NCBI RefSeq assembly: GCF_003991155.1 | Contig: NZ_CP031293.1 | Length of the DNA stretch: 64,000 nt | Reading direction: 5' to 3' (one strand) | Origin: Escherichia coli | GTDB taxonomy: Bacteria > Pseudomonadota > Gammaproteobacteria > Enterobacterales > Enterobacteriaceae | Part shown: piece by piece, positions 1 to 64,000 of the stretch | Numbering within the stretch: position 1 is the stretch's first letter | Layout: each line of letters starts with the position of its first letter | The notes under the pieces: model-generated | The model's input: the letters and a program-made list of their open reading frames with translations, nothing else | Told to the model about the DNA's origin: nothing | The model's database searches: none | Translations under genes and position numbers: made by a program

Positions 1-224
1 GCGCCCGCTTTGCCGTTGATGACAATCATCAGGTCGCCGTTTTTCGCCTGCTCCAGTTCCGGCGTCAGCAGCCCTAAATTCTTCAGCACGCCTTTGTTCA
101 TTTCGGTCGCCATCGCCACAAATGCCTGCTCGACGCCGTCGAGTTTATTTGCACGCGTGGAGATAGACATCAGCGAGACAGAATCAAAATAGGTATTCGG
201 TTTAATGACTATTTTAACTGACAT
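1..224 (-). CDS. yahF: FdrA-like protein YahF, N-terminal part; gene continues beyond window start
   Basis: Reverse complement of 1-224 translates MSVKIVIKPNTYFDSVSLMSISTRANKLDGVEQAFVAMATEMNKGVL...; GGAGG SD upstream of ATG at 222-224; expected neighbour of yahE. Confidence 0.7.
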   Translation of the reverse strand, partial: MSVKIVIKPNTYFDSVSLMSISTRANKLDGVEQAFVAMATEMNKGVLKNLGLLTPELEQAKNGDLMIVINGKAG

Positions 225-1077
225 AATTCCCTCCGTAGGTTTGGCTCAGCGCACAACCATCGGCCATGCCATACAGCATGTCGCAGCCGGAACTGGAGCC
301 AATATGTTTAATTTTTTCTATTGCCTGAGTTGCGTTCCCAGGGATGTCATAAATAATGTTATGAATAAAACGATGAATATTTTCCCGGCAGCGTTGTTGT
401 AATGCGGCTTCCAGCGTTATGGCACTTAATAACGTGGTATTATTTCTGCCGCGTTGCAGACCGAGATAAAATTCCTCTTTGTATTTTTCCGCCGGATGTC
501 CGGAAATAAATAAAATAAGCGCCAGACCTGTTAAATAATCGTCGGCTGATGGCGTAAGGCCAATCCCTAAGCCCATCATACTGGCGACTGCTGAGGCGAT
601 ATTTTGTTTATCGTTTACGGCCTGAATAACTGCCCGTCGTTTAATATGTAATTCTTTATTTAACGCCTGATAAAACGGATTATCGCCGCAATAATTAAAC
701 AGGGTTTCATTTTCCCCCAGGTGCTGATGAATAATGTCATGCCACTGTTGCCAGACGATAAGGTGAAAATTCACAGCGGTCATTTGCAAGGTTGGGGACA
801 GCCAACGCTGGCAATGACTCATCTCTATATGAAGATGTTGACCAACCGTAATGCCTTGATCGTCAAACTGAACCTTATCACCATGATGGAACAGACCATT
901 AAAGTGAGTGAGTGCCAACCGACAACTGTTTGGCGCATTGTCGTACTCTTCACAAAGCAGCGTCAGCAACTGCTGGCGGGCCGGAAGTGCGATATTTACC
1001 GCTCTGGCAAAGACCTGTTCAACCTGTCCTTGCCCCCGCTGCGCCAGAAAATCCGCATCCGCAGTTAGCGCCCACAC
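214..1077 (-). CDS. yahE: YahE, conserved protein of unknown function
   Basis: 287-aa ORF; sequence and length match my recollection of E. coli YahE; synteny with yahD/yahF. Confidence 0.8.
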   Translation of the reverse strand: MWALTADADFLAQRGQGQVEQVFARAVNIALPARQQLLTLLCEEYDNAPNSCRLALTHFNGLFHHGDKVQFDDQGITVGQHLHIEMSHCQRWLSPTLQMTAVNFHLIVWQQWHDIIHQHLGENETLFNYCGDNPFYQALNKELHIKRRAVIQAVNDKQNIASAVASMMGLGIGLTPSADDYLTGLALILFISGHPAEKYKEEFYLGLQRGRNNTTLLSAITLEAALQQRCRENIHRFIHNIIYDIPGNATQAIEKIKHIGSSSGCDMLYGMADGCALSQTYGGNYVS

Positions 1078-1116
1078 ACACCGTCTTTCTGGTGTGTTGA
1101 TAGCAAGCCTCCCGGT

Positions 1117-1722
1117 TTATGCGCCTGCGGCAATCAGTAACTGCGCAATCTCTTCAAAGCCTCGTTCCCGCGCCAGTTCCAGCGGTGTTTTGCCATATTT
1201 ATCCGTCAGATGCGGGCTGGCACCGTGTTCCAGCAATAACTGGACAATCGCCTGCTGTTTAATCCCGCCATCATTAAGCACAATCGCTTCCAGTAGCGGC
1301 GTCCAGCCTACATGGTTGGTCTGGTTAACGTTAATCTCCGTATGCGCCAAAAGCTCTTTTACAATACTTAAATGGCCTTTTTCACAGGCAGGCGTCAGGC
1401 CGACACCGCCAAAACGGGTTACGCAATTAAGATCGGGTTTAGCCGGTAAAATAATTCGTAGTAGCGTTAAATCATCGTTCAGACAGCTAATTAAAAAAGG
1501 ATTTAAACAGGTATGATCTTGCTTATTAATATCCGCTCCAGCGTCAATTAATGCCTGAACGCAAGCATATTGCTGATATAAACTTGCCAGCGTAATTGCC
1601 GTTTTCCCCTGACGATCGCAGGTATTAATATCGACACCCAGCGCAAGGCAGGTTTTTACTTTATCGATATCACCCTGTTGCGCAGCCAATAAATAGTCGG
1701 CAGGTAGATTTTTTATAGTCAT
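1117..1722 (-). CDS. yahD: ankyrin-repeat protein YahD
   Basis: 201-aa ORF with repeated ankyrin-like motifs (TPL..A...GH...V..LL..GA); synteny. Confidence 0.85.
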   Translation of the reverse strand: MTIKNLPADYLLAAQQGDIDKVKTCLALGVDINTCDRQGKTAITLASLYQQYACVQALIDAGADINKQDHTCLNPFLISCLNDDLTLLRIILPAKPDLNCVTRFGGVGLTPACEKGHLSIVKELLAHTEINVNQTNHVGWTPLLEAIVLNDGGIKQQAIVQLLLEHGASPHLTDKYGKTPLELARERGFEEIAQLLIAAGA

Positions 1723-1979
1723 TCACATTCCCCTGGTTTTTGTGGCTGTTTTCGATGAATTGAGAATAGCAACGATAATCTGATAAAAGAACCCGCTTAA
1801 ATTTAATTCGCCGTATTTCGCCTTTTTGTTGAATGATGTTCAACAATCTTTTCGCAGTGTGCGGTAGTGCAATATTTGTTTCTTTGACCCGATACCCTTT
1901 CACTCAATCAGGTTTTATTTCTCTATAGTCTGCACATGTAAGAGTAGCTTTCGTCCATGTCTAACCAGAGGGGAACAAG

Positions 1980-2477
1980 ATGAACGGACTCACGGCAACG
2001 GGTGTCACCGTCGGTATTTGTGCAGGGCTTTGGCAGTTAGTGTCTTCACATGTCGGGCTCTCTCAGGGATGGGAATTATTAGGAACCATTGGCTTCGTCG
2101 CCTTTTGCAGTTTTTATGCCGCAGGCGGCGGTAAATCGGGGTTTATCAGAAGCCTGGCGGTTAATTATTCCGGGATGGTGTGGGCGTTTTTCGCCGCGCT
2201 GGCTGCCGGTTGGCTGGCCTCGGTGAGTGGATTGTCCACGTTCTGGGCGAGCGTGATTATGACTGTACCCTTCTCGGCGATGGTGGTCTGGCAAGGGCGT
2301 TTCTGGTTACTGTCTTTTATTCCTGGAGGCTTTCTCGGCATGACGCTATTTTTTGCCAGCGGGATGAACTGGACGGTGACATTACTGGGTTTTCTGGCGG
2401 GTAACTGCGTGGGGATAATTTCAGAATATGGCGGACAAAAATTAAGCGAAGCGACGACTAAACGCGACGGGTATTAA
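1980..2477 (+). CDS. yahC: inner-membrane protein YahC
   Basis: 165-aa highly hydrophobic ORF with multiple predicted TM segments; synteny between yahD and yahB. Confidence 0.8.
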   Translation: MNGLTATGVTVGICAGLWQLVSSHVGLSQGWELLGTIGFVAFCSFYAAGGGKSGFIRSLAVNYSGMVWAFFAALAAGWLASVSGLSTFWASVIMTVPFSAMVVWQGRFWLLSFIPGGFLGMTLFFASGMNWTVTLLGFLAGNCVGIISEYGGQKLSEATTKRDGY

Positions 2478-2568
2478 AAGTTATTCAAAAATGATTATCT
2501 ATCTTTAACCGATACCTCTACAGTCATGGCTGGAGAAATTCATATTCGATAATGGCGGGAATGGTTTA

Positions 2569-3501
2569 ATGAACTCAATTTTTACCGAAGAGAATCTGTT
2601 GGCATTTACTACCGCTGCGCGTTTTGGCAGTTTCAGTAAAGCCGCAGAAGAGTTGGGTTTAACCACTTCCGCCATTAGCTACACCATCAAGCGAATGGAA
2701 ACAGGGCTGGATGTGGTGCTGTTCACTCGCAGTACCCGAAGCATTGAGTTAACGGAGTCCGGGCGTTATTTTTTCCGCAAAGCTACCGACCTGCTGAATG
2801 ATTTTCACGCCATCAAACGCAGCATCGATACTATTTCGCAGGGTATAGAAGCACGGGTGCGCATTTGTATTAACCAACTGCTTTATACGCCCAAACACAC
2901 CGCACGCTTATTACAGGTACTGAAAAAGCAGTTTCCAACCTGCCAGATTACCGTGACGACCGAAGTGTATAACGGCGTCTGGGATGCGATTATTAATAAT
3001 CAGGCGAATATTGCTATCGGCGCGCCCGACACACTGCTGGACGGCGGCGGCATTGATTACACGGAGATTGGCGCGATTCGCTGGGCTTTTGCTATCGCCC
3101 CGGATCACCCGTTAGCCTTTGTGCCGGAACCCATCGCCGAAAGCCAGCTGCGTCTCTATCCTAATATCATGGTGGAAGACACCGCGCATACGATTAATAA
3201 AAAAGTGGGCTGGTTGCTGCATGGGCAGGAGTCGATTCTGGTGCCAGATTTCAACACCAAATGTCAGTGCCAGATTTTAGGCGAAGGAATTGGTTTTTTG
3301 CCGGATTACATGGTCCGTGAGGCGATGGCGCAATCCCTGCTGGTTACCCGACAAATCCATAATCCGCGCCAGGATTCACGCATGTTACTGGCGACCCAGC
3401 ACTCTGCCACCGGTCAGGTGACGCAGTGGATTAAAAAACAATTTGCGCCAAATGGCATATTAACGGGGATCTATCAGGATTTACTGCATCGGGAGAATTA
3501 A
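2569..3501 (+). CDS. yahB: LysR-family transcriptional regulator YahB
   Basis: 310-aa ORF; N-terminal LysR HTH signature (FSKAAEELGLTTSAISYTIKRME) plus substrate-binding domain. Confidence 0.85.
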   Translation: MNSIFTEENLLAFTTAARFGSFSKAAEELGLTTSAISYTIKRMETGLDVVLFTRSTRSIELTESGRYFFRKATDLLNDFHAIKRSIDTISQGIEARVRICINQLLYTPKHTARLLQVLKKQFPTCQITVTTEVYNGVWDAIINNQANIAIGAPDTLLDGGGIDYTEIGAIRWAFAIAPDHPLAFVPEPIAESQLRLYPNIMVEDTAHTINKKVGWLLHGQESILVPDFNTKCQCQILGEGIGFLPDYMVREAMAQSLLVTRQIHNPRQDSRMLLATQHSATGQVTQWIKKQFAPNGILTGIYQDLLHREN

Positions 3502-3542
3502 TCGCTGCCAACCTCCCGATGCGCTGTGAATAGCGGTTTACA

Positions 3543-4631
3543 TCAACCACCGGCTTTCATTACCCATTCAGAGATAAATTTATTACCCGGTACTGGCGGA
3601 GAGTACAAATAGCCCTGCAAAAAGTGAACGCCTTTGCCGATCATTAAATCCGCCTGCTCCTGGGTTTCTACCCCTTCCGCCACGATACTCAGACCAGGCT
3701 TACGCGCCAGTTCGACAATATTGTCCACAATATGACCGGATATTTCGTCCACGCTCGCCATTTGCACAAATGACTTATCGATCTTAATAAAATCGACCGG
3801 GAACGCCTGCAAGTAACGATAGGTTGCATAACCCGTACCAAAGTCATCCAGCGCAAAGGTAATGTTGTGCTGATGAAGGCTGTCAAATATCGCTCTGGCT
3901 TCTGGCGTTACCGGAATAGGGTTACGTTCCGTTAACTCGAGAACCAGTTTGATTTTATCGTTACCTAATTTCTTAACCAGGTTCAGACACTCTTTTTCAA
4001 ATCCTGCGGCCAAAAAACATCCTGCCGAGACGTTGATGCCAATATGGAAATTATCCGGCAGCAAATGTTTTACTGGCATCAGAATATCCGCAGTCTGTTT
4101 CATCAGCTGGCGAGTCATTATGACGATAAGACCAGATGACTCCGCCAGAGGAATAAACTGATCCGGTGGGATAATTCCCGTTTGCGGATGTTCCCAGCGA
4201 ACAAGCACCTCACAGCCCGTCAGTACCCCAGTCTGCGCGCAGAAAACCGGTTGGATCCACGGTTTAAATTCATGGTTTTCCAACGCCAGACTGATGGCTT
4301 CAGGCGTGACGATATGGTGATAGTGATTATCATTAATATATTTGTGACTATTATTACCCGTGGCGGATATGATCTCCGGATTGTACTGAAAGAAAATATC
4401 CCGCCAGAAAGTAATATCGCTCTGAATCCCCAGTTTCTCAAAGAGCTGTTTCTTTTGATGTGAAATGGTCTTTGCACTGCGATTTCTGTACTGTGATATT
4501 TCTGTTACAGACATTCCCTGCATCAGCAGCTTGAGTAGCAGTCGTTCTTTCTCGGATACGCTACCAGGCAATGACAAATGAACCGTTGTACCGAACTCTT
4601 GCAGAAAAACACGAAAATCACATGAATTCAT
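3543..4631 (-). CDS. pdeL: c-di-GMP phosphodiesterase PdeL (LuxR-type HTH + EAL domain)
   Basis: ORF 3543-4637; N-terminal LuxR-type HTH, C-terminal EAL-domain motifs (ELTE, DDFGTGY, KIDKSF); start placed at MNSCDF to give 362 aa. Confidence 0.85.
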   Translation of the reverse strand: MNSCDFRVFLQEFGTTVHLSLPGSVSEKERLLLKLLMQGMSVTEISQYRNRSAKTISHQKKQLFEKLGIQSDITFWRDIFFQYNPEIISATGNNSHKYINDNHYHHIVTPEAISLALENHEFKPWIQPVFCAQTGVLTGCEVLVRWEHPQTGIIPPDQFIPLAESSGLIVIMTRQLMKQTADILMPVKHLLPDNFHIGINVSAGCFLAAGFEKECLNLVKKLGNDKIKLVLELTERNPIPVTPEARAIFDSLHQHNITFALDDFGTGYATYRYLQAFPVDFIKIDKSFVQMASVDEISGHIVDNIVELARKPGLSIVAEGVETQEQADLMIGKGVHFLQGYLYSPPVPGNKFISEWVMKAGG

Positions 4632-5506
4632 GAACACACCTTTTATCTTTTATCGCTGTTCAGTATGAGTGATTACCTGTGGATTCCTGAGCACACATAA
4701 GGGGTAACCATAAACATTAGCGATGCCATACGTATAACATCCCACATCACTATCAAGAAGATTATCTTTACCTCTGATGCTCGCTCAAAAACAGTTACGC
4801 TAAATACCTTAAAAAGGTAATCACAAGTCAAACTCAGGAGATAATCACGCAAGAATGCAATATTAAAATTCAGATACTCATTTTTGGTAATAAAGAAGTA
4901 GTTGGACTATTTCGATATTTATAATTTCCCACTACGTATTGACGCCCATTCATGAGTAAAGGCGCATTATATGAATTTAACAATCCAGATCAACTGAAAA
5001 TACCTCAACCTCATAAACACATAGCGTCAACATTCAATGACATAATGAGTAAAGATGTTGGTTATGCATACACGTCATTACTCTATGCCTATCCCTTAAC
5101 AACCTGCTTTTTAAGACTGAATCCATTCAGCAATAGATAGCCAACATTATAACAATGACAATAAAAACAATATTTAAAACAATCAATAAAATATCAGGCA
5201 CAGACAATTAAACCTTAAACAACAAACGGTTACATTGATTTTAGTTGATTTGCGCTACGCGTTCCCCATGAATAAAGCGTCATTTCAAATTAGCACCAAT
5301 ATTTACATTAAATAAGACTAAGCTTATTGAACATTCACAACAGTCCAAACGTAGGTTTTGGGCTTCAATAGTTCTTTTCTTTTTTATTATCTGTTGCCTG
5401 GCAATCATCAATCGATACTAAGGGCTTAACTGTACAGATATAACGTATCAAGAGGTAAGAGAAACCGCGCCATATGCAGACATGGCGCGGTTTTATGCAA
5501 AAACAA

Positions 5507-7540
5507 TCACGCGTCCGGGAACATCACGCTATGGCCCGGCGCTTCACGATGGAGATGGATAAAGTTAAGATGCCGCTCGTACTGGTCAAGAATATCGGTG
5601 ATCACCTGCTCTTTGCTGTAGTCCATCAGGTCGTTGCCCTGGCTGCCTTCTAACAGGAAGGTTTCCAGCCGGTAGTAGGTCGATTTACCGCTACGTGCGC
5701 GGTAGGTAAAGCCCGGCACCGAATATTGCTGCGGCCAAATCTGATAGACAAAGTTTTGCTCTTCGCCCATATGCACCAACAAATCCAGATGCCCCAACTG
5801 TTGTCCCTCTTCCGGCGGCAGGCTTTTTAGCTCCACGTACGCGCCGCGCAACCGCAACTCCTGCGCCACTTCTTCCATTGCCGGGTAACAGACCGTCTCC
5901 ATCATCTGTTTAGTGTAACGCGTGCCCGGATAATTCATCAGGCGCGAGAGACGTTTTTTCCAGCTCAGGCGATCCTGAAGCCCCAGCGGTCGCGGTGCGG
6001 TATCGCGGTTGGCACTTTCACGGCGGTAATCTTCTACCTTCAGAGATTTATACAACCCCGCCATCACGAAGAAGATCACAAAGCTGAACGGCAGGCCCAT
6101 AATCACCGTGGTGTTTTGCAGCGCGGATATCCCGTTGGTCATCAGCATGCCGAGCGTCAGCAGGCCAATCGCCACCGACCAGAAGACGCGCAGCCAGCCG
6201 GGGGCGTCGCTGTTGATATCTTTAAGCTGCGAGGTGAAATTCCCCAGCACCAGCGCCCCGGAGTCCGCCGAGGTCACATAAAACAGCAGGCCAGTAATGG
6301 TGGCGACGGAGGCGCTAAAGGTAAACGCCGGATACTGCGCCAGCAGGCTGTAGAAGCCGCGCTCCGGATGGACCATCGCTTCCTCGGCAAATGCCGCGCC
6401 GCCGTGGATGATTTCATACAGCGCGCTATTGCCGAACACCGAGAGCCATAACAGCGTGAAGGTAAACGGAATAATCAACGTGCCCAGCACGAACTGGCGA
6501 ATGGTACGCCCACGCGAGATACGCGCCAGGAACAAGCCGACAAACGGCGACCATGCCACCCACCATGCCCAGAAGAAGAGCGTCCAGTTATTCATCCACT
6601 CAACCGGACGGTCGAAGGCAAAACTGTTGAGCGTCATGCCCATAAAGCGATTCACATAGTCGCCAACATTCAGCACCAGTGCATTAAGCAGGAACGAAGT
6701 GTCGCCCATAAACAACACGAAAAGGATCAATCCCAGCGCCAGCGCAACGTTAAGTTCCGATAACACGCGAATGCCCTTATCGACACCGGAGGTGACAGAG
6801 ATCGTTGCGATGATCACCGACAAGGCGATCAGTGCCGCTTTCGCCGCCATTGAATCGGGAATATCAAACAGTACGCTCAAGCCATAGTTAAGCTGCACCA
6901 CACCAATACCGAGCGTAGTGGCAATACCGAAGATGGTGCCGATCACCGCTGCAATATCCACTGAGTGACCTATCGGCCCGTTAATCCGTTTACCGAAGAT
7001 CGGGTACAGCGCTGAGCGGATGGTGAGCGGCAAATTATAACGATAGCTAAAGTATCCGAGCGCCATGCCCATCAGCGCATACATCGACCAGCCGGTTAAG
7101 CCGTAGTGAAACAGCGTCCAGACCATCGCCTGACGCGCGGCCTCAATCGTCTGACCCGCGCCTTCCGGCGGCTGCATATACTGCGTTACCGGTTCGGCTA
7201 CGGAAAAGAACATCAGGTCGATACCGATCCCGGCAGCAAACAGCATCGCCGCCCAACTCAGCAGACTGAATTCCGGTTTTGATTGTTCTGGCCCGAGCTT
7301 CACCGAACCAAAACGCGAACAAGCGATACAGACCACAAAGACAATATAGAGCGTTGCCGCCAGCAGATAGTACCAACCGAAGGTTTTAGAAACCCAGTCC
7401 AGCGTGCGGTCAATCCACAGGGCCGAGAAGTCGCGAAACAGGATCGTTGTCAGGGAAAACAACAAAATCAGTCCGGCGGAAGTGTAAAACACCACCGGAT
7501 TGATTTTGTCCTTTTCCCTGCTGTGTGAAAGGTCTGTCAT
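5507..7540 (-). CDS. betT: high-affinity choline transporter BetT (BCCT family)
   Basis: 677-aa polytopic membrane protein with BCCT-family signature region; divergent from betIBA. Confidence 0.95.
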   Translation of the reverse strand: MTDLSHSREKDKINPVVFYTSAGLILLFSLTTILFRDFSALWIDRTLDWVSKTFGWYYLLAATLYIVFVVCIACSRFGSVKLGPEQSKPEFSLLSWAAMLFAAGIGIDLMFFSVAEPVTQYMQPPEGAGQTIEAARQAMVWTLFHYGLTGWSMYALMGMALGYFSYRYNLPLTIRSALYPIFGKRINGPIGHSVDIAAVIGTIFGIATTLGIGVVQLNYGLSVLFDIPDSMAAKAALIALSVIIATISVTSGVDKGIRVLSELNVALALGLILFVLFMGDTSFLLNALVLNVGDYVNRFMGMTLNSFAFDRPVEWMNNWTLFFWAWWVAWSPFVGLFLARISRGRTIRQFVLGTLIIPFTFTLLWLSVFGNSALYEIIHGGAAFAEEAMVHPERGFYSLLAQYPAFTFSASVATITGLLFYVTSADSGALVLGNFTSQLKDINSDAPGWLRVFWSVAIGLLTLGMLMTNGISALQNTTVIMGLPFSFVIFFVMAGLYKSLKVEDYRRESANRDTAPRPLGLQDRLSWKKRLSRLMNYPGTRYTKQMMETVCYPAMEEVAQELRLRGAYVELKSLPPEEGQQLGHLDLLVHMGEEQNFVYQIWPQQYSVPGFTYRARSGKSTYYRLETFLLEGSQGNDLMDYSKEQVITDILDQYERHLNFIHLHREAPGHSVMFPDA

Positions 7541-7668
7541 CCAGTATCCCCACTGTTATTGTTACCATTTAAAATCAAATTAGTAACAATTAAGACACAT
7601 TTTATATTGAACGTCCAATCAATAACCGCTTTAATAGATAAACAACGCTGATGAATGGAGTGGCGAAA
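7541..7668. promoter_or_regulatory. betT/betI divergent promoter-operator region
   Basis: Short AT-rich intergenic region between divergent betT and betI; position inferred from known bet regulon organisation. Confidence 0.5.
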
Positions 7669-8256
7669 ATGCCCAAATTGGGGATGCAGTCGATCCGGCG
7701 CAGACAACTGATCGACGCCACGCTGGAAGCAATAAATGAAGTGGGCATGCACGATGCAACGATCGCGCAGATCGCCCGCCGTGCAGGCGTTTCTACGGGG
7801 ATCATCAGCCACTATTTCAGGGACAAAAATGGTCTGCTGGAAGCAACCATGCGCGATATCACCAGTCAGCTGCGTGACGCGGTTTTGAATCGATTACATG
7901 CACTTCCGCAGGGCAGTGCAGAGCAGCGATTACAGGCGATTGTTGGCGGAAACTTCGATGAAACGCAGGTGAGCAGTGCGGCGATGAAAGCCTGGCTGGC
8001 GTTCTGGGCCAGCAGTATGCATCAGCCGATGCTCTATCGTTTACAGCAGGTCAGCAGCCGTCGCTTGCTGTCGAACCTGGTGAGCGAGTTTCGCCGCGAA
8101 TTGCCGCGCCACCAGGCACAGGAAGCGGGCTACGGACTTGCCGCGCTGATTGACGGATTATGGCTGCGCGCGGCACTGAGCGACAAACCGCTGGATAAAC
8201 CTCTCGCACACTCGCTGACCCGTCACTTTATTACTCAGCATTTACCCACCGATTAA
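7669..8256 (+). CDS. betI: TetR-family repressor BetI
   Basis: ORF 7651-8256; start placed at [14 protein letters not shown] (195 aa); TetR HTH motif [20 protein letters not shown]. Confidence 0.9.
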
Positions 8257-8269
8257 CCGAGGAGACGTG

Positions 8270-9742
8270 ATGTCCCGAATGGCAGAACAGCAGCTTTATA
8301 TACATGGTGGTTATACCTCCGCCACCAGCGGTCGCACCTTCGAGACCATTAACCCGGCCAACGGTAACGTGCTGGCGACCGTGCAGGCCGCCGGGCGTGA
8401 GGATGTCGATCGCGCCGTGAAGAGTGCCCAACAGGGGCAAAAAATCTGGGCGGCGATGACCGCTATGGAACGCTCGCGTATTCTGCGTCGGGCCGTTGAT
8501 ATTCTACGTGAACGCAATGACGAACTCGCAAAACTGGAAACCCTCGACACCGGAAAAGCATATTCGGAAACCTCAACCGTCGATATCGTTACCGGTGCGG
8601 ACGTGCTGGAGTACTACGCCGGGCTGATCCCGGCGCTGGAAGGCAGCCAGATCCCGTTGCGTGAGACGTCATTTGTTTATACCCGCCGCGAACCGCTGGG
8701 CGTAGTGGCAGGGATTGGCGCATGGAACTACCCGATTCAGATTGCCCTGTGGAAATCCGCCCCCGCGCTGGCGGCAGGCAATGCAATGATTTTCAAACCG
8801 AGCGAAGTCACCCCGCTTACCGCGTTAAAGCTGGCCGAAATTTACAGCGAAGCGGGCCTGCCGGACGGCGTATTTAACGTGTTGCCGGGCGTGGGCGCGG
8901 AGACCGGGCAGTATCTGACCGAGCATCCGGGCATTGCCAAAGTGTCATTTACCGGCGGTGTCGCCAGCGGCAAAAAAGTGATGGCTAACTCGGCGGCCTC
9001 TTCCCTGAAAGAAGTGACCATGGAGCTGGGCGGTAAATCACCGCTGATCGTTTTTGACGATGCGGATCTCGATCTCGCCGCCGATATCGCCATGATGGCG
9101 AATTTCTTCAGCTCCGGTCAGGTGTGTACCAACGGCACTCGCGTCTTCGTTCCGACGAAATGCAAAGCCGCATTTGAACAAAAGATTCTGGCGCGCGTTG
9201 AGCGCATTCGCGCGGGCGACGTTTTCGATCCGCAAACTAACTTCGGCCCGCTGGTCAGCTTCCCGCATCGCGATAACGTGCTGCGCTATATCGCCAAAGG
9301 CAAAGAGGAAGGCGCGCGCGTACTGTGCGGCGGCGATGTACTGAAAGGCGATGGCTTCGATAACGGCGCATGGGTTGCACCGACCGTGTTCACCGATTGC
9401 CGCGACGAAATGACCATCGTGCGCGAAGAGATCTTCGGTCCGGTGATGTCGCTTCTCACTTATGAATCTGAGGACGAAGTGATTCGCCGCGCCAATGATA
9501 CCGACTACGGCCTGGCGGCGGGCATCGTGACGGCGGACCTGAACCGCGCGCATCGCGTCATTCATCAGCTGGAAGCGGGTATTTGCTGGCTCAACACCTG
9601 GGGCGAATCCCCTGCTGAGATGCCCGTTGGCGGCTACAAACACTCCGGCATTGGTCGCGAGAACGGCGTGATGACGCTCCAGAGTTACACCCAGGTGAAG
9701 TCCATCCAGGTTGAGATGGCTAAATTCCAGTCCATATTCTAA
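8270..9742 (+). CDS. betB: betaine aldehyde dehydrogenase BetB
   Basis: 490 aa from ATG at 8270 (ORF track begins at GTG 8267); aldehyde dehydrogenase motifs (ELGGKSP, catalytic-Cys region [13 protein letters not shown]). Confidence 0.95.
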
Positions 9743-9755
9743 CCAGGAGGTTTAT

Positions 9756-11444
9756 TTGCAATTTGACTACATCATTATTGGTGCCGGCTCAGCCGGCAAC
9801 GTTCTCGCTACCCGTCTGACTGAAGATCCGAACACAACCGTGCTGCTGCTTGAAGCAGGCGGCCCGGACTATCGCTTTGACTTCCGCACCCAGATGCCCG
9901 CTGCGCTGGCATTCCCGCTACAGGGTAAACGCTACAACTGGGCCTATGAAACGGAACCGGAACCGTTTATGAACAACCGTCGCATGGAGTGCGGACGCGG
10001 TAAGGGGCTTGGCGGGTCATCACTGATCAACGGCATGTGTTACATCCGTGGTAACGCGCTGGATCTCGATAACTGGGCGCAAGAACCCGGTCTGGAGAAC
10101 TGGAGCTACCTCGACTGTCTGCCCTACTATCGCAAGGCCGAGACTCGCGATGTGGGCGAGAACGATTACCACGGTGGCGATGGCCCGGTGAGCGTCACCA
10201 CCTCCAAACCCGGCGTCAATCCGCTGTTTGAAGCGATGATTGAAGCGGGCGTGCAGGCGGGCTACCCACGCACGGACGATCTCAACGGCTATCAGCAGGA
10301 AGGTTTTGGCCCGATGGATCGCACCGTCACGCCGCATGGCCGTCGCGCCAGCACCGCGCGTGGCTATCTCGCTCAGGCCAAATCGCGCCCTAACCTGACT
10401 ATTCGTACTCACGCCATGACCGATCACATCATTTTTGACAGCAAACGCGCGGTGGGCGTCGAGTGGCTGGAAGGCGACAGCACCATTCCGACCCGCGCGG
10501 CGGCGAATAAAGAAGTGCTGTTATGTGCAGGCGCGATTGCTTCACCGCAGATCCTGCAACGCTCCGGCGTCGGCAACGCTGAACTGCTGGCGGAGTTTGA
10601 TATTCCGCTGGTGCATGAATTACCTGGCGTCGGCGAAAATCTTCAGGATCACCTGGAGATGTATCTGCAATATGAGTGCAAAGAACCGGTTTCCCTCTAC
10701 CCTGCCCTGCAGTGGTGGAATCAGCCGAAAATCGGTGCGGAGTGGCTGTTTGGCGGCACCGGCGTTGGTGCCAGCAACCACTTTGAAGCAGGCGGATTTA
10801 TTCGCAGCCGTGAGGAATTTGCGTGGCCGAATATTCAGTACCATTTCCTGCCAGTGGCGATTAACTATAACGGCTCGAACGCAGTGAAAGAGCACGGCTT
10901 CCAGTGCCACGTCGGATCGATGCGCTCGCCAAGCCGTGGGCATGTGCGGATTAAATCCCGCGACCCGCACCAGCATCCAGCGATTCTGTTTAACTACATG
11001 TCGCACGAGCAGGACTGGCAGGAGTTCCGCGACGCAATTCGCATCACCCGGGAGATCATGCATCAACCGGCGCTGGATCAGTATCGTGGCCGCGAAATCA
11101 GCCCCGGTGTCGAATGCCAGACGGATGAGCAGCTCGATGAGTTTGTGCGTAATCACGCCGAAACCGCCTTCCACCCATGCGGTACGTGCAAAATGGGGTA
11201 CGACGAGATGTCCGTTGTGGATGGCGAAGGCCGCGTGCACGGGCTGGAAGGATTACGCGTAGTCGATGCGTCAATTATGCCGCAGATTATCACCGGCAAT
11301 CTGAACGCCACGACGATTATGATTGGCGAGAAAATGGCGGATATGATTCGCGGGAAGGATGCGTTGCCGAGGAGCACGGCGGGATATTATGTGGCAAATG
11401 GGATGCCGGTGAGAGCGAAAAAAATGAGTCGTGATGTGAACTGA
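9756..11444 (+). CDS. betA: choline dehydrogenase BetA (GMC oxidoreductase), apparent TTG start
   Basis: Product begins at [20 protein letters not shown] (FAD-binding GxGxxG); the codon at that position is TTG preceded by GGAGG; ORF track extends upstream to 9711. Confidence 0.9.
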
Positions 11445-11975
11445 CTCAGGAACCTATCAGATTGAGAGTTACCGTTCTACTATGAGGACCGAATCCTTAT
11501 ATAAAACACTGAGGTAACTCTCATGCTTCATATCCAGTATTCATGATGCTGGCTTTTTGCTGATATTTAACCCGAACATTCCTGATACAGACTATTAATT
11601 CATTTATCTGCGGCAGATTTTATTTTCTGGATATATTATGAGTGAACAAATCAAACAGGATATCGATCTGATTGAGATTTTATTTTATCTGAAGAAAAAG
11701 GTAGATGAATACCAACAAAACTCTGGGCAGTAATAAACAGCATTCTGATAGAGAGTGCCTGTATAAAGCTGAAGTGACAATGACCGGGAAGGGAACCCGT
11801 TTTCAGGAATGGATGCCTGTCTTTTTCAATTTAAATATCCTGGCATTAGTAATGCCAGGATATTTACAGAAGAGCAGCATAACCATGACGGAACGGGGTT
11901 AAGTCAGGTTGTCCTAAACGCTATTTTCAACCTCGTATGCCTTCTTCAGGTTTATGTCCAGACTTCATATCTCTC

Positions 11976-12671
11976 TCAACAATCCTCAATAATCAGATAC
12001 ACCGCTTTCACCGGGCCATGAACTCCGACGACTTTGATAAGCTCAATATCCGCCGTTGAACTGGGGCCGCTAATGATGTTAATGCAGGAAGGCATTCGTT
12101 CACCGGCCTGCGCTTTCTGATGCAATTTTTCTGCGAGTTGCGCTACACGCGGCAGGATAGTGCTTTTACGCAGGATAAAAAGAGAAGATTCCGGGAGCAG
12201 GCTCAATGAACGCCCGCGCCCGGCGGCGGAAAAAAGAACCACGCCTCCCGATTCGGTTAAACCATATTCAGCATACACTACGCCAACTTTAGCCTGCTCT
12301 GCTTGTGATATGTTCTCAATACCTTTCGCCGGATCCCAAACAACGGCATTGCATTCCTGCTGCAAACGTTCGCTAATCCCCAATTCCTCCAGCCTCGTGT
12401 CACCGCTAATCACGATCGACTGATCTCCCAGCTCTTTACACAGACGTATTGCAGCTTCTGCCGCCTTCGCCTCGCTGGTCAGTTCACAGCGCGTCAACAT
12501 AACATCGCTGGCAAACTGGATAAACGCGTCACAGCGCTGCTGTTGGGTAAGTTGGGTAAGCCGCTCGTTAGCATAGTTGTTTAGCGGCGCATCTTCTGCT
12601 TGCGGTTCAAGTCGCAGCGGGCGACCCAGTGCCTGAGCAACGTTATTCAAAAATTCGCTCCGATTATCCAT
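11976..12671 (-). CDS. ykgG: LutC-like protein YkgG
   Basis: ORF 11976-12824; start placed at MDNRSEFLNN to give 231 aa; 8-bp overlap with ykgF stop. Confidence 0.85.
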   Translation of the reverse strand: MDNRSEFLNNVAQALGRPLRLEPQAEDAPLNNYANERLTQLTQQQRCDAFIQFASDVMLTRCELTSEAKAAEAAIRLCKELGDQSIVISGDTRLEELGISERLQQECNAVVWDPAKGIENISQAEQAKVGVVYAEYGLTESGGVVLFSAAGRGRSLSLLPESSLFILRKSTILPRVAQLAEKLHQKAQAGERMPSCINIISGPSSTADIELIKVVGVHGPVKAVYLIIEDC

Positions 12672-14091
12672 TCTTTTTCTCCTGCGCCTGATGTTTCTTA
12701 AACCAACTACGGAAACTCTCTCCGTCAGCTTCAGGAAGATCGCGTGCTTCCATCCAGTCGCTAATCGCGCCAAATTTGAGTGGTGTTTTGCCGCCATTGA
12801 TAAACCAGCTTGCCGCATGAGCACCAGCCATCATCCCAACTTTCCACAATCCTGGATGACTATTGGCATAAGCGAACATTTTTATCGCCCGTTGCTCTGC
12901 TTTTGCGGTGATCCCTTTTTCAGCCATCACCCGACGATGACGCAAAATCAGTTTTGACAGCGGAATACGCACCGGACACACGCTGTCACAAGCGGTGCAT
13001 AAAGAGCAGGCGTAGGGTAAATCTTTAAAATCTTTATAGCCGCCAAGTAGCGGAGAAATCACCGCACCAATTGGCCCTGGATAAATAGAGCCATATCCAT
13101 GACCGCCAATATGGCGATATGCCGGACAAGTATTCATACAAGCCCCGCAGCGAATACAGCGCAGCACATCCCGAAATTCAGAGGCCAGCACCTCAGAACG
13201 CCCGTTATCGACAATAACCAGATGAAACTCTTCAGGACCATCAACGTGCCCCGCTTCGCGCGGTCCTGTCAGCCAGGTGTTGTATCCCGTCAAACGTGCA
13301 CCAACGGCACTGCGCGCCAGCATGGTGATCAATACATCTACCTCGGCAAACGTGGGGGCAATACGCTCCATTCCCATCACTGCAATATGCGTTTTAGGCA
13401 GCGTGGTACACATTCGCGCATTACCTTCATTGGTCACCAGGCATACCGAACCGGTCTCTGCCACCGCGAAATTACAGCCGGTAATACCTATTTCAGCACT
13501 GAGGAAATCTTCGCGGATTTTTTGCCGGATGAATAAGGTCATTGCTTCAGGCGTTTCCGACCCCTCATAGCCCAGACGTTCGTGTAGCACCCGACGGATC
13601 TGATGGCGATCTTTATGAATTGCCGGGACCACAACATGAGAGGGCGGATCTTGATCCAGCTGGAGAATGTATTCACCCAGATCGGTTTCAATCACCTGAA
13701 TGCCAGCATCCTGCAACACATGATTGACACCAATCTCTTCGGTCACCATCGATTTAGATTTCACCACCTTCCGGGCATTTTTGCGTTGGGCAACCTGTAA
13801 AATGTAGCGGGTAGCGTCTTCTTTGGTTTTTGCAAAATAGACGTGACCGCCGTTTTGCGTCACTTTTTCTGAGAGCTGGTACAGATAAGCGTCGAGATTA
13901 CTCAGAACATGATCACGTATCTGGGCGGCCCGATCGCGCCATTCCTCCCAGTGCCCCAATTCATCGACCATTTTTTGCCGATTTGCCCCGATACGCTGCT
14001 GCGCGTTTGCCACCGCTTTGCGCATGATCGGATCTTCAATTTGCTGACGGATGCGTGTCTTAAAATCTGTATTACTGGTTTTGATCGACAT
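12664..14091 (-). CDS. ykgF: LutB-like iron-sulfur protein YkgF (two 4Fe-4S ferredoxin-type motifs)
   Basis: 475 aa; cysteine motifs CIRCGACMNTCP and CSLCTACDSVCP. Confidence 0.9.
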   Translation of the reverse strand: MSIKTSNTDFKTRIRQQIEDPIMRKAVANAQQRIGANRQKMVDELGHWEEWRDRAAQIRDHVLSNLDAYLYQLSEKVTQNGGHVYFAKTKEDATRYILQVAQRKNARKVVKSKSMVTEEIGVNHVLQDAGIQVIETDLGEYILQLDQDPPSHVVVPAIHKDRHQIRRVLHERLGYEGSETPEAMTLFIRQKIREDFLSAEIGITGCNFAVAETGSVCLVTNEGNARMCTTLPKTHIAVMGMERIAPTFAEVDVLITMLARSAVGARLTGYNTWLTGPREAGHVDGPEEFHLVIVDNGRSEVLASEFRDVLRCIRCGACMNTCPAYRHIGGHGYGSIYPGPIGAVISPLLGGYKDFKDLPYACSLCTACDSVCPVRIPLSKLILRHRRVMAEKGITAKAEQRAIKMFAYANSHPGLWKVGMMAGAHAASWFINGGKTPLKFGAISDWMEARDLPEADGESFRSWFKKHQAQEKKNG

Positions 14092-14101
14092 CTTTATATC
14101 C

Positions 14102-14821
14102 TCAGCGACTCATCAGCACTTCAGCAATATGCATCACTTTGACTTTCTGCCCTTCCCGTTGTAATCGTCCACTGATGTTCAGCAGGCAACTCACGTCAGC
14201 ACCAATTAAATACTCAGGGCGGGCTTCCATCAGGTGCACAACCTTTTCTTTCACCATCTCGCCGGATATTTCGGCCATTTTGACCGAGAACGTGCCGCCA
14301 AATCCGCAGCAGGTATCCTGTTCAGCAAAGGTCAACAGCTCCAGTCCACGCACATTTTTCAGCAGCGTAAGTGGTTCGTCCTTCACCCCCAGCTTACGGG
14401 CCAGGCTACAAGATGGGTGATACACCGCTCTCCCTTGCAAACTGGCACCTACATCGACTACCCCTAATGTATTAACAATAAAAGAGGTGAGATCCTGCAT
14501 ACGCGCGGCAACCTTTTCGGCACGTGATGCCCATTCAGGTTCATCCGCCAGATACGTCGGGTAACTTTTTACGGCATAGGTGCAAGAGCCAGCCGGTGAA
14601 ATAATGGGATCGTCGTTATCCTCCAGTGCGGCGATCAGATTTTTCATCCCTGGAATCGCTTCTTTGATATAACCACTATTGATCGCAGGCTGACCGCAGC
14701 ATCCCTGTTTCTCCGGGAAATTTACGCGACAGCCGAGTTTTTCCAGTAGCAGCACGGAGTCTCGTGCCATTCTTGATTTCAGGGCGTCACCAATACAGGT
14801 GACAAAGAAATTGACATTCAC
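14102..14821 (-). CDS. ykgE: LutA-like cysteine-rich Fe-S oxidoreductase subunit YkgE
   Basis: 239 aa with repeated cysteine-rich CCG-type motifs (CCGQP, CCGFGG). Confidence 0.85.
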   Translation of the reverse strand: MNVNFFVTCIGDALKSRMARDSVLLLEKLGCRVNFPEKQGCCGQPAINSGYIKEAIPGMKNLIAALEDNDDPIISPAGSCTYAVKSYPTYLADEPEWASRAEKVAARMQDLTSFIVNTLGVVDVGASLQGRAVYHPSCSLARKLGVKDEPLTLLKNVRGLELLTFAEQDTCCGFGGTFSVKMAEISGEMVKEKVVHLMEARPEYLIGADVSCLLNISGRLQREGQKVKVMHIAEVLMSR

Positions 14822-15346
14822 AACTAATACTCCATTACTTCATGCCCATTTATGCCCGATGGTTCCCCCCTTCCGGGGGATCAATCATCAATAAATATGG
14901 CGTTCTTTTTTAATTGGCTAGCAACATACCACCCCTCATTTGTATGACAAATGATAATCTTTCATCTAAACTTCAAATGCAATAACTAATTTTATTTCTT
15001 TCGGCATCGCTCACATTTTATAGGGAAATCGACGATCATTTTTGGCATAAGAAATCCATTTAAAAAGGCTACACCCCTTATACCTATTCAGAGCTACTTA
15101 TTCAGGGGTTATTGAGATATACACTGATGGTGCACAAAAAAATCACCGACAATAATCACGCATCAAGTAATAGTCGGGATTTTATTTAATTGAAGCAATT
15201 TAGTTTGCATTTTTATTTAAAAACTGAGCTAGAGTCCATCAAAAAAATATATAAAGCCCAAAACCACCGTTGGAAATAGAAATAGTTGAAAGGCTCACAA
15301 CTCCCGGAATGCGGATTATCTTTGCCCTGATTTCTGGCGGTTTTAT

Positions 15347-16201
15347 TCAGGGTGCAAGCTGTCTGACCCTTTCCCGATATTCTCCCGGGGTACAACCAAA
15401 CTCGCGAACAAACGCCTTGTGAAAAGATGATTCACTGGCATAGCCTACTGACTCAGCGATCACCACAACAGGGAGCGTTTCCCGGGAAAACATCTGGGCC
15501 GCTATTTGTAGACGCAACTTTGTTAATACAGCCAGCGGCGTGGTTCCGGAAACATCACGGAAAAGCTGGGCAAAACTTGCCCGGGACATGTGGGCGATGC
15601 TGGCCAGCGATTCGACGGTCCAGGCGTGTCCTGGCATTTCCAGCATTTGCTGTATTACCGCACCAAGACGTGGATGTAGAAGCAAACTGAGAATGTTTTT
15701 CTCTGTATTAACCTGTGCAATCCACTCACGCACCGCGAGGGTAAAGAATGTAGCGCAGATCTGGCTACACAGAGCATCCACTCCCGGCATTGCCGATCTG
15801 GATTCCTGTTGTAAAAACGGGATCGCCTCCCTCAGCCAGTTATATTCCACGCTATGGTTCACTGGTGCTACAAACAGCGTTTCCGGCAAAGACGTTAAAA
15901 AATAACGCGCCGAATGTTGCAGCCGAAGAGTGCCACAGACAATACAGGTCGATTCATTATCGACATGACTCAGGCGATGAGCTGAATTTTGTGGTAGCAG
16001 GACCACATTTCCCGGGCGTAATGTAAAAATCTCTCCCGTCGGCATTTCCAGCTTCGCCGCTCCTTGCGTTAACGCATGCCAACGAATAACCGACAATTCC
16101 CCGGCACCATGTGGAAGTTGCCAGTCACTTCCTAACACGCAATTCTTATCGATCGTTCCTTGTGGAGCGTTAAGCATCAACAAACGGCTAAGAGCATCCA
16201 T
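15347..16201 (-). CDS. rclR: AraC-family reactive-chlorine-responsive regulator RclR
   Basis: ORF 15347-16252; start placed at MDALSRLLML (284 aa); C-terminal AraC HTH; divergent from rclABC. Confidence 0.85.
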   Translation of the reverse strand: MDALSRLLMLNAPQGTIDKNCVLGSDWQLPHGAGELSVIRWHALTQGAAKLEMPTGEIFTLRPGNVVLLPQNSAHRLSHVDNESTCIVCGTLRLQHSARYFLTSLPETLFVAPVNHSVEYNWLREAIPFLQQESRSAMPGVDALCSQICATFFTLAVREWIAQVNTEKNILSLLLHPRLGAVIQQMLEMPGHAWTVESLASIAHMSRASFAQLFRDVSGTTPLAVLTKLRLQIAAQMFSRETLPVVVIAESVGYASESSFHKAFVREFGCTPGEYRERVRQLAP

Positions 16202-16427
16202 ATCAGACTCCTGAGTGGTTTTTTGATTACAAACACCAACAATCTTAGTCAATAATTAATCTAATACCATCAAATAGTTAATCATGATTTTTGTTTTGTG
16301 ATTCTGATTAAGAAAAAGAAAATACCAGACGATAAGACAAAATATCAAGCGTTGTGAAGAAATGTTATTTGCTCTTTTGCGTCTATAGTCATGATGTCAA
16401 ATGAACGCGTTTCGACAGGAAATCATC

Positions 16428-17753
16428 ATGAATAAATATCAGGCAGTTATTATTGGTTTTGGCAAGGCTGGAAAAACATTAGCCGTCACGCTGGCAAAAG
16501 CAGGTTGGCGTGTGGCTCTCATCGAACAATCAAATGCAATGTATGGCGGGACCTGTATTAATATCGGCTGTATCCCAACCAAAACATTGGTTCATGACGC
16601 ACAGCAGCACACAGATTTTGTCCGTGCCATACAGCGTAAAAATGAAGTGGTTAATTTTTTACGTAATAAGAATTTTCATAATCTTGCGGATATGCCCAAT
16701 ATCGACGTGATCGACGGCCAGGCGGAGTTTATCAATAATCATAGCCTGCGTGTTCATCGGCCTGAGGGAAATCTGGAAATTCATGGCGAGAAAATTTTTA
16801 TTAATACCGGTGCAAAAACCGTGGTTCCGCCAATTCCTGGAATTACCACCACGCCTGGTGTATATGACAGCACCGGATTACTTCATCTAAAAGAATTGCC
16901 TGGGCATTTAGGTATTTTGGGCGGCGGATATATTGGCGTTGAGTTCGCCTCTATGTTCGCTAATTTTGGCAGCAAGGTAACCATTTTAGAAGCAGCTTCG
17001 CTGTTTTTGCCTCGGGAAGATCGGGATATTGCTGATAACATCGCGACGATTTTACGCGATCAGGGCGTCGATATTATCCTCAATGCCCATGTGGAGCGAA
17101 TCAGTCACCATGAAAATCAAGTGCAAGTGCATAGCGAGCACGCCCAACTGGCGGTGGATGCACTGTTAATAGCTTCCGGTCGTCAACCGGCTACCGCTTC
17201 TTTACATCCAGAAAATGCCGGTATCGCAGTAAACGAGCGCGGGGCAATTGTCGTTGACAAGCGATTACATACCACCGCAGACAATATTTGGGCGATGGGA
17301 GATGTTACCGGCGGGCTGCAATTTACTTACATATCACTAGATGATTACCGCATTGTACGTGATGAGTTACTGGGTGAAGGCAAACGTAGTACTGATGATC
17401 GGAAAAATGTGCCTTATTCCGTATTTATGACACCGCCACTGTCCAGGGTTGGTATGACAGAAGAACAAGCCAGAGAGAGTGGTGCTGATATTCAGGTGGT
17501 GACATTGCCTGTAGCTGCAATTCCGCGCGCCAGAGTGATGAACGATACCCGTGGGGTATTAAAAGCGATTGTTGATAATAAAACCCAACGTATATTAGGG
17601 GCATCACTGCTGTGTGTTGACTCCCACGAGATGATCAATATAGTGAAAATGGTGATGGATGCCGGGCTGCCTTATAGCATATTACGCGATCAGATATTTA
17701 CTCATCCGTCGATGAGCGAATCACTCAATGATCTATTTTCATTAGTCAAATAA
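16428..17753 (+). CDS. rclA: pyridine nucleotide-disulfide oxidoreductase RclA
   Basis: Start placed at MNKYQAVIIGFGKAGK (441 aa); FAD-binding GxGxxG and redox-active CINIGC motif. Confidence 0.9.
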   Translation: MNKYQAVIIGFGKAGKTLAVTLAKAGWRVALIEQSNAMYGGTCINIGCIPTKTLVHDAQQHTDFVRAIQRKNEVVNFLRNKNFHNLADMPNIDVIDGQAEFINNHSLRVHRPEGNLEIHGEKIFINTGAKTVVPPIPGITTTPGVYDSTGLLHLKELPGHLGILGGGYIGVEFASMFANFGSKVTILEAASLFLPREDRDIADNIATILRDQGVDIILNAHVERISHHENQVQVHSEHAQLAVDALLIASGRQPATASLHPENAGIAVNERGAIVVDKRLHTTADNIWAMGDVTGGLQFTYISLDDYRIVRDELLGEGKRSTDDRKNVPYSVFMTPPLSRVGMTEEQARESGADIQVVTLPVAAIPRARVMNDTRGVLKAIVDNKTQRILGASLLCVDSHEMINIVKMVMDAGLPYSILRDQIFTHPSMSESLNDLFSLVK

Positions 17754-17861
17754 ACTCAAAATCAGACGCCAGAACAAATATTCTGGCGTCTCAGAGAAAA
17801 TAATCTTATTAATTCCCTGTTATTATATAACTTCTTAATCACTTCATTGATGGTATTTTAT

Positions 17862-18098
17862 ATGTTTAAAAAACCTGTTTTATTTGCAACACTATTATCT
17901 GGCGTTATGGCATTTTCCACCAATGCAGATGATAAAATAATTCTGAAACATATCAGCGTCTCGTCAGTATCAGCATCACCGACAGTTCTGGAGGATGCCA
18001 TTGCTGATATGGCCAGAAAATATAATGCTTCATCCTGGAAAGTCACATCGATGCGAATTGATAATAATTCAACCGCAACAGCAGTATTGTATAAATAA
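17862..18098 (+). CDS. rclB: small periplasmic protein RclB
   Basis: 78 aa from MFKKPVLFATLLSGVMAFSTNA (signal peptide); synteny. Confidence 0.8.
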   Translation: MFKKPVLFATLLSGVMAFSTNADDKIILKHISVSSVSASPTVLEDAIADMARKYNASSWKVTSMRIDNNSTATAVLYK

Positions 18099-18109
18099 GG
18101 ATGTTTACA

Positions 18110-18703
18110 ATGGAGAAATACCTGCACCTGTTAAGTCGGGGAGATAAAATTGGCCTGACATTGATTCGTCTGAGTATTGCGATTGTTTTTATGTGGATTG
18201 GGTTATTAAAGTTTGTCCCTTACGAGGCAGACAGCATTACACCATTCGTCGCAAACAGTCCACTAATGTCGTTCTTTTATGAACACCCGGAAGACTATAA
18301 ACAGTATCTGACTCACGAAGGCGAATACAAACCAGAAGCAAGAGCATGGCAAACGGCTAATAATACCTATGGTTTTTCCAACGGTCTTGGCGTCGTGGAG
18401 GTGATTATTGCTCTGCTGGTTTTGGCTAATCCTGTCAATCGCTGGTTAGGTTTATTGGGTGGGCTGATGGCATTTACCACGCCGCTGGTAACACTCTCAT
18501 TTTTAATCACCACCCCGGAGGCATGGGTACCCGCATTGGGTGACGCTCATCATGGTTTCCCTTATTTATCCGGTGCTGGTCGCCTGGTATTGAAAGATAC
18601 TCTGATGCTGGCAGGTGCTGTCATGATAATGGCAGATTCGGCGCGGGACATTCTTAAACAACGCAGTAATGAATCCAGTTCAACGTTAAAAACTGAATAT
18701 TGA
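18110..18703 (+). CDS. rclC: DoxX-like inner-membrane protein RclC
   Basis: 197 aa from MEKYLHLL; multiple TM helices; synteny. Confidence 0.85.
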   Translation: MEKYLHLLSRGDKIGLTLIRLSIAIVFMWIGLLKFVPYEADSITPFVANSPLMSFFYEHPEDYKQYLTHEGEYKPEARAWQTANNTYGFSNGLGVVEVIIALLVLANPVNRWLGLLGGLMAFTTPLVTLSFLITTPEAWVPALGDAHHGFPYLSGAGRLVLKDTLMLAGAVMIMADSARDILKQRSNESSSTLKTEY

Positions 18704-18864
18704 TAATCCGAACACTGTCTGTTGTTCACTTTTTCAGGCGTCAGGCTTTCCTTGCTAATGGGTGAAGCCTGACGCCATATTACCTGAAACAGGACAATGT
18801 AAGGTTCAATATAACTCCCTTATTAAAACATTTATGTCGTCTCAGGTAAAATAAGTGATTAATA

Positions 18865-19749
18865 TCAATCATGTATTTTTACAGCAAGACAACCACGAAC
18901 AAACTCAGGATTAAAATGTTTTACCGATTCCCCAACATAACCCAAATCTAGCGAACTAATTTGCGCCATTTCTTTCTCTGTCAGTGAGAAATCCCAGATA
19001 GCAAAATTTTCTTCGATACGCTGTTGATGTGTTGATTTCGGAATAACGACCACTCCCCGTTGAATATTCCAACGCAGAATGACCTGAGAAATCGATTTTT
19101 GATGGGCATCTGCAATACTCTGAAGCAGATTATTTTCAAAGGGTTTATGTCGTCCACCACCTAACGGAGCCCATGCTTCAGGCTGCACGTTATAATACTT
19201 CATGATTGCCAGCGCCTCTGGTTGGGCAAAATAGGGATGCAACTCGACCTGATTGACCATCGGTTTAACTCTTACCGTTTCACAAAAGTTCGCCAGAACA
19301 TGAGGGTAGAAATTGGAAACCCCAATCGCTTTTAATTTGCCCTCCTCATAGGCATCTTCGAGTGCACGCCACGCACTAAAATAATCGCGCATGGCCTGGT
19401 GCAATAAATAGAGATCGAAGTATTCTAGCCCCGATTTTTTTAATGATGCTTCAATACCTGCTGCTGCAATATCCTGATTCAACATATCCTGCACCCACAA
19501 TTTAGACGTTATAAATAACTCTTCTCGGGTACATAAACCTTCAGATATGGCTTCACGAACGGCTTCACCGACGGCATCTTCATTACCGTATACCGCTGCA
19601 GTGTCGATGAGTCGATAACCCGTGCGGATAGCATTCAACACTGACTGTTTGCACACGTCTTTATCGGTAACCTGAAAAACACCAAATCCCATCATCGGCA
19701 TTTTCAGATTGTTACTTAATACGGAAAATTCCACTGTCAGTCCCTCCAT
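18865..19749 (-). CDS. aldo-keto reductase
   Basis: 294 aa; AKR signature (GFGVFQ, IDTAAVYGNE, LHQ, IPKS). Confidence 0.85.
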   Translation of the reverse strand: MEGLTVEFSVLSNNLKMPMMGFGVFQVTDKDVCKQSVLNAIRTGYRLIDTAAVYGNEDAVGEAVREAISEGLCTREELFITSKLWVQDMLNQDIAAAGIEASLKKSGLEYFDLYLLHQAMRDYFSAWRALEDAYEEGKLKAIGVSNFYPHVLANFCETVRVKPMVNQVELHPYFAQPEALAIMKYYNVQPEAWAPLGGGRHKPFENNLLQSIADAHQKSISQVILRWNIQRGVVVIPKSTHQQRIEENFAIWDFSLTEKEMAQISSLDLGYVGESVKHFNPEFVRGCLAVKIHD

Positions 19750-19981
19750 TAGGTATGAACAATGAGTCTACGTTAAAACGTAACCTCAAATTAGTATGTG
19801 GATTTTGATATCACTTATGCAAAAAATTCATTAATAATGTAGGACTGAAACCTCTCTATTTTTGGGGCAATGAAGCAGACGCTATCAGTGCTTTTGCCTT
19901 GGGACTTGCTGTTTTTGATACACTTAGGGCCCAGGACATAACGAAAATGTGCGATATGACAAAGAATTAACGGAGTATGTG

Positions 19982-20839
19982 ATGATCAGGCAGAAGATTC
20001 TACAGCAGCTCCTGGAGTGGATTGAGTGTAATCTTGAGCACCCTATTTCAATCGAAGATATCGCACAGAAATCTGGCTACAGCAGACGCAACATCCAGCT
20101 TCTGTTCCGAAATTTCATGCATGTGCCTTTGGGAGAATACATTCGCAAACGAAGGCTTTGTCGTGCCGCCATTCTTGTCCGGCTCTCCGCGAAATCTATG
20201 CTTGATATTGCACTCTCTTTGCATTTTGATTCACAGCAATCATTCAGCCGCGAATTTAAAAAGTTATTCGGCTGCTCTCCCCGTGAATACCGCCACCGTG
20301 ATTATTGGGATCTCGCAAATATCTTCCCTTCTTTTTTAATACGTCAACAGCAAAAGACGGAGTGTAGATTAGTCAACTTTCCTGAGACACCTATTTTTGG
20401 CAATTCATTTAAATATGATATTGAAGTGTCGAATAAATCACCGGATGAAGAAGTCAAACTGCGACGTCATCATTTAGCCAGATGTATGAAGAATTTTAAG
20501 ACGGATATCTATTTCGTCTCCACGTTCGAACCGTCAACAAAATCGGTCGATTTGCTCACAGTTGAAACTTTTGCCGGTACGGTATGCAAACAAACCGATT
20601 CAGAGATGTCGAAAGAGTGGACAATTAACCGAGGACTGTATGCCTCTTTCCGCTATGAAGGTGAGTGGGAGCACTACCCTGAATGGGCGCGAAACCTCTA
20701 TCTGATGGAATTACCCGCCAGGAGGTTAGCCAGAATGAACGGCAGTGATATTGAGCGGTTTTATTACAATGAAGATTTCGTAGAAAAGGATAGCAATGAT
20801 GTTGTTTGCGAAATATTTATCCCTGTTCGTCCGGTTTAG
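19982..20839 (+). CDS. ykgA: AraC-family regulator with GyrI-like C-terminal domain (YkgA/Rob-like)
   Basis: ORF 19949-20839; start placed at MIRQKILQQLLEWIE (GGAG SD 5-6 nt upstream); N-terminal AraC double HTH, Rob-like layout. Confidence 0.75.
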   Translation: MIRQKILQQLLEWIECNLEHPISIEDIAQKSGYSRRNIQLLFRNFMHVPLGEYIRKRRLCRAAILVRLSAKSMLDIALSLHFDSQQSFSREFKKLFGCSPREYRHRDYWDLANIFPSFLIRQQQKTECRLVNFPETPIFGNSFKYDIEVSNKSPDEEVKLRRHHLARCMKNFKTDIYFVSTFEPSTKSVDLLTVETFAGTVCKQTDSEMSKEWTINRGLYASFRYEGEWEHYPEWARNLYLMELPARRLARMNGSDIERFYYNEDFVEKDSNDVVCEIFIPVRPV

Positions 20840-20963
20840 CCTGTAAATCCATCACATAAGATTTACCCTACCCTGCCACCGTCTAATCGGTACCAGGGTA
20901 GGTATTCAGTAAATAATGGCGCTGCGCATGTCAACGCCATTATTATTTATTACATCATCGCTT

Positions 20964-23900
20964 TTATTTCTCCTCAGCGCCTTCAGTATCTGCAGGAACG
21001 GCGTTAATTGTCACAGTCACTGGTTTCATTTCATACCCTCCATATGTCAAAGAGTTGAATGTGAATGTGTATGTACCTGGCTTGTTGGTACTAAATGTAC
21101 GCGTGATTTTCCCGTTCGCGAAATGGTCATTTTTCGACGGCAGGAACTGATAATCCGCCTCTGTCACCCCTTCCGGAGCCTCAATGTCGACCCACATGGT
21201 TCCTCCTACGGGGTTGACACCCGACATCAGAGTAACCGTCAGTGTTGCAGTTGTCTTCCCGTCCGCCACCAGAAAATCTACACGCTCTGGAGATGCAGCG
21301 AGCTCCGCGTTTTTATCATCCGCGACGAATTTAGATTCGGCAGTTTTCGTCGATTCCTGACCATCGGCCTGTTCCACTTTCGCCGTGAGTGTATATGTCG
21401 CTGCGACAGTGGTCGTGGCGGTGAAAATAGCCTGCCCTTGCTCATTCGTTGTCGCCGTCCCATTGGGAGTCAGAACTAAATTTTCCGGGCTGGCAGTCAG
21501 CGTCACTTCGCTATCTTTCAGCAGGTTGTTATTGGCATCAGTCACCGTAACTTTATACGTCTGTTTGGTTTTGCCATCCGCCACTGCACGGTTGCCAATC
21601 ACCTCAATACTGGAGATGGTCGCCGTAGTGTTATCGGCCACAAACGTTACAGACTGCGCATTCGAAGGCTGGTCATTTCCTGCTGACGCCGTGATCTCAT
21701 AGGTTCCGGCAGTCACGGAAACCACTTTCAGTTCCGCTTTACCCTCCTTGTCGGCGTTCACCATGATATTACCGTCTGCAAGCGGTTTGACGCCCCGAGG
21801 CAGATTAAAGACGACCACAGCGCCAGGAAGAAGGTTGCCGTATTGATCCTTAACCGTTGCCGTCAGCGTAAAGGCATCTTTGCCGTTTGCCACTTTTTGA
21901 GCAGCGGCGTCTACCTCCAGGCTCGCCTGACCGGTACTGAAATCCGCCTTGAATTTCACCTTGACCGTCTTCTGAGAGTTTTTCACCGAGGCCTCGATCT
22001 CAAGTTCCCCGGCAACCGTTGACATCAGCTCAATGTCAGCTTTACCTGCCGTATTGGTTGTTACCGTATTCCCCGTCTTGCTGGTCACGCCCTGCGGTAA
22101 AGTCAGCGTAACTTCTTGCCCCTGCAACGGGTTACCATAGCTGTCCACGACGGTCAGGGTTATCTGGTTAGCAGACTGTCCATTAGCCAGTTGGTTATTA
22201 ACCTTCACTGTCATATCACGAATCTCAGCCTTAGATGCGTCACCTGCAACGTTCAGCACCAGTGGCTGAGCAACGGCATTTTGGCCATTCACTCGCGGCA
22301 TCACAGACAACTGACCCGCGGCAGATCCCAGCGTTAAGGTCGCCACGTAGACCCCATTACTTTGCTCTGTCCAGCTTCCTGCTGAAGGTCGCTCACTCCC
22401 CGTGCTGGCGGCACCGCTAAACACTGGTGCATCGAGCTTCAGGCCACTAACAGGGTTCCCATACGCATCCTTCGCGGTGAAGGTAAGTTCCGTCGTCGCT
22501 TTGACGGTCGGAGCCTTATTGTCAGCAACAAGCGTAGAGTTCGCTGATGACATCTCCCCCGCAACGACAGTCAACCGCGCAGCATCGGTGGCTGCTGGCT
22601 GACCGTTGAATAGCGGCATAACGAGAAGCTCACCCGTCTTTCCCCCTGTGGTCAGCGTAGCGACATAGGAACCATCGCCCTGCTCGGTCCAGTTGGATAC
22701 CGTCGCCCCTTCAGACGCAGCACCCGTCAGGCTTGCCGACAGGGAAAGGCCACTGATAGCGTTGCCATGCGCATCTTTTGCAATAAGCGTCACGGTTGTG
22801 CTTTCGCCTGCTTTTACGCGGTCTGCGGCTACAGAGACTGTCGACTGGCCTGAAGATAACGCATCAGCCACCACGGTCACTTTAGCCGCATTCGCTGCCG
22901 CGTCCTGCCCATTGAGCTTCGGCATAACCTCTAATTCCCCCGCCGTAGTGCCGAGAGTAATCTGCGCAGTCCAGGTCCCGTCGCCATTATCCGTCCAGCC
23001 TGATGCCATAGACCCCGCAGCGGCTGCGCCAGATAATGACGGTGCATCTGGATTGAGGCCAATTACAGGGTTGCCATTGGCATCTTTTGCCGTCCAGATT
23101 GCCGTAAGCGTACCACCAACCACCGGTTTATCCGGATTCAGGGCGATGGTCGAATGTGCTGCATCAAGCGGCCCGGCGACAAACTTCAGCGTTTGTTGTA
23201 ATGAGCCCAACTGATACTGCTCGCTAAAGGCACGCACAACAACGTTTCCGGCACGGGTCGAAGAAACCGTGGCGCTGTAAACCCCTGGTTTTATTTCCGA
23301 AATGGCACCAATGGTTACACCATTAGTGTCTTGCGGAACAAGTCGCAGGCGGCTGGCTTCTCCCGTCACCGGATTACCCTCGGAGTCCACCGCTGTCAGT
23401 GTCAGCGTGTAGACTTGCTGACCATCAGCAACCACATCACCTGACGGCTCGTTAGCGCTCAGGGTGGAGTTTGCCACATCCATCATCGTGGCCCGCAGTT
23501 CTGCAGTGACAGTTTTGCTCATGTCATCAACGCTAACAGTAATCGTTGCCTCTCCTGACTGCGTTCCGGTAGTAAAGACAGACTGATACACCCCTGCTTC
23601 AGTTTCGGTGAACTCACCCAGTGTTGGCTTTGCCTGTGATTTAGTGGCCTTCAGGGTACGAGTCACAATATTTCCAGCCGGTTTGAACGTCAGCTCAGTC
23701 TTGATCTGATCTTTCATGCCCGTGACTGGCTGCCCCTCGGCGTCGCGCAGAGAAAGCACCAGTGGCTTTTGCTCACTACCGTTAGCAAGCATTTGAATAC
23801 GGCTCTGACCGTCAAGCGTTAACGCCGTGCGCTCGGCACTCATACCTGCTCCGGTAATGACCACCTCTGTCTGCACGTGTTTTGAGGCATTGCCTTTGTT

Positions 23901-25214
23901 ATCGTAGGCAACCGCAGAAATCGCATAATAATTGTCTTTGCCTGCCTGGTAAGCCGGGAGCGTCACTTGCCACTGATTGCCCTGCCCCGTAATTTTTCCG
24001 CCTGCGGCCAGCAAAGACGGCGCTTCCCATTGCACATTTTTCAGACCGTGAGTTGCTTTGCTGACCACAAGCCCCAGGGAAACCGTCTGGCCGCCCTTGC
24101 CTTCAATACGCTCAGGCAGAGCAATACGGATCACTTCAGATTTGCGATACTCAAGAACGATATTGTTATTACGCTCAACCAGGTCATAGCGGCTGCCTGC
24201 CAGCATTCGACGCTCGCGAATACTGTCTGTATCGAGTTGTTTTTCCAGAGGTTCGCCAATCCGATAATTAACTTCCAGGCCAAAGCGAGTGTCATTCTCA
24301 CCACTCTTGCCCTGCTTATGCCCGGCACTCAGGGTCAGAAGAGGCACTGGCGTGTAATTCACTTCAGCGGTAATCGCATGTGGATCTTTCTGGCGTTTAT
24401 CTTTACCAAACAGCCCGACTTCATCGCCATAATACTGTTCATACATCAGGCTTGCGCCAAGCTGCGGCCAGGCAGGTAAATAGCCCTCAGCACGAATATC
24501 CCAGCCATTCGCCGGGCGTTCCTGATAATCCTCAACATCCGGCGATTTTTTCCAGCCAGAAGCCCGGATATAACCATTGGCGCTCAGTTTCAAATAATCA
24601 CGCCAGTATTCCGCACCAACACCAATGCGGGTATGACTACGGGATAAATCATGATCGATAAAAGTATTCACCCCCGCCATCCAGTCATTTCCTGAAAAAT
24701 GACGCCAGCCAAAACCAATATTTGACTGAGTACGATCGTCGGTACGATGTATTGTCCCCTGAGTGAACAACATATTTGTCGGTGTATCATAAATCGGATA
24801 AAGCATTTCCAGCGAAGAATCCTTCAGCGAGAAATCTTTATCGACATTCAGTTTGACGCGCGCAGTACCGTATTTCCCGAGCCACTCCTGTATTTCCTGG
24901 TTAGCTTTAGCGGTGGCCATTCCGGTAATAAAATTACGTGTCGCATCGCTATCTGGCTGACTGCTTAAAAATGTCCCGGCATTTGCGGCAAACGACGCGA
25001 CATTTTTCTCCACGTTATTATCAGCAGTTACCGTAGTATTTCCCATGCTCAACCGTGGCTGAACCGCATGCTGCGCACGTGCCGCCATTACTGGGGTAAA
25101 GGTGACAGCGAGTGGAAAAAGAACCTGAACAGAGATATTTGCCCACGCCACGCAGCGGGCCAGAACTGAATAACGAAATTGTGGTTGTTTATGACCTATT
25201 TTATAACGTGACAT
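20964..25214 (-). CDS. eaeH: intimin/invasin-family inverse-autotransporter adhesin EaeH/FdeC, full length
   Basis: 1416-aa ORF; N-terminal beta-barrel region with intimin-like motifs (NIGFGWR, YDLVERNNNIVLEYRK) followed by many Big-like repeats. Confidence 0.9.
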   Translation of the reverse strand: MSRYKIGHKQPQFRYSVLARCVAWANISVQVLFPLAVTFTPVMAARAQHAVQPRLSMGNTTVTADNNVEKNVASFAANAGTFLSSQPDSDATRNFITGMATAKANQEIQEWLGKYGTARVKLNVDKDFSLKDSSLEMLYPIYDTPTNMLFTQGTIHRTDDRTQSNIGFGWRHFSGNDWMAGVNTFIDHDLSRSHTRIGVGAEYWRDYLKLSANGYIRASGWKKSPDVEDYQERPANGWDIRAEGYLPAWPQLGASLMYEQYYGDEVGLFGKDKRQKDPHAITAEVNYTPVPLLTLSAGHKQGKSGENDTRFGLEVNYRIGEPLEKQLDTDSIRERRMLAGSRYDLVERNNNIVLEYRKSEVIRIALPERIEGKGGQTVSLGLVVSKATHGLKNVQWEAPSLLAAGGKITGQGNQWQVTLPAYQAGKDNYYAISAVAYDNKGNASKHVQTEVVITGAGMSAERTALTLDGQSRIQMLANGSEQKPLVLSLRDAEGQPVTGMKDQIKTELTFKPAGNIVTRTLKATKSQAKPTLGEFTETEAGVYQSVFTTGTQSGEATITVSVDDMSKTVTAELRATMMDVANSTLSANEPSGDVVADGQQVYTLTLTAVDSEGNPVTGEASRLRLVPQDTNGVTIGAISEIKPGVYSATVSSTRAGNVVVRAFSEQYQLGSLQQTLKFVAGPLDAAHSTIALNPDKPVVGGTLTAIWTAKDANGNPVIGLNPDAPSLSGAAAAGSMASGWTDNGDGTWTAQITLGTTAGELEVMPKLNGQDAAANAAKVTVVADALSSGQSTVSVAADRVKAGESTTVTLIAKDAHGNAISGLSLSASLTGAASEGATVSNWTEQGDGSYVATLTTGGKTGELLVMPLFNGQPAATDAARLTVVAGEMSSANSTLVADNKAPTVKATTELTFTAKDAYGNPVSGLKLDAPVFSGAASTGSERPSAGSWTEQSNGVYVATLTLGSAAGQLSVMPRVNGQNAVAQPLVLNVAGDASKAEIRDMTVKVNNQLANGQSANQITLTVVDSYGNPLQGQEVTLTLPQGVTSKTGNTVTTNTAGKADIELMSTVAGELEIEASVKNSQKTVKVKFKADFSTGQASLEVDAAAQKVANGKDAFTLTATVKDQYGNLLPGAVVVFNLPRGVKPLADGNIMVNADKEGKAELKVVSVTAGTYEITASAGNDQPSNAQSVTFVADNTTATISSIEVIGNRAVADGKTKQTYKVTVTDANNNLLKDSEVTLTASPENLVLTPNGTATTNEQGQAIFTATTTVAATYTLTAKVEQADGQESTKTAESKFVADDKNAELAASPERVDFLVADGKTTATLTVTLMSGVNPVGGTMWVDIEAPEGVTEADYQFLPSKNDHFANGKITRTFSTNKPGTYTFTFNSLTYGGYEMKPVTVTINAVPADTEGAEEK

Positions 25215-25764
25215 TGAGATAATTTCCTGATGAACGAATTAACGAACATAGGCAGACACAAATAATGGCGTCTGCTTGTCAGAAAAACCGGGGATTTCCC
25301 GGTTTCCTTTTCCGCAGAAAAGGAAATACCTTTATGTAAGAAAGTACACCGCCACCTAATATATCCAGTGCCTGTAGCCTCTCATCAGGTGGTTGGGCGC
25401 GGGATTATATTTTTATTTATGGGTGAAAATTTAGCTTTTTGTGCAAGTCATTAAATAGATACCTAAGTTATATTTCTTACTCTGCGGACAGTGAATAATT
25501 CATTATTCAGAGTGAATAATAATGACCTGCCTTTAATTAGCAACTATTGGAAATACGTCGAAGTAGGTATATACGCCAGGATAAACCGATATATTTTTTA
25601 TGGATATTCATTTTCCTTCATCAGACTGTGAATTGCAGGGATATCGAACTTGCACGACTCATCGCAACACTCAAACAGATTTATGAATTTCGTTCATAAC
25701 CCCTGACAAATCCTGCCGTCTAATCGAGCTTTTCCCTTTACGTTATGCTTCTCATGAACGATAA

Positions 25765-28688
<2,924 letters not shown>

Positions 28689-28770
28689 CTAAACTTTCAG
28701 GAGATTTATTATGAATAAACGTATCCTCACGATTGCGCCATTCTTCTTACCGATATTCTGACACACATCA

Positions 28771-29697
28771 TTAACTTTCTATTTTTACTCTTTTCTCCAC
28801 CATAAAATCAATAAAAGCACGAACTTTAGAGGGCATTCTCACCCGTGATGAAACATATATATAAAATCCAGGAAATGAAACGGCCCAATCCTCAAGAATC
28901 GGCTGTAACTTGCCCGCATTGATATGCTCAGCGATTGCAAAATCCAGATGTTGAATGATACCCGTTCCATTCAGCGCCATTCGTATCATGCTTTCGTCAT
29001 CATTAGAAATATACTTACCTGACACCTCTATTTCGAACTCTTCATTACCCCCCACAACATTCGAAAACTCCCATGCTGAGAGTGCACCGCTACTTTTATG
29101 CCGCAACCGAAGACAATTATGGTTACTCAATTCCTGAGGAGTTTCAGGAATACCGTGTTCTTTTAAATAATCTGGCGATGCCACAGTAACCAGTTTAATA
29201 AGCGGAGAAACAGGAACGGCAGTCATATGCTCATCCAGTCCTTGCTCAAGACGTATGCCCACATCACAGCCGTCCGCAATAATGTTAGATAAACCGTCAT
29301 CCATAATGAGTTCTATCTTTGTTTTGGGGTAACGAGTAAGAAACTCGCCAATATGAGGCTCAACAAGCATCCGTGCTGCAACACGGGAGGAATTTATTCT
29401 CAACAGGCCTGTAGGTTCAAGTTGGGTATCACCAACATCTTTCAAAGCATCATCAATTTGCCCCAAAGCCGACACCAGCACTTCATACAGACGCTGTCCT
29501 TCCTCAGTAAGCGACATATTGCGGGTCGTACGGTATATCAGCTTGGTGTTAAGACGTTCCTCAAGAGATTTTAAATTCTGGGACAATGCGGCCCGCGTAA
29601 TACCCATTTCAGAAGCGGCTCTGGAAAAACTGCCGGCACGAACAATAAGCGCAAACCAGGCAAGAGAAGGCAAAATTGAAGGCTCTATTTTCATCAT
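28771..29697 (-). CDS. LysR-family transcriptional regulator
   Basis: ORF 28771-29760; start placed at MMKIEPS; LysR HTH (FSRAASEMGITRAALSQNLKSLE); divergent from hydrolase gene. Confidence 0.8.
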   Translation of the reverse strand: MMKIEPSILPSLAWFALIVRAGSFSRAASEMGITRAALSQNLKSLEERLNTKLIYRTTRNMSLTEEGQRLYEVLVSALGQIDDALKDVGDTQLEPTGLLRINSSRVAARMLVEPHIGEFLTRYPKTKIELIMDDGLSNIIADGCDVGIRLEQGLDEHMTAVPVSPLIKLVTVASPDYLKEHGIPETPQELSNHNCLRLRHKSSGALSAWEFSNVVGGNEEFEIEVSGKYISNDDESMIRMALNGTGIIQHLDFAIAEHINAGKLQPILEDWAVSFPGFYIYVSSRVRMPSKVRAFIDFMVEKRVKIES

Positions 29698-29853
29698 TGT
29701 AAACCTTAACTTAACACTGTGATAGATATTAGACCATTGATGATAACCAATACAAGTCATACTATTACGCCGTTCTCGATATGAACACGAATGCCAGTTG
29801 CGGATAATAGAAATGATATTTAAATCTGTTTAGGCAAATCCCCGGAGCTTGAA

Positions 29854-30774
29854 ATGAAAACTGTTTCGATAAAACATACTTACTGGGATATAGCTGCTGA
29901 TATCTATTTCCCTGACGATTTTAATAGTGAAAAAAAGTATCCTGCCATTATCAGCGCCCATCCAATTGGAAGCTGCAAAGAACAGACATCGGGTAGTGTG
30001 TATGGTGCCGCCCTGGCAAAAGCTGGCTTTATCGTCATTGCTTTTGATGCCAGTTTTCAGGGAAGCAGCGGTGGAGAACCGCGTTATCTGGAAGATCCAA
30101 CAATGCGAGTAAAAGACTTCAGCATTGTCGTTGATTATCTTACCAGCTTACCTTACGTTGATGCCGGGCGTATTGGTGTACTGGGTATTTGTGGTGGAGG
30201 TGGATATGCCATTAATGCCGCAATGACAGAACGTCGAATTAAAGCTATTGGTACTGTCACGGGTGCAAACTACGGGCGTCTTATGCGTGAGGGATTTACA
30301 GCGTTTAATCCTATCGGAGCACTCGAAGCAATGGCGCAACAAAGAACAGACGAAGCTAACGGCGCAAAACTTCGCGTAGATGATTTGCTCCCTTCTTCTC
30401 CGGAAGCAGCTCTTGAAGCGGGATTAACAGAAATAGACCTTTTTGAAGCAACAGAATATTATCGTTCGCCACGAGGCTGTGCACCTAATGGGGTAAATCG
30501 TTCGCTATTCTCACATCAGACTGTTGCCGTGGGTTGGGATGCATTTCATCTTGCAGAAGTCCTGTTAACTCAACCAATAATGGTTGTGGTGGGCGATAGA
30601 GTGGGCGCATTTGGTGCCTACCGTGACGGCTGCGAAATTATTGGCCGCGCTGCCTCAAAACATAAAGAGCTGGTCGTGGTTGAAGGTTATTCACATTACG
30701 ACCTGTATGATAAGCCAGAACCTGTGAAACAGGCACTCGACAAATTAATTCCTTTTTATAAAACACATTTGTAA
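29854..30774 (+). CDS. alpha/beta hydrolase (dienelactone-hydrolase-like)
   Basis: 306 aa; nucleophile-elbow-like GICGGG motif and alpha/beta hydrolase-like layout. Confidence 0.7.
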   Translation: MKTVSIKHTYWDIAADIYFPDDFNSEKKYPAIISAHPIGSCKEQTSGSVYGAALAKAGFIVIAFDASFQGSSGGEPRYLEDPTMRVKDFSIVVDYLTSLPYVDAGRIGVLGICGGGGYAINAAMTERRIKAIGTVTGANYGRLMREGFTAFNPIGALEAMAQQRTDEANGAKLRVDDLLPSSPEAALEAGLTEIDLFEATEYYRSPRGCAPNGVNRSLFSHQTVAVGWDAFHLAEVLLTQPIMVVVGDRVGAFGAYRDGCEIIGRAASKHKELVVVEGYSHYDLYDKPEPVKQALDKLIPFYKTHL

Positions 30775-31018
30775 TAATCTTACAGGGAGATTCCTTATCT
30801 CCCTGACATTTATCCTTTATTGACTACACAACAATAATAAAATTACTCAAAAAGAAATTTCATTAAAGAAACAGAAAAGCAGCAACTCAATTATTAAGAT
30901 TATTAGAAACCCTTTGAAGGAATTATAAATAAAGCCATAATTCTTGGTTCCAAAGCTGGCAACAACTAACCAGTTAAAACATACGCATCAAAATCAGATA
31001 AACATTTGAGGTATTGTT

Positions 31019-32161
31019 ATGACAAATAAACACCCATCATTGTTTTCTCCTTTTATGCTGACAGAAAAAATAAAGCTACGTAATCGTATCGTTATGGCTC
31101 CTATGACGACCTGGTCAGCGAATCCTGATGGAACCATCTCTGAGCAAGAACTCGAATTTTATAAACGTCGCTCACAAAATGTTGGTTTAGTAATAACAGG
31201 ATGCACCTATGTCACGCCAAGCGGCATTGGGTTTACTCATGAATTTGCCGCGTATGACGACCGTTTCATTAACAGCCTTGAAAAGTTAGCAGCTGCAGCC
31301 AAAAGTGGCGGTGCTCCGGCTATTTTGCAGATTTTCCACGCCGGTAATAAAGCCATCCCGGAGCTTGTGCCAAATAACGATGTTATTAGTGCCAGCGCAT
31401 CAAGCGTAAAATCTGGTGACTTTATGAAGAGAGTGGTACAAAGCAGGGAAATGACTGAAAACGAAATTCAGGAAACCATTAGAGCATTCGGAGATGTCAC
31501 AAAAAGGGCGATTAAAGCAGGTTTTGATGGCGTTGAACTTCATGGTGCGCACGGATTCCTTCTGCAGAATTTCTTCTCCCCTCTATTTAACCAGCGTAAT
31601 GACCGATGGGGAGGAGATCTCGAAGGACGTATGCGCTTCCCGCTGGCCGTATTACAGGAAGTAAAAAATGTAGTCTATGAATATGCGACAAAGCCCTTTG
31701 CCATCGGTTACAGAATATCTCCTGAAGAATCTGCAACAGGGGGGCTGCGGATAGAGGATACTTATAAACTCCTTGATCGGCTCATTTCATCCGGTATTTC
31801 GTATATACATACCTCACTGGTCAGTATTAACGATAGCTACCCTGTTGAGTCGCCAAATGGCCCCCGAACTATTGAATTGATTTTAAATCATATTGCAGGC
31901 AGAGTGCCGGTAATCGCTGCAGGTAAAATACGCACACCGTCTCAGGCTCAAGAAGCAATTTCCACTGGCCTGCCACTTGTTGCGATCGGTAAAGGGCTGG
32001 TGATAAATCCAGAATGGGTGACTTTAGCTGAATCAGGTAGAGACCATGAAATTCAAACAACCCTTAATCCACAACTTGTTCATGAATTAACCATTCCGGA
32101 TAAACTATGGGATCAAATTCAGACATCGAAAGGAACTGGCTGGTTTCCGTTAATGGATTAA
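31019..32161 (+). CDS. NADH:flavin oxidoreductase, Old Yellow Enzyme family
   Basis: 380 aa; OYE-type TIM-barrel motifs (RIVMAPMTT, HGAHGFLLQNFFSP). Confidence 0.85.
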   Translation: MTNKHPSLFSPFMLTEKIKLRNRIVMAPMTTWSANPDGTISEQELEFYKRRSQNVGLVITGCTYVTPSGIGFTHEFAAYDDRFINSLEKLAAAAKSGGAPAILQIFHAGNKAIPELVPNNDVISASASSVKSGDFMKRVVQSREMTENEIQETIRAFGDVTKRAIKAGFDGVELHGAHGFLLQNFFSPLFNQRNDRWGGDLEGRMRFPLAVLQEVKNVVYEYATKPFAIGYRISPEESATGGLRIEDTYKLLDRLISSGISYIHTSLVSINDSYPVESPNGPRTIELILNHIAGRVPVIAAGKIRTPSQAQEAISTGLPLVAIGKGLVINPEWVTLAESGRDHEIQTTLNPQLVHELTIPDKLWDQIQTSKGTGWFPLMD

Positions 32162-32634
32162 ATATCTATTACTCTCCCGAGAGTAAAACTATCAAACCAA
32201 TGAGTAACCGATACAGCCTCACAAATTCTTTCAGATAATTAACCCGTCACTGCGGCACGTTCTCTCGTAAGGCGTGCCTGCAGTGTAATCCAGTATGTAT
32301 CCGGCATAGTTGACGGTTTAATAGAACTCAATTCCTCTCCCTGGTTACCTACAACGATATCTTGTATAACACCCCAGGAGATACGACATTACGATGAGAT
32401 GCGATATGCTCCTCAGCGCCAATCAACGCCAGGGCTGGGCCAATCTTGAGATCAGACTCATTCCCGGAACTGACTTCAGGCGACATATATCAATGACGTT
32501 GGTGCAATAAAAGATAGCCGATGTAATACATCTATTCAAATTTGTGATACATGTCAAAAAATTGGTTGACCAAACTCGTTATTTATATAAGGGCACTTAC
32601 GAAGTGCACTCTTTTTTAAAGCGAGGAAGTACCA

Positions 32635-32736
32635 ATGAAAGAGAATAAAGTACAGCAAATCAGTCATAAACTGATTAATATCGTTGTTTTTGTCGCAATT
32701 GTAGAATACGCCTATTTATTTCTCCATTTCTATTAA
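32635..32736 (+). CDS. ykgR: small hydrophobic protein, YkgR-like (33 aa)
   Basis: ATG preceded by GAGGAA; translates MKENKVQQISHKLINIVVFVAIVEYAYLFLHFY; identity to YkgR is from memory. Confidence 0.45.
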   Translation: MKENKVQQISHKLINIVVFVAIVEYAYLFLHFY

Positions 32737-33072
32737 TAACGGCAATAAACTGTTCACTTCAGTGATATTTAAAATATGCATCCTCTCCCTTTTTTGTAAG
32801 TAATTATTATATCCGTGGGAGAGGAATATACGCTGTCAGGTAATCAATCAAACTGCGATAAATCATCGGCCAGTAAAGTGGAGATAGCCTCCATTCTCGA
32901 AAAATCCATACTCTCAGCGAAACCATCATCAATCACTCATCCAGGCGTTTATGGGAGCGTAGCCAATGGCTGCTAACAATGCCAGACTTCCCCGTTGCGG
33001 AAATTCCACATCCCACAAATAGTCACAGGGATTGGGTGTTGAAATGATCCGGATGAGCATGTATCTTTATGG

Positions 33073-33088
33073 TTATGTTATAACATAA
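33073..33088. promoter_or_regulatory. Zur box (perfect 16-bp palindrome TTATGTTATAACATAA) upstream of ykgM
   Basis: Perfect palindrome about 12 bp upstream of ykgM start; resembles the Zur operator; ykgMO are known Zur targets. Confidence 0.7.
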
Positions 33089-33100
33089 CAGGTAAAAATG

Positions 33101-33364
33101 ATGAAACCCAATATCCATCCTGAGTATCGTACTGTGGTGTTCCACGACACCATTGTTGATGAGTACTTTAAAATCGGCTCGACTATCAAAACAGACCGTG
33201 AGATTGAGCTGGATGGCGTAACGTATCCGTACGTAACAATTGATGTCTCTTCGAAATCGCACCCGTTCTATACAGGGAAGCTGAGAACAGTGGCATCAGA
33301 AGGAAATGTTGCACGGTTCACCCAACGTTTTGGTCGTTTTGTTAGCACGAAAAAGGGGGCATGA
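33101..33364 (+). CDS. ykgM: ribosomal protein L31 paralog (type B, zinc-independent) YkgM
   Basis: 87 aa [17 protein letters not shown]...; L31 family without the zinc-ribbon cysteines. Confidence 0.9.
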
Positions 33365-33504
33365 TGAAAGTCCTTAACTCTCTGCGTACCGCAAAAGAAC
33401 GCCATCCAGACTGTCAGATTGTGAAGCGAAAAGGACGGCTGTATGTGATTTGTAAATCTAATCCACGTTTTAAGGCCGTTCAGGGTCGTAAGAAAAAACG
33501 TTGA
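33364..33504 (+). CDS. ykgO: ribosomal protein L36 paralog YkgO
   Basis: 46 aa [46 protein letters not shown]; start overlaps ykgM stop (ATGATG). Confidence 0.9.
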
Positions 33505-34519
33505 TTTAAAATTCGACGAATTAACGATATTTGTCTGATTAATAATCAGACCGGATTAATGTTGGTGTATTTATTACACCAGCATTAATTTTCCTGGGGA
33601 TGTATCTTCCTGTTCATTTAAGGTCAACTGCCTGACGTTTCTCTCCGAATATTCCATTATATTAATGTTGACTTGTTGACCAGCTTCGCCCTGTATGCTG
33701 GCATCAACTCTATTTTAGACTGAACACGTCACTCAGTTTCCTCCCTTTGCGACGCAGCCTGCATTTACACTCAAACTGTTAAGATGATAAATGTGGTAAA
33801 TCTGTTGGTACTGACATAAAAACGTTTACGCCACAGGAACGGCCAGATCCATCGGTAACCCCATCGCCGACGTTCGAGTGCCAGTTAGAGTAACGCGCAC
33901 AGATGACTGAATGCAGTGCCCTGGCAAAGAGGCCATCGTTCCTGTGACAACTGGCAGTCTTCGTTTAACTTCACTTAATTTGGCTCTTAGGGGGCTTACC
34001 GGACATGATGACGCACTTACACCTGTTTAATTTTTCATCACTTATTGGAGTGAACACCCATAACCATTTTGTGCGGCATGTTAACCCATTAAAACACCTT
34101 ACTGATTGGCAAATCATCTTTAATTATGACTCATGATAGTTTTATATTCTATTTCTTATCATTTAAACTTGTTTTTTTACTAGTCCATTACACAACACAT
34201 TAAGACTATTCCTAACACCTCAGGGCAAAGTTCCTGGCTAATATAAAATGCAAGTAAGAATTGAACGTTATATTGCCAATAACCTTATGAAACTGAATGT
34301 CTTTTTCTTCTTATCAAAAAAGCAATATTTTCATTTTTTGTAAATATTGACTTAACCATGGAATTCATTTTCTGTTCACATATTGACACTCATCAGGAAA
34401 AAAACATAAATTTAAACCTAATCGAAATAATTAAAACTTAATCTCGTTTAACCTATATTGATATGTGCTACGTATCTTATTTACTTCCGATTTACTAAAG
34501 AAACTGAATGTACCTGTAA

Positions 34520-35131
<612 letters not shown>

Positions 35132-35205
35132 ACTCCAGGCAAGTTAGTTTTAAAAAATGACTCACCGGGACTTCATGTCCTCAATTCAACTCGGGAAGAA
35201 AAGCA

Positions 35206-35793
35206 ATGAAAAAAAAGGTTCTGGCAATAGCTCTGGTAACGGTGTTTACCGGTACAGGTGTGGCGCAGGCTGCTGACGTAACAGCTCAGGCTGTAGCGAC
35301 CTGGTCAGCAACAGCCAAAAAAGACACCACCAGTAAGCTGGTTGTGACGCCACTCGGTAGCCTGGCGTTCCAGTATGCCGAAGGCATTAAAGGTTTTAAC
35401 TCACAGAAAGGTCTATTTGACGTGGCTATCGAGGGTGACTCAACGGCTACCGCCTTTAAACTGACCTCACGTCTTATCACCAACACCTTAACCCAGTTGG
35501 ATACCTCAGGTTCCACACTGAATGTGGGCGTGGATTATAACGGCGCGGCAGTCGAAAAAACTGGCGATACCGTGATGATCGATACCGCCAACGGCGTACT
35601 GGGCGGCAACCTTAGCCCGCTGGCTAACGGTTACAATGCCAGCAATCGTACCACCGCACAGGATGGTTTCACTTTCTCCATCATCAGCGGCACCACCAAT
35701 GGTACCACCGCAGTAACCGATTACAGCACTCTACCGGAAGGCATCTGGAGCGGCGACGTTAGCGTACAGTTCGACGCGACCTGGACCAGTTAA
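35206..35793 (+). CDS. ecpA: E. coli common pilus major subunit EcpA (MatB)
   Basis: 195 aa with signal peptide [22 protein letters not shown]; Thr/Gly-rich pilin. Confidence 0.95.
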
Positions 35794-35808
35794 TCTCTCT
35801 GATGTACC

Positions 35809-35834
35809 AGCAGGGGTAGCCCCCCTGCTTTATT
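35809..35834 (+). terminator. intrinsic terminator/attenuator after ecpA
   Basis: GC-rich hairpin AGCAGGGG-TAGC-CCCCTGCT followed by TTTATT. Confidence 0.55.
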
Positions 35835-35850
35835 CCTGGACGGAATTGTT

Positions 35851-36519
35851 ATGAAAAAGCACCTTCTGCCTCTCGCTTTGCTGTTATCCGGAATATCTCC
35901 GGCCCAGGCGCTGGATGTCGGCGATATATCATCGTTTATGAACAGTGACAGCAGCACGCTGAGCAAAACGATCAAAAACAGTACCGACAGTGGTCGCCTC
36001 ATCAATATCCGTCTCGAACGGCTCTCTTCACCGCTTGACGACGGGCAGGTTATCTCAATGGACAAGCCGGATGAGTTGCTACTCACTCCCGCTAGCTTGC
36101 TGCTACCCGCCCAAGCCAGCGAAGTGATCCGCTTCTTCTATAAGGGACCCGCAGATGAAAAAGAGCGCTACTACCGCATTGTCTGGTTTGATCAGGCCCT
36201 CAGTGATGCGCAGCGCGATAATGCCAACCGCAGCGCTGTGGCCACTGCTTCCGCCCGCATCGGCACCATTCTGGTCGTCGCACCCCGCCAGGCAAACTAC
36301 CACTTTCAGTACGCCAACGGCTCCCTGACAAATACAGGAAATGCGACGCTGCGGATCCTCGCCTACGGCCCCTGCCTGAAAGCCGCCAATGGTAAAGAGT
36401 GTAAAGAGAATTACTACCTGATGCCGGGCAAGTCGCGTCGTTTTACCCGCGTGGACACGGCGGATAACAAAGGACGGGTTGCACTTTGGCAGGGTGATAA
36501 GTTCATTCCCGTGAAATAG
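35851..36519 (+). CDS. ecpB: EcpB periplasmic pilus chaperone
   Basis: 222 aa with signal peptide; operon position. Confidence 0.9.
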
Positions 36520-36544
36520 ATAGCTGTGCAGATGGATAACGACA

Positions 36545-39070
36545 ATGCCTTTACGACGGTTCTCCCCAGGACTGAAAGCCCAGTTTGCCTTCGGCATGGT
36601 CTTTTTGTTCGTTCAGCCCGATGCCAGCGCTGCTGACATAAGTGCGCAGCAAATAGGTGGGGTGATTATTCCGCAGGCCTTCAGTCAGGCGCTCCAGGAC
36701 GGCATGAGCGTCCCGCTCTATATTCATCTCGCCGGTAGCCAGGGTCGCCAGGACGATCAGCGAATCGGCAGCGCTTTTATCTGGTTGGATGATGGACAGC
36801 TACGCATCCGGAAAATACAGCTGGAAGAGAGTGAAGATAACGCCAGTGTCAGCGAACAAACTCGACAGCAGCTGATGGCTCTGGCGAACGCCCCGTTCAA
36901 TGAGGCCCTTACCATCCCCCTGACTGACAACGCGCAGCTGGATCTCAGCTTGCGCCAACTGCTGCTGCAGCTGGTGGTCAAGCGCGAAGCGCTGGGCACT
37001 GTACTACGCTCACGTAGCGAAGACATCGGGCAGTCCAGTGTTAACACCCTCAGCAGTAATCTGAGCTATAACTTCGGCGTCTATAACAACCAGTTGCGTA
37101 ACGGCGGGAGCAACACATCCAGCTATCTGTCGCTGAATAACGTTACTGCACTGCGCGAACATCATGTGGTGCTCGACGGCTCACTGTACGGGATTGGTAG
37201 CGGTCAACAGGACAGTGAATTATATAAAGCGATGTATGAACGCGATTTTGCTGGTCACCGATTTGCCGGTGGAATGCTCGACACCTGGAACTTGCAGTCC
37301 TTAGGGCCGATGACCGCCATTTCAGCAGGGAAGATTTACGGCCTTTCCTGGGGAAACCAGGCCAGCTCCACCATCTTCGACAGCAGCCAATCGGCCACGC
37401 CAGTGATCGCCTTTTTACCGGCGGCGGGCGAAGTACATCTCACCCGTGATGGGCGACTACTAAGCGTTCAGAACTTCACCATGGGCAATCATGAAGTGGA
37501 TACCCGGGGTCTACCGTACGGTATTTACGATGTGGAAGTTGAGGTAATCGTTAACGGTCGCGTGATCAGCAAACGCACCCAGCGGGTCAATAAGCTGTTT
37601 AGCCGGGGGCGTGGTGTCGGTGCACCGCTGGCGTGGCAGATATGGGGCGGTAGCTTTCATATGGATCGCTGGTCGGAAAACGGGAAAAAGACGCGACCAG
37701 CCAAAGAGAGTTGGCTGGCAGGTGCCTCGACCTCCGGCTCACTGAGTACGTTTAGCTGGGCGGCAACGGGATATGGATACGATAATCAGGCGGTGGGTGA
37801 AACCCGTCTGACGCTGCCGCTTGGGGGGGCGATCAACGTTAACCTGCAAAACATGCTGGCCAGTGACAGCTCATGGAGCAACATCGCCAGCATCAGCGCC
37901 ACTCTACCTGGAGGCTTCAGTTCGCTGTGGGTTAACCAGGAAAAAACCCGCATTGGCAATCAATTGCGACGTAGCGATGCCGACAACCGTGCAATCGGCG
38001 GCACACTCAACCTGAACTCACTGTGGTCGAAGCTGGGTACGTTCAGCATCAGCTACAATGATGACCGCCGCTACAACAGCCATTATTACACGGCAGATTA
38101 CTATCAAAGTGTCTACAGCGGTACCTTTGGTTCGCTTGGCCTGCGGGCCGGTATTCAGCGCTATAACAACGGCGACAGCAGCGCCAATACAGGGAAATAT
38201 ATCGCTCTCGATCTCTCGCTACCACTGGGCAACTGGTTTAGCGCAGGGATGACCCATCAAAACGGCTACACCATGGCAAACCTGTCAGCACGCAAACAGT
38301 TTGATGAAGGAACCATTCGCACTGTTGGTGCCAATCTGTCACGAGCCATCTCCGGCGATACCGGTGATGACAAAACCCTCAGCGGTGGGGCGTATGCACA
38401 GTTCGACGCTCGTTACGCCAGCGGAACGCTGAACGTCAATAGCGCGGCGGACGGCTACATCAATACTAATTTGACCGCCAACGGCAGCGTCGGCTGGCAG
38501 GGTAAAAACATCGCTGCCAGCGGGCGGACCGATGGCAACGCTGGGGTGATATTCGACACTGGCCTGGAGAACGATGGTCAGATCAGCGCCAAAATCAACG
38601 GGCGGATTTTCCCGCTTAACGGCAAGCGTAACTATCTCCCGCTCTCTCCCTATGGAAGATATGAGGTGGAGTTGCAGAACAGCAAAAACTCACTCGACAG
38701 TTACGATATCGTCAGCGGTCGCAAAAGTCATCTGACTCTCTATCCAGGCAATGTCGCTGTCATTGAGCCAGAGGTGAAGCAGATGGTTACCGTCTCCGGT
38801 CGTATCCGTGCGGAAGACGGCACACTGCTGGCTAACGCACGGATTAACAACCATATCGGCCGAACCCGAACCGATGAAAACGGCGAGTTTGTCATGGACG
38901 TGGATAAGAAATACCCCACTATCGATTTTCGCTACAGTGGCAATAAAACCTGCGAAGTGGCACTGGAACTCAACCAGGCGCGCGGTGCCGTCTGGGTCGG
39001 TGATGTGGTCTGCAGCGGCCTCTCATCGTGGGCGGCGGTGACGCAGACAGGAGAAGAGAATGAGAGTTAA
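36545..39070 (+). CDS. ecpC: EcpC outer-membrane usher
   Basis: 841 aa; size and position typical of an usher. Confidence 0.9.
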
Positions 39071-40703
39071 CCTACTGATAGCGATGATAATCTTTGCGCT
39101 AATCTGGCCTGCAACCGCGCTCAGAGCGGCAGTGAGCAAAACAACCTGGGCGGATGCTCCGGCACGCGAGTTTGTGTTTGTCGAAAACAACTCAGACGAC
39201 AACTTTTTCGTCACTCCTGGCGGGGCGCTGGATCCGCGCCTGACCGGTGCCAACCGCTGGACCGGTTTAAAATACAATGGTTCAGGAACCATCTATCAGC
39301 AAAGCCTCGGCTACATTGATAACGGTTACAACACCGGCCTTTATACCAACTGGAAGTTTGATATGTGGCTGGAAAATTCACCAGTTTCATCTCCTTTAAC
39401 TGGCTTGCGCTGCATCAACTGGTACGCAGGGTGTAATATGACCACCAGTCTTATCCTGCCGCAAACCACCGACGCCAGTGGATTTTATGGCGCGACGGTG
39501 ACCAGCGGCGGCGCGAAATGGATGCACGGCATGTTGTCAGACGCGTTTTACCAGTATCTGCAACAAATGCCCGTCGGCAGCAGCTTTACAATGACCATCA
39601 ATGCCTGCCAGACCTCTGTGAACTATGACGCCAGCAGCGGCGCACGCTGTAAGGATCAGGCCTCCGGCAACTGGTATGTTCGCAACGTCACCCATACGAA
39701 AGCAGCAAATCTACGGTTGATAAATACCCACTCGCTGGCGGAAGTATTTATCAACAGCGACGGAGTACCGACTCTGGGCGAAGGGAACGCCGACTGCCGG
39801 ACGCAAACCATCGGCAGCCGTTCAGGATTAAGTTGTAAGATGGTTAACTATACCCTGCAAACAAACGGACTCAGCAACACCTCAATCCATATATTCCCTG
39901 CGATCGCCAACTCGTCGTTAGCCTCGGCCGTCGGGGCGTACGATATGCAGTTCAGTCTGAATGGCAGTTCATGGAAACCGGTGAGCAATACCGCCTATTA
40001 CTACACCTTCAACGAGATGAAGAGCGCAGACTCGATCTATGTTTTCTTCTCGAGCAATTTCTTTAAGCAGATGGTGAACCTCGGGATCAGCGATATCAAT
40101 ACCAAAGATCTGTTCAACTTTCGCTTTCAGAACACCACATCACCGGAGTCTGGCTGGTATGAATTTTCTACCTCCAACACGCTGATTATCAAACCCCGTG
40201 ATTTCAGCATCAGTATTATCTCCGATGAATATACTCAGACACCGTCGCGGGAGGGATATGTTGGCAGCGGCGAGTCGGCACTCGATTTCGGCTATATCGT
40301 AACCACCAGCGGTAAAACAGCTGCTGACGAAGTGCTGATCAAGGTGACCGGACCCGCGCAGGTGATTGGCGGGCGCTCCTATTGTGTCTTCAGCTCCGAT
40401 GACGGTAAGGCGAAAGTACCGTTCCCGGCGACGCTTTCCTTTATTACCCGCAACGGAGCTACAAAAACCTACGATGCCGGGTGCGATGATAGCTGGCGGG
40501 ATATGACCGATGCGCTGTGGCTGACTACACCGTGGACTGATATCTCTGGCGAAGTGGGGCAGATGGATAAGACCACAGTCAAATTTTCGATTCCAATGGA
40601 TAACGCCATTTCGCTGCGTACGGTAGATGATAACGGCTGGTTTGGCGAAGTCAGCGCTTCAGGAGAGATTCATGTTCAGGCGACGTGGCGTAACATTAAC
40701 TAA
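39060..40703 (+). CDS. ecpD: EcpD pilus tip adhesin
   Basis: 547 aa with signal peptide; start overlaps ecpC end. Confidence 0.9.
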
Positions 40704-41382
40704 GGCCCTGCTGACAGTGGTCTGTATGCTGGCGGCACCTTTGACACAGGCGATTTCGGTCGGCAATCTGACATTTTCGCTGCCGTCCGAGACTGACTTT
40801 GTCAGCAAACGTGTAGTGAATAACAACAAAAGCGCGCGGATATACCGTATTGCCATCAGTGCTATCGATAGCCCGGGCAGCAGTGAATTGCGCACTCGAC
40901 CGGTGGATGGTGAACTGCTTTTCGCCCCCCGCCAGCTGGCGTTGCAGGCTGGTGAGAGCGAGTATTTTAAATTTTACTATCATGGTCCACAGGATAACCG
41001 CGAGCGCTACTACCGGGTCTCATTTCGCGAGGTCCCCACTCGCAACCAGACAAGACGTAGCCCAACCGGCGGCGAGGTCAGCACAGAGCCGGTGGTGGTG
41101 ATGGATACCATTCTGGTAGTACGACCACGTCAGGTTCAGTTTAAATGGTCCTTCGACCAGGTGACAGGAACGGTAAGTAACACCGGCAACACGTGGTTTA
41201 AGCTACTGATTAAACCAGGATGTGATTCGACCGAAGAGGAAGGCGACGCCTGGTATCTACGTCCGGGAGACGTGGTTCATCAGCCTGAGTTACGTCAGCC
41301 GGGGAATCACTATCTGGTCTATAACGACAAATTCATTAAGATTAGCGATTCCTGTCCGGCTAAGCCCCCTTCGGCGGACTAA
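40672..41382 (+). CDS. ecpE: EcpE chaperone
   Basis: ORF 40627-41382; start placed at [15 protein letters not shown] (236 aa); overlaps ecpD 3' end. Confidence 0.85.
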
Positions 41383-41694
41383 GACTTATCCATCAGACGA
41401 GGGAAGAATTCCACCTCAGAGACTCAAAAATCGTTTAAATGATGTGGAAGCGATCGTCAATGTCACCTGTAACGATGAGCTTTCTCATATGCACACCACA
41501 GTGTTCAGGAGACACGGAAAGGTACCAGGCGGCCTGCTAACGAGTGGTTTCTTCACGAATTAGGACGTAAAATCGGTAACGGCTGGAAATCATTCAATAC
41601 TCACACTATCGAAAGTACACCAGCCAACCGCGATACGTCCCTGCATACGACGTACCGCAGTTCTCTTTACGATTTATAGCTGTACTGGTGAATT

Positions 41695-42024
41695 ATGAGC
41701 AATCTGAATCCATGCATGACGTGTGGTGCCTGTTGTGCATTTTTCCGCGTCTCTTTTTACTGGGCCGAAGCCGACGATGCTGGCGGTACCATTCCCGCCA
41801 GGCTCACTGAACAAATATCCCCTTTTCACCGATGCATGAGCGGTACCAATCAGAAAAACCCCCGATGTATTGCCCTTGCAGGAACACCGGGCAAAAATGC
41901 CTGCTGCACGATATATAAAAATCGATCTTCCACGTGCAGAGAATTCGCCATGTCTGGTGAGAACGGAGTCGTCAATGAGGCTTGCAATCGTGCAAGAGCT
42001 AAATACGGGCTGACACCGTTATAA
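41695..42024 (+). CDS. ykgJ: YkgJ, cysteine-rich zinc/iron-chelating domain protein
   Basis: 109 aa with CxxCxxCC and further Cys motifs; synteny between ecpE and yagU. Confidence 0.8.
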
Positions 42025-42231
42025 ATATGCAATAATTAATTGCACTGCCCCGCCAGCTATAATCGCGGGGCTTCGTTTTTCAGGGATAACAAAACCCGAA
42101 ACTTCTTCCATCTGCCAGCAACAATGCCTCTTCCTCTATAGTGTTCTCCGGATCTACAGCATCCTGAAGTAGCGCGATGTACTCACTGGCTATCTGCCAT
42201 CAGAAAGTTAAAAACAATGTTTTTAACCTAT

Positions 42232-42260
42232 AAAAATGGCGCTGTATTTGCGCCATTTTT
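42232..42260. terminator. bidirectional intrinsic terminator between convergent ykgJ and yagU
   Basis: AAAAATGGCGC-TGTATTT-GCGCCATTTTT: hairpin flanked by A-run and T-run, so it works on both strands. Confidence 0.6.
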
Positions 42261-42273
42261 ATCATTCAATGCA

Positions 42274-42888
42274 TTATCTGTTTGAGCCTAAAGGGATCTC
42301 AGGGTCTGGCTCATGAGTAATTCTGTTTCGTAAATCTCTGCGAATAATTTCAATGGACCAGAACCAGACTAAATGTCCAAAAATTTCAGAAACATTCTCA
42401 TACCACGGGAGATCAAACAGAGGTGGCGTCAGTCCCATGAGAGGGAATGAAATCATATGAACAAAAAGTTGGGCTAAAGCACCTGCCAGTAAGCCCTGCC
42501 AGAGTTTAATTTTTGGAAATACTTCAGCGACCACACAATAACCGACAGCAAACACTATCGAAAAGATAATGTGCGTAACACCAACCCAGTTAAAGACATG
42601 CCCGGCAAAGGTATAAACAGCCGCATTGGGATCTGTCAGCCCCAGCCAGTCTCGAAGAAAAATATACGGAGGATTGAGAAAATTACGGGAGCAATCAATT
42701 TGCCCAGCAGCCCTGATTAATGATTCCGGACCACACGCTGCATTAAACATATCCACCGGGCTACGTGGCGGCAATGGAACTTCAGCCCCCCACTTCACAA
42801 ATGCGGAAACAACGCCAGCAATCAGCCCAATGAATGCAGCAAGACCATAACGTCTGCGGTTCGGTGGAGTTTGTTCAAATATATTCAT
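42274..42888 (-). CDS. yagU: inner-membrane protein YagU (DUF1440)
   Basis: 204 aa with several TM helices; synteny. Confidence 0.85.
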
Positions 42889-43095
42889 ATTTACCCTGTT
42901 TGTTTAATTATGTTGTACACCTCTTCAGGAGTATTCATAAAACAAGACAAATGTAAAGAACTGTATTGTTTTGTATAACCACATGGTTACCTAATCGCCA
43001 ATTAATATAAGCTCCATTATTTCTCCATATTTTTATGTTAGAAGTGACAAGGAGAAATGTAATGTTTCTCTCAGAGAATATAAATCATTCCTTTT

Positions 43096-43121
43096 GCCCA
43101 CCTTAATGGTGGGCTTTTTTA
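43096..43121 (+). terminator. orphan terminator-like hairpin (GCCCACC-TTAAT-GGTGGGC + TTTTTT)
   Basis: Perfect 7-bp GC-rich stem followed by T6; no obvious upstream + strand gene, so possibly left over from lost DNA. Confidence 0.4.
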
Positions 43122-43276
43122 TGCAAAACCTGAACGTCCTGTGGTATTCCTCTGGCATAATGATTTTCGCGATTAACCAACAACCAGACCAGCAAAGACG
43201 CCACCACAAGCACAGCAACATCCTTCAGGCTTGCCACACCCCATACGTGCGGCTCAAAGCCGCCATGGCATATTAA

Positions 43277-43474
43277 TCCGCTTGCCATTTTCGAACAGCT
43301 GATTGGTTTAGTCCGGTGTTTCCCTGCTTGCACTTAAAAATGAGCGGATGGGAAACTCTCGAAATGGTTCGTCGATATGCTCACCTTTCAGTCAGGCATT
43401 TCACCGCGCACGCGAGCAAAATCAAAGGCACAAGAGGAGAACGTAGTTTACTGAAATGTGAGGTAACTTATTGA
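43277..43474 (+). pseudogene. possible C-terminal fragment of a tyrosine recombinase (integrase remnant)
   Basis: Frame translates ...GWETLEMVRRYAHLSVRHF..., resembling the catalytic-Tyr C-terminal motif (ERYAHL) of phage integrases; no N-terminal part present; ends 6 bp before the attR-like repeat. Confidence 0.3.
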
Positions 43475-43480
43475 TTTAAA

Positions 43481-43496
43481 TGGTGCGATAATAGGA
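43481..43496. repeat. attR-like imperfect direct repeat of the thrW 3' end (TGGTGCGATAATAGGA)
   Basis: Matches the tRNA 3' end at 63061-63077 (TGGTGCCGATAATAGGA) except for a 1-nt deletion; same orientation. Confidence 0.55.
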
Positions 43497-43557
43497 ACAA
43501 TACACATAGGCGATAAGCTTTGTTTTTGTTGCCTTTTTTATTGTTCATTTTTTATAG

Positions 43558-43580
43558 ATACCCCCAAAAGTACCCCCATA
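43558..43580. repeat. island-terminal 23-mer ATACCCCCAAAAGTACCCCCATA (putative arm-type integrase site)
   Basis: 22 of 23 identical to 62927-62949 at the other island end, same orientation. Confidence 0.5.
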
Positions 43581-43697
43581 TCTTTTTCCGCCCCTGAAAT
43601 TTGGTTGTTATTCATACAGCATATCAGGCGGTAACGCTCTCCCTTTAACCCACTTATTGTATGATAGTGCTATCCCACAATAAGGAATCAGCCAGCC

Positions 43698-44057
43698 ATG
43701 AGAATGACCAGTCGCAAAAAAGAGATACTTAGCTACTTTGAACCGGATAACCTCGAATGGGTGACTGGTGAGATTGGTGCGCCGCCGTTCGATGTGTCGG
43801 GTGTGGCCTACCTGCTTCATGGCATGGTGTCGTTCGATAAGCGTCACCAGCTCGAATCAACCCGGCGAACACTGGAAAGCATGGTTGCTGGTGGACTGCT
43901 TGAGCGGGTGACAGTGTATGAATCGCGCCAGATACGGCGCGGCGGTGATACTAACGCAACGGTCGTGCGCTACGGTTTACCCGGTCAGTGCGCTGTTATG
44001 CGCGATACTGGCGGCGCTGACAACGCAATATCAGGTGAATACATGCGGGTCAGTTAA
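43698..44057 (+). CDS. hypothetical protein (119 aa), first island gene at the attR side
   Basis: ORF with AAGGA SD; upstream inverted repeat CTTATTGT..ACAATAAG; 3' end overlaps the convergent gene by 8 bp. Confidence 0.5.
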   Translation: MRMTSRKKEILSYFEPDNLEWVTGEIGAPPFDVSGVAYLLHGMVSFDKRHQLESTRRTLESMVAGGLLERVTVYESRQIRRGGDTNATVVRYGLPGQCAVMRDTGGADNAISGEYMRVS

Positions 44058-44592
44058 TAGCCTGCAATCTGTCGTTGATGCGGCTCAGGTCGTAAACCCG
44101 GCGTTCAATATCCAGCATCAGGAAATTGTGGATCTCGGCCTGCTCAGGATTATCAGACTCTCTGGCCTGTAATAGCAATTCATTGTAACCATGCAAGCCG
44201 CCTGAGTTTTCCGCCGGGGTGGTGCCTTTCCCACGCAGGCAGCTAATGGGCTGATTACTCGTATCGTGTGTTTGCTTCTCCAGCACAATGACGCAATCCC
44301 ACCAGTCGCCAAAGTCATACGTGTAAACCAGCTTGTCACCCTCATTCTGGAGCGCCGCCCATAGTGGCGTGATTGCCGCGTTACCCATGCTTTCATCCTC
44401 ACCCCATACGCGATACTCGCTACCTGGATCACCTTTACGCCCTTTCTCGAACATATACAGGTGTTCGTCATTCCAGCCAAAAGCTAACTGGATCACGGCA
44501 TGAAGTTTACTAAAGGGGATTTGCTCTGGAACCAGCACACGCCGCCATATAGGTGGTTTGCTGTCTCGGATGGTTATCTTTAGCTGGTACAT
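44050..44592 (-). CDS. pRiA4b ORF-3-like family protein (180 aa)
   Basis: N-terminal motif YQLKITIRDSKPPIWRRVLVP as I recall for the PRiA4_ORF3 domain family; function unknown. Confidence 0.6.
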   Translation of the reverse strand: MYQLKITIRDSKPPIWRRVLVPEQIPFSKLHAVIQLAFGWNDEHLYMFEKGRKGDPGSEYRVWGEDESMGNAAITPLWAALQNEGDKLVYTYDFGDWWDCVIVLEKQTHDTSNQPISCLRGKGTTPAENSGGLHGYNELLLQARESDNPEQAEIHNFLMLDIERRVYDLSRINDRLQAIN

Positions 44593-44712
44593 GCAAATCC
44601 TGAATAAATGCGAATCGGAAGGATAACGATACTGACGTACTCACAATTCTGTAAAGGTGAATAAAGGAAATTTGCTTAATACGCATAAGTTACATGTGGA
44701 ATAATCCCATAT

Positions 44713-44898
44713 CTACCTGCGCGGCGCTGGCTTCTTCCACTGGTAGGCAGGTGCTCGCATCATTTCGCGGAACCTGTCGCGCCGGGCTATATCGGCATTA
44801 ACTGATCGTTCTATCTCCCGTTGATCTGCCTGTGTAAGCTGGTGGCCTCCGTGCTCAAGTTTGGCGATGGTCAATAAGGCTATTTCGCGTGGTGTCAT
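44713..44898 (-). CDS. hypothetical small protein (61 aa)
   Basis: ORF with AGAGGG SD-like sequence; no recognisable domain. Confidence 0.35.
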   Translation of the reverse strand: MTPREIALLTIAKLEHGGHQLTQADQREIERSVNADIARRDRFREMMRAPAYQWKKPAPRR

Positions 44899-45123
44899 AC
44901 GTCATACCCTCTGGAAGGATGAAACACGCCCGGATTAAATTTCATTTTTCGCGGGTATAAAAAAACGATGGGGCGGGCAGTCCCGGATAGTCAGGGCTGT
45001 AGAGATTTGACTACCCCCTCCCCACTGGATTCAGGTTACTGCTATTCCGTTAAGCGCTGCTTACGGGGATAGCTGCGTTGTGATTTTGACCATTCAGGTC
45101 GCCGCTATTTCCTCACCGATTGG

Positions 45124-45156
45124 GTGCTACGCGCGCGCGTACTTGTCCCGAAATAC
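45124..45156. repeat. copy 1 of repeat TGCTACGCGCGCGTACTTGTC..AAATA.CAG (contains palindrome ACGCGCGCGT)
   Basis: Near-identical to 46518-46550; related partial copies at 46755-46770 and 46807-46835. Confidence 0.6.
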
Positions 45157-45195
45157 CAGAAACCGCCAGCCAGAGGATGATTTCCCTCTGGTGGT

Positions 45196-45477
45196 CTACC
45201 TTTGCCTCTTGCCGCCATTTAACCGGAAGGCGTTACCGTTCGGTTGCGCTATCCCCATGCGGTGTTGCGTTTCGGTAACAGCTTTATGCAGGTCGCCAAA
45301 TTCCTCAACCTTCACGGGCGGGCGCTTCACGTTCTCCAGACACGTTTCACGGCGGCGCTTTATCCATTCCCGATCATCGTCCTCGGTGCATAACAGCATG
45401 ACTTCCATCCATCGTGCGGCAGCTCTCCGGTATAGCCCTTTTGACTCCAGCTCTTCAGCTTTCCTGTCCCTTATCAT
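45196..45477 (-). CDS. PerC-family transcriptional activator-like protein (93 aa)
   Basis: N-terminal motif MIRDRKAEELESKGLYRRAAARWMEVM resembles PerC/Pch family as I recall it; GAGG SD and TATAAT -10 upstream. Confidence 0.5.
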   Translation of the reverse strand: MIRDRKAEELESKGLYRRAAARWMEVMLLCTEDDDREWIKRRRETCLENVKRPPVKVEEFGDLHKAVTETQHRMGIAQPNGNAFRLNGGKRQR

Positions 45478-45513
45478 TTCTGCCTCTCAGATTATATAGA
45501 TAAGCAAAAAGGT

Positions 45514-45634
45514 GTTGGTTCAGTTGGTTCAGTTGGTTCAATTTGTAAAGATCGTTGTTTTTATTGTGTTTTTTCTGAAATGTTGAACCAACATCAACTC
45601 ATTTTGAACCAACACAGCCCAGCTCTGAACCAAC
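45514..45634. repeat. iteron module A: 3 tandem GTTGGTTCA, AT-rich spacer, 3 copies of the complementary TGAACCAAC
   Basis: Copies at 45514-22, 45523-31, 45532-40 and complementary copies at 45584-92, 45605-13, 45626-34. Confidence 0.7.
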
Positions 45635-45736
45635 AACACAGCGATAGCTTTGTGATTGGTCCGTTATTTTCTGGCTGATATTTGAGCGTATAACAGTGTT
45701 ATACAGTGGTATACTGTATGGATATTACTCACTGAT

Positions 45737-46192
45737 ATGGTCTTTGCAATGAGCAAATCTAATCTGATCGCGTTCCGCATCCCATCTGAATTGCAGGATG
45801 AGTTTAATCGGTCTGTTCTCGCTTCTGGAGGGGATAAAACCTCCTGGCTTGTTGATGCGATTCGCATGAAGCTGGGACAGCCGGAAAAGTCTATTGATTC
45901 ACGAATGCTTGGGCTGGTGGAGCGCATGGAAAAAGCCGCTGCGTCGCTTATTGCCGGAAAGCCGAACATCCCACCAAAGCCATATAACGAAACGGCAGTT
46001 ATAAAGATCATTGCCGATACCATCCAACAGGGATTTGATAATGGGCGTGTGATAGCTGAACGGATCAATGAAGCAGGCTATCAAACAAAAGCTGGTAAAG
46101 CGTGGGATAAAGATATTTACAGCGCGTGGAAGCGTCAGGGAAGCAATGCTGAAAAGTTAAAAGCGGTGATTGATTGTAAGGTCAGCGTATAA
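45737..46192 (+). CDS. putative ribbon-helix-helix (CopG/Arc-like) DNA-binding protein with extended C-terminus (151 aa)
   Basis: N-terminal IAFRIPSELQDEFNRSV...KTSWLVDAIRMKL resembles an RHH beta-strand plus helix; start may be the Met at 45749. Confidence 0.45.
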   Translation: MVFAMSKSNLIAFRIPSELQDEFNRSVLASGGDKTSWLVDAIRMKLGQPEKSIDSRMLGLVERMEKAAASLIAGKPNIPPKPYNETAVIKIIADTIQQGFDNGRVIAERINEAGYQTKAGKAWDKDIYSAWKRQGSNAEKLKAVIDCKVSV

Positions 46193-46271
46193 ACATGAGT
46201 GCCCATTGGAAAGCTGCTTGGGCCAATACCTTTATACACCAGCAGGTGGTGACGATAGGTGAGGATTAGGC

Positions 46272-46493
46272 ATGAAAGGCAGAACGCCACACATTGAACA
46301 TCAAGCCAACCACTTCTCGGATGTTCGCAATGAGATGATTGCCATTCGCGGTGATATGCACGGCTTGGAGCGTCGAATTATTGATAAGATTGATGAAAAT
46401 AGAGATAAGGCCAGTGAAAATCAAAAGTGGATCATCGGCCTGTTGATTTTATCAATTCTTATCCCGCTACTTATCGCATTGGTCACAAAATGA
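46272..46493 (+). CDS. small tail-anchored membrane protein (73 aa)
   Basis: GAGGA SD; charged coiled-coil-like N-terminus and single C-terminal TM helix (WIIGLLILSILIPLLIALV). Confidence 0.5.
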   Translation: MKGRTPHIEHQANHFSDVRNEMIAIRGDMHGLERRIIDKIDENRDKASENQKWIIGLLILSILIPLLIALVTK

Positions 46494-46517
46494 ATATCCA
46501 ATGTGTATGCTGTCGAT

Positions 46518-46550
46518 GCTACGCGCGCGTACTTGTCGCAAAATATCAGG
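46518..46550. repeat. copy 2 of the ACGCGCGCGT-ACTTGTC repeat
   Basis: TGCTACGCGCGCGTACTTGTCGCAAAATATCAG, near-identical to copy 1. Confidence 0.6.
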
Positions 46551-46754
46551 CAAAGGCCAGATTCAGAAATTCGTGATAACCACCAGCACAACATGAGAGG
46601 TCATGTAACGCGATTTATCACACCAGATACATGTGATTGGTGTACCCGCATAAAACATCGTCATAGCGCGTCCTGTGCGCATATACGCCGATAATCAACA
46701 CATCACCACCACTCTGTCTCATGTAGAGAACAGTTTTATGGTACTCCCCTCCAT

Positions 46755-46835
46755 CGTGCGCGTACTGGTCGGACGTAGTTGCAAAATTTTTTGCAACTGA
46801 TACCCCTCGCGCGCGTACTGGTCACGAAATTGGTG
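46755..46835. repeat. copies 3 and 4 (partial) of the GCGCGCGTACTGGTC repeat flanking palindrome GTTGCAAAATTTTTTGCAAC
   Basis: CGTGCGCGTACTGGTC at 46755-46770; CGCGCGCGTACTGGTCACGAAATTGGTG at 46807-46835; 20-bp perfect palindrome at 46777-46796. Confidence 0.5.
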
Positions 46836-47036
46836 TTTTGCTGTGGCAGTGATATCAGAAAAATCTTCCTGTTTCACATAAAGCGGATATGCGCGTAATG
46901 TAACGGCCCCATCAACTGGGAGCGGATTTGAGCCCGAATGTGTAGGCAATGTCACTTAACGTTTGTCGCATACCTTCCAGAAAAAGCGATTCATGAATAA
47001 TAGGGGCATGAATGCCCGGCGTACCGGGCTTATTAG

Positions 47037-47735
47037 TTAATTTGGTGCTTTAGGGTCAACATTAAAAGTTATATCACCTTCTGTATTTTTCCCGGCATAG
47101 CTAGCGGCTATTCTCGCCAACCCTTTGTAATCAGCAATTCCATCAGACTGTTGCGAGACGACTGAGCTACCAACTTTCCATAACATATTAATCTGCCGAT
47201 TATTGAGATAAGCCTTGGCATCAAACGACTGGAGTATCACCCCTGCGCCGTAGAACGTGTCCGTCACAGTTGTGTTATACGCGCCAGTAATTCCATAAGT
47301 AGGCGTATAAACTGTTGTTGCCGTTCCAGTGGTATTAGCTGTACCGTAGCCACCACCATAACTATTGAACGTGGTGTTCGAGTTTCCGTACGTTGTTGCT
47401 GAGCTCACACCAGTTTGCCCGTATATTGGGATGGTTACATTACGAGTATTTGAAATGGCCCCGCTTCTCAAAAAGTTCAAGAGAATTACCTGGTCAGCCA
47501 ATTTTTCATCTTTAACTTGTGTATATCCTTGGCTTGATAAACTGGCGGCTACTACCGTAGCTATTTGAGTGTATTCAATCTGTTTGGTGTTCCAAAGTTC
47601 TTGGCTTGCGGGGATGATCAAGAACTTCTTACCGACAGATTGCCCGGAAGATAAAGCATTGACCGTTACTAACGGTTTTTGTACGCATCCAGCCAATAAT
47701 GACAGGGATAATATTAAAAGAAGATTTTTAATCAT
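47037..47735 (-). CDS. lipoprotein (232 aa) with Gly/Thr/Tyr-rich central region
   Basis: Lipobox LLAGC in signal peptide MIKNLLLILSLSLLAGCVQ; low-complexity middle; tandem hairpins downstream of the stop. Confidence 0.7.
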   Translation of the reverse strand: MIKNLLLILSLSLLAGCVQKPLVTVNALSSGQSVGKKFLIIPASQELWNTKQIEYTQIATVVAASLSSQGYTQVKDEKLADQVILLNFLRSGAISNTRNVTIPIYGQTGVSSATTYGNSNTTFNSYGGGYGTANTTGTATTVYTPTYGITGAYNTTVTDTFYGAGVILQSFDAKAYLNNRQINMLWKVGSSVVSQQSDGIADYKGLARIAASYAGKNTEGDITFNVDPKAPN

Positions 47736-47885
47736 GATAATCTCACCTAAGAATTGCGTGGTTATAAATTATCATCACTGTAAGCGAATGTAAGCCACAG
47801 GCTCGTAATGTGATATGGAATTTTGATAGTTGGCTCAATATCAGTATGCCGTCCTTGGCTATTATGGTTTTGTTAGTTAGAGCGT

Positions 47886-50612
47886 CTATTCCCATTCGCT
47901 AACATCTTTCATGCCACTGAGGGTAGCTACAATCCCGGCCCTTGTCAGTTTCACGAATTCTTCAGCCCCAACGGCATCACGAATTGCTTTCATGGCAATT
48001 TTATTGGCCGAAAATCGTTTCTCTGCTGCGGCGATCGCTGCTGGTGATGCCCCTGCGCGCACTGCTTTTGTAGCTTCCTGAACGGCTTTCTCTATCGCAT
48101 ATCGACCACTTCTTGTCGCCCCAATCTTAGCCACAGCATTTCTTAGCGCGCCACCAGCAACCAAACCACTAATCGAACCAATTACACCACCGCCAAAGCC
48201 TCCAGCGATCGCACCTGACTGTTGAACTCCGTTCATAATCACGCCGACGATCTTTGGAAGGCCTGAATCGAGCGTTTTGAGAGCCTCAGTTGTTCTTCCC
48301 GTGCGCTCTACGTATCGCTGCGGTCTGGTACTGGCTTTAGCGAGTACACCGAACTCTTTCATCATTCTACCGAGATCTGGCGCATGACGACTGATGGCGT
48401 TTACATTCTGCTGGGTCATGAGCTTGGCAAAATACTGGATACCTGACTCTTCACCGATTCCTCCCTTCTCTCCCTGCGCCACAGCATGCTGAAGAATAGA
48501 TGCTATTGCAGGTTGGCGTTCTGCTTCCGGCAGCGCGGAGATAAGACGGTGAAAAGCTCCCGTTCCAGTGTTTGCGGATGCCTTAAGCGTATCGGCACCT
48601 TTTCTTACCATAGCGTCTGATGCGAGATCTCGACCAAAAACAGATTCGGCATTTTGTTTGGCGATAATGTAACTTTTAGAGAGATCGTTAGCTTTCTGCC
48701 ATTCTGTGAGGAAGTTTCCTTTTTCAGCCATGATGCGCATGTCATCAGTGATAGCTCTGCGCATTTCTCCGGCAATCCGGGCGGCATTGGCCTTACCTGC
48801 CCGGGTGTTTGCTTGTTCAGCATCAGCAAACTTAGCACGCCATGCCTTCATCCCGTCGAAGGTTATGCCGCCACCTTGGTTGTTGGCAGCCTGAAACTGT
48901 TTCATCTCCGGGCTGAGTGGAACATTGGCTGCTTTTTCTGCTTGGACGACAGCCATCCCATTACTCATTTTCATCCTTTCGCGTGGCATCGTGCTTCGCA
49001 GTTCTGCCCATGCCATATTCTCTGCTGTTTTCATATCACTGAGGCTCGCGATGATGCGCTCTTTAATTGCTGCGCTTTTTTCTGATGCGCTTCCAGACTC
49101 AGCACCGAAATCAGACAACTGCTTATTCAACTTTGAGGATATTTCATTGAAGGCCGTAAGGTGAGCATCCTGAACATTCCCAGGAGTTGATGCCAGAACA
49201 CCTTCTGCTTGGGCAATTCCACGACTACCTGAGCGCATTCCAGGCGTCAGGGTGTTGATATTAATACCAGTGATTTTCGCCGCCTTAGCGACATCATCTC
49301 TGACGTTTGATGCCTGCGATGCGATATGCTCTCGGCCTACGGCAGAACGCGCTGCTTTCGATACATCATTGGCGGTTTCCAGAGTATTTGCTGCCCCTAA
49401 CACATGGCCTGATTGATTTGTATTACTCCGCAATACATCTCGCATTACGTCACTGGCTGTCTGTCCGCTCTTTATTAAAGCGCGTGCTCCTAGCGATCCT
49501 GCTAGGCCAATACCTGTCTCTTTTGCTAGGTCTTCTGGGCTGATCTGCCCGTTCTTTTGGGCGTTCACCAATGTACCTGGCAGGTTTTCTGCCAACATAC
49601 TAGCCACCTTTGTGGCCGCACGTTCAGCACGTGGAGCGTTGGCAACTGAAGAAGCTGCGGTAGCTGCCTTTCCTGCACCTAATCCTGTAATAAGGTAAGG
49701 TGCTAGCTGCTCACCAGCCTGCGCGTATGGATCTGTAGGTTGGTCTACTGGGCGAAAGACAGGTGATATGGGCGTGTATGTGCCATCACCCACACCAAGC
49801 TTCTGAGCTGCCCATGCTCCGGCTGATTGCGCCGCATTGACTACCCCCACGCCTGCGTCCATTACATCAAACGGTATATTAGCAATCCCTCTGGCCATCT
49901 GCTCTGGCGCAGCTTTCAGTCCTGGCGAAAGATATTCCATCTCAGGATTAAGGTTAGACTTGGCTACTTGCTGCTGCGGTTCCCCGGCATTTTCATCGGC
50001 GAGAAACTGAGCTCTTTTCTGCTCCCATGAACTGGCTGTTGGTAGTCCTGCTTCTATGTTCTTAAATTGCTGACGTTTTGCTTCCCATGCAGAAATATCT
50101 CCCACCTGAGAGATTTCTTTATCAAGCTCTGAGTAGTCAGGCTGCTGAAGATTGCGATGTTGACTGGTTTGTGCAAACTGCAAGATTTCACTGTCATCAG
50201 GGATTATTCCGGCATCTGCAAATTTACTTACGTAATTAGCCGTTTCATCTGGCAGTGTAGATTTACCGTTTCTGACGGCATTAATACGAGCATAGCCAGA
50301 ATTATACCCAGCCAATGCCATACCTATATCACCAAATCGCTTCATTCCTTTATTGAGATGGTTTGCTGCGATATCCATTTGCTTTTCAAATGGCAGTGAG
50401 CGCGGATCTGTTCCACGATAACCAGCATCACTCATTACTGAGGGCATCAGTTGAGCAAATCCTCTAGCTCCTTTCGGTGACTCGGCACTTCCGTTACCAC
50501 TAGATTCATTGCCAACTAATGTTTCCATCGTCCCTGATGGGAAACCATATTTTTCATCGAGATGACGGGAATAGGCTTTCTGTTTTTCTGTCAGTTGTGC
50601 CATCATTGCCAT
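47886..50612 (-). CDS. large protein (908 aa) with N-terminal lytic transglycosylase (SLT) domain and long alpha-helical Ala/Lys-rich body
   Basis: SLT motifs near N-terminus (GNESSGN...ESPKGARGFAQLMP...ALAGYNSGYARI); start overlaps upstream gene stop. Confidence 0.8.
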   Translation of the reverse strand: MAMMAQLTEKQKAYSRHLDEKYGFPSGTMETLVGNESSGNGSAESPKGARGFAQLMPSVMSDAGYRGTDPRSLPFEKQMDIAANHLNKGMKRFGDIGMALAGYNSGYARINAVRNGKSTLPDETANYVSKFADAGIIPDDSEILQFAQTSQHRNLQQPDYSELDKEISQVGDISAWEAKRQQFKNIEAGLPTASSWEQKRAQFLADENAGEPQQQVAKSNLNPEMEYLSPGLKAAPEQMARGIANIPFDVMDAGVGVVNAAQSAGAWAAQKLGVGDGTYTPISPVFRPVDQPTDPYAQAGEQLAPYLITGLGAGKAATAASSVANAPRAERAATKVASMLAENLPGTLVNAQKNGQISPEDLAKETGIGLAGSLGARALIKSGQTASDVMRDVLRSNTNQSGHVLGAANTLETANDVSKAARSAVGREHIASQASNVRDDVAKAAKITGININTLTPGMRSGSRGIAQAEGVLASTPGNVQDAHLTAFNEISSKLNKQLSDFGAESGSASEKSAAIKERIIASLSDMKTAENMAWAELRSTMPRERMKMSNGMAVVQAEKAANVPLSPEMKQFQAANNQGGGITFDGMKAWRAKFADAEQANTRAGKANAARIAGEMRRAITDDMRIMAEKGNFLTEWQKANDLSKSYIIAKQNAESVFGRDLASDAMVRKGADTLKASANTGTGAFHRLISALPEAERQPAIASILQHAVAQGEKGGIGEESGIQYFAKLMTQQNVNAISRHAPDLGRMMKEFGVLAKASTRPQRYVERTGRTTEALKTLDSGLPKIVGVIMNGVQQSGAIAGGFGGGVIGSISGLVAGGALRNAVAKIGATRSGRYAIEKAVQEATKAVRAGASPAAIAAAEKRFSANKIAMKAIRDAVGAEEFVKLTRAGIVATLSGMKDVSEWE

Positions 50613-51922
50613 CCCTTAAGTTTTGCCTGATAGTAACTTTCCGGCAGATAGCCATGTGCGGTCACATAATCCTTAACCAGTGAAGGATCCTGCAACAGCA
50701 TTTTGGTATCAGTTTCTTCGTCCTTAGATTTGGTTACAGGAATACCGAGCCCGGCAATCTGTCGTTTCTGCATTCGAATAATTACGTCCTGCGCTTTATT
50801 CAACTCTCGCAAAAATGCCTCATTGCTGGTTGCTGACTTAATGCCATTTTGAGATTGCATAAGGGCAGCCCTTTCCCCTTCGGTTGGGTTAGAGCCAAAA
50901 GTCCCTTTGAGGCTAGGCAGAATAACCTTTAGGTTGTATTCATCAGCTTTGGCGCGTAGGCTTCGTGTGTCTTCTGCTACATCAGGAAGGAATCCAAACC
51001 CCAGCGTCAGGGGGTTATAGTTCTGCGAGCGGGTAACGGCCGAAGGATGTTTCCCTACAATTCCCGCCAGTTCATGACCCACTTCAAGCGCAGAGTTCAA
51101 GGAGTCGATGTTACCTACAACAGTATTAATTTTATCGTTCATCTTCTCCACTTTCGCCTGCTGTACCTTGCTCAGTTCAGCATTGAGCTTGTCTCTCTCG
51201 ATGTCATTTTGAGCACGTCCAAGTCGTGCTTTCAGAACCATTTCTCTCGTGCGTAGTTGGTTATCGGATAGGACTTTGAACTGCTCCATATCGAGACGTC
51301 GATTACCCTGTTCCGCATTAACCTGAGCATTATATGCGGATGTATCTGCGTTCTGCTGTGCAATGCTCTGCCCTTGCTGCTTCTCTTGAACACTAAAGTA
51401 ACTATTTGGATCAGCATGGAGGTGGATGAGGTCAGTGATTCTGTTGAATTCCTGTGGGTCATTCTGCCAAGACTGATAAACCTCTTCAGCAGGAAGACCA
51501 AATCGCTGTAATACTGGATTTGCCTGCTGAATGGCCTTCTGCATGGTCAGTGGATCTCCAGTTTGTGACGCAAGACGCAGATTCATGGCAGCGTCAGCGG
51601 TCTGTCGATTTTGCTCAGCATCAATGAATCCCATCTGTTTTTGAGAATCAGCCATAAACTGGGGATACTGGGCCATTAACTTCTGCACGCCAACACGATC
51701 ATTATTAGCTACCGCACTACCCAACCGTGCCTGATATTCTTTTAACTGCTGGGAAATTTGCGCCTGCTGATTAATCTCAGCAACGCCTCTTAGCCCCTGT
51801 AGCGCCATTAAACCTACGTTTGGCTGCTGCTGATACTGCACAGGCTGAGGAACGGAAGAACGAGGAGCATTATCATTTTGCGGTGCCATGCTAGGCAGCC
51901 CGCCAAGTTGCCATGTCGCCAT
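50603..51922 (-). CDS. Gln-rich coiled-coil protein (439 aa), co-transcribed with the SLT protein
   Basis: Long ORF, translationally coupled on both sides; Q/A/N-rich helical composition. Confidence 0.7.
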   Translation of the reverse strand: MATWQLGGLPSMAPQNDNAPRSSVPQPVQYQQQPNVGLMALQGLRGVAEINQQAQISQQLKEYQARLGSAVANNDRVGVQKLMAQYPQFMADSQKQMGFIDAEQNRQTADAAMNLRLASQTGDPLTMQKAIQQANPVLQRFGLPAEEVYQSWQNDPQEFNRITDLIHLHADPNSYFSVQEKQQGQSIAQQNADTSAYNAQVNAEQGNRRLDMEQFKVLSDNQLRTREMVLKARLGRAQNDIERDKLNAELSKVQQAKVEKMNDKINTVVGNIDSLNSALEVGHELAGIVGKHPSAVTRSQNYNPLTLGFGFLPDVAEDTRSLRAKADEYNLKVILPSLKGTFGSNPTEGERAALMQSQNGIKSATSNEAFLRELNKAQDVIIRMQKRQIAGLGIPVTKSKDEETDTKMLLQDPSLVKDYVTAHGYLPESYYQAKLKGWQ

Positions 51923-52599
51923 TAGAATCCAAGCCCCCCAACAAGACCAATAAGCCCACCACCAATAGCGCCGGCCGCAGTTCCTATTCCAGGAACAACG
52001 GAACCAAGTTGCGCACCCGCTAAAGCGCCTGATGCTGCCCCACCAATACCACGCGCAAGACTGGATGGCTGCTGCGCCTGACCTGCACGAATAGCGCCAA
52101 GCCCCTGCAAGAGTTGTCCGGTATTATTGGCGTAGTTTTGCCCTGCCGTTGCCTGCCCTGATGCCGCATTCATCCCGACATTTAGCAGGTTTCCATAATT
52201 TTGCATTTGCCCACTAAGCCAATTGTTATAAAGCATGGGCGCAATGGAAGATAACTGGTTACTGGTAGCTGTTGAGCCAAGCCCCCCGGTAGCTTCTGCT
52301 GAGACAAGGTTCTGATAACGGGCCTGATCTGCCTGTGTTTTATATAAACCAGAACCAAAGAAATCATTCGCGGCTTTATTCTGCCCTTCCAGAGTCATCA
52401 GTCCTTGCAGTTGTTGTAAAGCAGGCAATCCGACTTCTGCATACGGCTTGAGATTATTCATCACCGTATTCCACTGCTCGCGCTGCAAATCAATTGCCTG
52501 CTGCTGGGCCTTCGCCTGAGCTTTAGAGGCACCACCATCACCGCCTTTTTCGTATACGGCACGATTGAGATGTTTATGAGCTATATGGGTAATTAACAT
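51922..52599 (-). CDS. Gly-rich protein (225 aa) with C-terminal Gly/Ala hydrophobic tail
   Basis: C-terminus GIGGAASGALAGAQLGSVVPGIGTAAGAIGGGLIGLVGGLGF; coupled to neighbours. Confidence 0.65.
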   Translation of the reverse strand: MLITHIAHKHLNRAVYEKGGDGGASKAQAKAQQQAIDLQREQWNTVMNNLKPYAEVGLPALQQLQGLMTLEGQNKAANDFFGSGLYKTQADQARYQNLVSAEATGGLGSTATSNQLSSIAPMLYNNWLSGQMQNYGNLLNVGMNAASGQATAGQNYANNTGQLLQGLGAIRAGQAQQPSSLARGIGGAASGALAGAQLGSVVPGIGTAAGAIGGGLIGLVGGLGF

Positions 52600-53054
52600 T
52601 CGCTGAATTCCTTATATTGTTGCCGAGTTAACTGATAAAGCGTTACGCCGACGGGTTTACCACATCTGATATAAGCATCATCAAGGTGACCAACACGGGT
52701 AGCGCCAAGCAAACGGATAATTGCCCGTCCATATTTTGTGGTGTCAGGAACCATAGTGATGCTGTTAAGGAATGGTGAGTTTTCGAGAAGCCATTTGCAG
52801 AATAATCGATGCCCTTGCAGTGCATATTCACCACGGAATCCGGGGTCGTACACCGCATGGCATTCAACAACGCTATGCCAGAAGTTACGCACTTCATGAA
52901 CGCCAGCCAGCACTAATCCTTCGTAGATGCCGAGATATACCGCATCAGGCTTGATGTAGTACGTGTGCCCCGGCTCAACAATATTTTCGGTATTGCCTGG
53001 CTCGTTAAGAAAGGCCTGTAATCGCACAGGGTTATCAATAAATTTTAGTTCCAT
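52593..53054 (-). CDS. hypothetical protein (153 aa), first large gene of the SLT operon
   Basis: ORF overlapping the downstream gene start; no recognised motif. Confidence 0.6.
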   Translation of the reverse strand: MELKFIDNPVRLQAFLNEPGNTENIVEPGHTYYIKPDAVYLGIYEGLVLAGVHEVRNFWHSVVECHAVYDPGFRGEYALQGHRLFCKWLLENSPFLNSITMVPDTTKYGRAIIRLLGATRVGHLDDAYIRCGKPVGVTLYQLTRQQYKEFSEC

Positions 53055-53070
53055 GCGATGCCATCCATTT

Positions 53071-53232
53071 TCACATACAGCCTGCCAGCGCCTTATCTAT
53101 TAACCCTCGTGCAATTTCATGCAGAGTTGGCGCTACTCCAATTCCTGATTTTTTACGCTGCTCTTCCTGAATTTTCTTTATCGCTTCCATTTGCTTCTCA
53201 CTTATCAATACCGGCTTTACTGAAATAGCCAT
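53071..53232 (-). CDS. small putative DNA-binding protein (53 aa, possibly ribbon-helix-helix)
   Basis: ORF 53071-53361; start placed at MAISVKPVL with GGGGG SD 4-5 nt upstream; LexA-like box just upstream. Confidence 0.45.
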   Translation of the reverse strand: MAISVKPVLISEKQMEAIKKIQEEQRKKSGIGVAPTLHEIARGLIDKALAGCM

Positions 53233-53248
53233 AACGCCCCCCTTAGAA

Positions 53249-53264
53249 CTGTATAAAACAACAG
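53249..53264. promoter_or_regulatory. candidate LexA (SOS) box CTGTATAAAACAACAG
   Basis: CTGT-N8-ACAG with AT-rich centre; about 17 bp upstream of the 53-aa gene start; nearby TATAAT-like hexamer on the minus strand. Confidence 0.5.
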
Positions 53265-53681
53265 TTATTATAGTTTCACAAATCGCAATATTCATCATCG
53301 TAATTGCAAAATATGAAACAAATAGCACAAAAAAATGCCACCGCTCAGTAGCTGGTGGCATCGTTCTGTGTGTCAGGTTTTGACAGGTTTTTTATGGACT
53401 CTAAAAACTATATTTATGGTATCGCATTACTCTTCACGGCAGGTGCTTTTCAGTTCTGCCCTTGCTTCTGGCTCCATTGGTAATTTGATTCGCGATCAGC
53501 TATGCGGATGGTTTGCTGAACAGGCATAACAACTTCTCAGAGGCTGTTTTTTGAACTACGAAAATTTCGTAGTGCTCACTTTCAAAAACGTCACGCCCTT
53601 GTACACAGGATTTTACGAAAGTCTCGTAAAACACTCTCTGATGCCAGCCAGGTGTTGTGCGCATCAATTCAGTCACATTGT

Positions 53682-53792
53682 GTCGGTTCAAAATACCGTG
53701 TTGTTGGTTCAGTGTTGGTTCAATAAAAAGAATAAAATCCTTATAAAACAATACACTTTACAAATTGAACCAACTGAACCAACTGAACCAAC
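53682..53792. repeat. iteron module B: inverted, diverged copy of module A
   Basis: GTCGGTTCA 53682-90, GTTGGTTCA 53704-12 and 53714-22, then tandem TGAACCAAC at 53766-74, 53775-83, 53784-92; spacer begins with reverse complement of the module A spacer (ATTTGTAAAG). Confidence 0.7.
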
Positions 53793-53817
53793 ACCTTTTC
53801 TACGCACATGAAGAAGC

Positions 53818-56577
53818 TCATTCTTCAGATGAGTTATAATCTCCTGGCTGGTAATTGAGTACATAAACGTTTATTTGTCGTCCCTGAATACGTGGTGATT
53901 TTCTTTGGTATCCACGACCGCTGTTTGGTGGGGTTAGCATCCCGGCTTTTTTCAACACTTCAGCAAACTGTTTTGCGTTGAAACCACATGCGATCTCCTT
54001 TTCAAATGTGGCCGGGAATGTGTAGAAAATCATTGGGCTTTCGTCATGTTCTCCACGCTGACGGTATCCGGCTAAATCTTTGATGGGCAAATCTGCCGGG
54101 CTGTATGGAAATGGTGCAAAACGGCTAAGCCCATAGGCATTAAGAAATGCCTCCGTTTGTTCAATAATCTGCTGATGCTCTTTGTTACCTGTGCCGAACT
54201 CGCGCAACCATGCGTTATAGCTGTGCTGTATCGCATCACGGCATGTCTGAGCATCCCAGCCTGTTACAACCTCGCCTAACAACAATGCGGCCTCCAGAAT
54301 GGCAAATCGCGCGGCTACACGGTGAACCTGCTCACCATAATCGGATGGGATCAGGCTTCTCCATCTGCTTTCGCAATCACGAACGGTTTTAATAGCCTGT
54401 TGCTGGTGGTGTGCCAGCCATTTAATCCACTCACGCCCGGACGCGCCGTGGTGATGCTGGTAAGCGTCTTTCAGTGCGTCTGCGTGCTGTTTTCCGTTCT
54501 GGTAATCGTGAAAGCGTACTGCTTTACTCAACGGAATATTCAGCAGTCGCACCAGTTGCCCGGCTTTGGTTTTTCGCCCGGAAGTAGCGATAAATGTTTC
54601 TAAATCCATTTCTCCGGTGCTGATTGCCACTGTACGCCAGCGTTTTAGATCCCGGTTTCCACCATCTTTAGCGCCTTGCAGTTTCCCTACACCGTTAAAT
54701 AACGCATAGGCAGACTGTGAAACGCTGACAGGATCAGCGCCCTGACCAACTTCATCAAGCGGCATTAGTCCGTCATTGTGGGCGGCGGCCTCATTTGCCA
54801 GCCCCAGCGCGGTTCCGTACCACGTCAGCCGCAGTAAATCAGGGTTGCCGTATAAGCTGCTCGCCACGTTTGCCGTGGTGGTCTTACCTGCGCTCGACTG
54901 CTCATAGAAATGAATGCCGAACCCGTCAGCGCCCACCAGCCCAATCAATGGCGCTGCCAGTGCTGCGCCGATCCCGGTCATCATTGAATAGTTACCAAAG
55001 GCCAGACGCGCCACGTTATCACGCCAGCTTTTCGCGCTCCCTGAGACGGTATATCCGGCTGCGGCTGAGCTTCTCCCGCTGAACAGCACAGGATTTTCAG
55101 GTGTTCCGATGATTTCCCCATCAGGCATGATGTACGCTCCGCATTGCCAGCCAGTGGCATGAGCAACACGCCACAATTCACGAGAGCCACTGCGTTGTAG
55201 CCAGTCTGCCAGTATTGCTCTGAGGCTGCTTTTGGTCGTGACATTTACCCCACCAGCTTTAAGTGTGCGCCATCCTTCACGTTCACCAATATCAGCCAGT
55301 GGAATGGCAGCGGTTGTCGGCGTTTCAGAACCAAACGACAGCCAGCGAAGAATGAGATACTGGTCTTTATCGTCTCTGCCAGTACCGATAACGCTTAACG
55401 GAGAACATAACCAGCTTTCGTTATTGATGATTTCTCCACTCTGGCTGTCAGCTCTCGGAGATACCCAATAAATACCATCCTCGCGGCTTTCTATTCTTGG
55501 TTTCAGTGGGTCGGTATCCATAACCTTAAAATCGCTTCCCTCAATGGTCTGTGGCTCCTGTTTCACGCCATTACCCTGTGGTTGGTACATTGACTTATTG
55601 AACGCTTCTGTGGCGCATTTAATGCCGTGTTTTTGGTGGTAATCATTCCAGTCTGCTTTGTGATCTGTCGGGGGTAATGCCACCCATCCAGAAACAGATA
55701 AAGCTGCTTTTTCTGCTGCTATTCTCCCCGTGTTTTGTCTTCCTTCGCTGTGGTCGTTATCCGCAGCAATGATGATTTGTGCTGAAGGAAATTTATCCCG
55801 CAGTACCTGGGCGACATATAACAGGTTCCCGGCATCAATCGCCGCCACTGTCAGCGCCTCTGGACGAATTAAATGGGCAGATAATGCCGTTGCCAGACCT
55901 TCTGCGATTAAGATGCTCTGTGTTGTTTCTGGTGCGTTTATGGCGTGATATGCCCCCCGCTTTGCTGAACCTGTCAGGAGTCTTTTTTCACCATGTGAGG
56001 TAATAGTCTGTGCTGCTGTGACTGCGCCGGATTTATCCACCAGCGCCAGCAACAGAGATCCATCGGGCAACACGGGGAATGTAAAATCACCTACCCCTTT
56101 CGCAACCAGATAATCAGATTTGCCGTTTACAGCCTTTCTGCGCATGTCATCAAACTGACGGGAAAACGTATCCCGTCTTTGTTGTTCGTCCTTCTCTGCC
56201 CTTTTCAGGCGCTCCTGTTCGCGTCGCTGGCGCTCGGTTTCCAGTTGTTCCCGTTTCTGGCTGGTGGCTTCTGGTGTTTCCGTTGTCCGGTAATCAATAC
56301 CCAGAACATCAGCGGCAAGAAGCGCCGCCTCTGTTGTGTCGCAGTTATTTACGCGTTTAATTAAATCCAGCCCATCACCAGCGCCGCACTGATTACAGAT
56401 GAAGCTACCGCGCCCGTTGTCATCGAACCGGAATCGATCTTTGCCCCCACATGCAGGGCAGGGAGCATGACGGCGCGGAGAGTCAGGGACATTTATGTTC
56501 AGGCAGCCCAGCACATGAGGCCAGTTGTTTTCAGACGCACTGATAACCTGACGGATAAGATCAATGTTTCGCATCAC
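53818..56577 (-). CDS. primase-helicase (P4 alpha-like): N-terminal zinc-ribbon primase plus C-terminal P-loop helicase/NTPase
   Basis: 919 aa; zinc ribbon CPACGGKDRFRFDD...CNQCGAGDG; Walker A YEQSSAGKTTT. Confidence 0.85.
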   Translation of the reverse strand: MMRNIDLIRQVISASENNWPHVLGCLNINVPDSPRRHAPCPACGGKDRFRFDDNGRGSFICNQCGAGDGLDLIKRVNNCDTTEAALLAADVLGIDYRTTETPEATSQKREQLETERQRREQERLKRAEKDEQQRRDTFSRQFDDMRRKAVNGKSDYLVAKGVGDFTFPVLPDGSLLLALVDKSGAVTAAQTITSHGEKRLLTGSAKRGAYHAINAPETTQSILIAEGLATALSAHLIRPEALTVAAIDAGNLLYVAQVLRDKFPSAQIIIAADNDHSEGRQNTGRIAAEKAALSVSGWVALPPTDHKADWNDYHQKHGIKCATEAFNKSMYQPQGNGVKQEPQTIEGSDFKVMDTDPLKPRIESREDGIYWVSPRADSQSGEIINNESWLCSPLSVIGTGRDDKDQYLILRWLSFGSETPTTAAIPLADIGEREGWRTLKAGGVNVTTKSSLRAILADWLQRSGSRELWRVAHATGWQCGAYIMPDGEIIGTPENPVLFSGRSSAAAGYTVSGSAKSWRDNVARLAFGNYSMMTGIGAALAAPLIGLVGADGFGIHFYEQSSAGKTTTANVASSLYGNPDLLRLTWYGTALGLANEAAAHNDGLMPLDEVGQGADPVSVSQSAYALFNGVGKLQGAKDGGNRDLKRWRTVAISTGEMDLETFIATSGRKTKAGQLVRLLNIPLSKAVRFHDYQNGKQHADALKDAYQHHHGASGREWIKWLAHHQQQAIKTVRDCESRWRSLIPSDYGEQVHRVAARFAILEAALLLGEVVTGWDAQTCRDAIQHSYNAWLREFGTGNKEHQQIIEQTEAFLNAYGLSRFAPFPYSPADLPIKDLAGYRQRGEHDESPMIFYTFPATFEKEIACGFNAKQFAEVLKKAGMLTPPNSGRGYQRKSPRIQGRQINVYVLNYQPGDYNSSEE

Positions 56578-56932
56578 CGTACCCCACGTGGTCTATAGCG
56601 TTTGCGATATGGCTAACCAGCATCTGCCACTTGGTTATTCCGTAATCAGTCAGCATGCCATCATTGTTTAGCCACATATCAAATTCAGCGGTTGTCGCAA
56701 GTTTCCACTTATCGCCGTGGACAGTCCTCATTGCTGGGTACATGAATGCGCAAATCAGATCACAAACATCTGACGGCTTCAGAGATGTAGTAATGGTGCG
56801 TCCCTCTGGCGTCTGAATTGCCATTTTCTCTTCACCAGTAGAATGAAGGTTATGAATCCACACAGCACCAGCAATCTTTGCCACCTGCTCTCCGATTGCG
56901 GAGCTAAGCGCCATTTCTGCATTTTCACGCAT
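56561..56932 (-). CDS. hypothetical protein (123 aa), overlaps primase start
   Basis: ORF in coupled chain; 3' end overlaps primase start by 17 nt. Confidence 0.55.
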   Translation of the reverse strand: MRENAEMALSSAIGEQVAKIAGAVWIHNLHSTGEEKMAIQTPEGRTITTSLKPSDVCDLICAFMYPAMRTVHGDKWKLATTAEFDMWLNNDGMLTDYGITKWQMLVSHIANAIDHVGYGDAKH

Positions 56933-57266
56933 GAGAACCTCCCGCTACAGTTGCGCCCATGTCATTAACCATGCTTTGCCATATCTCACGCCCGACGTCA
57001 GTCAATCCGTCCTTAGTGACGCAACGTTCAAGAAGCTCGATCCCCACGGTTTCCCACTGCGGGTAGAACACTTTCATGGCTGCCAGTGTGTAGCTATCGA
57101 TCAGGCTGCGAACGCCTTTTACTCCATTGACGATTTCCACACGGACGGCCTCGCCGTCCGCATCAACCATGAAATAGTCCCCGCCGCTGGTGGAGGTAAT
57201 GTGGTTATACAGTGCCGACGCATACTTATTTGCCAGCGCATTCAGTCGGAAATTTTTAGTAATCAT
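56925..57266 (-). CDS. hypothetical protein (113 aa)
   Basis: ORF in coupled chain; 8-nt overlap with downstream gene. Confidence 0.55.
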   Translation of the reverse strand: MITKNFRLNALANKYASALYNHITSTSGGDYFMVDADGEAVRVEIVNGVKGVRSLIDSYTLAAMKVFYPQWETVGIELLERCVTKDGLTDVGREIWQSMVNDMGATVAGGSHA

Positions 57267-57276
57267 GGCTCCATCC

Positions 57277-57879
57277 TCAGTGCGTCACTGGTTCCGCTGG
57301 CATGCCGTTTTCATTCAGTTCAGCTATAAAGCTGTTGTGAAGTTCAGCAAGCGTTTCACGCCCAAATGGAGTCAGTGCTCCTTGTTCCACATCCATCATG
57401 GCTCTGTAGAAAATAATGGCGCGTTCTGTGCCAGACTCGATGCCAAAACGTTCTATCATCGCGCCCTCAATGTTGTTTGCCATAGCGAGGCGCTCTGCTA
57501 CTGGATACAGCGGCATGGCGACGATGCCGTTGGAATAAACAGCCACTTCGGAAGGATTGCCAGTATCATCAATGATGCTGACAGTGCCGTTTTCCTCTCT
57601 CATTTCCAGCATGAATACTGTTGCGATCAGCCATCTCCACATAATGACGTTATGCTGTGATGTGTAATCGAAATATCCCTGGTTACCGCCATCGGCAATA
57701 GCGAGATGTATTGACATACCTTCATCTGGTTTATCGTCATAATCCCCGGCATCCAGACGATTTACGGCATCAATATATGAGATGGCCTCAACGCGTTCTG
57801 TCATGCCATCGTTGCTGCGGTACATGATGTTTACGCCGTCAGGCGTTGCTTCTGCATGGAAAGTTAAGAAATTATTCAT
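57277..57879 (-). CDS. hypothetical protein (200 aa)
   Basis: ORF 57277-57984; start placed at MNNFLTFHAEA where ATG overlaps upstream stop (CATGAATAA). Confidence 0.55.
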   Translation of the reverse strand: MNNFLTFHAEATPDGVNIMYRSNDGMTERVEAISYIDAVNRLDAGDYDDKPDEGMSIHLAIADGGNQGYFDYTSQHNVIMWRWLIATVFMLEMREENGTVSIIDDTGNPSEVAVYSNGIVAMPLYPVAERLAMANNIEGAMIERFGIESGTERAIIFYRAMMDVEQGALTPFGRETLAELHNSFIAELNENGMPAEPVTH

Positions 57880-58093
57880 GTTTCGCCTCGCCTGAATGAT
57901 TCTGTAACTCATATTTGCCCAACAATTCGTCCGCTTCCTGAATAGCTTCTGGTACGCCATTGAGCAGTGACATAACCGCGCCAATCATTAACTTGTCTCT
58001 GTTGCTGGGGCTGGCCCCTTCAAGCCAGAACCCTAAAACAGTCTGAACCTGTTCGATGCGACATTGCGCTTCAATGAGCTGGATGTTGGTCAT
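57872..58093 (-). CDS. hypothetical small protein (73 aa)
   Basis: Start overlaps upstream stop (ATGA). Confidence 0.5.
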   Translation of the reverse strand: MTNIQLIEAQCRIEQVQTVLGFWLEGASPSNRDKLMIGAVMSLLNGVPEAIQEADELLGKYELQNHSGEAKHE

Positions 58094-58353
58094 TTCGCAC
58101 TCTCCACATCGATTAAACCGATATCTATCAGGGAGGTAACTTTTTGTAGCCAGCTATTGATTACTGTCGCCTGTTCCCCTCCCACCGAGGGAACAATCTC
58201 ATTCATCACATGAACCAGACCTGTGCGCGCTCTGGTAAGCCGTTCAGTCGCGCAATCTGCGGGAGTGAATGTGTCTGGATATGGCTCTTCACGCCCCAGC
58301 AATGATTCAATTTCCAGCTCACACGGATGACGATAAATTAAGTTGATATTCAT
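58090..58353 (-). CDS. hypothetical small protein (87 aa)
   Basis: Start overlaps upstream stop (ATGA). Confidence 0.5.
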   Translation of the reverse strand: MNINLIYRHPCELEIESLLGREEPYPDTFTPADCATERLTRARTGLVHVMNEIVPSVGGEQATVINSWLQKVTSLIDIGLIDVESAK

Positions 58354-58544
58354 TTTTCACCCCCAAGAATTACCAGCTCGGCACGGGCATCGTTAACCAA
58401 AGATGAGCACGCTTTAATCGCATCCACGACATCAGCAGCGTCCATTTCTTCAGCCGAAAGACTGACAGCAACCAGGACAGCCGCTGCTTGCTCGATTAAT
58501 TGAAGTGCGGACGTAAGTCGAGGGGCATTAATTGAGTTATTCAT
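58350..58544 (-). CDS. hypothetical small acidic protein (64 aa)
   Basis: ORF 58350-58601; start placed at [10 protein letters not shown] with G-rich SD; overlaps upstream stop by 8 nt. Confidence 0.5.
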   Translation of the reverse strand: MNNSINAPRLTSALQLIEQAAAVLVAVSLSAEEMDAADVVDAIKACSSLVNDARAELVILGGEK

Positions 58545-58755
58545 TGGTTGCCCCCGTTTTTCCTGGCATTTCGCCACCTTCCAGCAGGAAATGAACGTCA
58601 CGAACGGCGAGATCCAATATCGCGAGTAACGCCTTCAGTCTTTCGTCTCGTGAGGGAGAGTTGCTCACCAGAATGTCGTTAATCACTTCTGTCAGTGTGA
58701 TGATCTGGCTTGTGCGTTCGAGGGGATCCATATGCACATCGTAGGTTTTAATCAT
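58537..58755 (-). CDS. hypothetical small protein (72 aa)
   Basis: Start MIKTYDV preceded by GGAGG (6-nt spacer); ATG overlaps stop of the 58748-58942 ORF; in frame with the long 58537-59604 ORF. Confidence 0.5.
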   Translation of the reverse strand: MIKTYDVHMDPLERTSQIITLTEVINDILVSNSPSRDERLKALLAILDLAVRDVHFLLEGGEMPGKTGATNE

Positions 58756-59604
58756 GAGCCACCTCCATGCGGATACGACCAGCAAAAAAGCAGACGTGAT
58801 CGCGCACCAGAGAACGGCGAGCATCGCGTTCAGACTCGGCAGCAATATGATGAATTTTGGCGGTAATTGTCGAGCAATCGCGGCGAACTGCGGCGATAAT
58901 CCAGATAAATTGCGGTTTTTGGGTAGGGGTAGTAGCCAGCATGTGGCAGCCTCCATTCGATAGCATGTAACGCTACCACCGGAAACGCCAATTTCGCTGG
59001 TGGTAGCCCAGACAGGGTTGGCGTAACCGGCTCGAATGGATACCGGCGCTTCCGAAGAAGCCCCTGCCTGAGCCACCATTGATTGACAAAGGCGCTGGAT
59101 TATACACCAACGCCCAAAAAATGGGTGAGTCAGACCTACGACATAAAAAAAGACGCTCGGCGCGTCATATGTCGCCATTCGATTTACTAGGACGCCAATC
59201 CCGGCACCCGTTTTATGAGGTGCCTTATAACCATAAACCGTGTTGCCGCATAACGGCAAGCTCTTTTTTATGGACTCCGAAAACTCGCTATTGGAAGCAC
59301 CAGATGCACAGTACATCGCGCTCATTTCGTTAACGTCACGCGCGTGGACGAATGTTTTTGTGGAGTCACTACACGAGCGGAAGACATCATCTACGACCAG
59401 AAATTTTCTGGCGCAGCCGCTGACCTTCTCAATGCTAATATCATCGCCCGAGATTTCTGATATGGTTAAGGCATCCGTTCCGACCACCAGCAAATGATAA
59501 ACTTTGCTTGTATCTGCTGTATTAATGCCTGACTTTGCCGTCATATTGCTGGATTTTGGCGACATACCAGCCAGTGAAAATGTCTTCTTCTGGACGGTTA
59601 GCAT
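58537..59604 (-). CDS. long open frame (355 aa) from a GGAGG-preceded ATG at 59604; likely real only in its N-terminal about 210 aa, possibly frameshifted
   Basis: No in-frame stop until 58537 although two SD-preceded small genes lie inside or overlapping it; the middle of the translation is low-complexity. Confidence 0.3.
58748..58942 (-). CDS. hypothetical small protein (64 aa)
   Basis: Start MLATTPTQ preceded by GGAGG (7-nt spacer); alternative frame relative to the long ORF. Confidence 0.45.
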   Translation of the reverse strand: MLATTPTQKPQFIWIIAAVRRDCSTITAKIHHIAAESERDARRSLVRDHVCFFAGRIRMEVAHD

Positions 59605-59780
59605 TTGTTAACCTCCGCGAACTCCTTCATGAAACGCGCCAGCGGTTGTACGCATGGCGATTGATACCCGTCGCGATAAAACGTCACTCGGTTGTGAGAC
59701 ACGCTTTCGACAGTAACGAGTGCTCCGTGGGCATCTTTGTAGCGTTTTTGTGGTTGTGGTGTTCCTGTTGGCTTAGACAT
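59598..59780 (-). CDS. hypothetical small protein (60 aa)
   Basis: ORF 59598-59867; start placed at MSKPTGTPQ with GGAGG SD; overlaps antirepressor-like gene end and next gene start. Confidence 0.5.
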   Translation of the reverse strand: MSKPTGTPQPQKRYKDAHGALVTVESVSHNRVTFYRDGYQSPCVQPLARFMKEFAEVNKC

Positions 59781-60606
59781 TGACCACCTCCAGACGCTTG
59801 GCGAGCCAGCGTTGCGACAGGCGGGTGAGTTCTCCTTTGCGCTGCTCATATTCCATGCCCATATCAATTAACGTGATATTGGTGCTTTCGAGATATGAGA
59901 GGTGCTCAAGCTGTTCTGCGTTCATATGGTCGCGAGGTTCGCCAGAATAGCCATTTATCCGCGCCCACTGCTTAGCAGTTAGCCCACCAAGAACGATACG
60001 AGAAATCATATTGCTCTCGTTTGTGTAGTGGTGTTGCTGCGTCGTTTTACCCATCTCGGCACGGGCCATATTCAGCGCATCGCACATTGGCTTAAAGTTG
60101 TTTGCGGCACTGAGACGGGCTTTTAGCTGGCGACGATAGCGGGCGGCGATTTCAGGCACGCTACGCTGTAATTCTTCCTCGCACTGGATGAAATAACGGC
60201 GGATAGCGCGACCCTGATCATTGCGTTCGATCATTGCCAGTTCTTTCGCCATTCCGACACTTAACAGATAGTCTTTGCCGGGTCTGCCAGAGTGCTTTAT
60301 CTTGCTGTAAGCCGCGCCATTCGGGCTTTTCCCCAAATTTGGGGAAATTGTTTTATGGACTGAGTAATCGTGCCCAATGGTGAAGTCATATTCAGAGATG
60401 CGATCAGTGATCCATGTAGAGAAGTCTTTTCCCACGCCCAACGCTTTGTGTAACGCTTTTGCGCTAACAATATTGGTTTCACGCCCACCGATATGACCAG
60501 GAATAACCGGGACAATTGCGGCAAATTCATTACCGTTAATTGTGCTCAGAGAGGCGTTCAGATGAGGGGCGGCCTCAGAAATTAATCTGCTTTTTTCGAT
60601 GTTCAT
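59773..60606 (-). CDS. phage antirepressor-like protein (Rha/Ant-type N-terminus with KilA-C-like domain)
   Basis: 277 aa; KilAC-like motif DYLLSVGMAKELAMIERNDQGRAIRRYFIQCEEEL; GGAGA SD. Confidence 0.65.
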   Translation of the reverse strand: MNIEKSRLISEAAPHLNASLSTINGNEFAAIVPVIPGHIGGRETNIVSAKALHKALGVGKDFSTWITDRISEYDFTIGHDYSVHKTISPNLGKSPNGAAYSKIKHSGRPGKDYLLSVGMAKELAMIERNDQGRAIRRYFIQCEEELQRSVPEIAARYRRQLKARLSAANNFKPMCDALNMARAEMGKTTQQHHYTNESNMISRIVLGGLTAKQWARINGYSGEPRDHMNAEQLEHLSYLESTNITLIDMGMEYEQRKGELTRLSQRWLAKRLEVVNV

Positions 60607-60618
60607 TTTCAGTCTCCG

Positions 60619-61050
60619 TTAGGCGGCGTTAAACGCGTCCGGGTAGAGTTTCAGAATGTCGGCAATTTCCTGCTGAGAAAGTCCGTTGTGATCATTTATG
60701 TTCGCAAGATGGTTAATATGAGTGATCACTTTCAGAACATCACCACGGCAGGAGAAACGGTAGCGAAGGTGTGTTCCGATACCATCAGGATTCTTTTCGT
60801 CGATACGCTCCAGAGTGATTCCAAGCTGGCGTTCTAACTCTGTTGCATAGTTACGACCAGAAGACAGACGGCAGTAGCGAAGAATGTCATTTTCTGTCCA
60901 TCCCTCTATACCAGTACGCAGCATATAGACTCTGGCACGATGCTTTTTCGGTGTGCGCTTTGGTGCTTGAAGGGATTTTGTAAGGGGCGTAACATCAGAT
61001 ACACGAATATCTGAATTAGCCGCCTGTAATGGGCGGTTTTTCTTTTCCAT
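60619..61050 (-). CDS. hypothetical protein (143 aa) translationally coupled to alpA
   Basis: ATG overlaps alpA stop (TGATG); GAGGT SD. Confidence 0.55.
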   Translation of the reverse strand: MEKKNRPLQAANSDIRVSDVTPLTKSLQAPKRTPKKHRARVYMLRTGIEGWTENDILRYCRLSSGRNYATELERQLGITLERIDEKNPDGIGTHLRYRFSCRGDVLKVITHINHLANINDHNGLSQQEIADILKLYPDAFNAA

Positions 61051-61253
61051 CAGGCCACCTCGTCTCTAGATTCTAATATACACTTCTCAATCCATTCATC
61101 TATTTCAGACTCAACAAAAGCAATTGCCCGACTTCCAATTTTTACCTGTTTAGGGAACCTCCCCTGACTAATAAGACGATAAATCCATGCTTTGCTATAA
61201 CCAGTTCGCCTTTGAACTTCAGAGAGACGAATTAATGAATTGTAATTAGCCAT
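61050..61253 (-). CDS. alpA: AlpA-family phage regulatory protein / excisionase-like (67 aa)
   Basis: MANYNSLIRLSEVQRRTGYSKAWIYRLISQGRFPKQVKIGSRAIAFVESEIDEWI: typical AlpA/MerR-like HTH. Confidence 0.8.
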   Translation of the reverse strand: MANYNSLIRLSEVQRRTGYSKAWIYRLISQGRFPKQVKIGSRAIAFVESEIDEWIEKCILESRDEVA

Positions 61254-61680
61254 TTATTAATATCCTGTACTAATGACGCAATAACCCCCTCCTGCAACGA
61301 ATGGCGAGAGTTTTATTTGCGTCAAATGTCGAATACGCCAAAGACCACAATATGAAAAACATATTGCGGTCTTTTATAAAAGATAGTCAGATTGTTTTGG
61401 TTTGTTTGCTCCACAAGGGTAGAGCTACCCTGCATTTCGGCAGGATCACGCTATTAGGCGTGACATCCAGTAGTTTTAAAGAACAATTGCGCTTTGTCAG
61501 CGCCAAAGCCTGTTAAAGAACATTCCGCTTTTCAGCAGCGTAGAAGGCTCAATACACCTTCGTTTATAAAAGAGCGATTGCCCTTCTCCAGGGCTAACTG
61601 TTAAATAGCAATCCTCTGTGAGTTTTTATCAATCTACTCCCCTATACTTTAGTAAACCTCTGTATACTTGTCCAGTTGTT

Positions 61681-62895
61681 TCATGCGTGTTTTTCAAACA
61701 CCATATGCACCACATTTCCGCCATGCTCGAGAGAATCCATATAGTCGGCATACCATTGAAGCATCTCCCGCCGTCCATCCAGATATTGCGCATGGTTGTA
61801 TGTGCCACGAATTGAGTTCTTATCAACGTGAGCGAGCTGCGTTTCTATCCACGCGGTGTTATAGCCCTGCTCATGCAAAATCGTGCTCATAGTGTGTCGG
61901 AACCCATGACCAGTTACACGTCCAGCGTAGCCAATGCGCTTAAACACTTGGTTTATGCTGGCCTCACTCATTGTTTTCCTTGGATCATTGCGCCCGGGAA
62001 ACATAAGAGGGTAATTGCCTGTTATTTCTCTAATCTTCCCAATAAGCGAAAGAGCCTGCTCAGACAATGGCACAATATGAGGCCGCCGCATTTTCATACG
62101 TGAAGCGGGTATCTCCCATATAGCCTTGTTGAAATCAATTTCATCCCATAATGCGCCACGTAGTTCGCCAGTTCGCAAGCCGGTGATAATCAGTAGACGA
62201 GCCGCCATAACAACCAATGCGCTTCCTGAGTAACTGGACAATGCCTTGAAAAAATCAGGTAATTCTTTGGTCGTAAGGAAAGGGTAATGATTAGATTCAT
62301 GGCCTTGCATCGCGCTAGTAAGGTCTGGTGCAGGGTTATACTCTGCGCGACCAGTGACTATTGCATAGCGGAAAACTTCCCCGCACCGCTGCCTCACTTT
62401 TTTGGCTTTTTCTGTCGCACCGCGCCCCTCGATGCGCCGCAGCACATTCAGAAGTTCAAGTGGTTTGATTTCGGCGATTGGTTTTTTGCCAATGTAAGGG
62501 AACACATCTTTGTTGAAGGCTTCGAGGATGTCTGAAGCATAACCAGCAGACCATTTTTTTAATTTGCTGCTGTGCCACTCAAGGGCAATATCTTTGAAGG
62601 TGTTGTTTAACTGCGTTTCCCGGGCAATCTTTTCCTCTCGTTTCGCTTCCATCGGATCGATACCACCAGCGATACCTCTTTTCGCATCTTCACGTTTTGC
62701 CCGAGCATCGGCTAGAGTAACCTCAGGATACACACCTAGTGCCAATAGCTTCTCTTTACCAGCTACACGATATTTAAGTCGCCAGTATTTACCTCCATTA
62801 GGTTTTACCAAGAGATACAAACCGCCACCATCGGCCAGCTTGTAAGCCTTCTCTTTTGGCTTGGCTGTGTCTATTTGACGGGCATTGAGTTTCAC
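61681..62895 (-). CDS. int: P4-type tyrosine integrase
   Basis: 404 aa; N-terminal P4-integrase arm-binding signature (GLYLLVKPNGGKYWRLKYR) and C-terminal catalytic region (HGFRHTMST...RGTYNHAQY); 165 bp from tRNA 3' end. Confidence 0.95.
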   Translation of the reverse strand: MKLNARQIDTAKPKEKAYKLADGGGLYLLVKPNGGKYWRLKYRVAGKEKLLALGVYPEVTLADARAKREDAKRGIAGGIDPMEAKREEKIARETQLNNTFKDIALEWHSSKLKKWSAGYASDILEAFNKDVFPYIGKKPIAEIKPLELLNVLRRIEGRGATEKAKKVRQRCGEVFRYAIVTGRAEYNPAPDLTSAMQGHESNHYPFLTTKELPDFFKALSSYSGSALVVMAARLLIITGLRTGELRGALWDEIDFNKAIWEIPASRMKMRRPHIVPLSEQALSLIGKIREITGNYPLMFPGRNDPRKTMSEASINQVFKRIGYAGRVTGHGFRHTMSTILHEQGYNTAWIETQLAHVDKNSIRGTYNHAQYLDGRREMLQWYADYMDSLEHGGNVVHMVFEKHA

Positions 62896-62926
62896 TTGGG
62901 GGTACCTCCACTAAACCGAACAGCAA

Positions 62927-62949
62927 ATACCCCCATAAGTACCCCCATC
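62927..62949. repeat. island-terminal 23-mer ATACCCCCATAAGTACCCCCATC (putative arm-type site), partner of 43558-43580
   Basis: 22 of 23 identity with the distal copy, same orientation. Confidence 0.5.
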
Positions 62950-62967
62950 TGACCGTAGATTTTGAGG

Positions 62968-63043
62968 GACTTTAGTAGACGTCAAAAGACGAACGGGGCT
63001 TTAATACGCGGATTATAAGGGGTTTTGAAAGACTTTAGTAGAC
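62968..63043. repeat. two direct copies of GACTTTAGTAGAC between int and thrW
   Basis: Copies at 62968-62980 and 63031-63043, each preceded by TTTGAR. Confidence 0.45.
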
Positions 63044-63060
63044 TTGGGGAGATGTTTGAA

Positions 63061-63136
63061 TGGTGCCGATAATAGGAGTCGAACCTACGACCTTCGCATT
63101 ACGAATGCGCTGCTCTACCAACTGAGCTATATCGGC
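63061..63136 (-). tRNA. thrW: tRNA-Thr (anticodon CGU)
   Basis: Reverse complement is GCCGATATAGCTCAGTTGGTAGAGCAGCGCATTCGTAATGCGAAGGTCGTAGGTTCGACTCCTATTATCGGCACCA: 7-bp acceptor stem, D, anticodon and T arms fold; anticodon CGT; encoded CCA. Confidence 0.95.
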
Positions 63137-63250
63137 CCTGAAAGGACATATTCACGAACGTGAATCACGGTGGACAAGGTTAAAACTAACCGGGCGATGC
63201 GTCAATGGCCTTGTGAATCAAATGGCTACTTTTGCATCACCCGGTTTTAT

Positions 63251-64000
63251 TTACGCACGAATGGTGTAATCACCGATGCCGATCCACTTGTAAGTGGTCA
63301 GTGCTTCCAGGCCCATCGGGCCACGCGCGTGGAGTTTTTGTGTGCTTACCGCCACTTCCGCTCCCAGACCAAACTGGCCGCCGTCGGTAAAACGCGTAGA
63401 GGCGTTAACGTAAACAGCGGACGAATCCACTTCGTTAACAAAACGCTGGGCGTTGCGCATATCGCGGGTCAGGATCGCATCGGAGTGTTGCGTGCCGTGT
63501 TCACGAATATGGGCGATGGCATCGTCAAGATCGCTGACGATTTTGACGTTCAAATCTAATGACAGAAACTCATCGTCATACTCTTCGGCTTTAACCGCCA
63601 CCACCTTCGCGGGGCCTGTCTGCAACTGCGCCAGCGCAGCAGCATCTGCGTGTAACGTCACGCCGCTTTCCGCCATTTGCTTGCTTAATGCGGGCAGGAA
63701 GCTATCGGCGATGTTTTTATTTACCAGCAAGGTTTCTACCGTATTACATGTGCTCGGTCGCTGAGTTTTCGCGTTGACGATCACTTTTAATGCTTCAGCG
63801 ATCTCTGCGCTTTCATCAACGTAAATATGGCATACGCCTATACCACCAGTGATCACCGGGATTGTCGACTGTTCGCGGCACAGTTTATGCAAACCAGCCC
63901 CGCCGCGCGGGATCAGCATGTCGATGTATTTATCCATACGCAGCATTTCACTGACCAGCGCACGGTCAGGATTATCAATCGCCTGCACGGCACCCGCCGG
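63251..64000 (-). CDS. proA: gamma-glutamyl phosphate reductase ProA, C-terminal part; gene continues beyond window end
   Basis: Translation ends ...[23 protein letters not shown], the ProA C-terminus; proA-thrW adjacency is the known E. coli arrangement. Confidence 0.9.

Follow-up and report, generated by a model that had tools for sequence, protein, structure and literature searches.

Between alpA and a primase gene, on the minus strand of the window (the whole 64,000-nt stretch of Escherichia coli DNA that was analysed), lies a chain of small genes that a first-pass annotation had read as about eleven translationally coupled early genes, in the position and format typical of phage or satellite functions for host takeover, helper derepression or anti-defence. 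The question that this locus raises is what the close packing of these genes means and what they encode.

A satellite early operon with a break in its gene chain

The locus is the early/replication operon of an EcCIMP1-type PICI, a phage satellite of E. coli that has been described before. Over 16.7 kb, the island is 98.3% identical in nucleotide sequence to EcCIMP1 of E. coli MP1 (PMC11773190); the two have in common the integration site (tRNA-Thr adjoining proA), the gene order from int to the PerC-like gene, and several identical proteins, including the alpA product (PGAP, HTH regulator; same protein id). In experiments, Kapi1, a P22-like phage, induced and transduced EcCIMP1; the alpA promoter of EcCIMP1 is induced by this helper and autoregulated by AlpA, and both excision and transfer need alpA (PMC11773190). 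The position and format noted earlier do match those of satellite early genes.

All chain genes are on the minus strand, and exactly 11 protein genes separate alpA from the primase gene, in agreement with the earlier estimate (Table 1). Overlaps of 1-14 nt are found at 9 of the 12 junctions. A GGAG or GAGG core stands 5-10 nt 5' of the ATG in 9 of the 11 chain genes, so that the GGAGG-type Shine-Dalgarno sequences ascribed to most of them are indeed present; orf64 and orf87 have GGGGG instead. The products said to be acidic in several cases include all seven ORFs after icd (pI 4.2-5.6), and the four genes before the gap, together with icd, encode basic proteins (pI 8.9-9.5).

The claim of a coupled chain survives only in part: the overlaps are real, but the series of conventional genes is broken for 655 nt (59597-58943), a segment that contains two Rfam-supported RNA genes and no conventional genes. 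A 355-codon ORF (59604-58537) spans the gap, and the coupled chain is therefore continuous if it is read this way. The RNA module separates an upstream block, which the helper would induce, from a downstream block predicted to be under RNA control. An RNA-based immunity module, made up of the IsrK-like RNA, C4, the Icd-like gene and the eta-like ORF, is the central feature of the locus, and it was overlooked in the first-pass annotation.

In the upstream block, AlpA is 40% identical to P4 Vis/ORF88. The orf143 product occurs in most related loci (49-85% identity) with a dN/dS of 0.07-0.14, and family and PDB searches gave no match for it. The AntA/B-like protein matches PHROG anti-repressor families (e.g., phrog_5817, E 2e-37). 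It had been stated that no product other than the antirepressor-like one has a recognisable domain; this goes too far, as DUF4222 and an Icd-like domain (NF033153) were found, and three more products belong to PHROGs of unassigned function.

Table 1. Features of the locus, in chain order. Junction, distance in nt to the preceding conventional gene (negative, overlap).
Feature	Coordinates	Strand	Junction	Remarks
alpA, 67 aa	61050-61253	-		AlpA/Vis-type HTH regulator; first gene of the chain
orf143	60619-61050	-	-1	basic protein, pI 9.5; conserved beside alpA
AntA/AntB-type antirepressor-like protein (antAB), 277 aa	59773-60606	-	+12	PGAP: AntA/AntB family protein
DUF4222 protein, 60 aa	59598-59780	-	-8	PGAP annotation; phrog_285 match
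eta-like 'Ash' ORF, 355 codons	58537-59604	-		spans promoter, both RNA genes and icd (other frame)
putative internal constitutive promoter	59230-59259	-		P4 PLE counterpart; TTGCCG, 18-nt spacer, TATGGT
IsrK/seqA-like sRNA with intrinsic terminator	59146-59223	-		Rfam RF01394
conserved hairpin	59091-59114	-		GGCGTTGG / CCAGCGCC, loop TGTATAAT; between IsrK terminator and C4
C4/CI-type antisense RNA	58996-59083	-		Rfam RF01695
target sites a2 (58991-58985) and b2 (58960-58952)	58949-58991	-		complementarity to C4
icd/kil-like gene, 64 aa	58748-58942	-	+655	first C4-gated ORF (gating predicted); NCBIfam NF033153
orf72	58537-58755	-	-8	pI 4.8; coupled to icd (ATGATTAA); nested in frame in the end of the eta-like ORF
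orf64	58350-58544	-	-8	pI 4.2; cargo gene
orf87	58090-58353	-	-4	pI 4.7; cargo gene; ATGA overlap
orf73	57872-58093	-	-4	pI 4.7; cargo gene; phrog_20558 (no assigned function)
orf200	57277-57879	-	-8	pI 4.3; phrog_1515
orf113	56925-57266	-	+10	pI 5.2; phrog_37628
orf123	56561-56932	-	-8	pI 5.6; stop 14 nt inside primase gene
primase, TOPRIM/DUF927	53818-56574	-	-14	PGAP; last gene of the coupled chain

The RNA module and the long open frame

The putative internal promoter (+1 near 59223) is kept in most of 38 distinct loci and aligns with P4 upstream of seqA; it is missing from the promoter-scan list because it matches the consensus at only 8 of 12 positions. By analogy with P4, we infer that it is constitutively active. 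The IsrK-like sRNA (60.5 bits, gathering score 50) ends in a terminator-like hairpin (59166-59152) followed by U7 and carries two sites, a1 (59198-59192) and b1 (59182-59175), that are complementary to C4 and co-vary with it. The hairpin between the two RNAs shows compensatory changes in alignments and is missing in L018, L032 and L060. The C4 RNA scores 79.5 bits (gathering score 45) and shows 75% identity with the cI region of P4; it presents loop b' (nt 44-52, 59040-59032) and segment a' (nt 60-66, 59024-59018). The targets a2 and b2 are exactly complementary to C4 over 7 and 9 nt, respectively, and b2 overlaps the icd Shine-Dalgarno sequence GGAGG (58953-58949).

Using 35 related sequences, P4 included, we analyzed covariation of C4 with its partners, with slid pairings and 500 shuffles as controls. 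The a'-a2 helix was paired in 100% of cases, with both sides changed in 6 of 7 pairs, and the b'-b2 helix in 98.2%, with both sides changed in 7 of 8 pairs; slid controls were only 30-49% paired. Within C4 itself, both-side changes were found in 12 of 27 pairs of the internal helices. Taken with a'-a2 and b'-b2, these helices were 99.6% paired, and 25 of the 42 pairs had changed on both sides, a number attained by none of the 500 shuffles. For a1-a' and b1-b', pairing was 99.8%, and 13 of 15 pairs had changed on both sides. The covariation is three-way: sites in the IsrK-like RNA, C4 and the icd-RBS sites all change together.

The eta-like ORF connects this module to the gene chain. It begins with an ATG at 59604 that shares a base with the stop codon of DUF4222 (ATGCTAA) and has a GGAGG 7 nt before it; it ends at the orf72 stop, bridging the two coupled blocks. 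The frame is open for 220-363 codons in all 40 distinct relatives; the other two frames extend upstream of isrK in just 0-1 of them. In 34 of the 40 loci, its start codon overlaps the end of the preceding gene, whichever gene that is. We infer that the ORF is translated; it should be noted that the dN/dS of its upstream part (0.36-0.50) is consistent with translation or its absence.

Could this ORF instead be a functional Bro-network protein, the sequence of which matters, with the RNA-family matches being secondary? The label 'ash family protein' given by PGAP (marked pseudogene), a strong Shine-Dalgarno sequence with a coupled start, and a Pfam Phage_ASH match (E 6e-30) could be taken in this way. 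However, the matched segment (aa 124-232, window 59235-58909) coincides exactly with the RNA genes, and the variation, with its three-way compensatory changes, keeps base pairing and not amino acids. Moreover, at least four unrelated sequence classes are found for the part of the ORF that precedes the promoter, the C-terminal part shares the icd frame in some loci but not in others, and in P4 the 'ash/cI' ORF goes back to an early misannotation of the CI RNA gene (record X02534). We regard this explanation as improbable.

The main difference from EcCIMP1 lies in this module. The IsrK/C4 cassette has been replaced (only 57-79% identity over 58950-59250), and the a/b specificities are TTGGCGT / TCGAATGG in the window versus TTCGCAG / GTACGAGG in MP1; a further ~0.9 kb is divergent near 45614-46513. 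A cassette of such low identity within a 98%-identical island suggests that the island is probably a heteroimmune variant of EcCIMP1. Neither the sRNAs nor Icd is mentioned in the EcCIMP1 paper (PMC11773190).

An activator circuit would give the module the opposite sense. In Salmonella Gifsy-1, as demonstrated for isrK-orf45-anrP, IsrK RNA activates downstream translation and does not repress it (PMC4825925). By the same logic, the IsrK-like RNA would turn on the first ORF and the coupled genes in trans, serving induction and not immunity, and its a1 and b1 sites could titrate C4 or open the mRNA. We consider such a circuit rather unlikely here, given that the homologous P4 system is an immunity system, and that the specificity cassette is sharply swapped between islands otherwise 98-100% identical, as heteroimmunity predicts. 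Activation and immunity could also coexist, with the IsrK:C4 ratio setting the state.

Icd and the acidic cargo

The icd-like product matches NF033153 with 69.7 bits (cut-off 25) and shows 43% identity (E 3e-9) with the C-terminal portion of the 'cI ORF' of P4, the kil region; the dN/dS of the gene is 0.11-0.21. Where dS can be measured and is not saturated, the small ORFs have dN/dS of about 0.1-0.3 (for example, 0.15-0.32 for orf72, which is without PGAP annotation; 0.19 for orf64, carried by few relatives; and 0.11 for orf123), and the small acidic ORFs are genuine genes under purifying selection, as the first-pass annotation had assumed. These values count against a decaying prophage remnant with spurious small ORFs, to which the 'ash' pseudogene and the many hypothetical proteins of PGAP could point. 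The 98%-identical EcCIMP1 is experimentally mobile, and at least 80% of a 5-kb query is found in 348 complete E. coli genomes, the 15 best of which are 99.8-100% identical to it; decay is hardly credible.

The acidic ORFs vary by presence and absence among relatives, the cargo ranging from one small ORF (651-684 nt from isrK to primase) to about nine (3313 nt). Present in ~15 distinct relatives, orf87 encodes a product related to family F28 over the N-terminal half of the latter (hhalign 98%). The AF2 model of orf200 (pLDDT 90.5) combines a beta domain at the N-terminus with a C-terminal domain resembling orf113/orf123; a solved structural relative was sought and none was found, every relative in AFDB is an uncharacterized protein from an Enterobacterales prophage, and homologues are also present in early regions of true temperate phages (e.g., phiP27 L06). 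Collinear alignment of orf113 and orf123 over 93-97 columns at 21-23% identity, with weak statistics, suggests that orf123 is probably a tandem paralogue of orf113. The primase resembles P4 alpha over its N-terminal 335 aa (33% identity, E 4e-43).

Family, PHROGs, PDB and structure searches with the seven acidic ORFs revealed no known function or solved fold, the PHROGs matches of the small acidic ORFs being to families without assigned function only. Among the chain ORFs, there was no match to a known anti-defence, takeover or helper-derepression protein, nothing credible in PADLOC, and no similarity to P4 epsilon, cnr or orf151. By analogy of position with P4 epsilon and cnr, helper-related or replication-accessory roles would be the likeliest for the cargo.

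These data also bear on a simpler possibility, that of a plain early operon in which the overlaps reflect phage-style compaction, the acidic proteins are effectors for takeover, helper derepression or anti-defence, and the RNA module is incidental. The genes are genuine and belong to a satellite early region from which they would be expressed, they vary as accessory genes do, the orf200 family occurs in early regions of true phages as well, and many anti-defence or DNA-mimic proteins are likewise small and acidic. Nevertheless, the search for characterized effectors found no match, and compaction explains neither a frame of 220-363 codons kept open over two RNA genes in every locus nor a start that overlaps the stop of whichever gene precedes it. 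As a full explanation we find it doubtful; as regards cargo function, it is compatible with the explanation that we favor.

A proposed two-mode switch and its relation to known systems

We consider it likely that the locus is an EcCIMP1-type early/replication operon on the plan of the P4 left operon, with two expression modes. In the resting state, the internal promoter would produce a short IsrK/seqA-like RNA ending at its own terminator, as homology suggests, and C4/CI-like RNA would be processed from read-through transcripts, as in P4. The a' and b' segments of C4 would pair with a2 and b2, masking the Icd/Kil-like Shine-Dalgarno sequence, and the coupled block from icd through orf72, orf64, orf87, orf73, orf200, orf113 and orf123 to the primase would be left untranslated and presumably Rho-terminated; we propose that there would therefore be no island replication. 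The a1 and b1 sites of the IsrK-like RNA are decoy copies that could compete for C4. Upon induction, the helper phage would switch on the alpA promoter, as shown for EcCIMP1, and ribosomes would run from alpA through orf143, antAB and DUF4222 into the 355-codon eta-like ORF. Its translation would cross the IsrK terminator, C4 and the targets, yielding a C4-insensitive transcript, as P4 eta suggests, and the stop/start overlaps would carry translation on to the primase. The seven acidic ORFs would be exchangeable cargo, made on induction only. If this is true, the near-gapless coupling is a working part of a translation/termination immunity switch.

P4 lends support to this proposal, as its vis, alpha and int are homologous to alpA, the primase N-terminus and the integrase. 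The P4 eta/kil/CI/seqA mechanism is summarised in PMC10111431, which cites Sabbattini 1995 and Forti 1999 and also states that Gram-negative PICIs are matched by the C4 and isrK models of Rfam; IsrK has been called a structural homologue of P4 seqA (PMC4825925). Unlike eta/kil of P4, the eta-like ORF and icd are read in different frames here, and therefore the arrangement differs in detail from the tested model.

The P4 left operon reads PLL-vis-eta/kil with seqA-CI-seqC, then epsilon-orf151-cnr-alpha, and the order is alike in the island: AlpA/Vis, a long ORF over RNA genes, a seqA-like site, CI/C4 RNA, a target at the Kil/Icd-like RBS, small genes and primase. The RNA modules are 75% identical in DNA, kil and icd are also homologous, and P4 follows the same covariation pattern as the island relatives. 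In the protein comparison, P4 sid, delta, psu, epsilon, cnr and orf151 had no homologue in the island. The island differs in its additional orf143, antAB and DUF4222 genes between alpA and the long ORF, in a long ORF that is nested with orf72 and does not share the icd frame, in the DUF927-type C-terminus of its primase, and in having a P22-like and not a P2-like helper.

In the immI system of P1/P7, reportedly described by Citron & Schuster (1990) and Riedel et al. (1993), C4 is said to carry a' and b', with a1/b1 upstream and a2/b2 downstream; b2 is said to lie at the icd RBS, and the downstream genes are reportedly coupled translationally to icd. The C4 plan is common to immI (c4 antisense RNA, icd, ant) and the island, the C4 of which was assigned by Rfam. 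The gated output of the island, however, is the cargo block and primase, and its antirepressor-like gene is upstream of the RNA module.

Like Gifsy-1, the island has an IsrK-type sRNA that ends at a terminator of its own, beyond which transcription would read on into a small-ORF region, and translational coupling to downstream genes; in Gifsy-1, which is a prophage and not a satellite, the read-through region yields a stable downstream RNA, STnc1160, and the downstream gene is an antirepressor leading to AntQ expression (PMC4825925). The survey of Gram-negative PICIs (PMC10111431) is without analysis of specificity covariation, open-frame conservation or the variable icd-to-primase cargo. It describes the same four zones as in the island (Integration, Bro, Replication and Late), with CI/seqA homologues in the 'Bro zone' and C4/isrK model matches in several PICIs.

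The gene chain and the RNA genes in its gap

All genes of this region lie on the minus strand, with starts that were fixed by reading the sequence. The first-pass annotation had described a chain of about eleven translationally coupled genes between alpA and the primase; the 11 protein genes, the overlaps and the Shine-Dalgarno (SD) sequences (most starts are preceded, at the usual SD spacing, by a core of GGAG or GAGG) are indeed there, whereas the continuity is not, as 655 nt interrupt the chain between DUF4222 and icd. The observation is real yet incomplete. Its further statement that only the antirepressor has a recognisable domain has to be narrowed, as DUF4222 (PGAP) and the Icd-like product are also named. 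Downstream of icd, all seven ORFs encode acidic proteins (pI 4.2-5.6); icd and the genes before the gap encode basic ones.

Features of the region (window coordinates unless stated; junctions to the next gene in nt, negative values being overlaps)
Feature	Coordinates	Strand	Junction
tRNA-Thr(CGU)	63061-63136
AT-rich imperfect palindrome	61355-61398
alpA	61253-61050	-	-1
orf143		-	+12
antAB		-	-8
DUF4222		-	+655
Eta-like ORF	59604-58537	-
Promoter-like sequence	59259-59230
Phage_ASH domain (PF10554)	59235-58909
IsrK-type sRNA	59223-59146	-
Hairpin, IsrK terminator to C4	59091-59114
C4 antisense RNA	59083-58996	-
a2	58991-58985
b2	58960-58952
GGAGG of icd	58953-58949
icd	ATG at 58942	-	-8
orf72		-	-8
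orf64		-	-4
orf87		-	-4
orf73		-	-8
orf200		-	+10
orf113		-	-8
orf123		-	-14
primase	56574-53818	-
55-nt inverted repeat, arms	45507-45561; 53745-53799
P22-type genes	47886-53054	-
Segment not aligning with MP1	45614-46513
CGCGCGCGTACTTGTC-type motif	45132-45159; 46522-46549; 46808-46835
IS009 RNA match	42067-42268	-
orf200 homologue, phiP27 (L085)	4941-5579 (phage locus)
orf200 homologue, AsXd-1 (L086)	3938-4516 (phage locus)

The gap holds two RNA genes. An IsrK-type sRNA (Rfam RF01394, 60.5 bits, gathering score 50) closes with a terminator-like hairpin and a U7 tract, and a C4 antisense RNA (RF01695, 79.5 bits, gathering score 45) carries a 3' CCACCA that is conserved among relatives. The stretch is 75% identical to the cI region of satellite P4, where an old P4 record has the label 'put. 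ash gene'. In the window, the Pfam domain Phage_ASH covers precisely this RNA module, and PGAP places over it an 'ash family protein', flagged as a pseudogene. Both labels correspond to a translation of the IsrK-like and C4 RNA genes, an annotation error that masks two regulatory RNA genes. A promoter-like sequence (TTGCCG, 18 nt, TATGGT) is conserved and aligns with P4. A consensus promoter scan did not list this PLE-like promoter and is uninformative here because it returned fewer promoter-like sites (6) than are expected from shuffles (10.4).

Two segments of C4, b' (nt 44-52) and a' (nt 60-66), are each exactly complementary to two sites. The window's b' is CCATTCGA, and its partners are b1 (TCGAATGG), within the IsrK-like RNA, and b2 (TCGAATGGA), which overlaps the GGAGG located 7 nt upstream of the icd ATG; the partners of a' are a1, also within the IsrK-like RNA, and a2, before icd (both TTGGCGT). 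The first ORF behind these target sites is Icd/Kil-like (NCBIfam NF033153, 69.7 bits, cut-off 25), and its product has 43% identity with the kil region of P4. A separate, conserved hairpin with a TGTATAAT loop stands between C4 and the terminator of IsrK; relatives carry compensatory changes in it, three related loci (L018, L032 and L060) have it deleted, and it could act in processing or as a second promoter.

Covariation of the pairings and the bridging reading frame

Using the primase as bait, we collected 80 related loci with 52-100% primase identity, among which IsrK-like elements occur in 42 and C4-like elements in 38; pairing was tested in an alignment of 35 distinct modules, P4 included. 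These modules contain at least 12 b sequences and four a sequences, and the three partners change together in every case. For the C4 internal helices taken together with a'-a2 and b'-b2, 99.6% of the cells are paired and 25 of 42 pairs have changed on both sides; none of 500 shuffles reached this result, and slid registers gave 30-49%. For a1-a' and b1-b', 99.8% of the cells are paired, with changes on both sides in 13 of 15 pairs, compared to 34-47% in slid registers. The C4 helices and b'-b2 are backed by covariation. Pairing that is kept and co-varies across the 35 modules strongly supports a single interacting RNA system made up of the IsrK-like RNA, C4 and the icd leader. The numerous specificity types that covary also represent a panel of orthogonal RNA repressor/target pairs.

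The interruption between DUF4222 and icd is bridged by an ORF of 355 codons. Its ATG, preceded by GGAGG, overlaps the DUF4222 stop (ATGCTAA); the ORF crosses the promoter, the IsrK-like RNA, C4, a2/b2 and icd, the last being read in another frame, and ends at the stop of orf72, which is nested inside it in frame. In all 40 distinct relatives, this frame stays open for 220-363 codons and extends to positions upstream of isrK, compared to 0/40 and 1/40 for the other two frames. Upstream of the promoter, at least four classes of the ORF, unrelated in sequence, can be told apart, every one of them open. In 34 of the 40 loci its first ATG overlaps the stop of whatever gene precedes it, and an SD is present in 34/40. 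Two configurations are found: in the first, which is that of P4 eta/kil, the ORF shares both the frame and the stop codon of icd; in the second, which is that of the window, it is shifted relative to icd and ends 170-210 nt further on. The dN/dS ratio of 59604-59290 is 0.36-0.50, on only 26-28 substitutions. This ORF is the counterpart of P4 eta, which is described (PMC10111431, citing Forti et al.) as being translated only from the upstream late promoter, its translation preventing the termination imposed by CI RNA.

The small acidic proteins ahead of the primase

For orf72, orf64, orf73, orf200, orf113 and orf123, the dN/dS ratio against diverged homologues, at measurable and unsaturated dS, is 0.1-0.3; therefore, these six ORFs are under purifying selection. 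For orf87, dS is saturated in diverged pairs and substitutions are too few in close pairs; the protein is conserved, with 52-54% amino-acid identity in distant relatives. The content of the block varies among the related loci, from one small ORF separating icd from the primase (651-684 nt from isrK to primase in L021, L024, L028, L032 and L060) to about nine ORFs in 3313 nt (L034). The most widespread are orf200 (phrog_1515) and orf113 (phrog_37628); orf72, orf64 and orf123 are rare. Relatives of orf200 are also found in the early regions of true temperate phages, for example phiP27 (L06), Stx phages, Klebsiella prophages and Aeromonas phage AsXd-1; those of phiP27 and AsXd-1 stand among small early genes of uncharacterized role. 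Some database copies of orf200 bear the implausible label '2-polyprenylphenol hydroxylase'.

The AF2 models of orf200 and orf113 are confident (pLDDT 90.5 and 91.5, respectively), and orf113 and orf123 align collinearly with 21-23% identity. Probably, one domain is common to the C-terminus of orf200, to orf113 and to orf123, the three consecutive genes before the primase. Searches of the orf200, orf113/123 and orf143 families against PDB sequence profiles gave nothing below E 0.19, and no solved relative of orf200 or orf113 was found; across these and the family searches, none of the small proteins matched a solved structure or a characterized family. Tandem paralogy of the small helical proteins orf72, orf64, orf87 and orf73, suggested by eye, was rejected: family-level hhalign of orf64, orf87 and orf73 gave a probability of 3% at most, and pairwise BLASTP, the sole comparison of orf72, gave E >= 0.59.

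With respect to anti-defence, no annotated match to Ocr, Acr, Ard and similar proteins was found in PHROG, NCBIfam or PADLOC, with structure comparison covering orf200 and orf113. Defence-system content was rejected, PADLOC returning only a weak PDC-S22 hit at the C-terminus of AntA/B and, in orf64, a CARF hit at chance level. As real, variable and, under the model set out below, induction-only small proteins, the products of this block are candidates for helper-manipulation and counter-defence screens.

The island, a proposed regulatory model and known systems

The island is integrated at tRNA-Thr(CGU), adjoining proA, and has the PICI layout: the order int-alpA-...-primase, a tRNA site, a length of ~15-20 kb and no capsid or lysis genes (PGAP, identical copy). 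Of 5426 complete E. coli genomes, 1473 match a 5-kb query at least in part, and 348 hold at least 80% of it in one place. The gene order is the same as that of EcCIMP1, the published PICI of E. coli MP1, with 98.3% nucleotide identity over 16.7 kb; the assignment of the chain to phage or satellite early genes in the first-pass annotation agrees with this, and the roles that it proposed for these genes are putative. EcCIMP1 excises, circularises and transfers only with the P22-like helper Kapi1, and requires alpA, the promoter of which is helper-induced and autoregulated (PMC11773190). The genes of this region are listed there as antirepressor, Ash family and hypothetical, and that paper makes no mention of sRNAs or Icd (PMC11773190). 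The P22-type genes of the island (DUF2824, a phage DNA ejection protein and a 908-aa lytic transglycosylase, as in P22-like phages) fit such a helper; ejection proteins are unusual cargo for a satellite.

Along the island, identity to EcCIMP1 is 98-100%, except for 57-79% at 58950-59250 and 91-92% at 59250-59550. This sharp fall, confined to the RNA cassette, indicates that the cassette was replaced by recombination between near-identical islands. Since the MP1 copy differs from the window in its a and b specificities (its b' type is CCTTGTAC), the window probably holds a heteroimmune variant of EcCIMP1. In addition, ~0.9 kb of the window does not align with EcCIMP1 of MP1, where the matching neighbourhood holds a second AlpA-like gene, alpA_1.

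The following model borrows its steps from P4 and draws from our analysis on the RNA genes, with their complementarity and covariation, on the overlap of b2 with the icd SD, on the conserved, open and coupled bridging ORF, on the gapless coupling as far as the primase and on the cassette swap relative to EcCIMP1. In the resting state, the internal promoter would yield the IsrK-like RNA and C4; C4 would block icd translation and the untranslated message would be terminated, so that the primase would not be made. Upon helper induction, ribosomes would translate transcripts from the alpA promoter without a break across the eta-like ORF, and these transcripts would evade the control. The IsrK-like RNA might help termination as a target in cis, the role of seqA in P4, or might activate as a competitor in trans, as in Gifsy-1. 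On this view, tight coupling would be functionally required: an untranslated gap would be a liability in a switch that blocks translation and lets transcription terminate, which could be the reason for the near-gapless chain. The model provides testable regulation for EcCIMP1, an experimentally tractable PICI.

A broader and rather doubtful reading is that the block of exchangeable acidic proteins serves as a payload that acts on the P22-like helper or on defences of the host, and the IsrK/C4 cassette, cleanly replaced between islands otherwise 98-100% identical, as a swappable RNA 'barcode'. The payload, with its undescribed domain in the orf200 C-terminus, orf113 and orf123, may be freed only if the eta-like ORF carries ribosomes through the gate. 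If the 'barcode' were true, co-resident or competing satellites would escape each other's immunity.

Several other elements were observed in and around the island. The palindrome between int and alpA, upstream of alpA, is a candidate for regulating the helper-induced promoter of alpA. The arms of the 55-nt inverted repeat are 93% complementary, each with three tandem GTTGGTTCA / TGAACCAAC units; one follows the primase stop codon by 19 nt, and the other, at a distance of 8.2 kb, is close to a PerC-like gene. The repeat resembles ori and crr of P4, two cis sites that bear iterons, and is a possible replication origin of the island. In the distal island, the three copies of the CGCGCGCGTACTTGTC-type motif may be regulator binding sites. 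The Rfam IS009 match (191.7 bits) lies beyond the distal end.

P4 and the island have homologies in int, vis/alpA, kil/icd and the primase N-terminus, and the same left-operon plan. When P4 proteins were compared with the whole window by tblastn, only int (42.5% identity) and the alpha N-terminus matched; the vis/alpA homology was found by pairwise BLASTP. The sid, delta, psu, epsilon, cnr and orf151 proteins of P4 were absent from the window by BLASTP/tblastn, and no cargo ORF was a homologue of P4 epsilon, orf151 or cnr by either program. Because these genes are absent, the island, as judged from sequence by core-gene criteria (SatelliteFinder: int, alpA, alpha, epsilon, sid, delta, psu), is not a P4-like satellite. 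Five parts of a P4/P1-type immunity module are present, namely C4, upstream target copies, the RBS target, the Icd/Kil ORF and the long coupled ORF. For its constitutive internal promoter, RNase P/PNPase processing of the RNA and Rho-dependent termination at an untranslated first ORF, the visible signs are the promoter-like sequence and the 3' CCACCA of C4. However, eta is in frame with kil in P4, whereas the long ORF of the window is in a different frame from icd. In P1 immI, ant is coupled downstream of icd; here, the AntA/B-like gene is upstream of the RNA module, and seven unrelated small ORFs and the primase occupy the position downstream of icd. The kind of system is already known, as is the island itself, published as EcCIMP1. 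What appears to be undescribed is how broadly specificity covaries among the three partners, that the bridging ORF is universally conserved in PICIs and occurs in two frame configurations, that it gates a variable block of cargo genes, and that a domain is probably triplicated ahead of the primase.

Follow-up and report, generated by a model that had tools for sequence, protein, structure and literature searches.

In the DNA analysed here, a window of 64 kb from Escherichia coli, tRNA-Thr(CGT) is the site of a P4-like/PICI satellite island. The island is read on the minus strand in the order integrase, AlpA-like HTH protein, AntA, DUF4222, the region of a 355-aa open reading frame (ORF), a chain of small genes, and primase; all features described below lie on this strand unless otherwise stated. 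The DUF4222 gene (59598..59780; PF13973, E 1.9e-24; PGAP annotation) is found upstream of the 355-aa ORF (58537..59604), which is named "ash family protein" in RefSeq. As stated in the preliminary description, and borne out by the ORF list and the sequence, this frame begins with an ATG at 59604 preceded by a GGAGG Shine-Dalgarno (SD) sequence and has no stop for 1068 nt. The two genes are joined by a translational coupling site (59598..59616), in which the SD GGAGG (59616-59612) is followed after 7 nt by the ATG (59604-59602), the start overlapping the DUF4222 stop TAA (59600-59598) in the sequence ATGCTAA. The same start/stop overlap is found in essentially all related loci with whichever gene lies upstream, even an unrelated one.

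The 64-aa ORF in an alternative frame and the 72-aa ORF in the same frame, both previously noted inside the long ORF, are present together with their SDs and stop/start overlaps. The former (58748..58942) is an icd-like gene and homologue of P4 kil (NCBIfam NF033153, 69.3 bits versus a threshold of 25, E 2e-19), the product of which shares 39% identity with P4 Kil. It possesses its own SD, GGAGG, at 58954-58950, and would encode 72 aa if read from an upstream ATG at 58966. The second (58537..58755) also has its own SD and shares the frame of the long ORF, whose C-terminus it forms; its ATG, within the sequence ...GGAGGTGGCTCATGATTAA, lies 8 nt ahead of the icd stop. The next gene of the chain (58350..58544; 64 aa; PGAP annotation WP_001065661.1) starts in a like manner, with an ATG at 58544 that lies 8 nt ahead of the stop of the 355-aa ORF (ATGAATAA). 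Searches of Pfam, NCBIfam, and PHROGs with the 72-aa ORF gave no match. An analogous downstream gene is separate in locus L003 and fused in protein P0038.

RNA genes beneath the long reading frame

Two Rfam RNA genes, isrK and C4, lie exactly under residues 124-232 of the 355-aa ORF. They are preceded by a predicted constitutive promoter internal to the ORF (59230..59259), the analogue of P4 PLE, with a -35 element TTGCCG (59259-59254), an 18-nt spacer, a -10 element TATGGT (59235-59230), and transcription starting at about 59223. A simple promoter scan did not list it; it emerged from an alignment of isrK upstream sequences, where the pattern GGCTTGCnn-18-TATAGT/TATGGT-6 nt-isrK position 1 is kept in 42 distinct sequences, including that of P4. 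The isrK/seqA (a1b1) leader RNA (59146..59223) scores 60.5 bits against RF01394 (gathering threshold 50; see also RF03163), and has the promoter immediately upstream and, at its other end, a terminator hairpin (59166-59152) followed by a U-tract (T7 in the DNA). It contains the target boxes TTGGCGT (59198-59192) and TCGAATGG (59182-59175). The RNA genes and the internal promoter were missing from the preliminary description.

The C4/CI-type antisense immunity RNA (58996..59083) matches RF01695 over its full length (positions 1-87; 79.5 bits versus 45). Its three-helix structure comprises 27 pairs, for which 99.7% of cells in the alignment are paired and 16 pairs have changed on both sides; none of 500 shuffled controls scored as high, and slid controls reached at most 50% pairing. 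The specificity segments of C4 are CCATTCGA (59039-59032) in loop 2 and ACGCCAA (59024-59018) in the 3′ joint. These are complementary to TCGAATGG and TTGGCGT, both in isrK and in a second target, seqC (a2b2; 58950..58991), found ahead of icd through its complementarity to C4. Here the boxes are TTGGCGT (58991-58985) and TCGAATGG (58960-58953), the latter overlapping the icd SD. The icd gene, with its ATG 54 nt past the end of the C4 match, is the first gene after C4 predicted to be translated.

Relatives were collected through Icd alone, giving 48 loci, and C4 was found in 45 and isrK in 44 of 47 such loci. Across 47 loci the C4 loop and joint, seqA, and seqC covary three ways, with 33 specificity combinations. 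The cognate Watson-Crick run between loop 2 and seqC averages 8.7 nt (minimum 7) versus 4.5 nt for non-cognate pairs. Pairing was judged by direct inspection of the C4 loop and joint segments, RNAduplex with whole C4 being dominated by the stem of C4 itself. Judged by sequence and covariation, this is an RNA immunity module of the P4/P1 type with its elements in a P4-like order.

The Ash family and the conserved open frame

The annotation of this region is contradictory. RefSeq gives either the 355-aa "ash family protein" without Icd, or a pseudogene together with Icd; PGAP reports the full protein in loci L052-L057 but, in L001 and L002, the pseudogene with Icd, and neither RNA gene is annotated. 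This conflict, which affects hundreds of E. coli genomes, is settled by the present analysis. The protein name derives from Pfam family PF10554 (Phage_ASH), which matches residues 124-232 with 105.2 bits (gathering threshold 26), an interval coinciding exactly with isrK-C4. Pfam searches with ten other long ORFs likewise returned PF10554 only. It could be argued from this curated family, and from PHROGs, where relatives are called transcriptional regulators, that the ORF specifies a functional "Ash/Eta" protein, a regulator of the Bro network, the amino acid sequence of which matters and in which the RNA genes are merely embedded; eta is indeed treated as a Bro-network gene in PMC10111431, and a conserved frame also fits a real protein. 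Yet the residues that are invariant in PF10554 correspond to nucleic-acid signals: FF to the terminator U-tract, MV to the 5′ stem of C4, and EAA to the icd SD. Since the profile is the translation of isrK through C4, the family names a genomic position and not a demonstrated protein domain, and a match to PF10554 "Ash" is a sign of the RNA immunity module, not of any protein function.

The pattern of substitution and the structural modeling also argue against a functional product. By codon position, substitutions in the isrK, spacer, and C4 portions of the ORF lack periodicity ([7,6,4], [9,9,7], and [13,10,14], respectively), and compensatory changes in the RNAs dominate. The N-termini of relatives are non-homologous, and the C-termini are interchangeable, being either Kil in frame or, with icd in an alternative frame, different downstream genes. 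AlphaFold2 modeling of the ORF with 66 sequences gave no confident fold (mean pLDDT 33.6). For the N-terminal extension (59290..59604; about 105 codons) there is no recognizable domain, searches of Pfam, NCBIfam, and PHROGs with the first 123 residues gave no match, and the pLDDT is 25-32. Variable sites by codon position in this part are [18,9,16], and pN/pS, although below 1, is not significantly different from it at about 0.5; some constraint at the peptide level might act here. A protein with a function of its own is, on balance, unlikely. Given the absence of codon periodicity over the RNA part and of a predicted fold, the likeliest role of the ORF is translation itself. An antisense ORF on the plus strand (59240-59497) was also considered and dropped, no single phase being enriched for substitutions.

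Part of the ORF, residues 116-220, can be aligned, as far as the icd SD, with residues 14-133 of P4 Eta (E 6e-19, 40% identity). The probability of a stop-free frame of 355 codons is (61/64)^355, or about 4e-8 per start, and its occurrence is therefore not due to chance. Public databases list the same protein (P0001, with 306 member sequences and 100% identity; "ash family protein" in RefSeq), at least 80% of the DNA is covered in 478 complete E. coli genomes, and another Escherichia species (L005) has the 1068-nt ORF as well. Strain STEC383 is one that carries this island, at 99.9% identity. Of the 48 Icd-seeded loci, 47 have a single frame open through both RNAs. Across the module, the ORF frame has 2 stop triplets and the remaining frames 123 and 205, counts for which simple probabilities overstate independence, since the loci are phylogenetically related and conservation of the RNA sequence itself helps to keep the frame open.

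The ORF has non-coding RNA genes under its core and its annotation differs between genomes, as might be expected if it were a never-translated by-product of RNAs that happen to be stop-free in one frame, over-predicted by gene callers. However, in the rapidly diversifying specificity segments the ORF frame has 2 stop triplets, against 133 in the two alternative frames. The distance from the start of isrK to that of C4 takes eight values (98, 101, 125, 128, 140, 143, 146, and 185), each leaving a remainder of 2 when divided by 3, and a 1-nt deletion within C4 is offset by a 2-nt deletion just downstream. The relatives have at least five unrelated N-terminal extensions, 126-615 nt long; all are open, and their starts are coupled to an upstream stop. 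Moreover, as summarized in PMC10111431 (citing Forti et al. 1999), translation of P4 eta prevents termination, and nonsense mutations in eta lead to premature termination. An untranslated by-product is thus very unlikely. These comparisons indicate that the 355-codon ORF is real and is held open by selection, which appears to act on the openness of the frame rather than on the product. An ORF that stays open across the hypervariable specificity loops of an antisense RNA offers a clear natural case of selection acting on translation as such, and a single stretch of DNA is here under simultaneous constraints of RNA structure, RNA-RNA pairing, promoter, terminator, and reading frame.

icd and the +1 layout

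The corresponding ORF of P4 (L004, 4169-4813), which contains isrK and C4, ends with the 65-aa Kil in frame; an MMM at residues 16-18 gives products of 199, 198, or 197 aa. In the present locus the distance from the start of C4 to the icd ATG is 141 nt versus 142 nt in P4, and the ORF reads icd in the +1 frame, ending 211 nt past the icd stop. The kil-type gene is in frame in 41 of 49 related loci, L003 for example; the remaining eight, of which the present locus is one and where kil is thus out of frame, carry a 1-nt deletion that places the ORF in the icd +1 frame and fuses the next gene. In this lineage, the deletion lies between the icd SD and ATG and abolishes the Eta-Kil fusion end. As the next gene begins 8 nt ahead of the icd stop, an ORF read through icd merges in frame with the 72-aa gene.

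In all eight out-of-frame loci the ORF crosses the whole of icd. The +1 frame is open in 8/8 class ii (out-of-frame) loci versus 1/8 class i loci of the same group, and synonymous resampling puts the chance of its being open at 0.18 to 0.62, depending on the codon model. Because the icd +1 frame is often open by chance, these data are only suggestive of selection on the part of the ORF that reads through icd.

Could the layout result from a recent frameshift or an assembly error, the 355-aa ORF being an ash gene without its stop or C-terminus? PGAP flags a pseudogene in L001 and L002 ("incomplete; missing C-terminus"), there is a 1-nt difference from P4 at the icd start, and the preliminary description had offered, as one option, that the upstream gene lost its stop by frameshift. 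A sequencing error is excluded by the presence of the same DNA in the 478 complete genomes noted above. As to the lost stop, a long ORF running from the upstream stop is the ancestral, conserved state, found in 47 of the 48 loci and in P4 as eta, and the actual deletion, sitting at the icd start, alters only the point at which the ORF ends. Out-of-frame forms are also found in Klebsiella, Pluralibacter, Leclercia, and Buttiauxella, with at least four different junction sequences, and Icd retains its own SD, ATG, and an intact 64-aa frame. A pseudogene or artifact is accordingly extremely improbable.

We give next to no credence to programmed -1 ribosomal frameshifting, which, given the one-base offset between the ORF and icd, would join the two into a P4-type Eta-Kil product: the ORF frame does contain two X XXY YYZ heptamers (A AAA AAG at 59269 and T TTT TTG at 58789), but neither lies at the junction (58966-58940), the first being in an A-tract upstream of the internal -35 element, where a shift meets a stop within 15 codons, and the second consisting simply of Icd's Phe-Phe codons, which relatives with the in-frame layout have as well. 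Since many relatives fuse by plain in-frame reading, no such mechanism is needed. What stands of the preliminary description is its reading of the locus as a case of real overlapping genes, upheld by the NF033153 match of Icd, a third-position bias in substitutions in the 72-aa ORF ([2,2,8] by codon position), and the conservation of the long frame; the lost stop and the programmed frameshift fall away.

Comparison with known systems and a proposed role

The immunity region of P4 is reportedly the subject of studies by Forti et al. in 1999 (J Bacteriol 181:5225) and by Sabbattini et al. in 1995. It comprises PLE, seqA, CI RNA, seqC, the nested eta and kil genes, and the Rho-dependent terminator timm, as summarized in PMC10111431. 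The present locus has the same order of elements, with a homologous promoter, isrK/seqA, and C4/CI, and with Icd resembling Kil. As in P4, the long ORF begins upstream of the promoter (59259-59230, inside the ORF), has its start coupled to the gene before it, and runs through both RNAs, seqA and CI, in a single frame. The two differ in that the N-terminal stretch of about 105 codons has no counterpart in P4, and in that the preceding gene is here DUF4222, after the AntA gene, whereas in P4 it is vis/alpA. Furthermore, the present ORF lies in the icd +1 frame and ends with the next small gene, with 355 aa versus 197-199. Immunity specificity also differs, loop and joint being CCATTCGA and ACGCCAA here and CCTGTGAA and ATTCTCAC in P4.

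The immI operon of phages P1 and P7 is said, in work attributed to Citron and Schuster (1990) and Biere et al. (1992), to consist of the c4 antisense RNA, icd, and ant (Rfam RF01695, RF03163). There, the antisense RNA is processed from the very transcript that it regulates; its targets are in two parts, a1b1 upstream and a2b2 at the icd ribosome-binding site; and the block to icd translation is coupled to transcription termination. The two-part C4 targets, with a2b2 at the icd ribosome-binding site, are shared by this island. The genes regulated in P1 are antirepressors and not, as here, a primase operon. A tblastn search of the phage collection with Icd gave no match.

In Salmonella, the leader of the Gifsy-1 isrK-orf45-anrP locus (Hershko-Shalev et al. 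2016, PMC4825925) provides a further parallel, the leader of the present island fitting the isrK model including the terminator. By analogy, short and read-through leader isoforms would be expected here. The short IsrK RNA of Gifsy-1 is reported there to act in trans, activating the translation of the read-through transcript, and to control the antiterminator AntQ. In contrast, there is no sign of an IsrK/AntQ circuit in this island, in which the regulator is likely the C4 RNA. The general plan of integration, Bro, replication, and late zones is common to this island and to the Gram-negative and helper-embedded PICIs with a "Bro zone" described by Mageeney et al. 2023 (PMC10111431). The available text of that paper already notes C4 and isrK matches within the Bro-zone genes of PICIs; it contains neither the out-of-frame arrangement with icd nor a test of frame conservation. 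With the comparative evidence given here, the principle of P4 eta reaches beyond P4, to lambdoid phages and islands of the PICI type. The orf37 of SfV also looks like an ORF of this kind. The principle itself is thus known from P4 eta, and the frame-shifted layout, which is new, is a small variation on it.

We consider it probable, largely by analogy with P4, that the 355-aa ORF is the counterpart of eta, spanning the RNA immunity module so that its translation protects transcripts from immunity-dependent termination, and that it is selected for openness. Following P4 and P1, processed C4 RNA would pair with seqA and seqC and block translation of icd, and the untranslated transcript would then be terminated by Rho inside icd, leaving the replication genes silent. 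The 5′ part of icd is C-rich and G-poor, with a C/G ratio of up to 1.8; the C-rich, G-poor stretch at 58987-58870 and the passage of the ORF through all of icd in the eight out-of-frame loci are indirect signs of such a role. The long ORF, with its coupled start upstream of the internal promoter, would be read only on transcripts from an upstream promoter, and ribosomes crossing seqA, C4, seqC, and icd would maintain translation of such transcripts, rendering them insensitive to immunity-dependent (Rho) termination. The conservation of the frame is observed; that the ORF is translated and has an antiterminating effect we infer from P4 genetics.

A more far-reaching proposal can be put forward only tentatively. 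The ORF may be a "translational bridge," selected solely for being translated, with an irrelevant product, which carries ribosomes of the upstream operon across both structured RNAs and their targets and makes induced transcription blind to the RNA immunity. Its frame relative to icd may toggle recurrently, at least four 1-nt deletions having arisen independently and each leading to the +1 frame, which is poor in stops. If so, ribosomes of the +1 variant would cross the toxin gene without making a Kil-containing product and would pass directly to the next gene.

The long reading frame and the RNA genes beneath it

The 355-aa ORF runs on the minus strand from an ATG at 59604 to a stop at 58537. 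GGAGG is found 7 nt 5′ of this ATG, which overlaps the stop of the directly preceding DUF4222 gene as ATGCTAA. Two smaller minus-strand ORFs lie within it: a 64-aa ORF in another frame (58942-58748; SD GGAGG at 58954-58950), and a 72-aa ORF in the frame of the long ORF (58755-58537), the ATG of which precedes the stop codon of its 64-aa neighbor by 8 nt. Re-listing of the ORFs reproduced all the coordinates in the preliminary description. A stretch of 355 codons without a stop is far beyond chance. The 64-aa ORF (icd) specifies an Icd-like protein (NCBIfam NF033153, E 2e-19). Residues 124-232 of the 355-aa product match PF10554 (Phage_ASH) in Pfam, exactly over the isrK and C4 stretch, and this match is the source of its database name.

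The island is situated at tRNA-Thr(CGT) and reads, on the minus strand, integrase, AlpA-like regulator, AntA, DUF4222, the coupled small-gene chain and a 919-aa primase, which is the gene plan of P4-like satellites and Gram-negative PICIs. The int-alpA RNA motif (RF02996, 46-57 bits) is present between int and alpA in six of the compared loci (L005, L008, L012, L014, L015 and L016); between the window's integrase and AlpA-like gene no match to it was found, even at E up to 1.

Two RNA genes lie inside the 355-aa ORF on the minus strand: isrK (59223-59146; RF01394, 60.5 bits) and the C4 antisense RNA (59083-58996; RF01695, 79.5 bits). The module looks functional. Alignment of 40 C4 homologues reveals that 99.7% of the base-pair cells are paired and that 16 of 27 pairs show compensatory changes, every measure lying above all shuffles. 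The unpaired segments of C4 are the hairpin 2 loop and the 3′ joint, in the window CCATTCGA and ACGCCAA; these are complementary to TCGAATGG and TTGGCGT, boxes which each occur twice on the minus strand, in isrK (59182-59175 and 59198-59192, respectively) and between C4 and icd (58960-58953 and 58991-58985), where the TCGAATGG box overlaps the icd SD. Over 47 loci these specificity segments comprise 28 loop and 15 joint variants in 33 combinations, with the targets varying in step; the run between the loop and seqC, the target at the icd SD, averages 8.7 nt (minimum 7) for cognate pairs versus 4.5 for non-cognate ones.

Upstream of isrK, 42 distinct sequences, including that of P4, have in common GGCTTGCnn and, after an 18-nt spacer, TATAGT or TATGGT, with 6 nt separating the latter from position 1 of the model. 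In the window this internal promoter has its −35 at 59259-59254 and its −10 at 59235-59230 (minus strand). Just 5′ of the −35 (59263-59269, minus strand) the long-ORF frame contains a slippery heptamer of the dnaX type, A AAA AAG, and ribosomes shifting by −1 there would meet a stop at about 59227, immediately ahead of isrK. Members of the window's group retain this A-tract, and the P4 group has a T-tract in its place; the A-tract probably serves as a UP-like promoter element. At its 3′ end isrK has a hairpin with T7 behind it. Over its 5′ part icd is rich in C and poor in G, a composition compatible with, and only suggestive of, a Rho loading site such as P4 timm.

Correspondence with phages P4 and SfV

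In P4 the isrK and C4 models match in the same order, inside an ORF (L004, 4169-4813) that has three consecutive ATGs (199, 198 or 197 aa) and ends in a 65-aa segment 39% identical to the window's Icd. This ORF and its end are the published eta/kil pair. Residues 116-220 of the window ORF align to P4 Eta residues 14-133 (E 6e-19); the similarity begins immediately 5′ of the promoter and ends at the icd SD. As with epsilon in P4, the gene following icd starts 8 nt before the icd stop. In the part of PMC10111431 that cites Forti et al. (1999), P4 eta is described as containing a constitutive promoter, transcripts from which are terminated early via the CI-seqA interaction and processed to the immunity RNA CI, with Kil the truncated form made on read-through; Eta is translated only from an upstream late promoter, coupled to the upstream alpA homologue, and its translation prevents termination. 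The paper also notes that CI and seqA relatives in PICIs are detectable by the Rfam C4 and isrK profiles. Lambdoid phage SfV has the same design, and the bridging ORF is therefore not restricted to satellites: orf37 (L058, 27243-28079; 278 aa) covers an isrK/C4 match between cro and a replication gene, starts on the orf36 stop (ATGA) and ends 8 nt inside orf38.

Read alongside P4 and P1, the observed module (its parts and their conservation, RNA structure, target covariation, frame maintenance and start-stop coupling) would operate as follows. C4 would block the icd ribosome-binding site, and RNA left untranslated would be terminated by Rho. On transcripts from upstream promoters, ribosomes would pass from AntA through DUF4222 into the 355-aa ORF and cross seqA, C4, seqC and icd, preventing both pairing and Rho action. 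They would terminate at 58537, on top of the following gene's start (ATGAATAA), and the coupled chain would continue to the primase. In the window's variant, read-through ribosomes would yield no Kil-containing product.

Open frame or functional product

One reading of the long ORF is that it encodes a functional Ash/Eta protein; such a peptide is possible, and the evidence disfavors it. Nine close E. coli and Escherichia relatives were aligned without gaps, and variable sites were assigned to long-ORF codon positions 1, 2 and 3. The counts were 18, 9 and 16 in the N-terminal part, 7, 6 and 4 in promoter plus isrK, 9, 9 and 7 in the spacer, and 13, 10 and 14 in C4, versus 1, 1 and 6 in the DUF4222 control and 2, 2 and 8 in the 72-aa ORF; isrK, spacer and C4 lack codon periodicity. 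For the N-terminal part pN/pS is about 0.5, which does not fall significantly short of 1; DUF4222 gives about 0.1. Family searches over the N-terminal extensions gave no match for any. AlphaFold2 (66 sequences) returned a mean pLDDT of 33.6, the sole region reaching approximately 50 lying within the 72-aa gene part. The invariant residues correspond to nucleic-acid signals: FF to the terminator U-tract, MV to the C4 5′ stem and EAA to the icd SD. We conclude that the conserved trait is the openness of the frame, not the sequence of its product. In spacer, C4 and seqC (the counterpart of window positions 58943-59145), about 40% of sites differ without length change between islands 96-99% identical elsewhere, and despite this divergence the frame has remained open. 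Such a difference suggests that immunity types have been swapped, in what looks like recombinational cassette exchange between otherwise identical islands.

That the frame is an untranslated artefact is disfavored by a survey blind to the long ORF, which was seeded with Icd alone and took one genome per species (47 loci from about 40 Enterobacterales species, plus the window, P4 and two E. coli loci). Of the 47 Icd-seeded loci, 45 have C4 and 44 have isrK. In 47 of 48 loci a single frame can be read without a stop from a point 5′ of isrK as far as icd. Counted from the first nucleotide of isrK up to the icd SD, this frame contains 2 stop triplets, both in L032, versus 123 and 205 in the others; for the fast-diversifying specificity segments the figures are 2 versus 133. 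The starts of isrK and C4 are separated by one of eight distances (98, 101, 125, 128, 140, 143, 146 and 185), all equal to 2 modulo 3, for which the chance is approximately (1/3)^7 if indels are independent. C4 variants with a 1-nt deletion in the joint also have a 2-nt deletion just downstream. In essentially every locus the long-ORF start codon overlaps or abuts the upstream gene's stop, whether that gene encodes a 91-aa AlpA/Vis homologue (P4 group), DUF4222 or a 196-295-aa protein. Within the window's group, 126-615 nt of ORF precede isrK; these extensions comprise at least five mutually unrelated sequences, every one of them open.

Programmed frameshifting, an option raised in the preliminary description, did not hold up: a slippery-heptamer search found none at the long-ORF/icd junction, and of the two in-frame heptamers one is the A-tract beside the promoter and the other the Phe-Phe codon pair of Icd. 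The prevalence of the locus and its independent junctions exclude a pseudogene or an assembly error; the sequencing error also considered in that description is excluded by the presence of this DNA at ≥80% coverage in 478 complete E. coli genomes and of an identical protein in public databases.

Frame relation to icd, and annotation

Downstream of the icd SD, two classes of locus can be distinguished. In 41 the ORF continues in the icd frame and stops at the icd stop, which is the P4 eta/kil arrangement; in one of these, E. coli PT62, PGAP calls a 303-aa "Icd-like protein." In eight it enters the +1 frame: the window, L002, L005, Klebsiella L006, Pluralibacter L011, Leclercia L013, L017 and Buttiauxella L018. 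These eight do not share one junction (GCCACATGCTG; GCCTCATGGCT; L011, with the shift further upstream; L017), and at least four independent 1-nt losses therefore took place. None of the eight shifts into the +2 frame, which usually has stops. Since the next gene starts 8 nt before the icd stop, it shares the +1 frame of icd, and any long ORF out of frame with icd is fused to it automatically. This 72-aa gene, found alone in L003 and fused in database protein P0038, is an independent gene that also supplies the long ORF with its C-terminus.

No stop interrupts the +1 frame of icd in any of the eight out-of-frame loci; the same holds for only one of the eight in-frame loci from that group and for 28 of 33 P4-type loci. 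Because the chance of an open +1 frame under synonymous resampling ranges from 0.18 to 0.62 with the codon model (0.55 with the own codon usage of P4-type genes; 0.18 for the window's Icd with island codon usage), selection on the read-through part over icd is plausible, not proven. In the P4-type loci (L020-L051) the long ORF leaves the +1 frame of kil unused, including the 28 where that frame is open; its openness may be a by-product of composition, or both frames may be kept passable.

Phage_ASH (PF10554) is the conceptual translation of isrK/seqA through C4/CI, in the window (58996-59223) and in the family generally. A survey of P4-like satellites took PF10554 as a marker of the epsilon protein (PMC8628076); what this marker picks up is in fact the RNA immunity region with eta, and not epsilon. 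The immunity module, the eta principle and C4/isrK matches in PICIs were already known; three results appear to be new: the demonstration, by comparison of loci, that the frame is maintained across hypervariable RNA loops, the recurrence of an arrangement out of frame with icd, and the identification of PF10554 with RNA genes.

RefSeq treats the locus inconsistently. Six genomes (L052-L057) carry the full 355-aa "ash family protein" without Icd, and in L001 and L002 Icd is accompanied by a pseudogene ("missing C-terminus") and the 72-aa gene is unannotated; isrK or C4 is annotated in none of these eight. Outside the part of the island studied, IS009 (RF02111) gives a strong match of 191.7 bits at 42067-42268 (minus strand). 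Homologues of an 87-aa island gene (58090-58353, minus strand) are named "nicotinic acetylcholine receptor subunit beta" by PGAP in the E. coli genomes L053 and L055, almost certainly a spurious name transfer.
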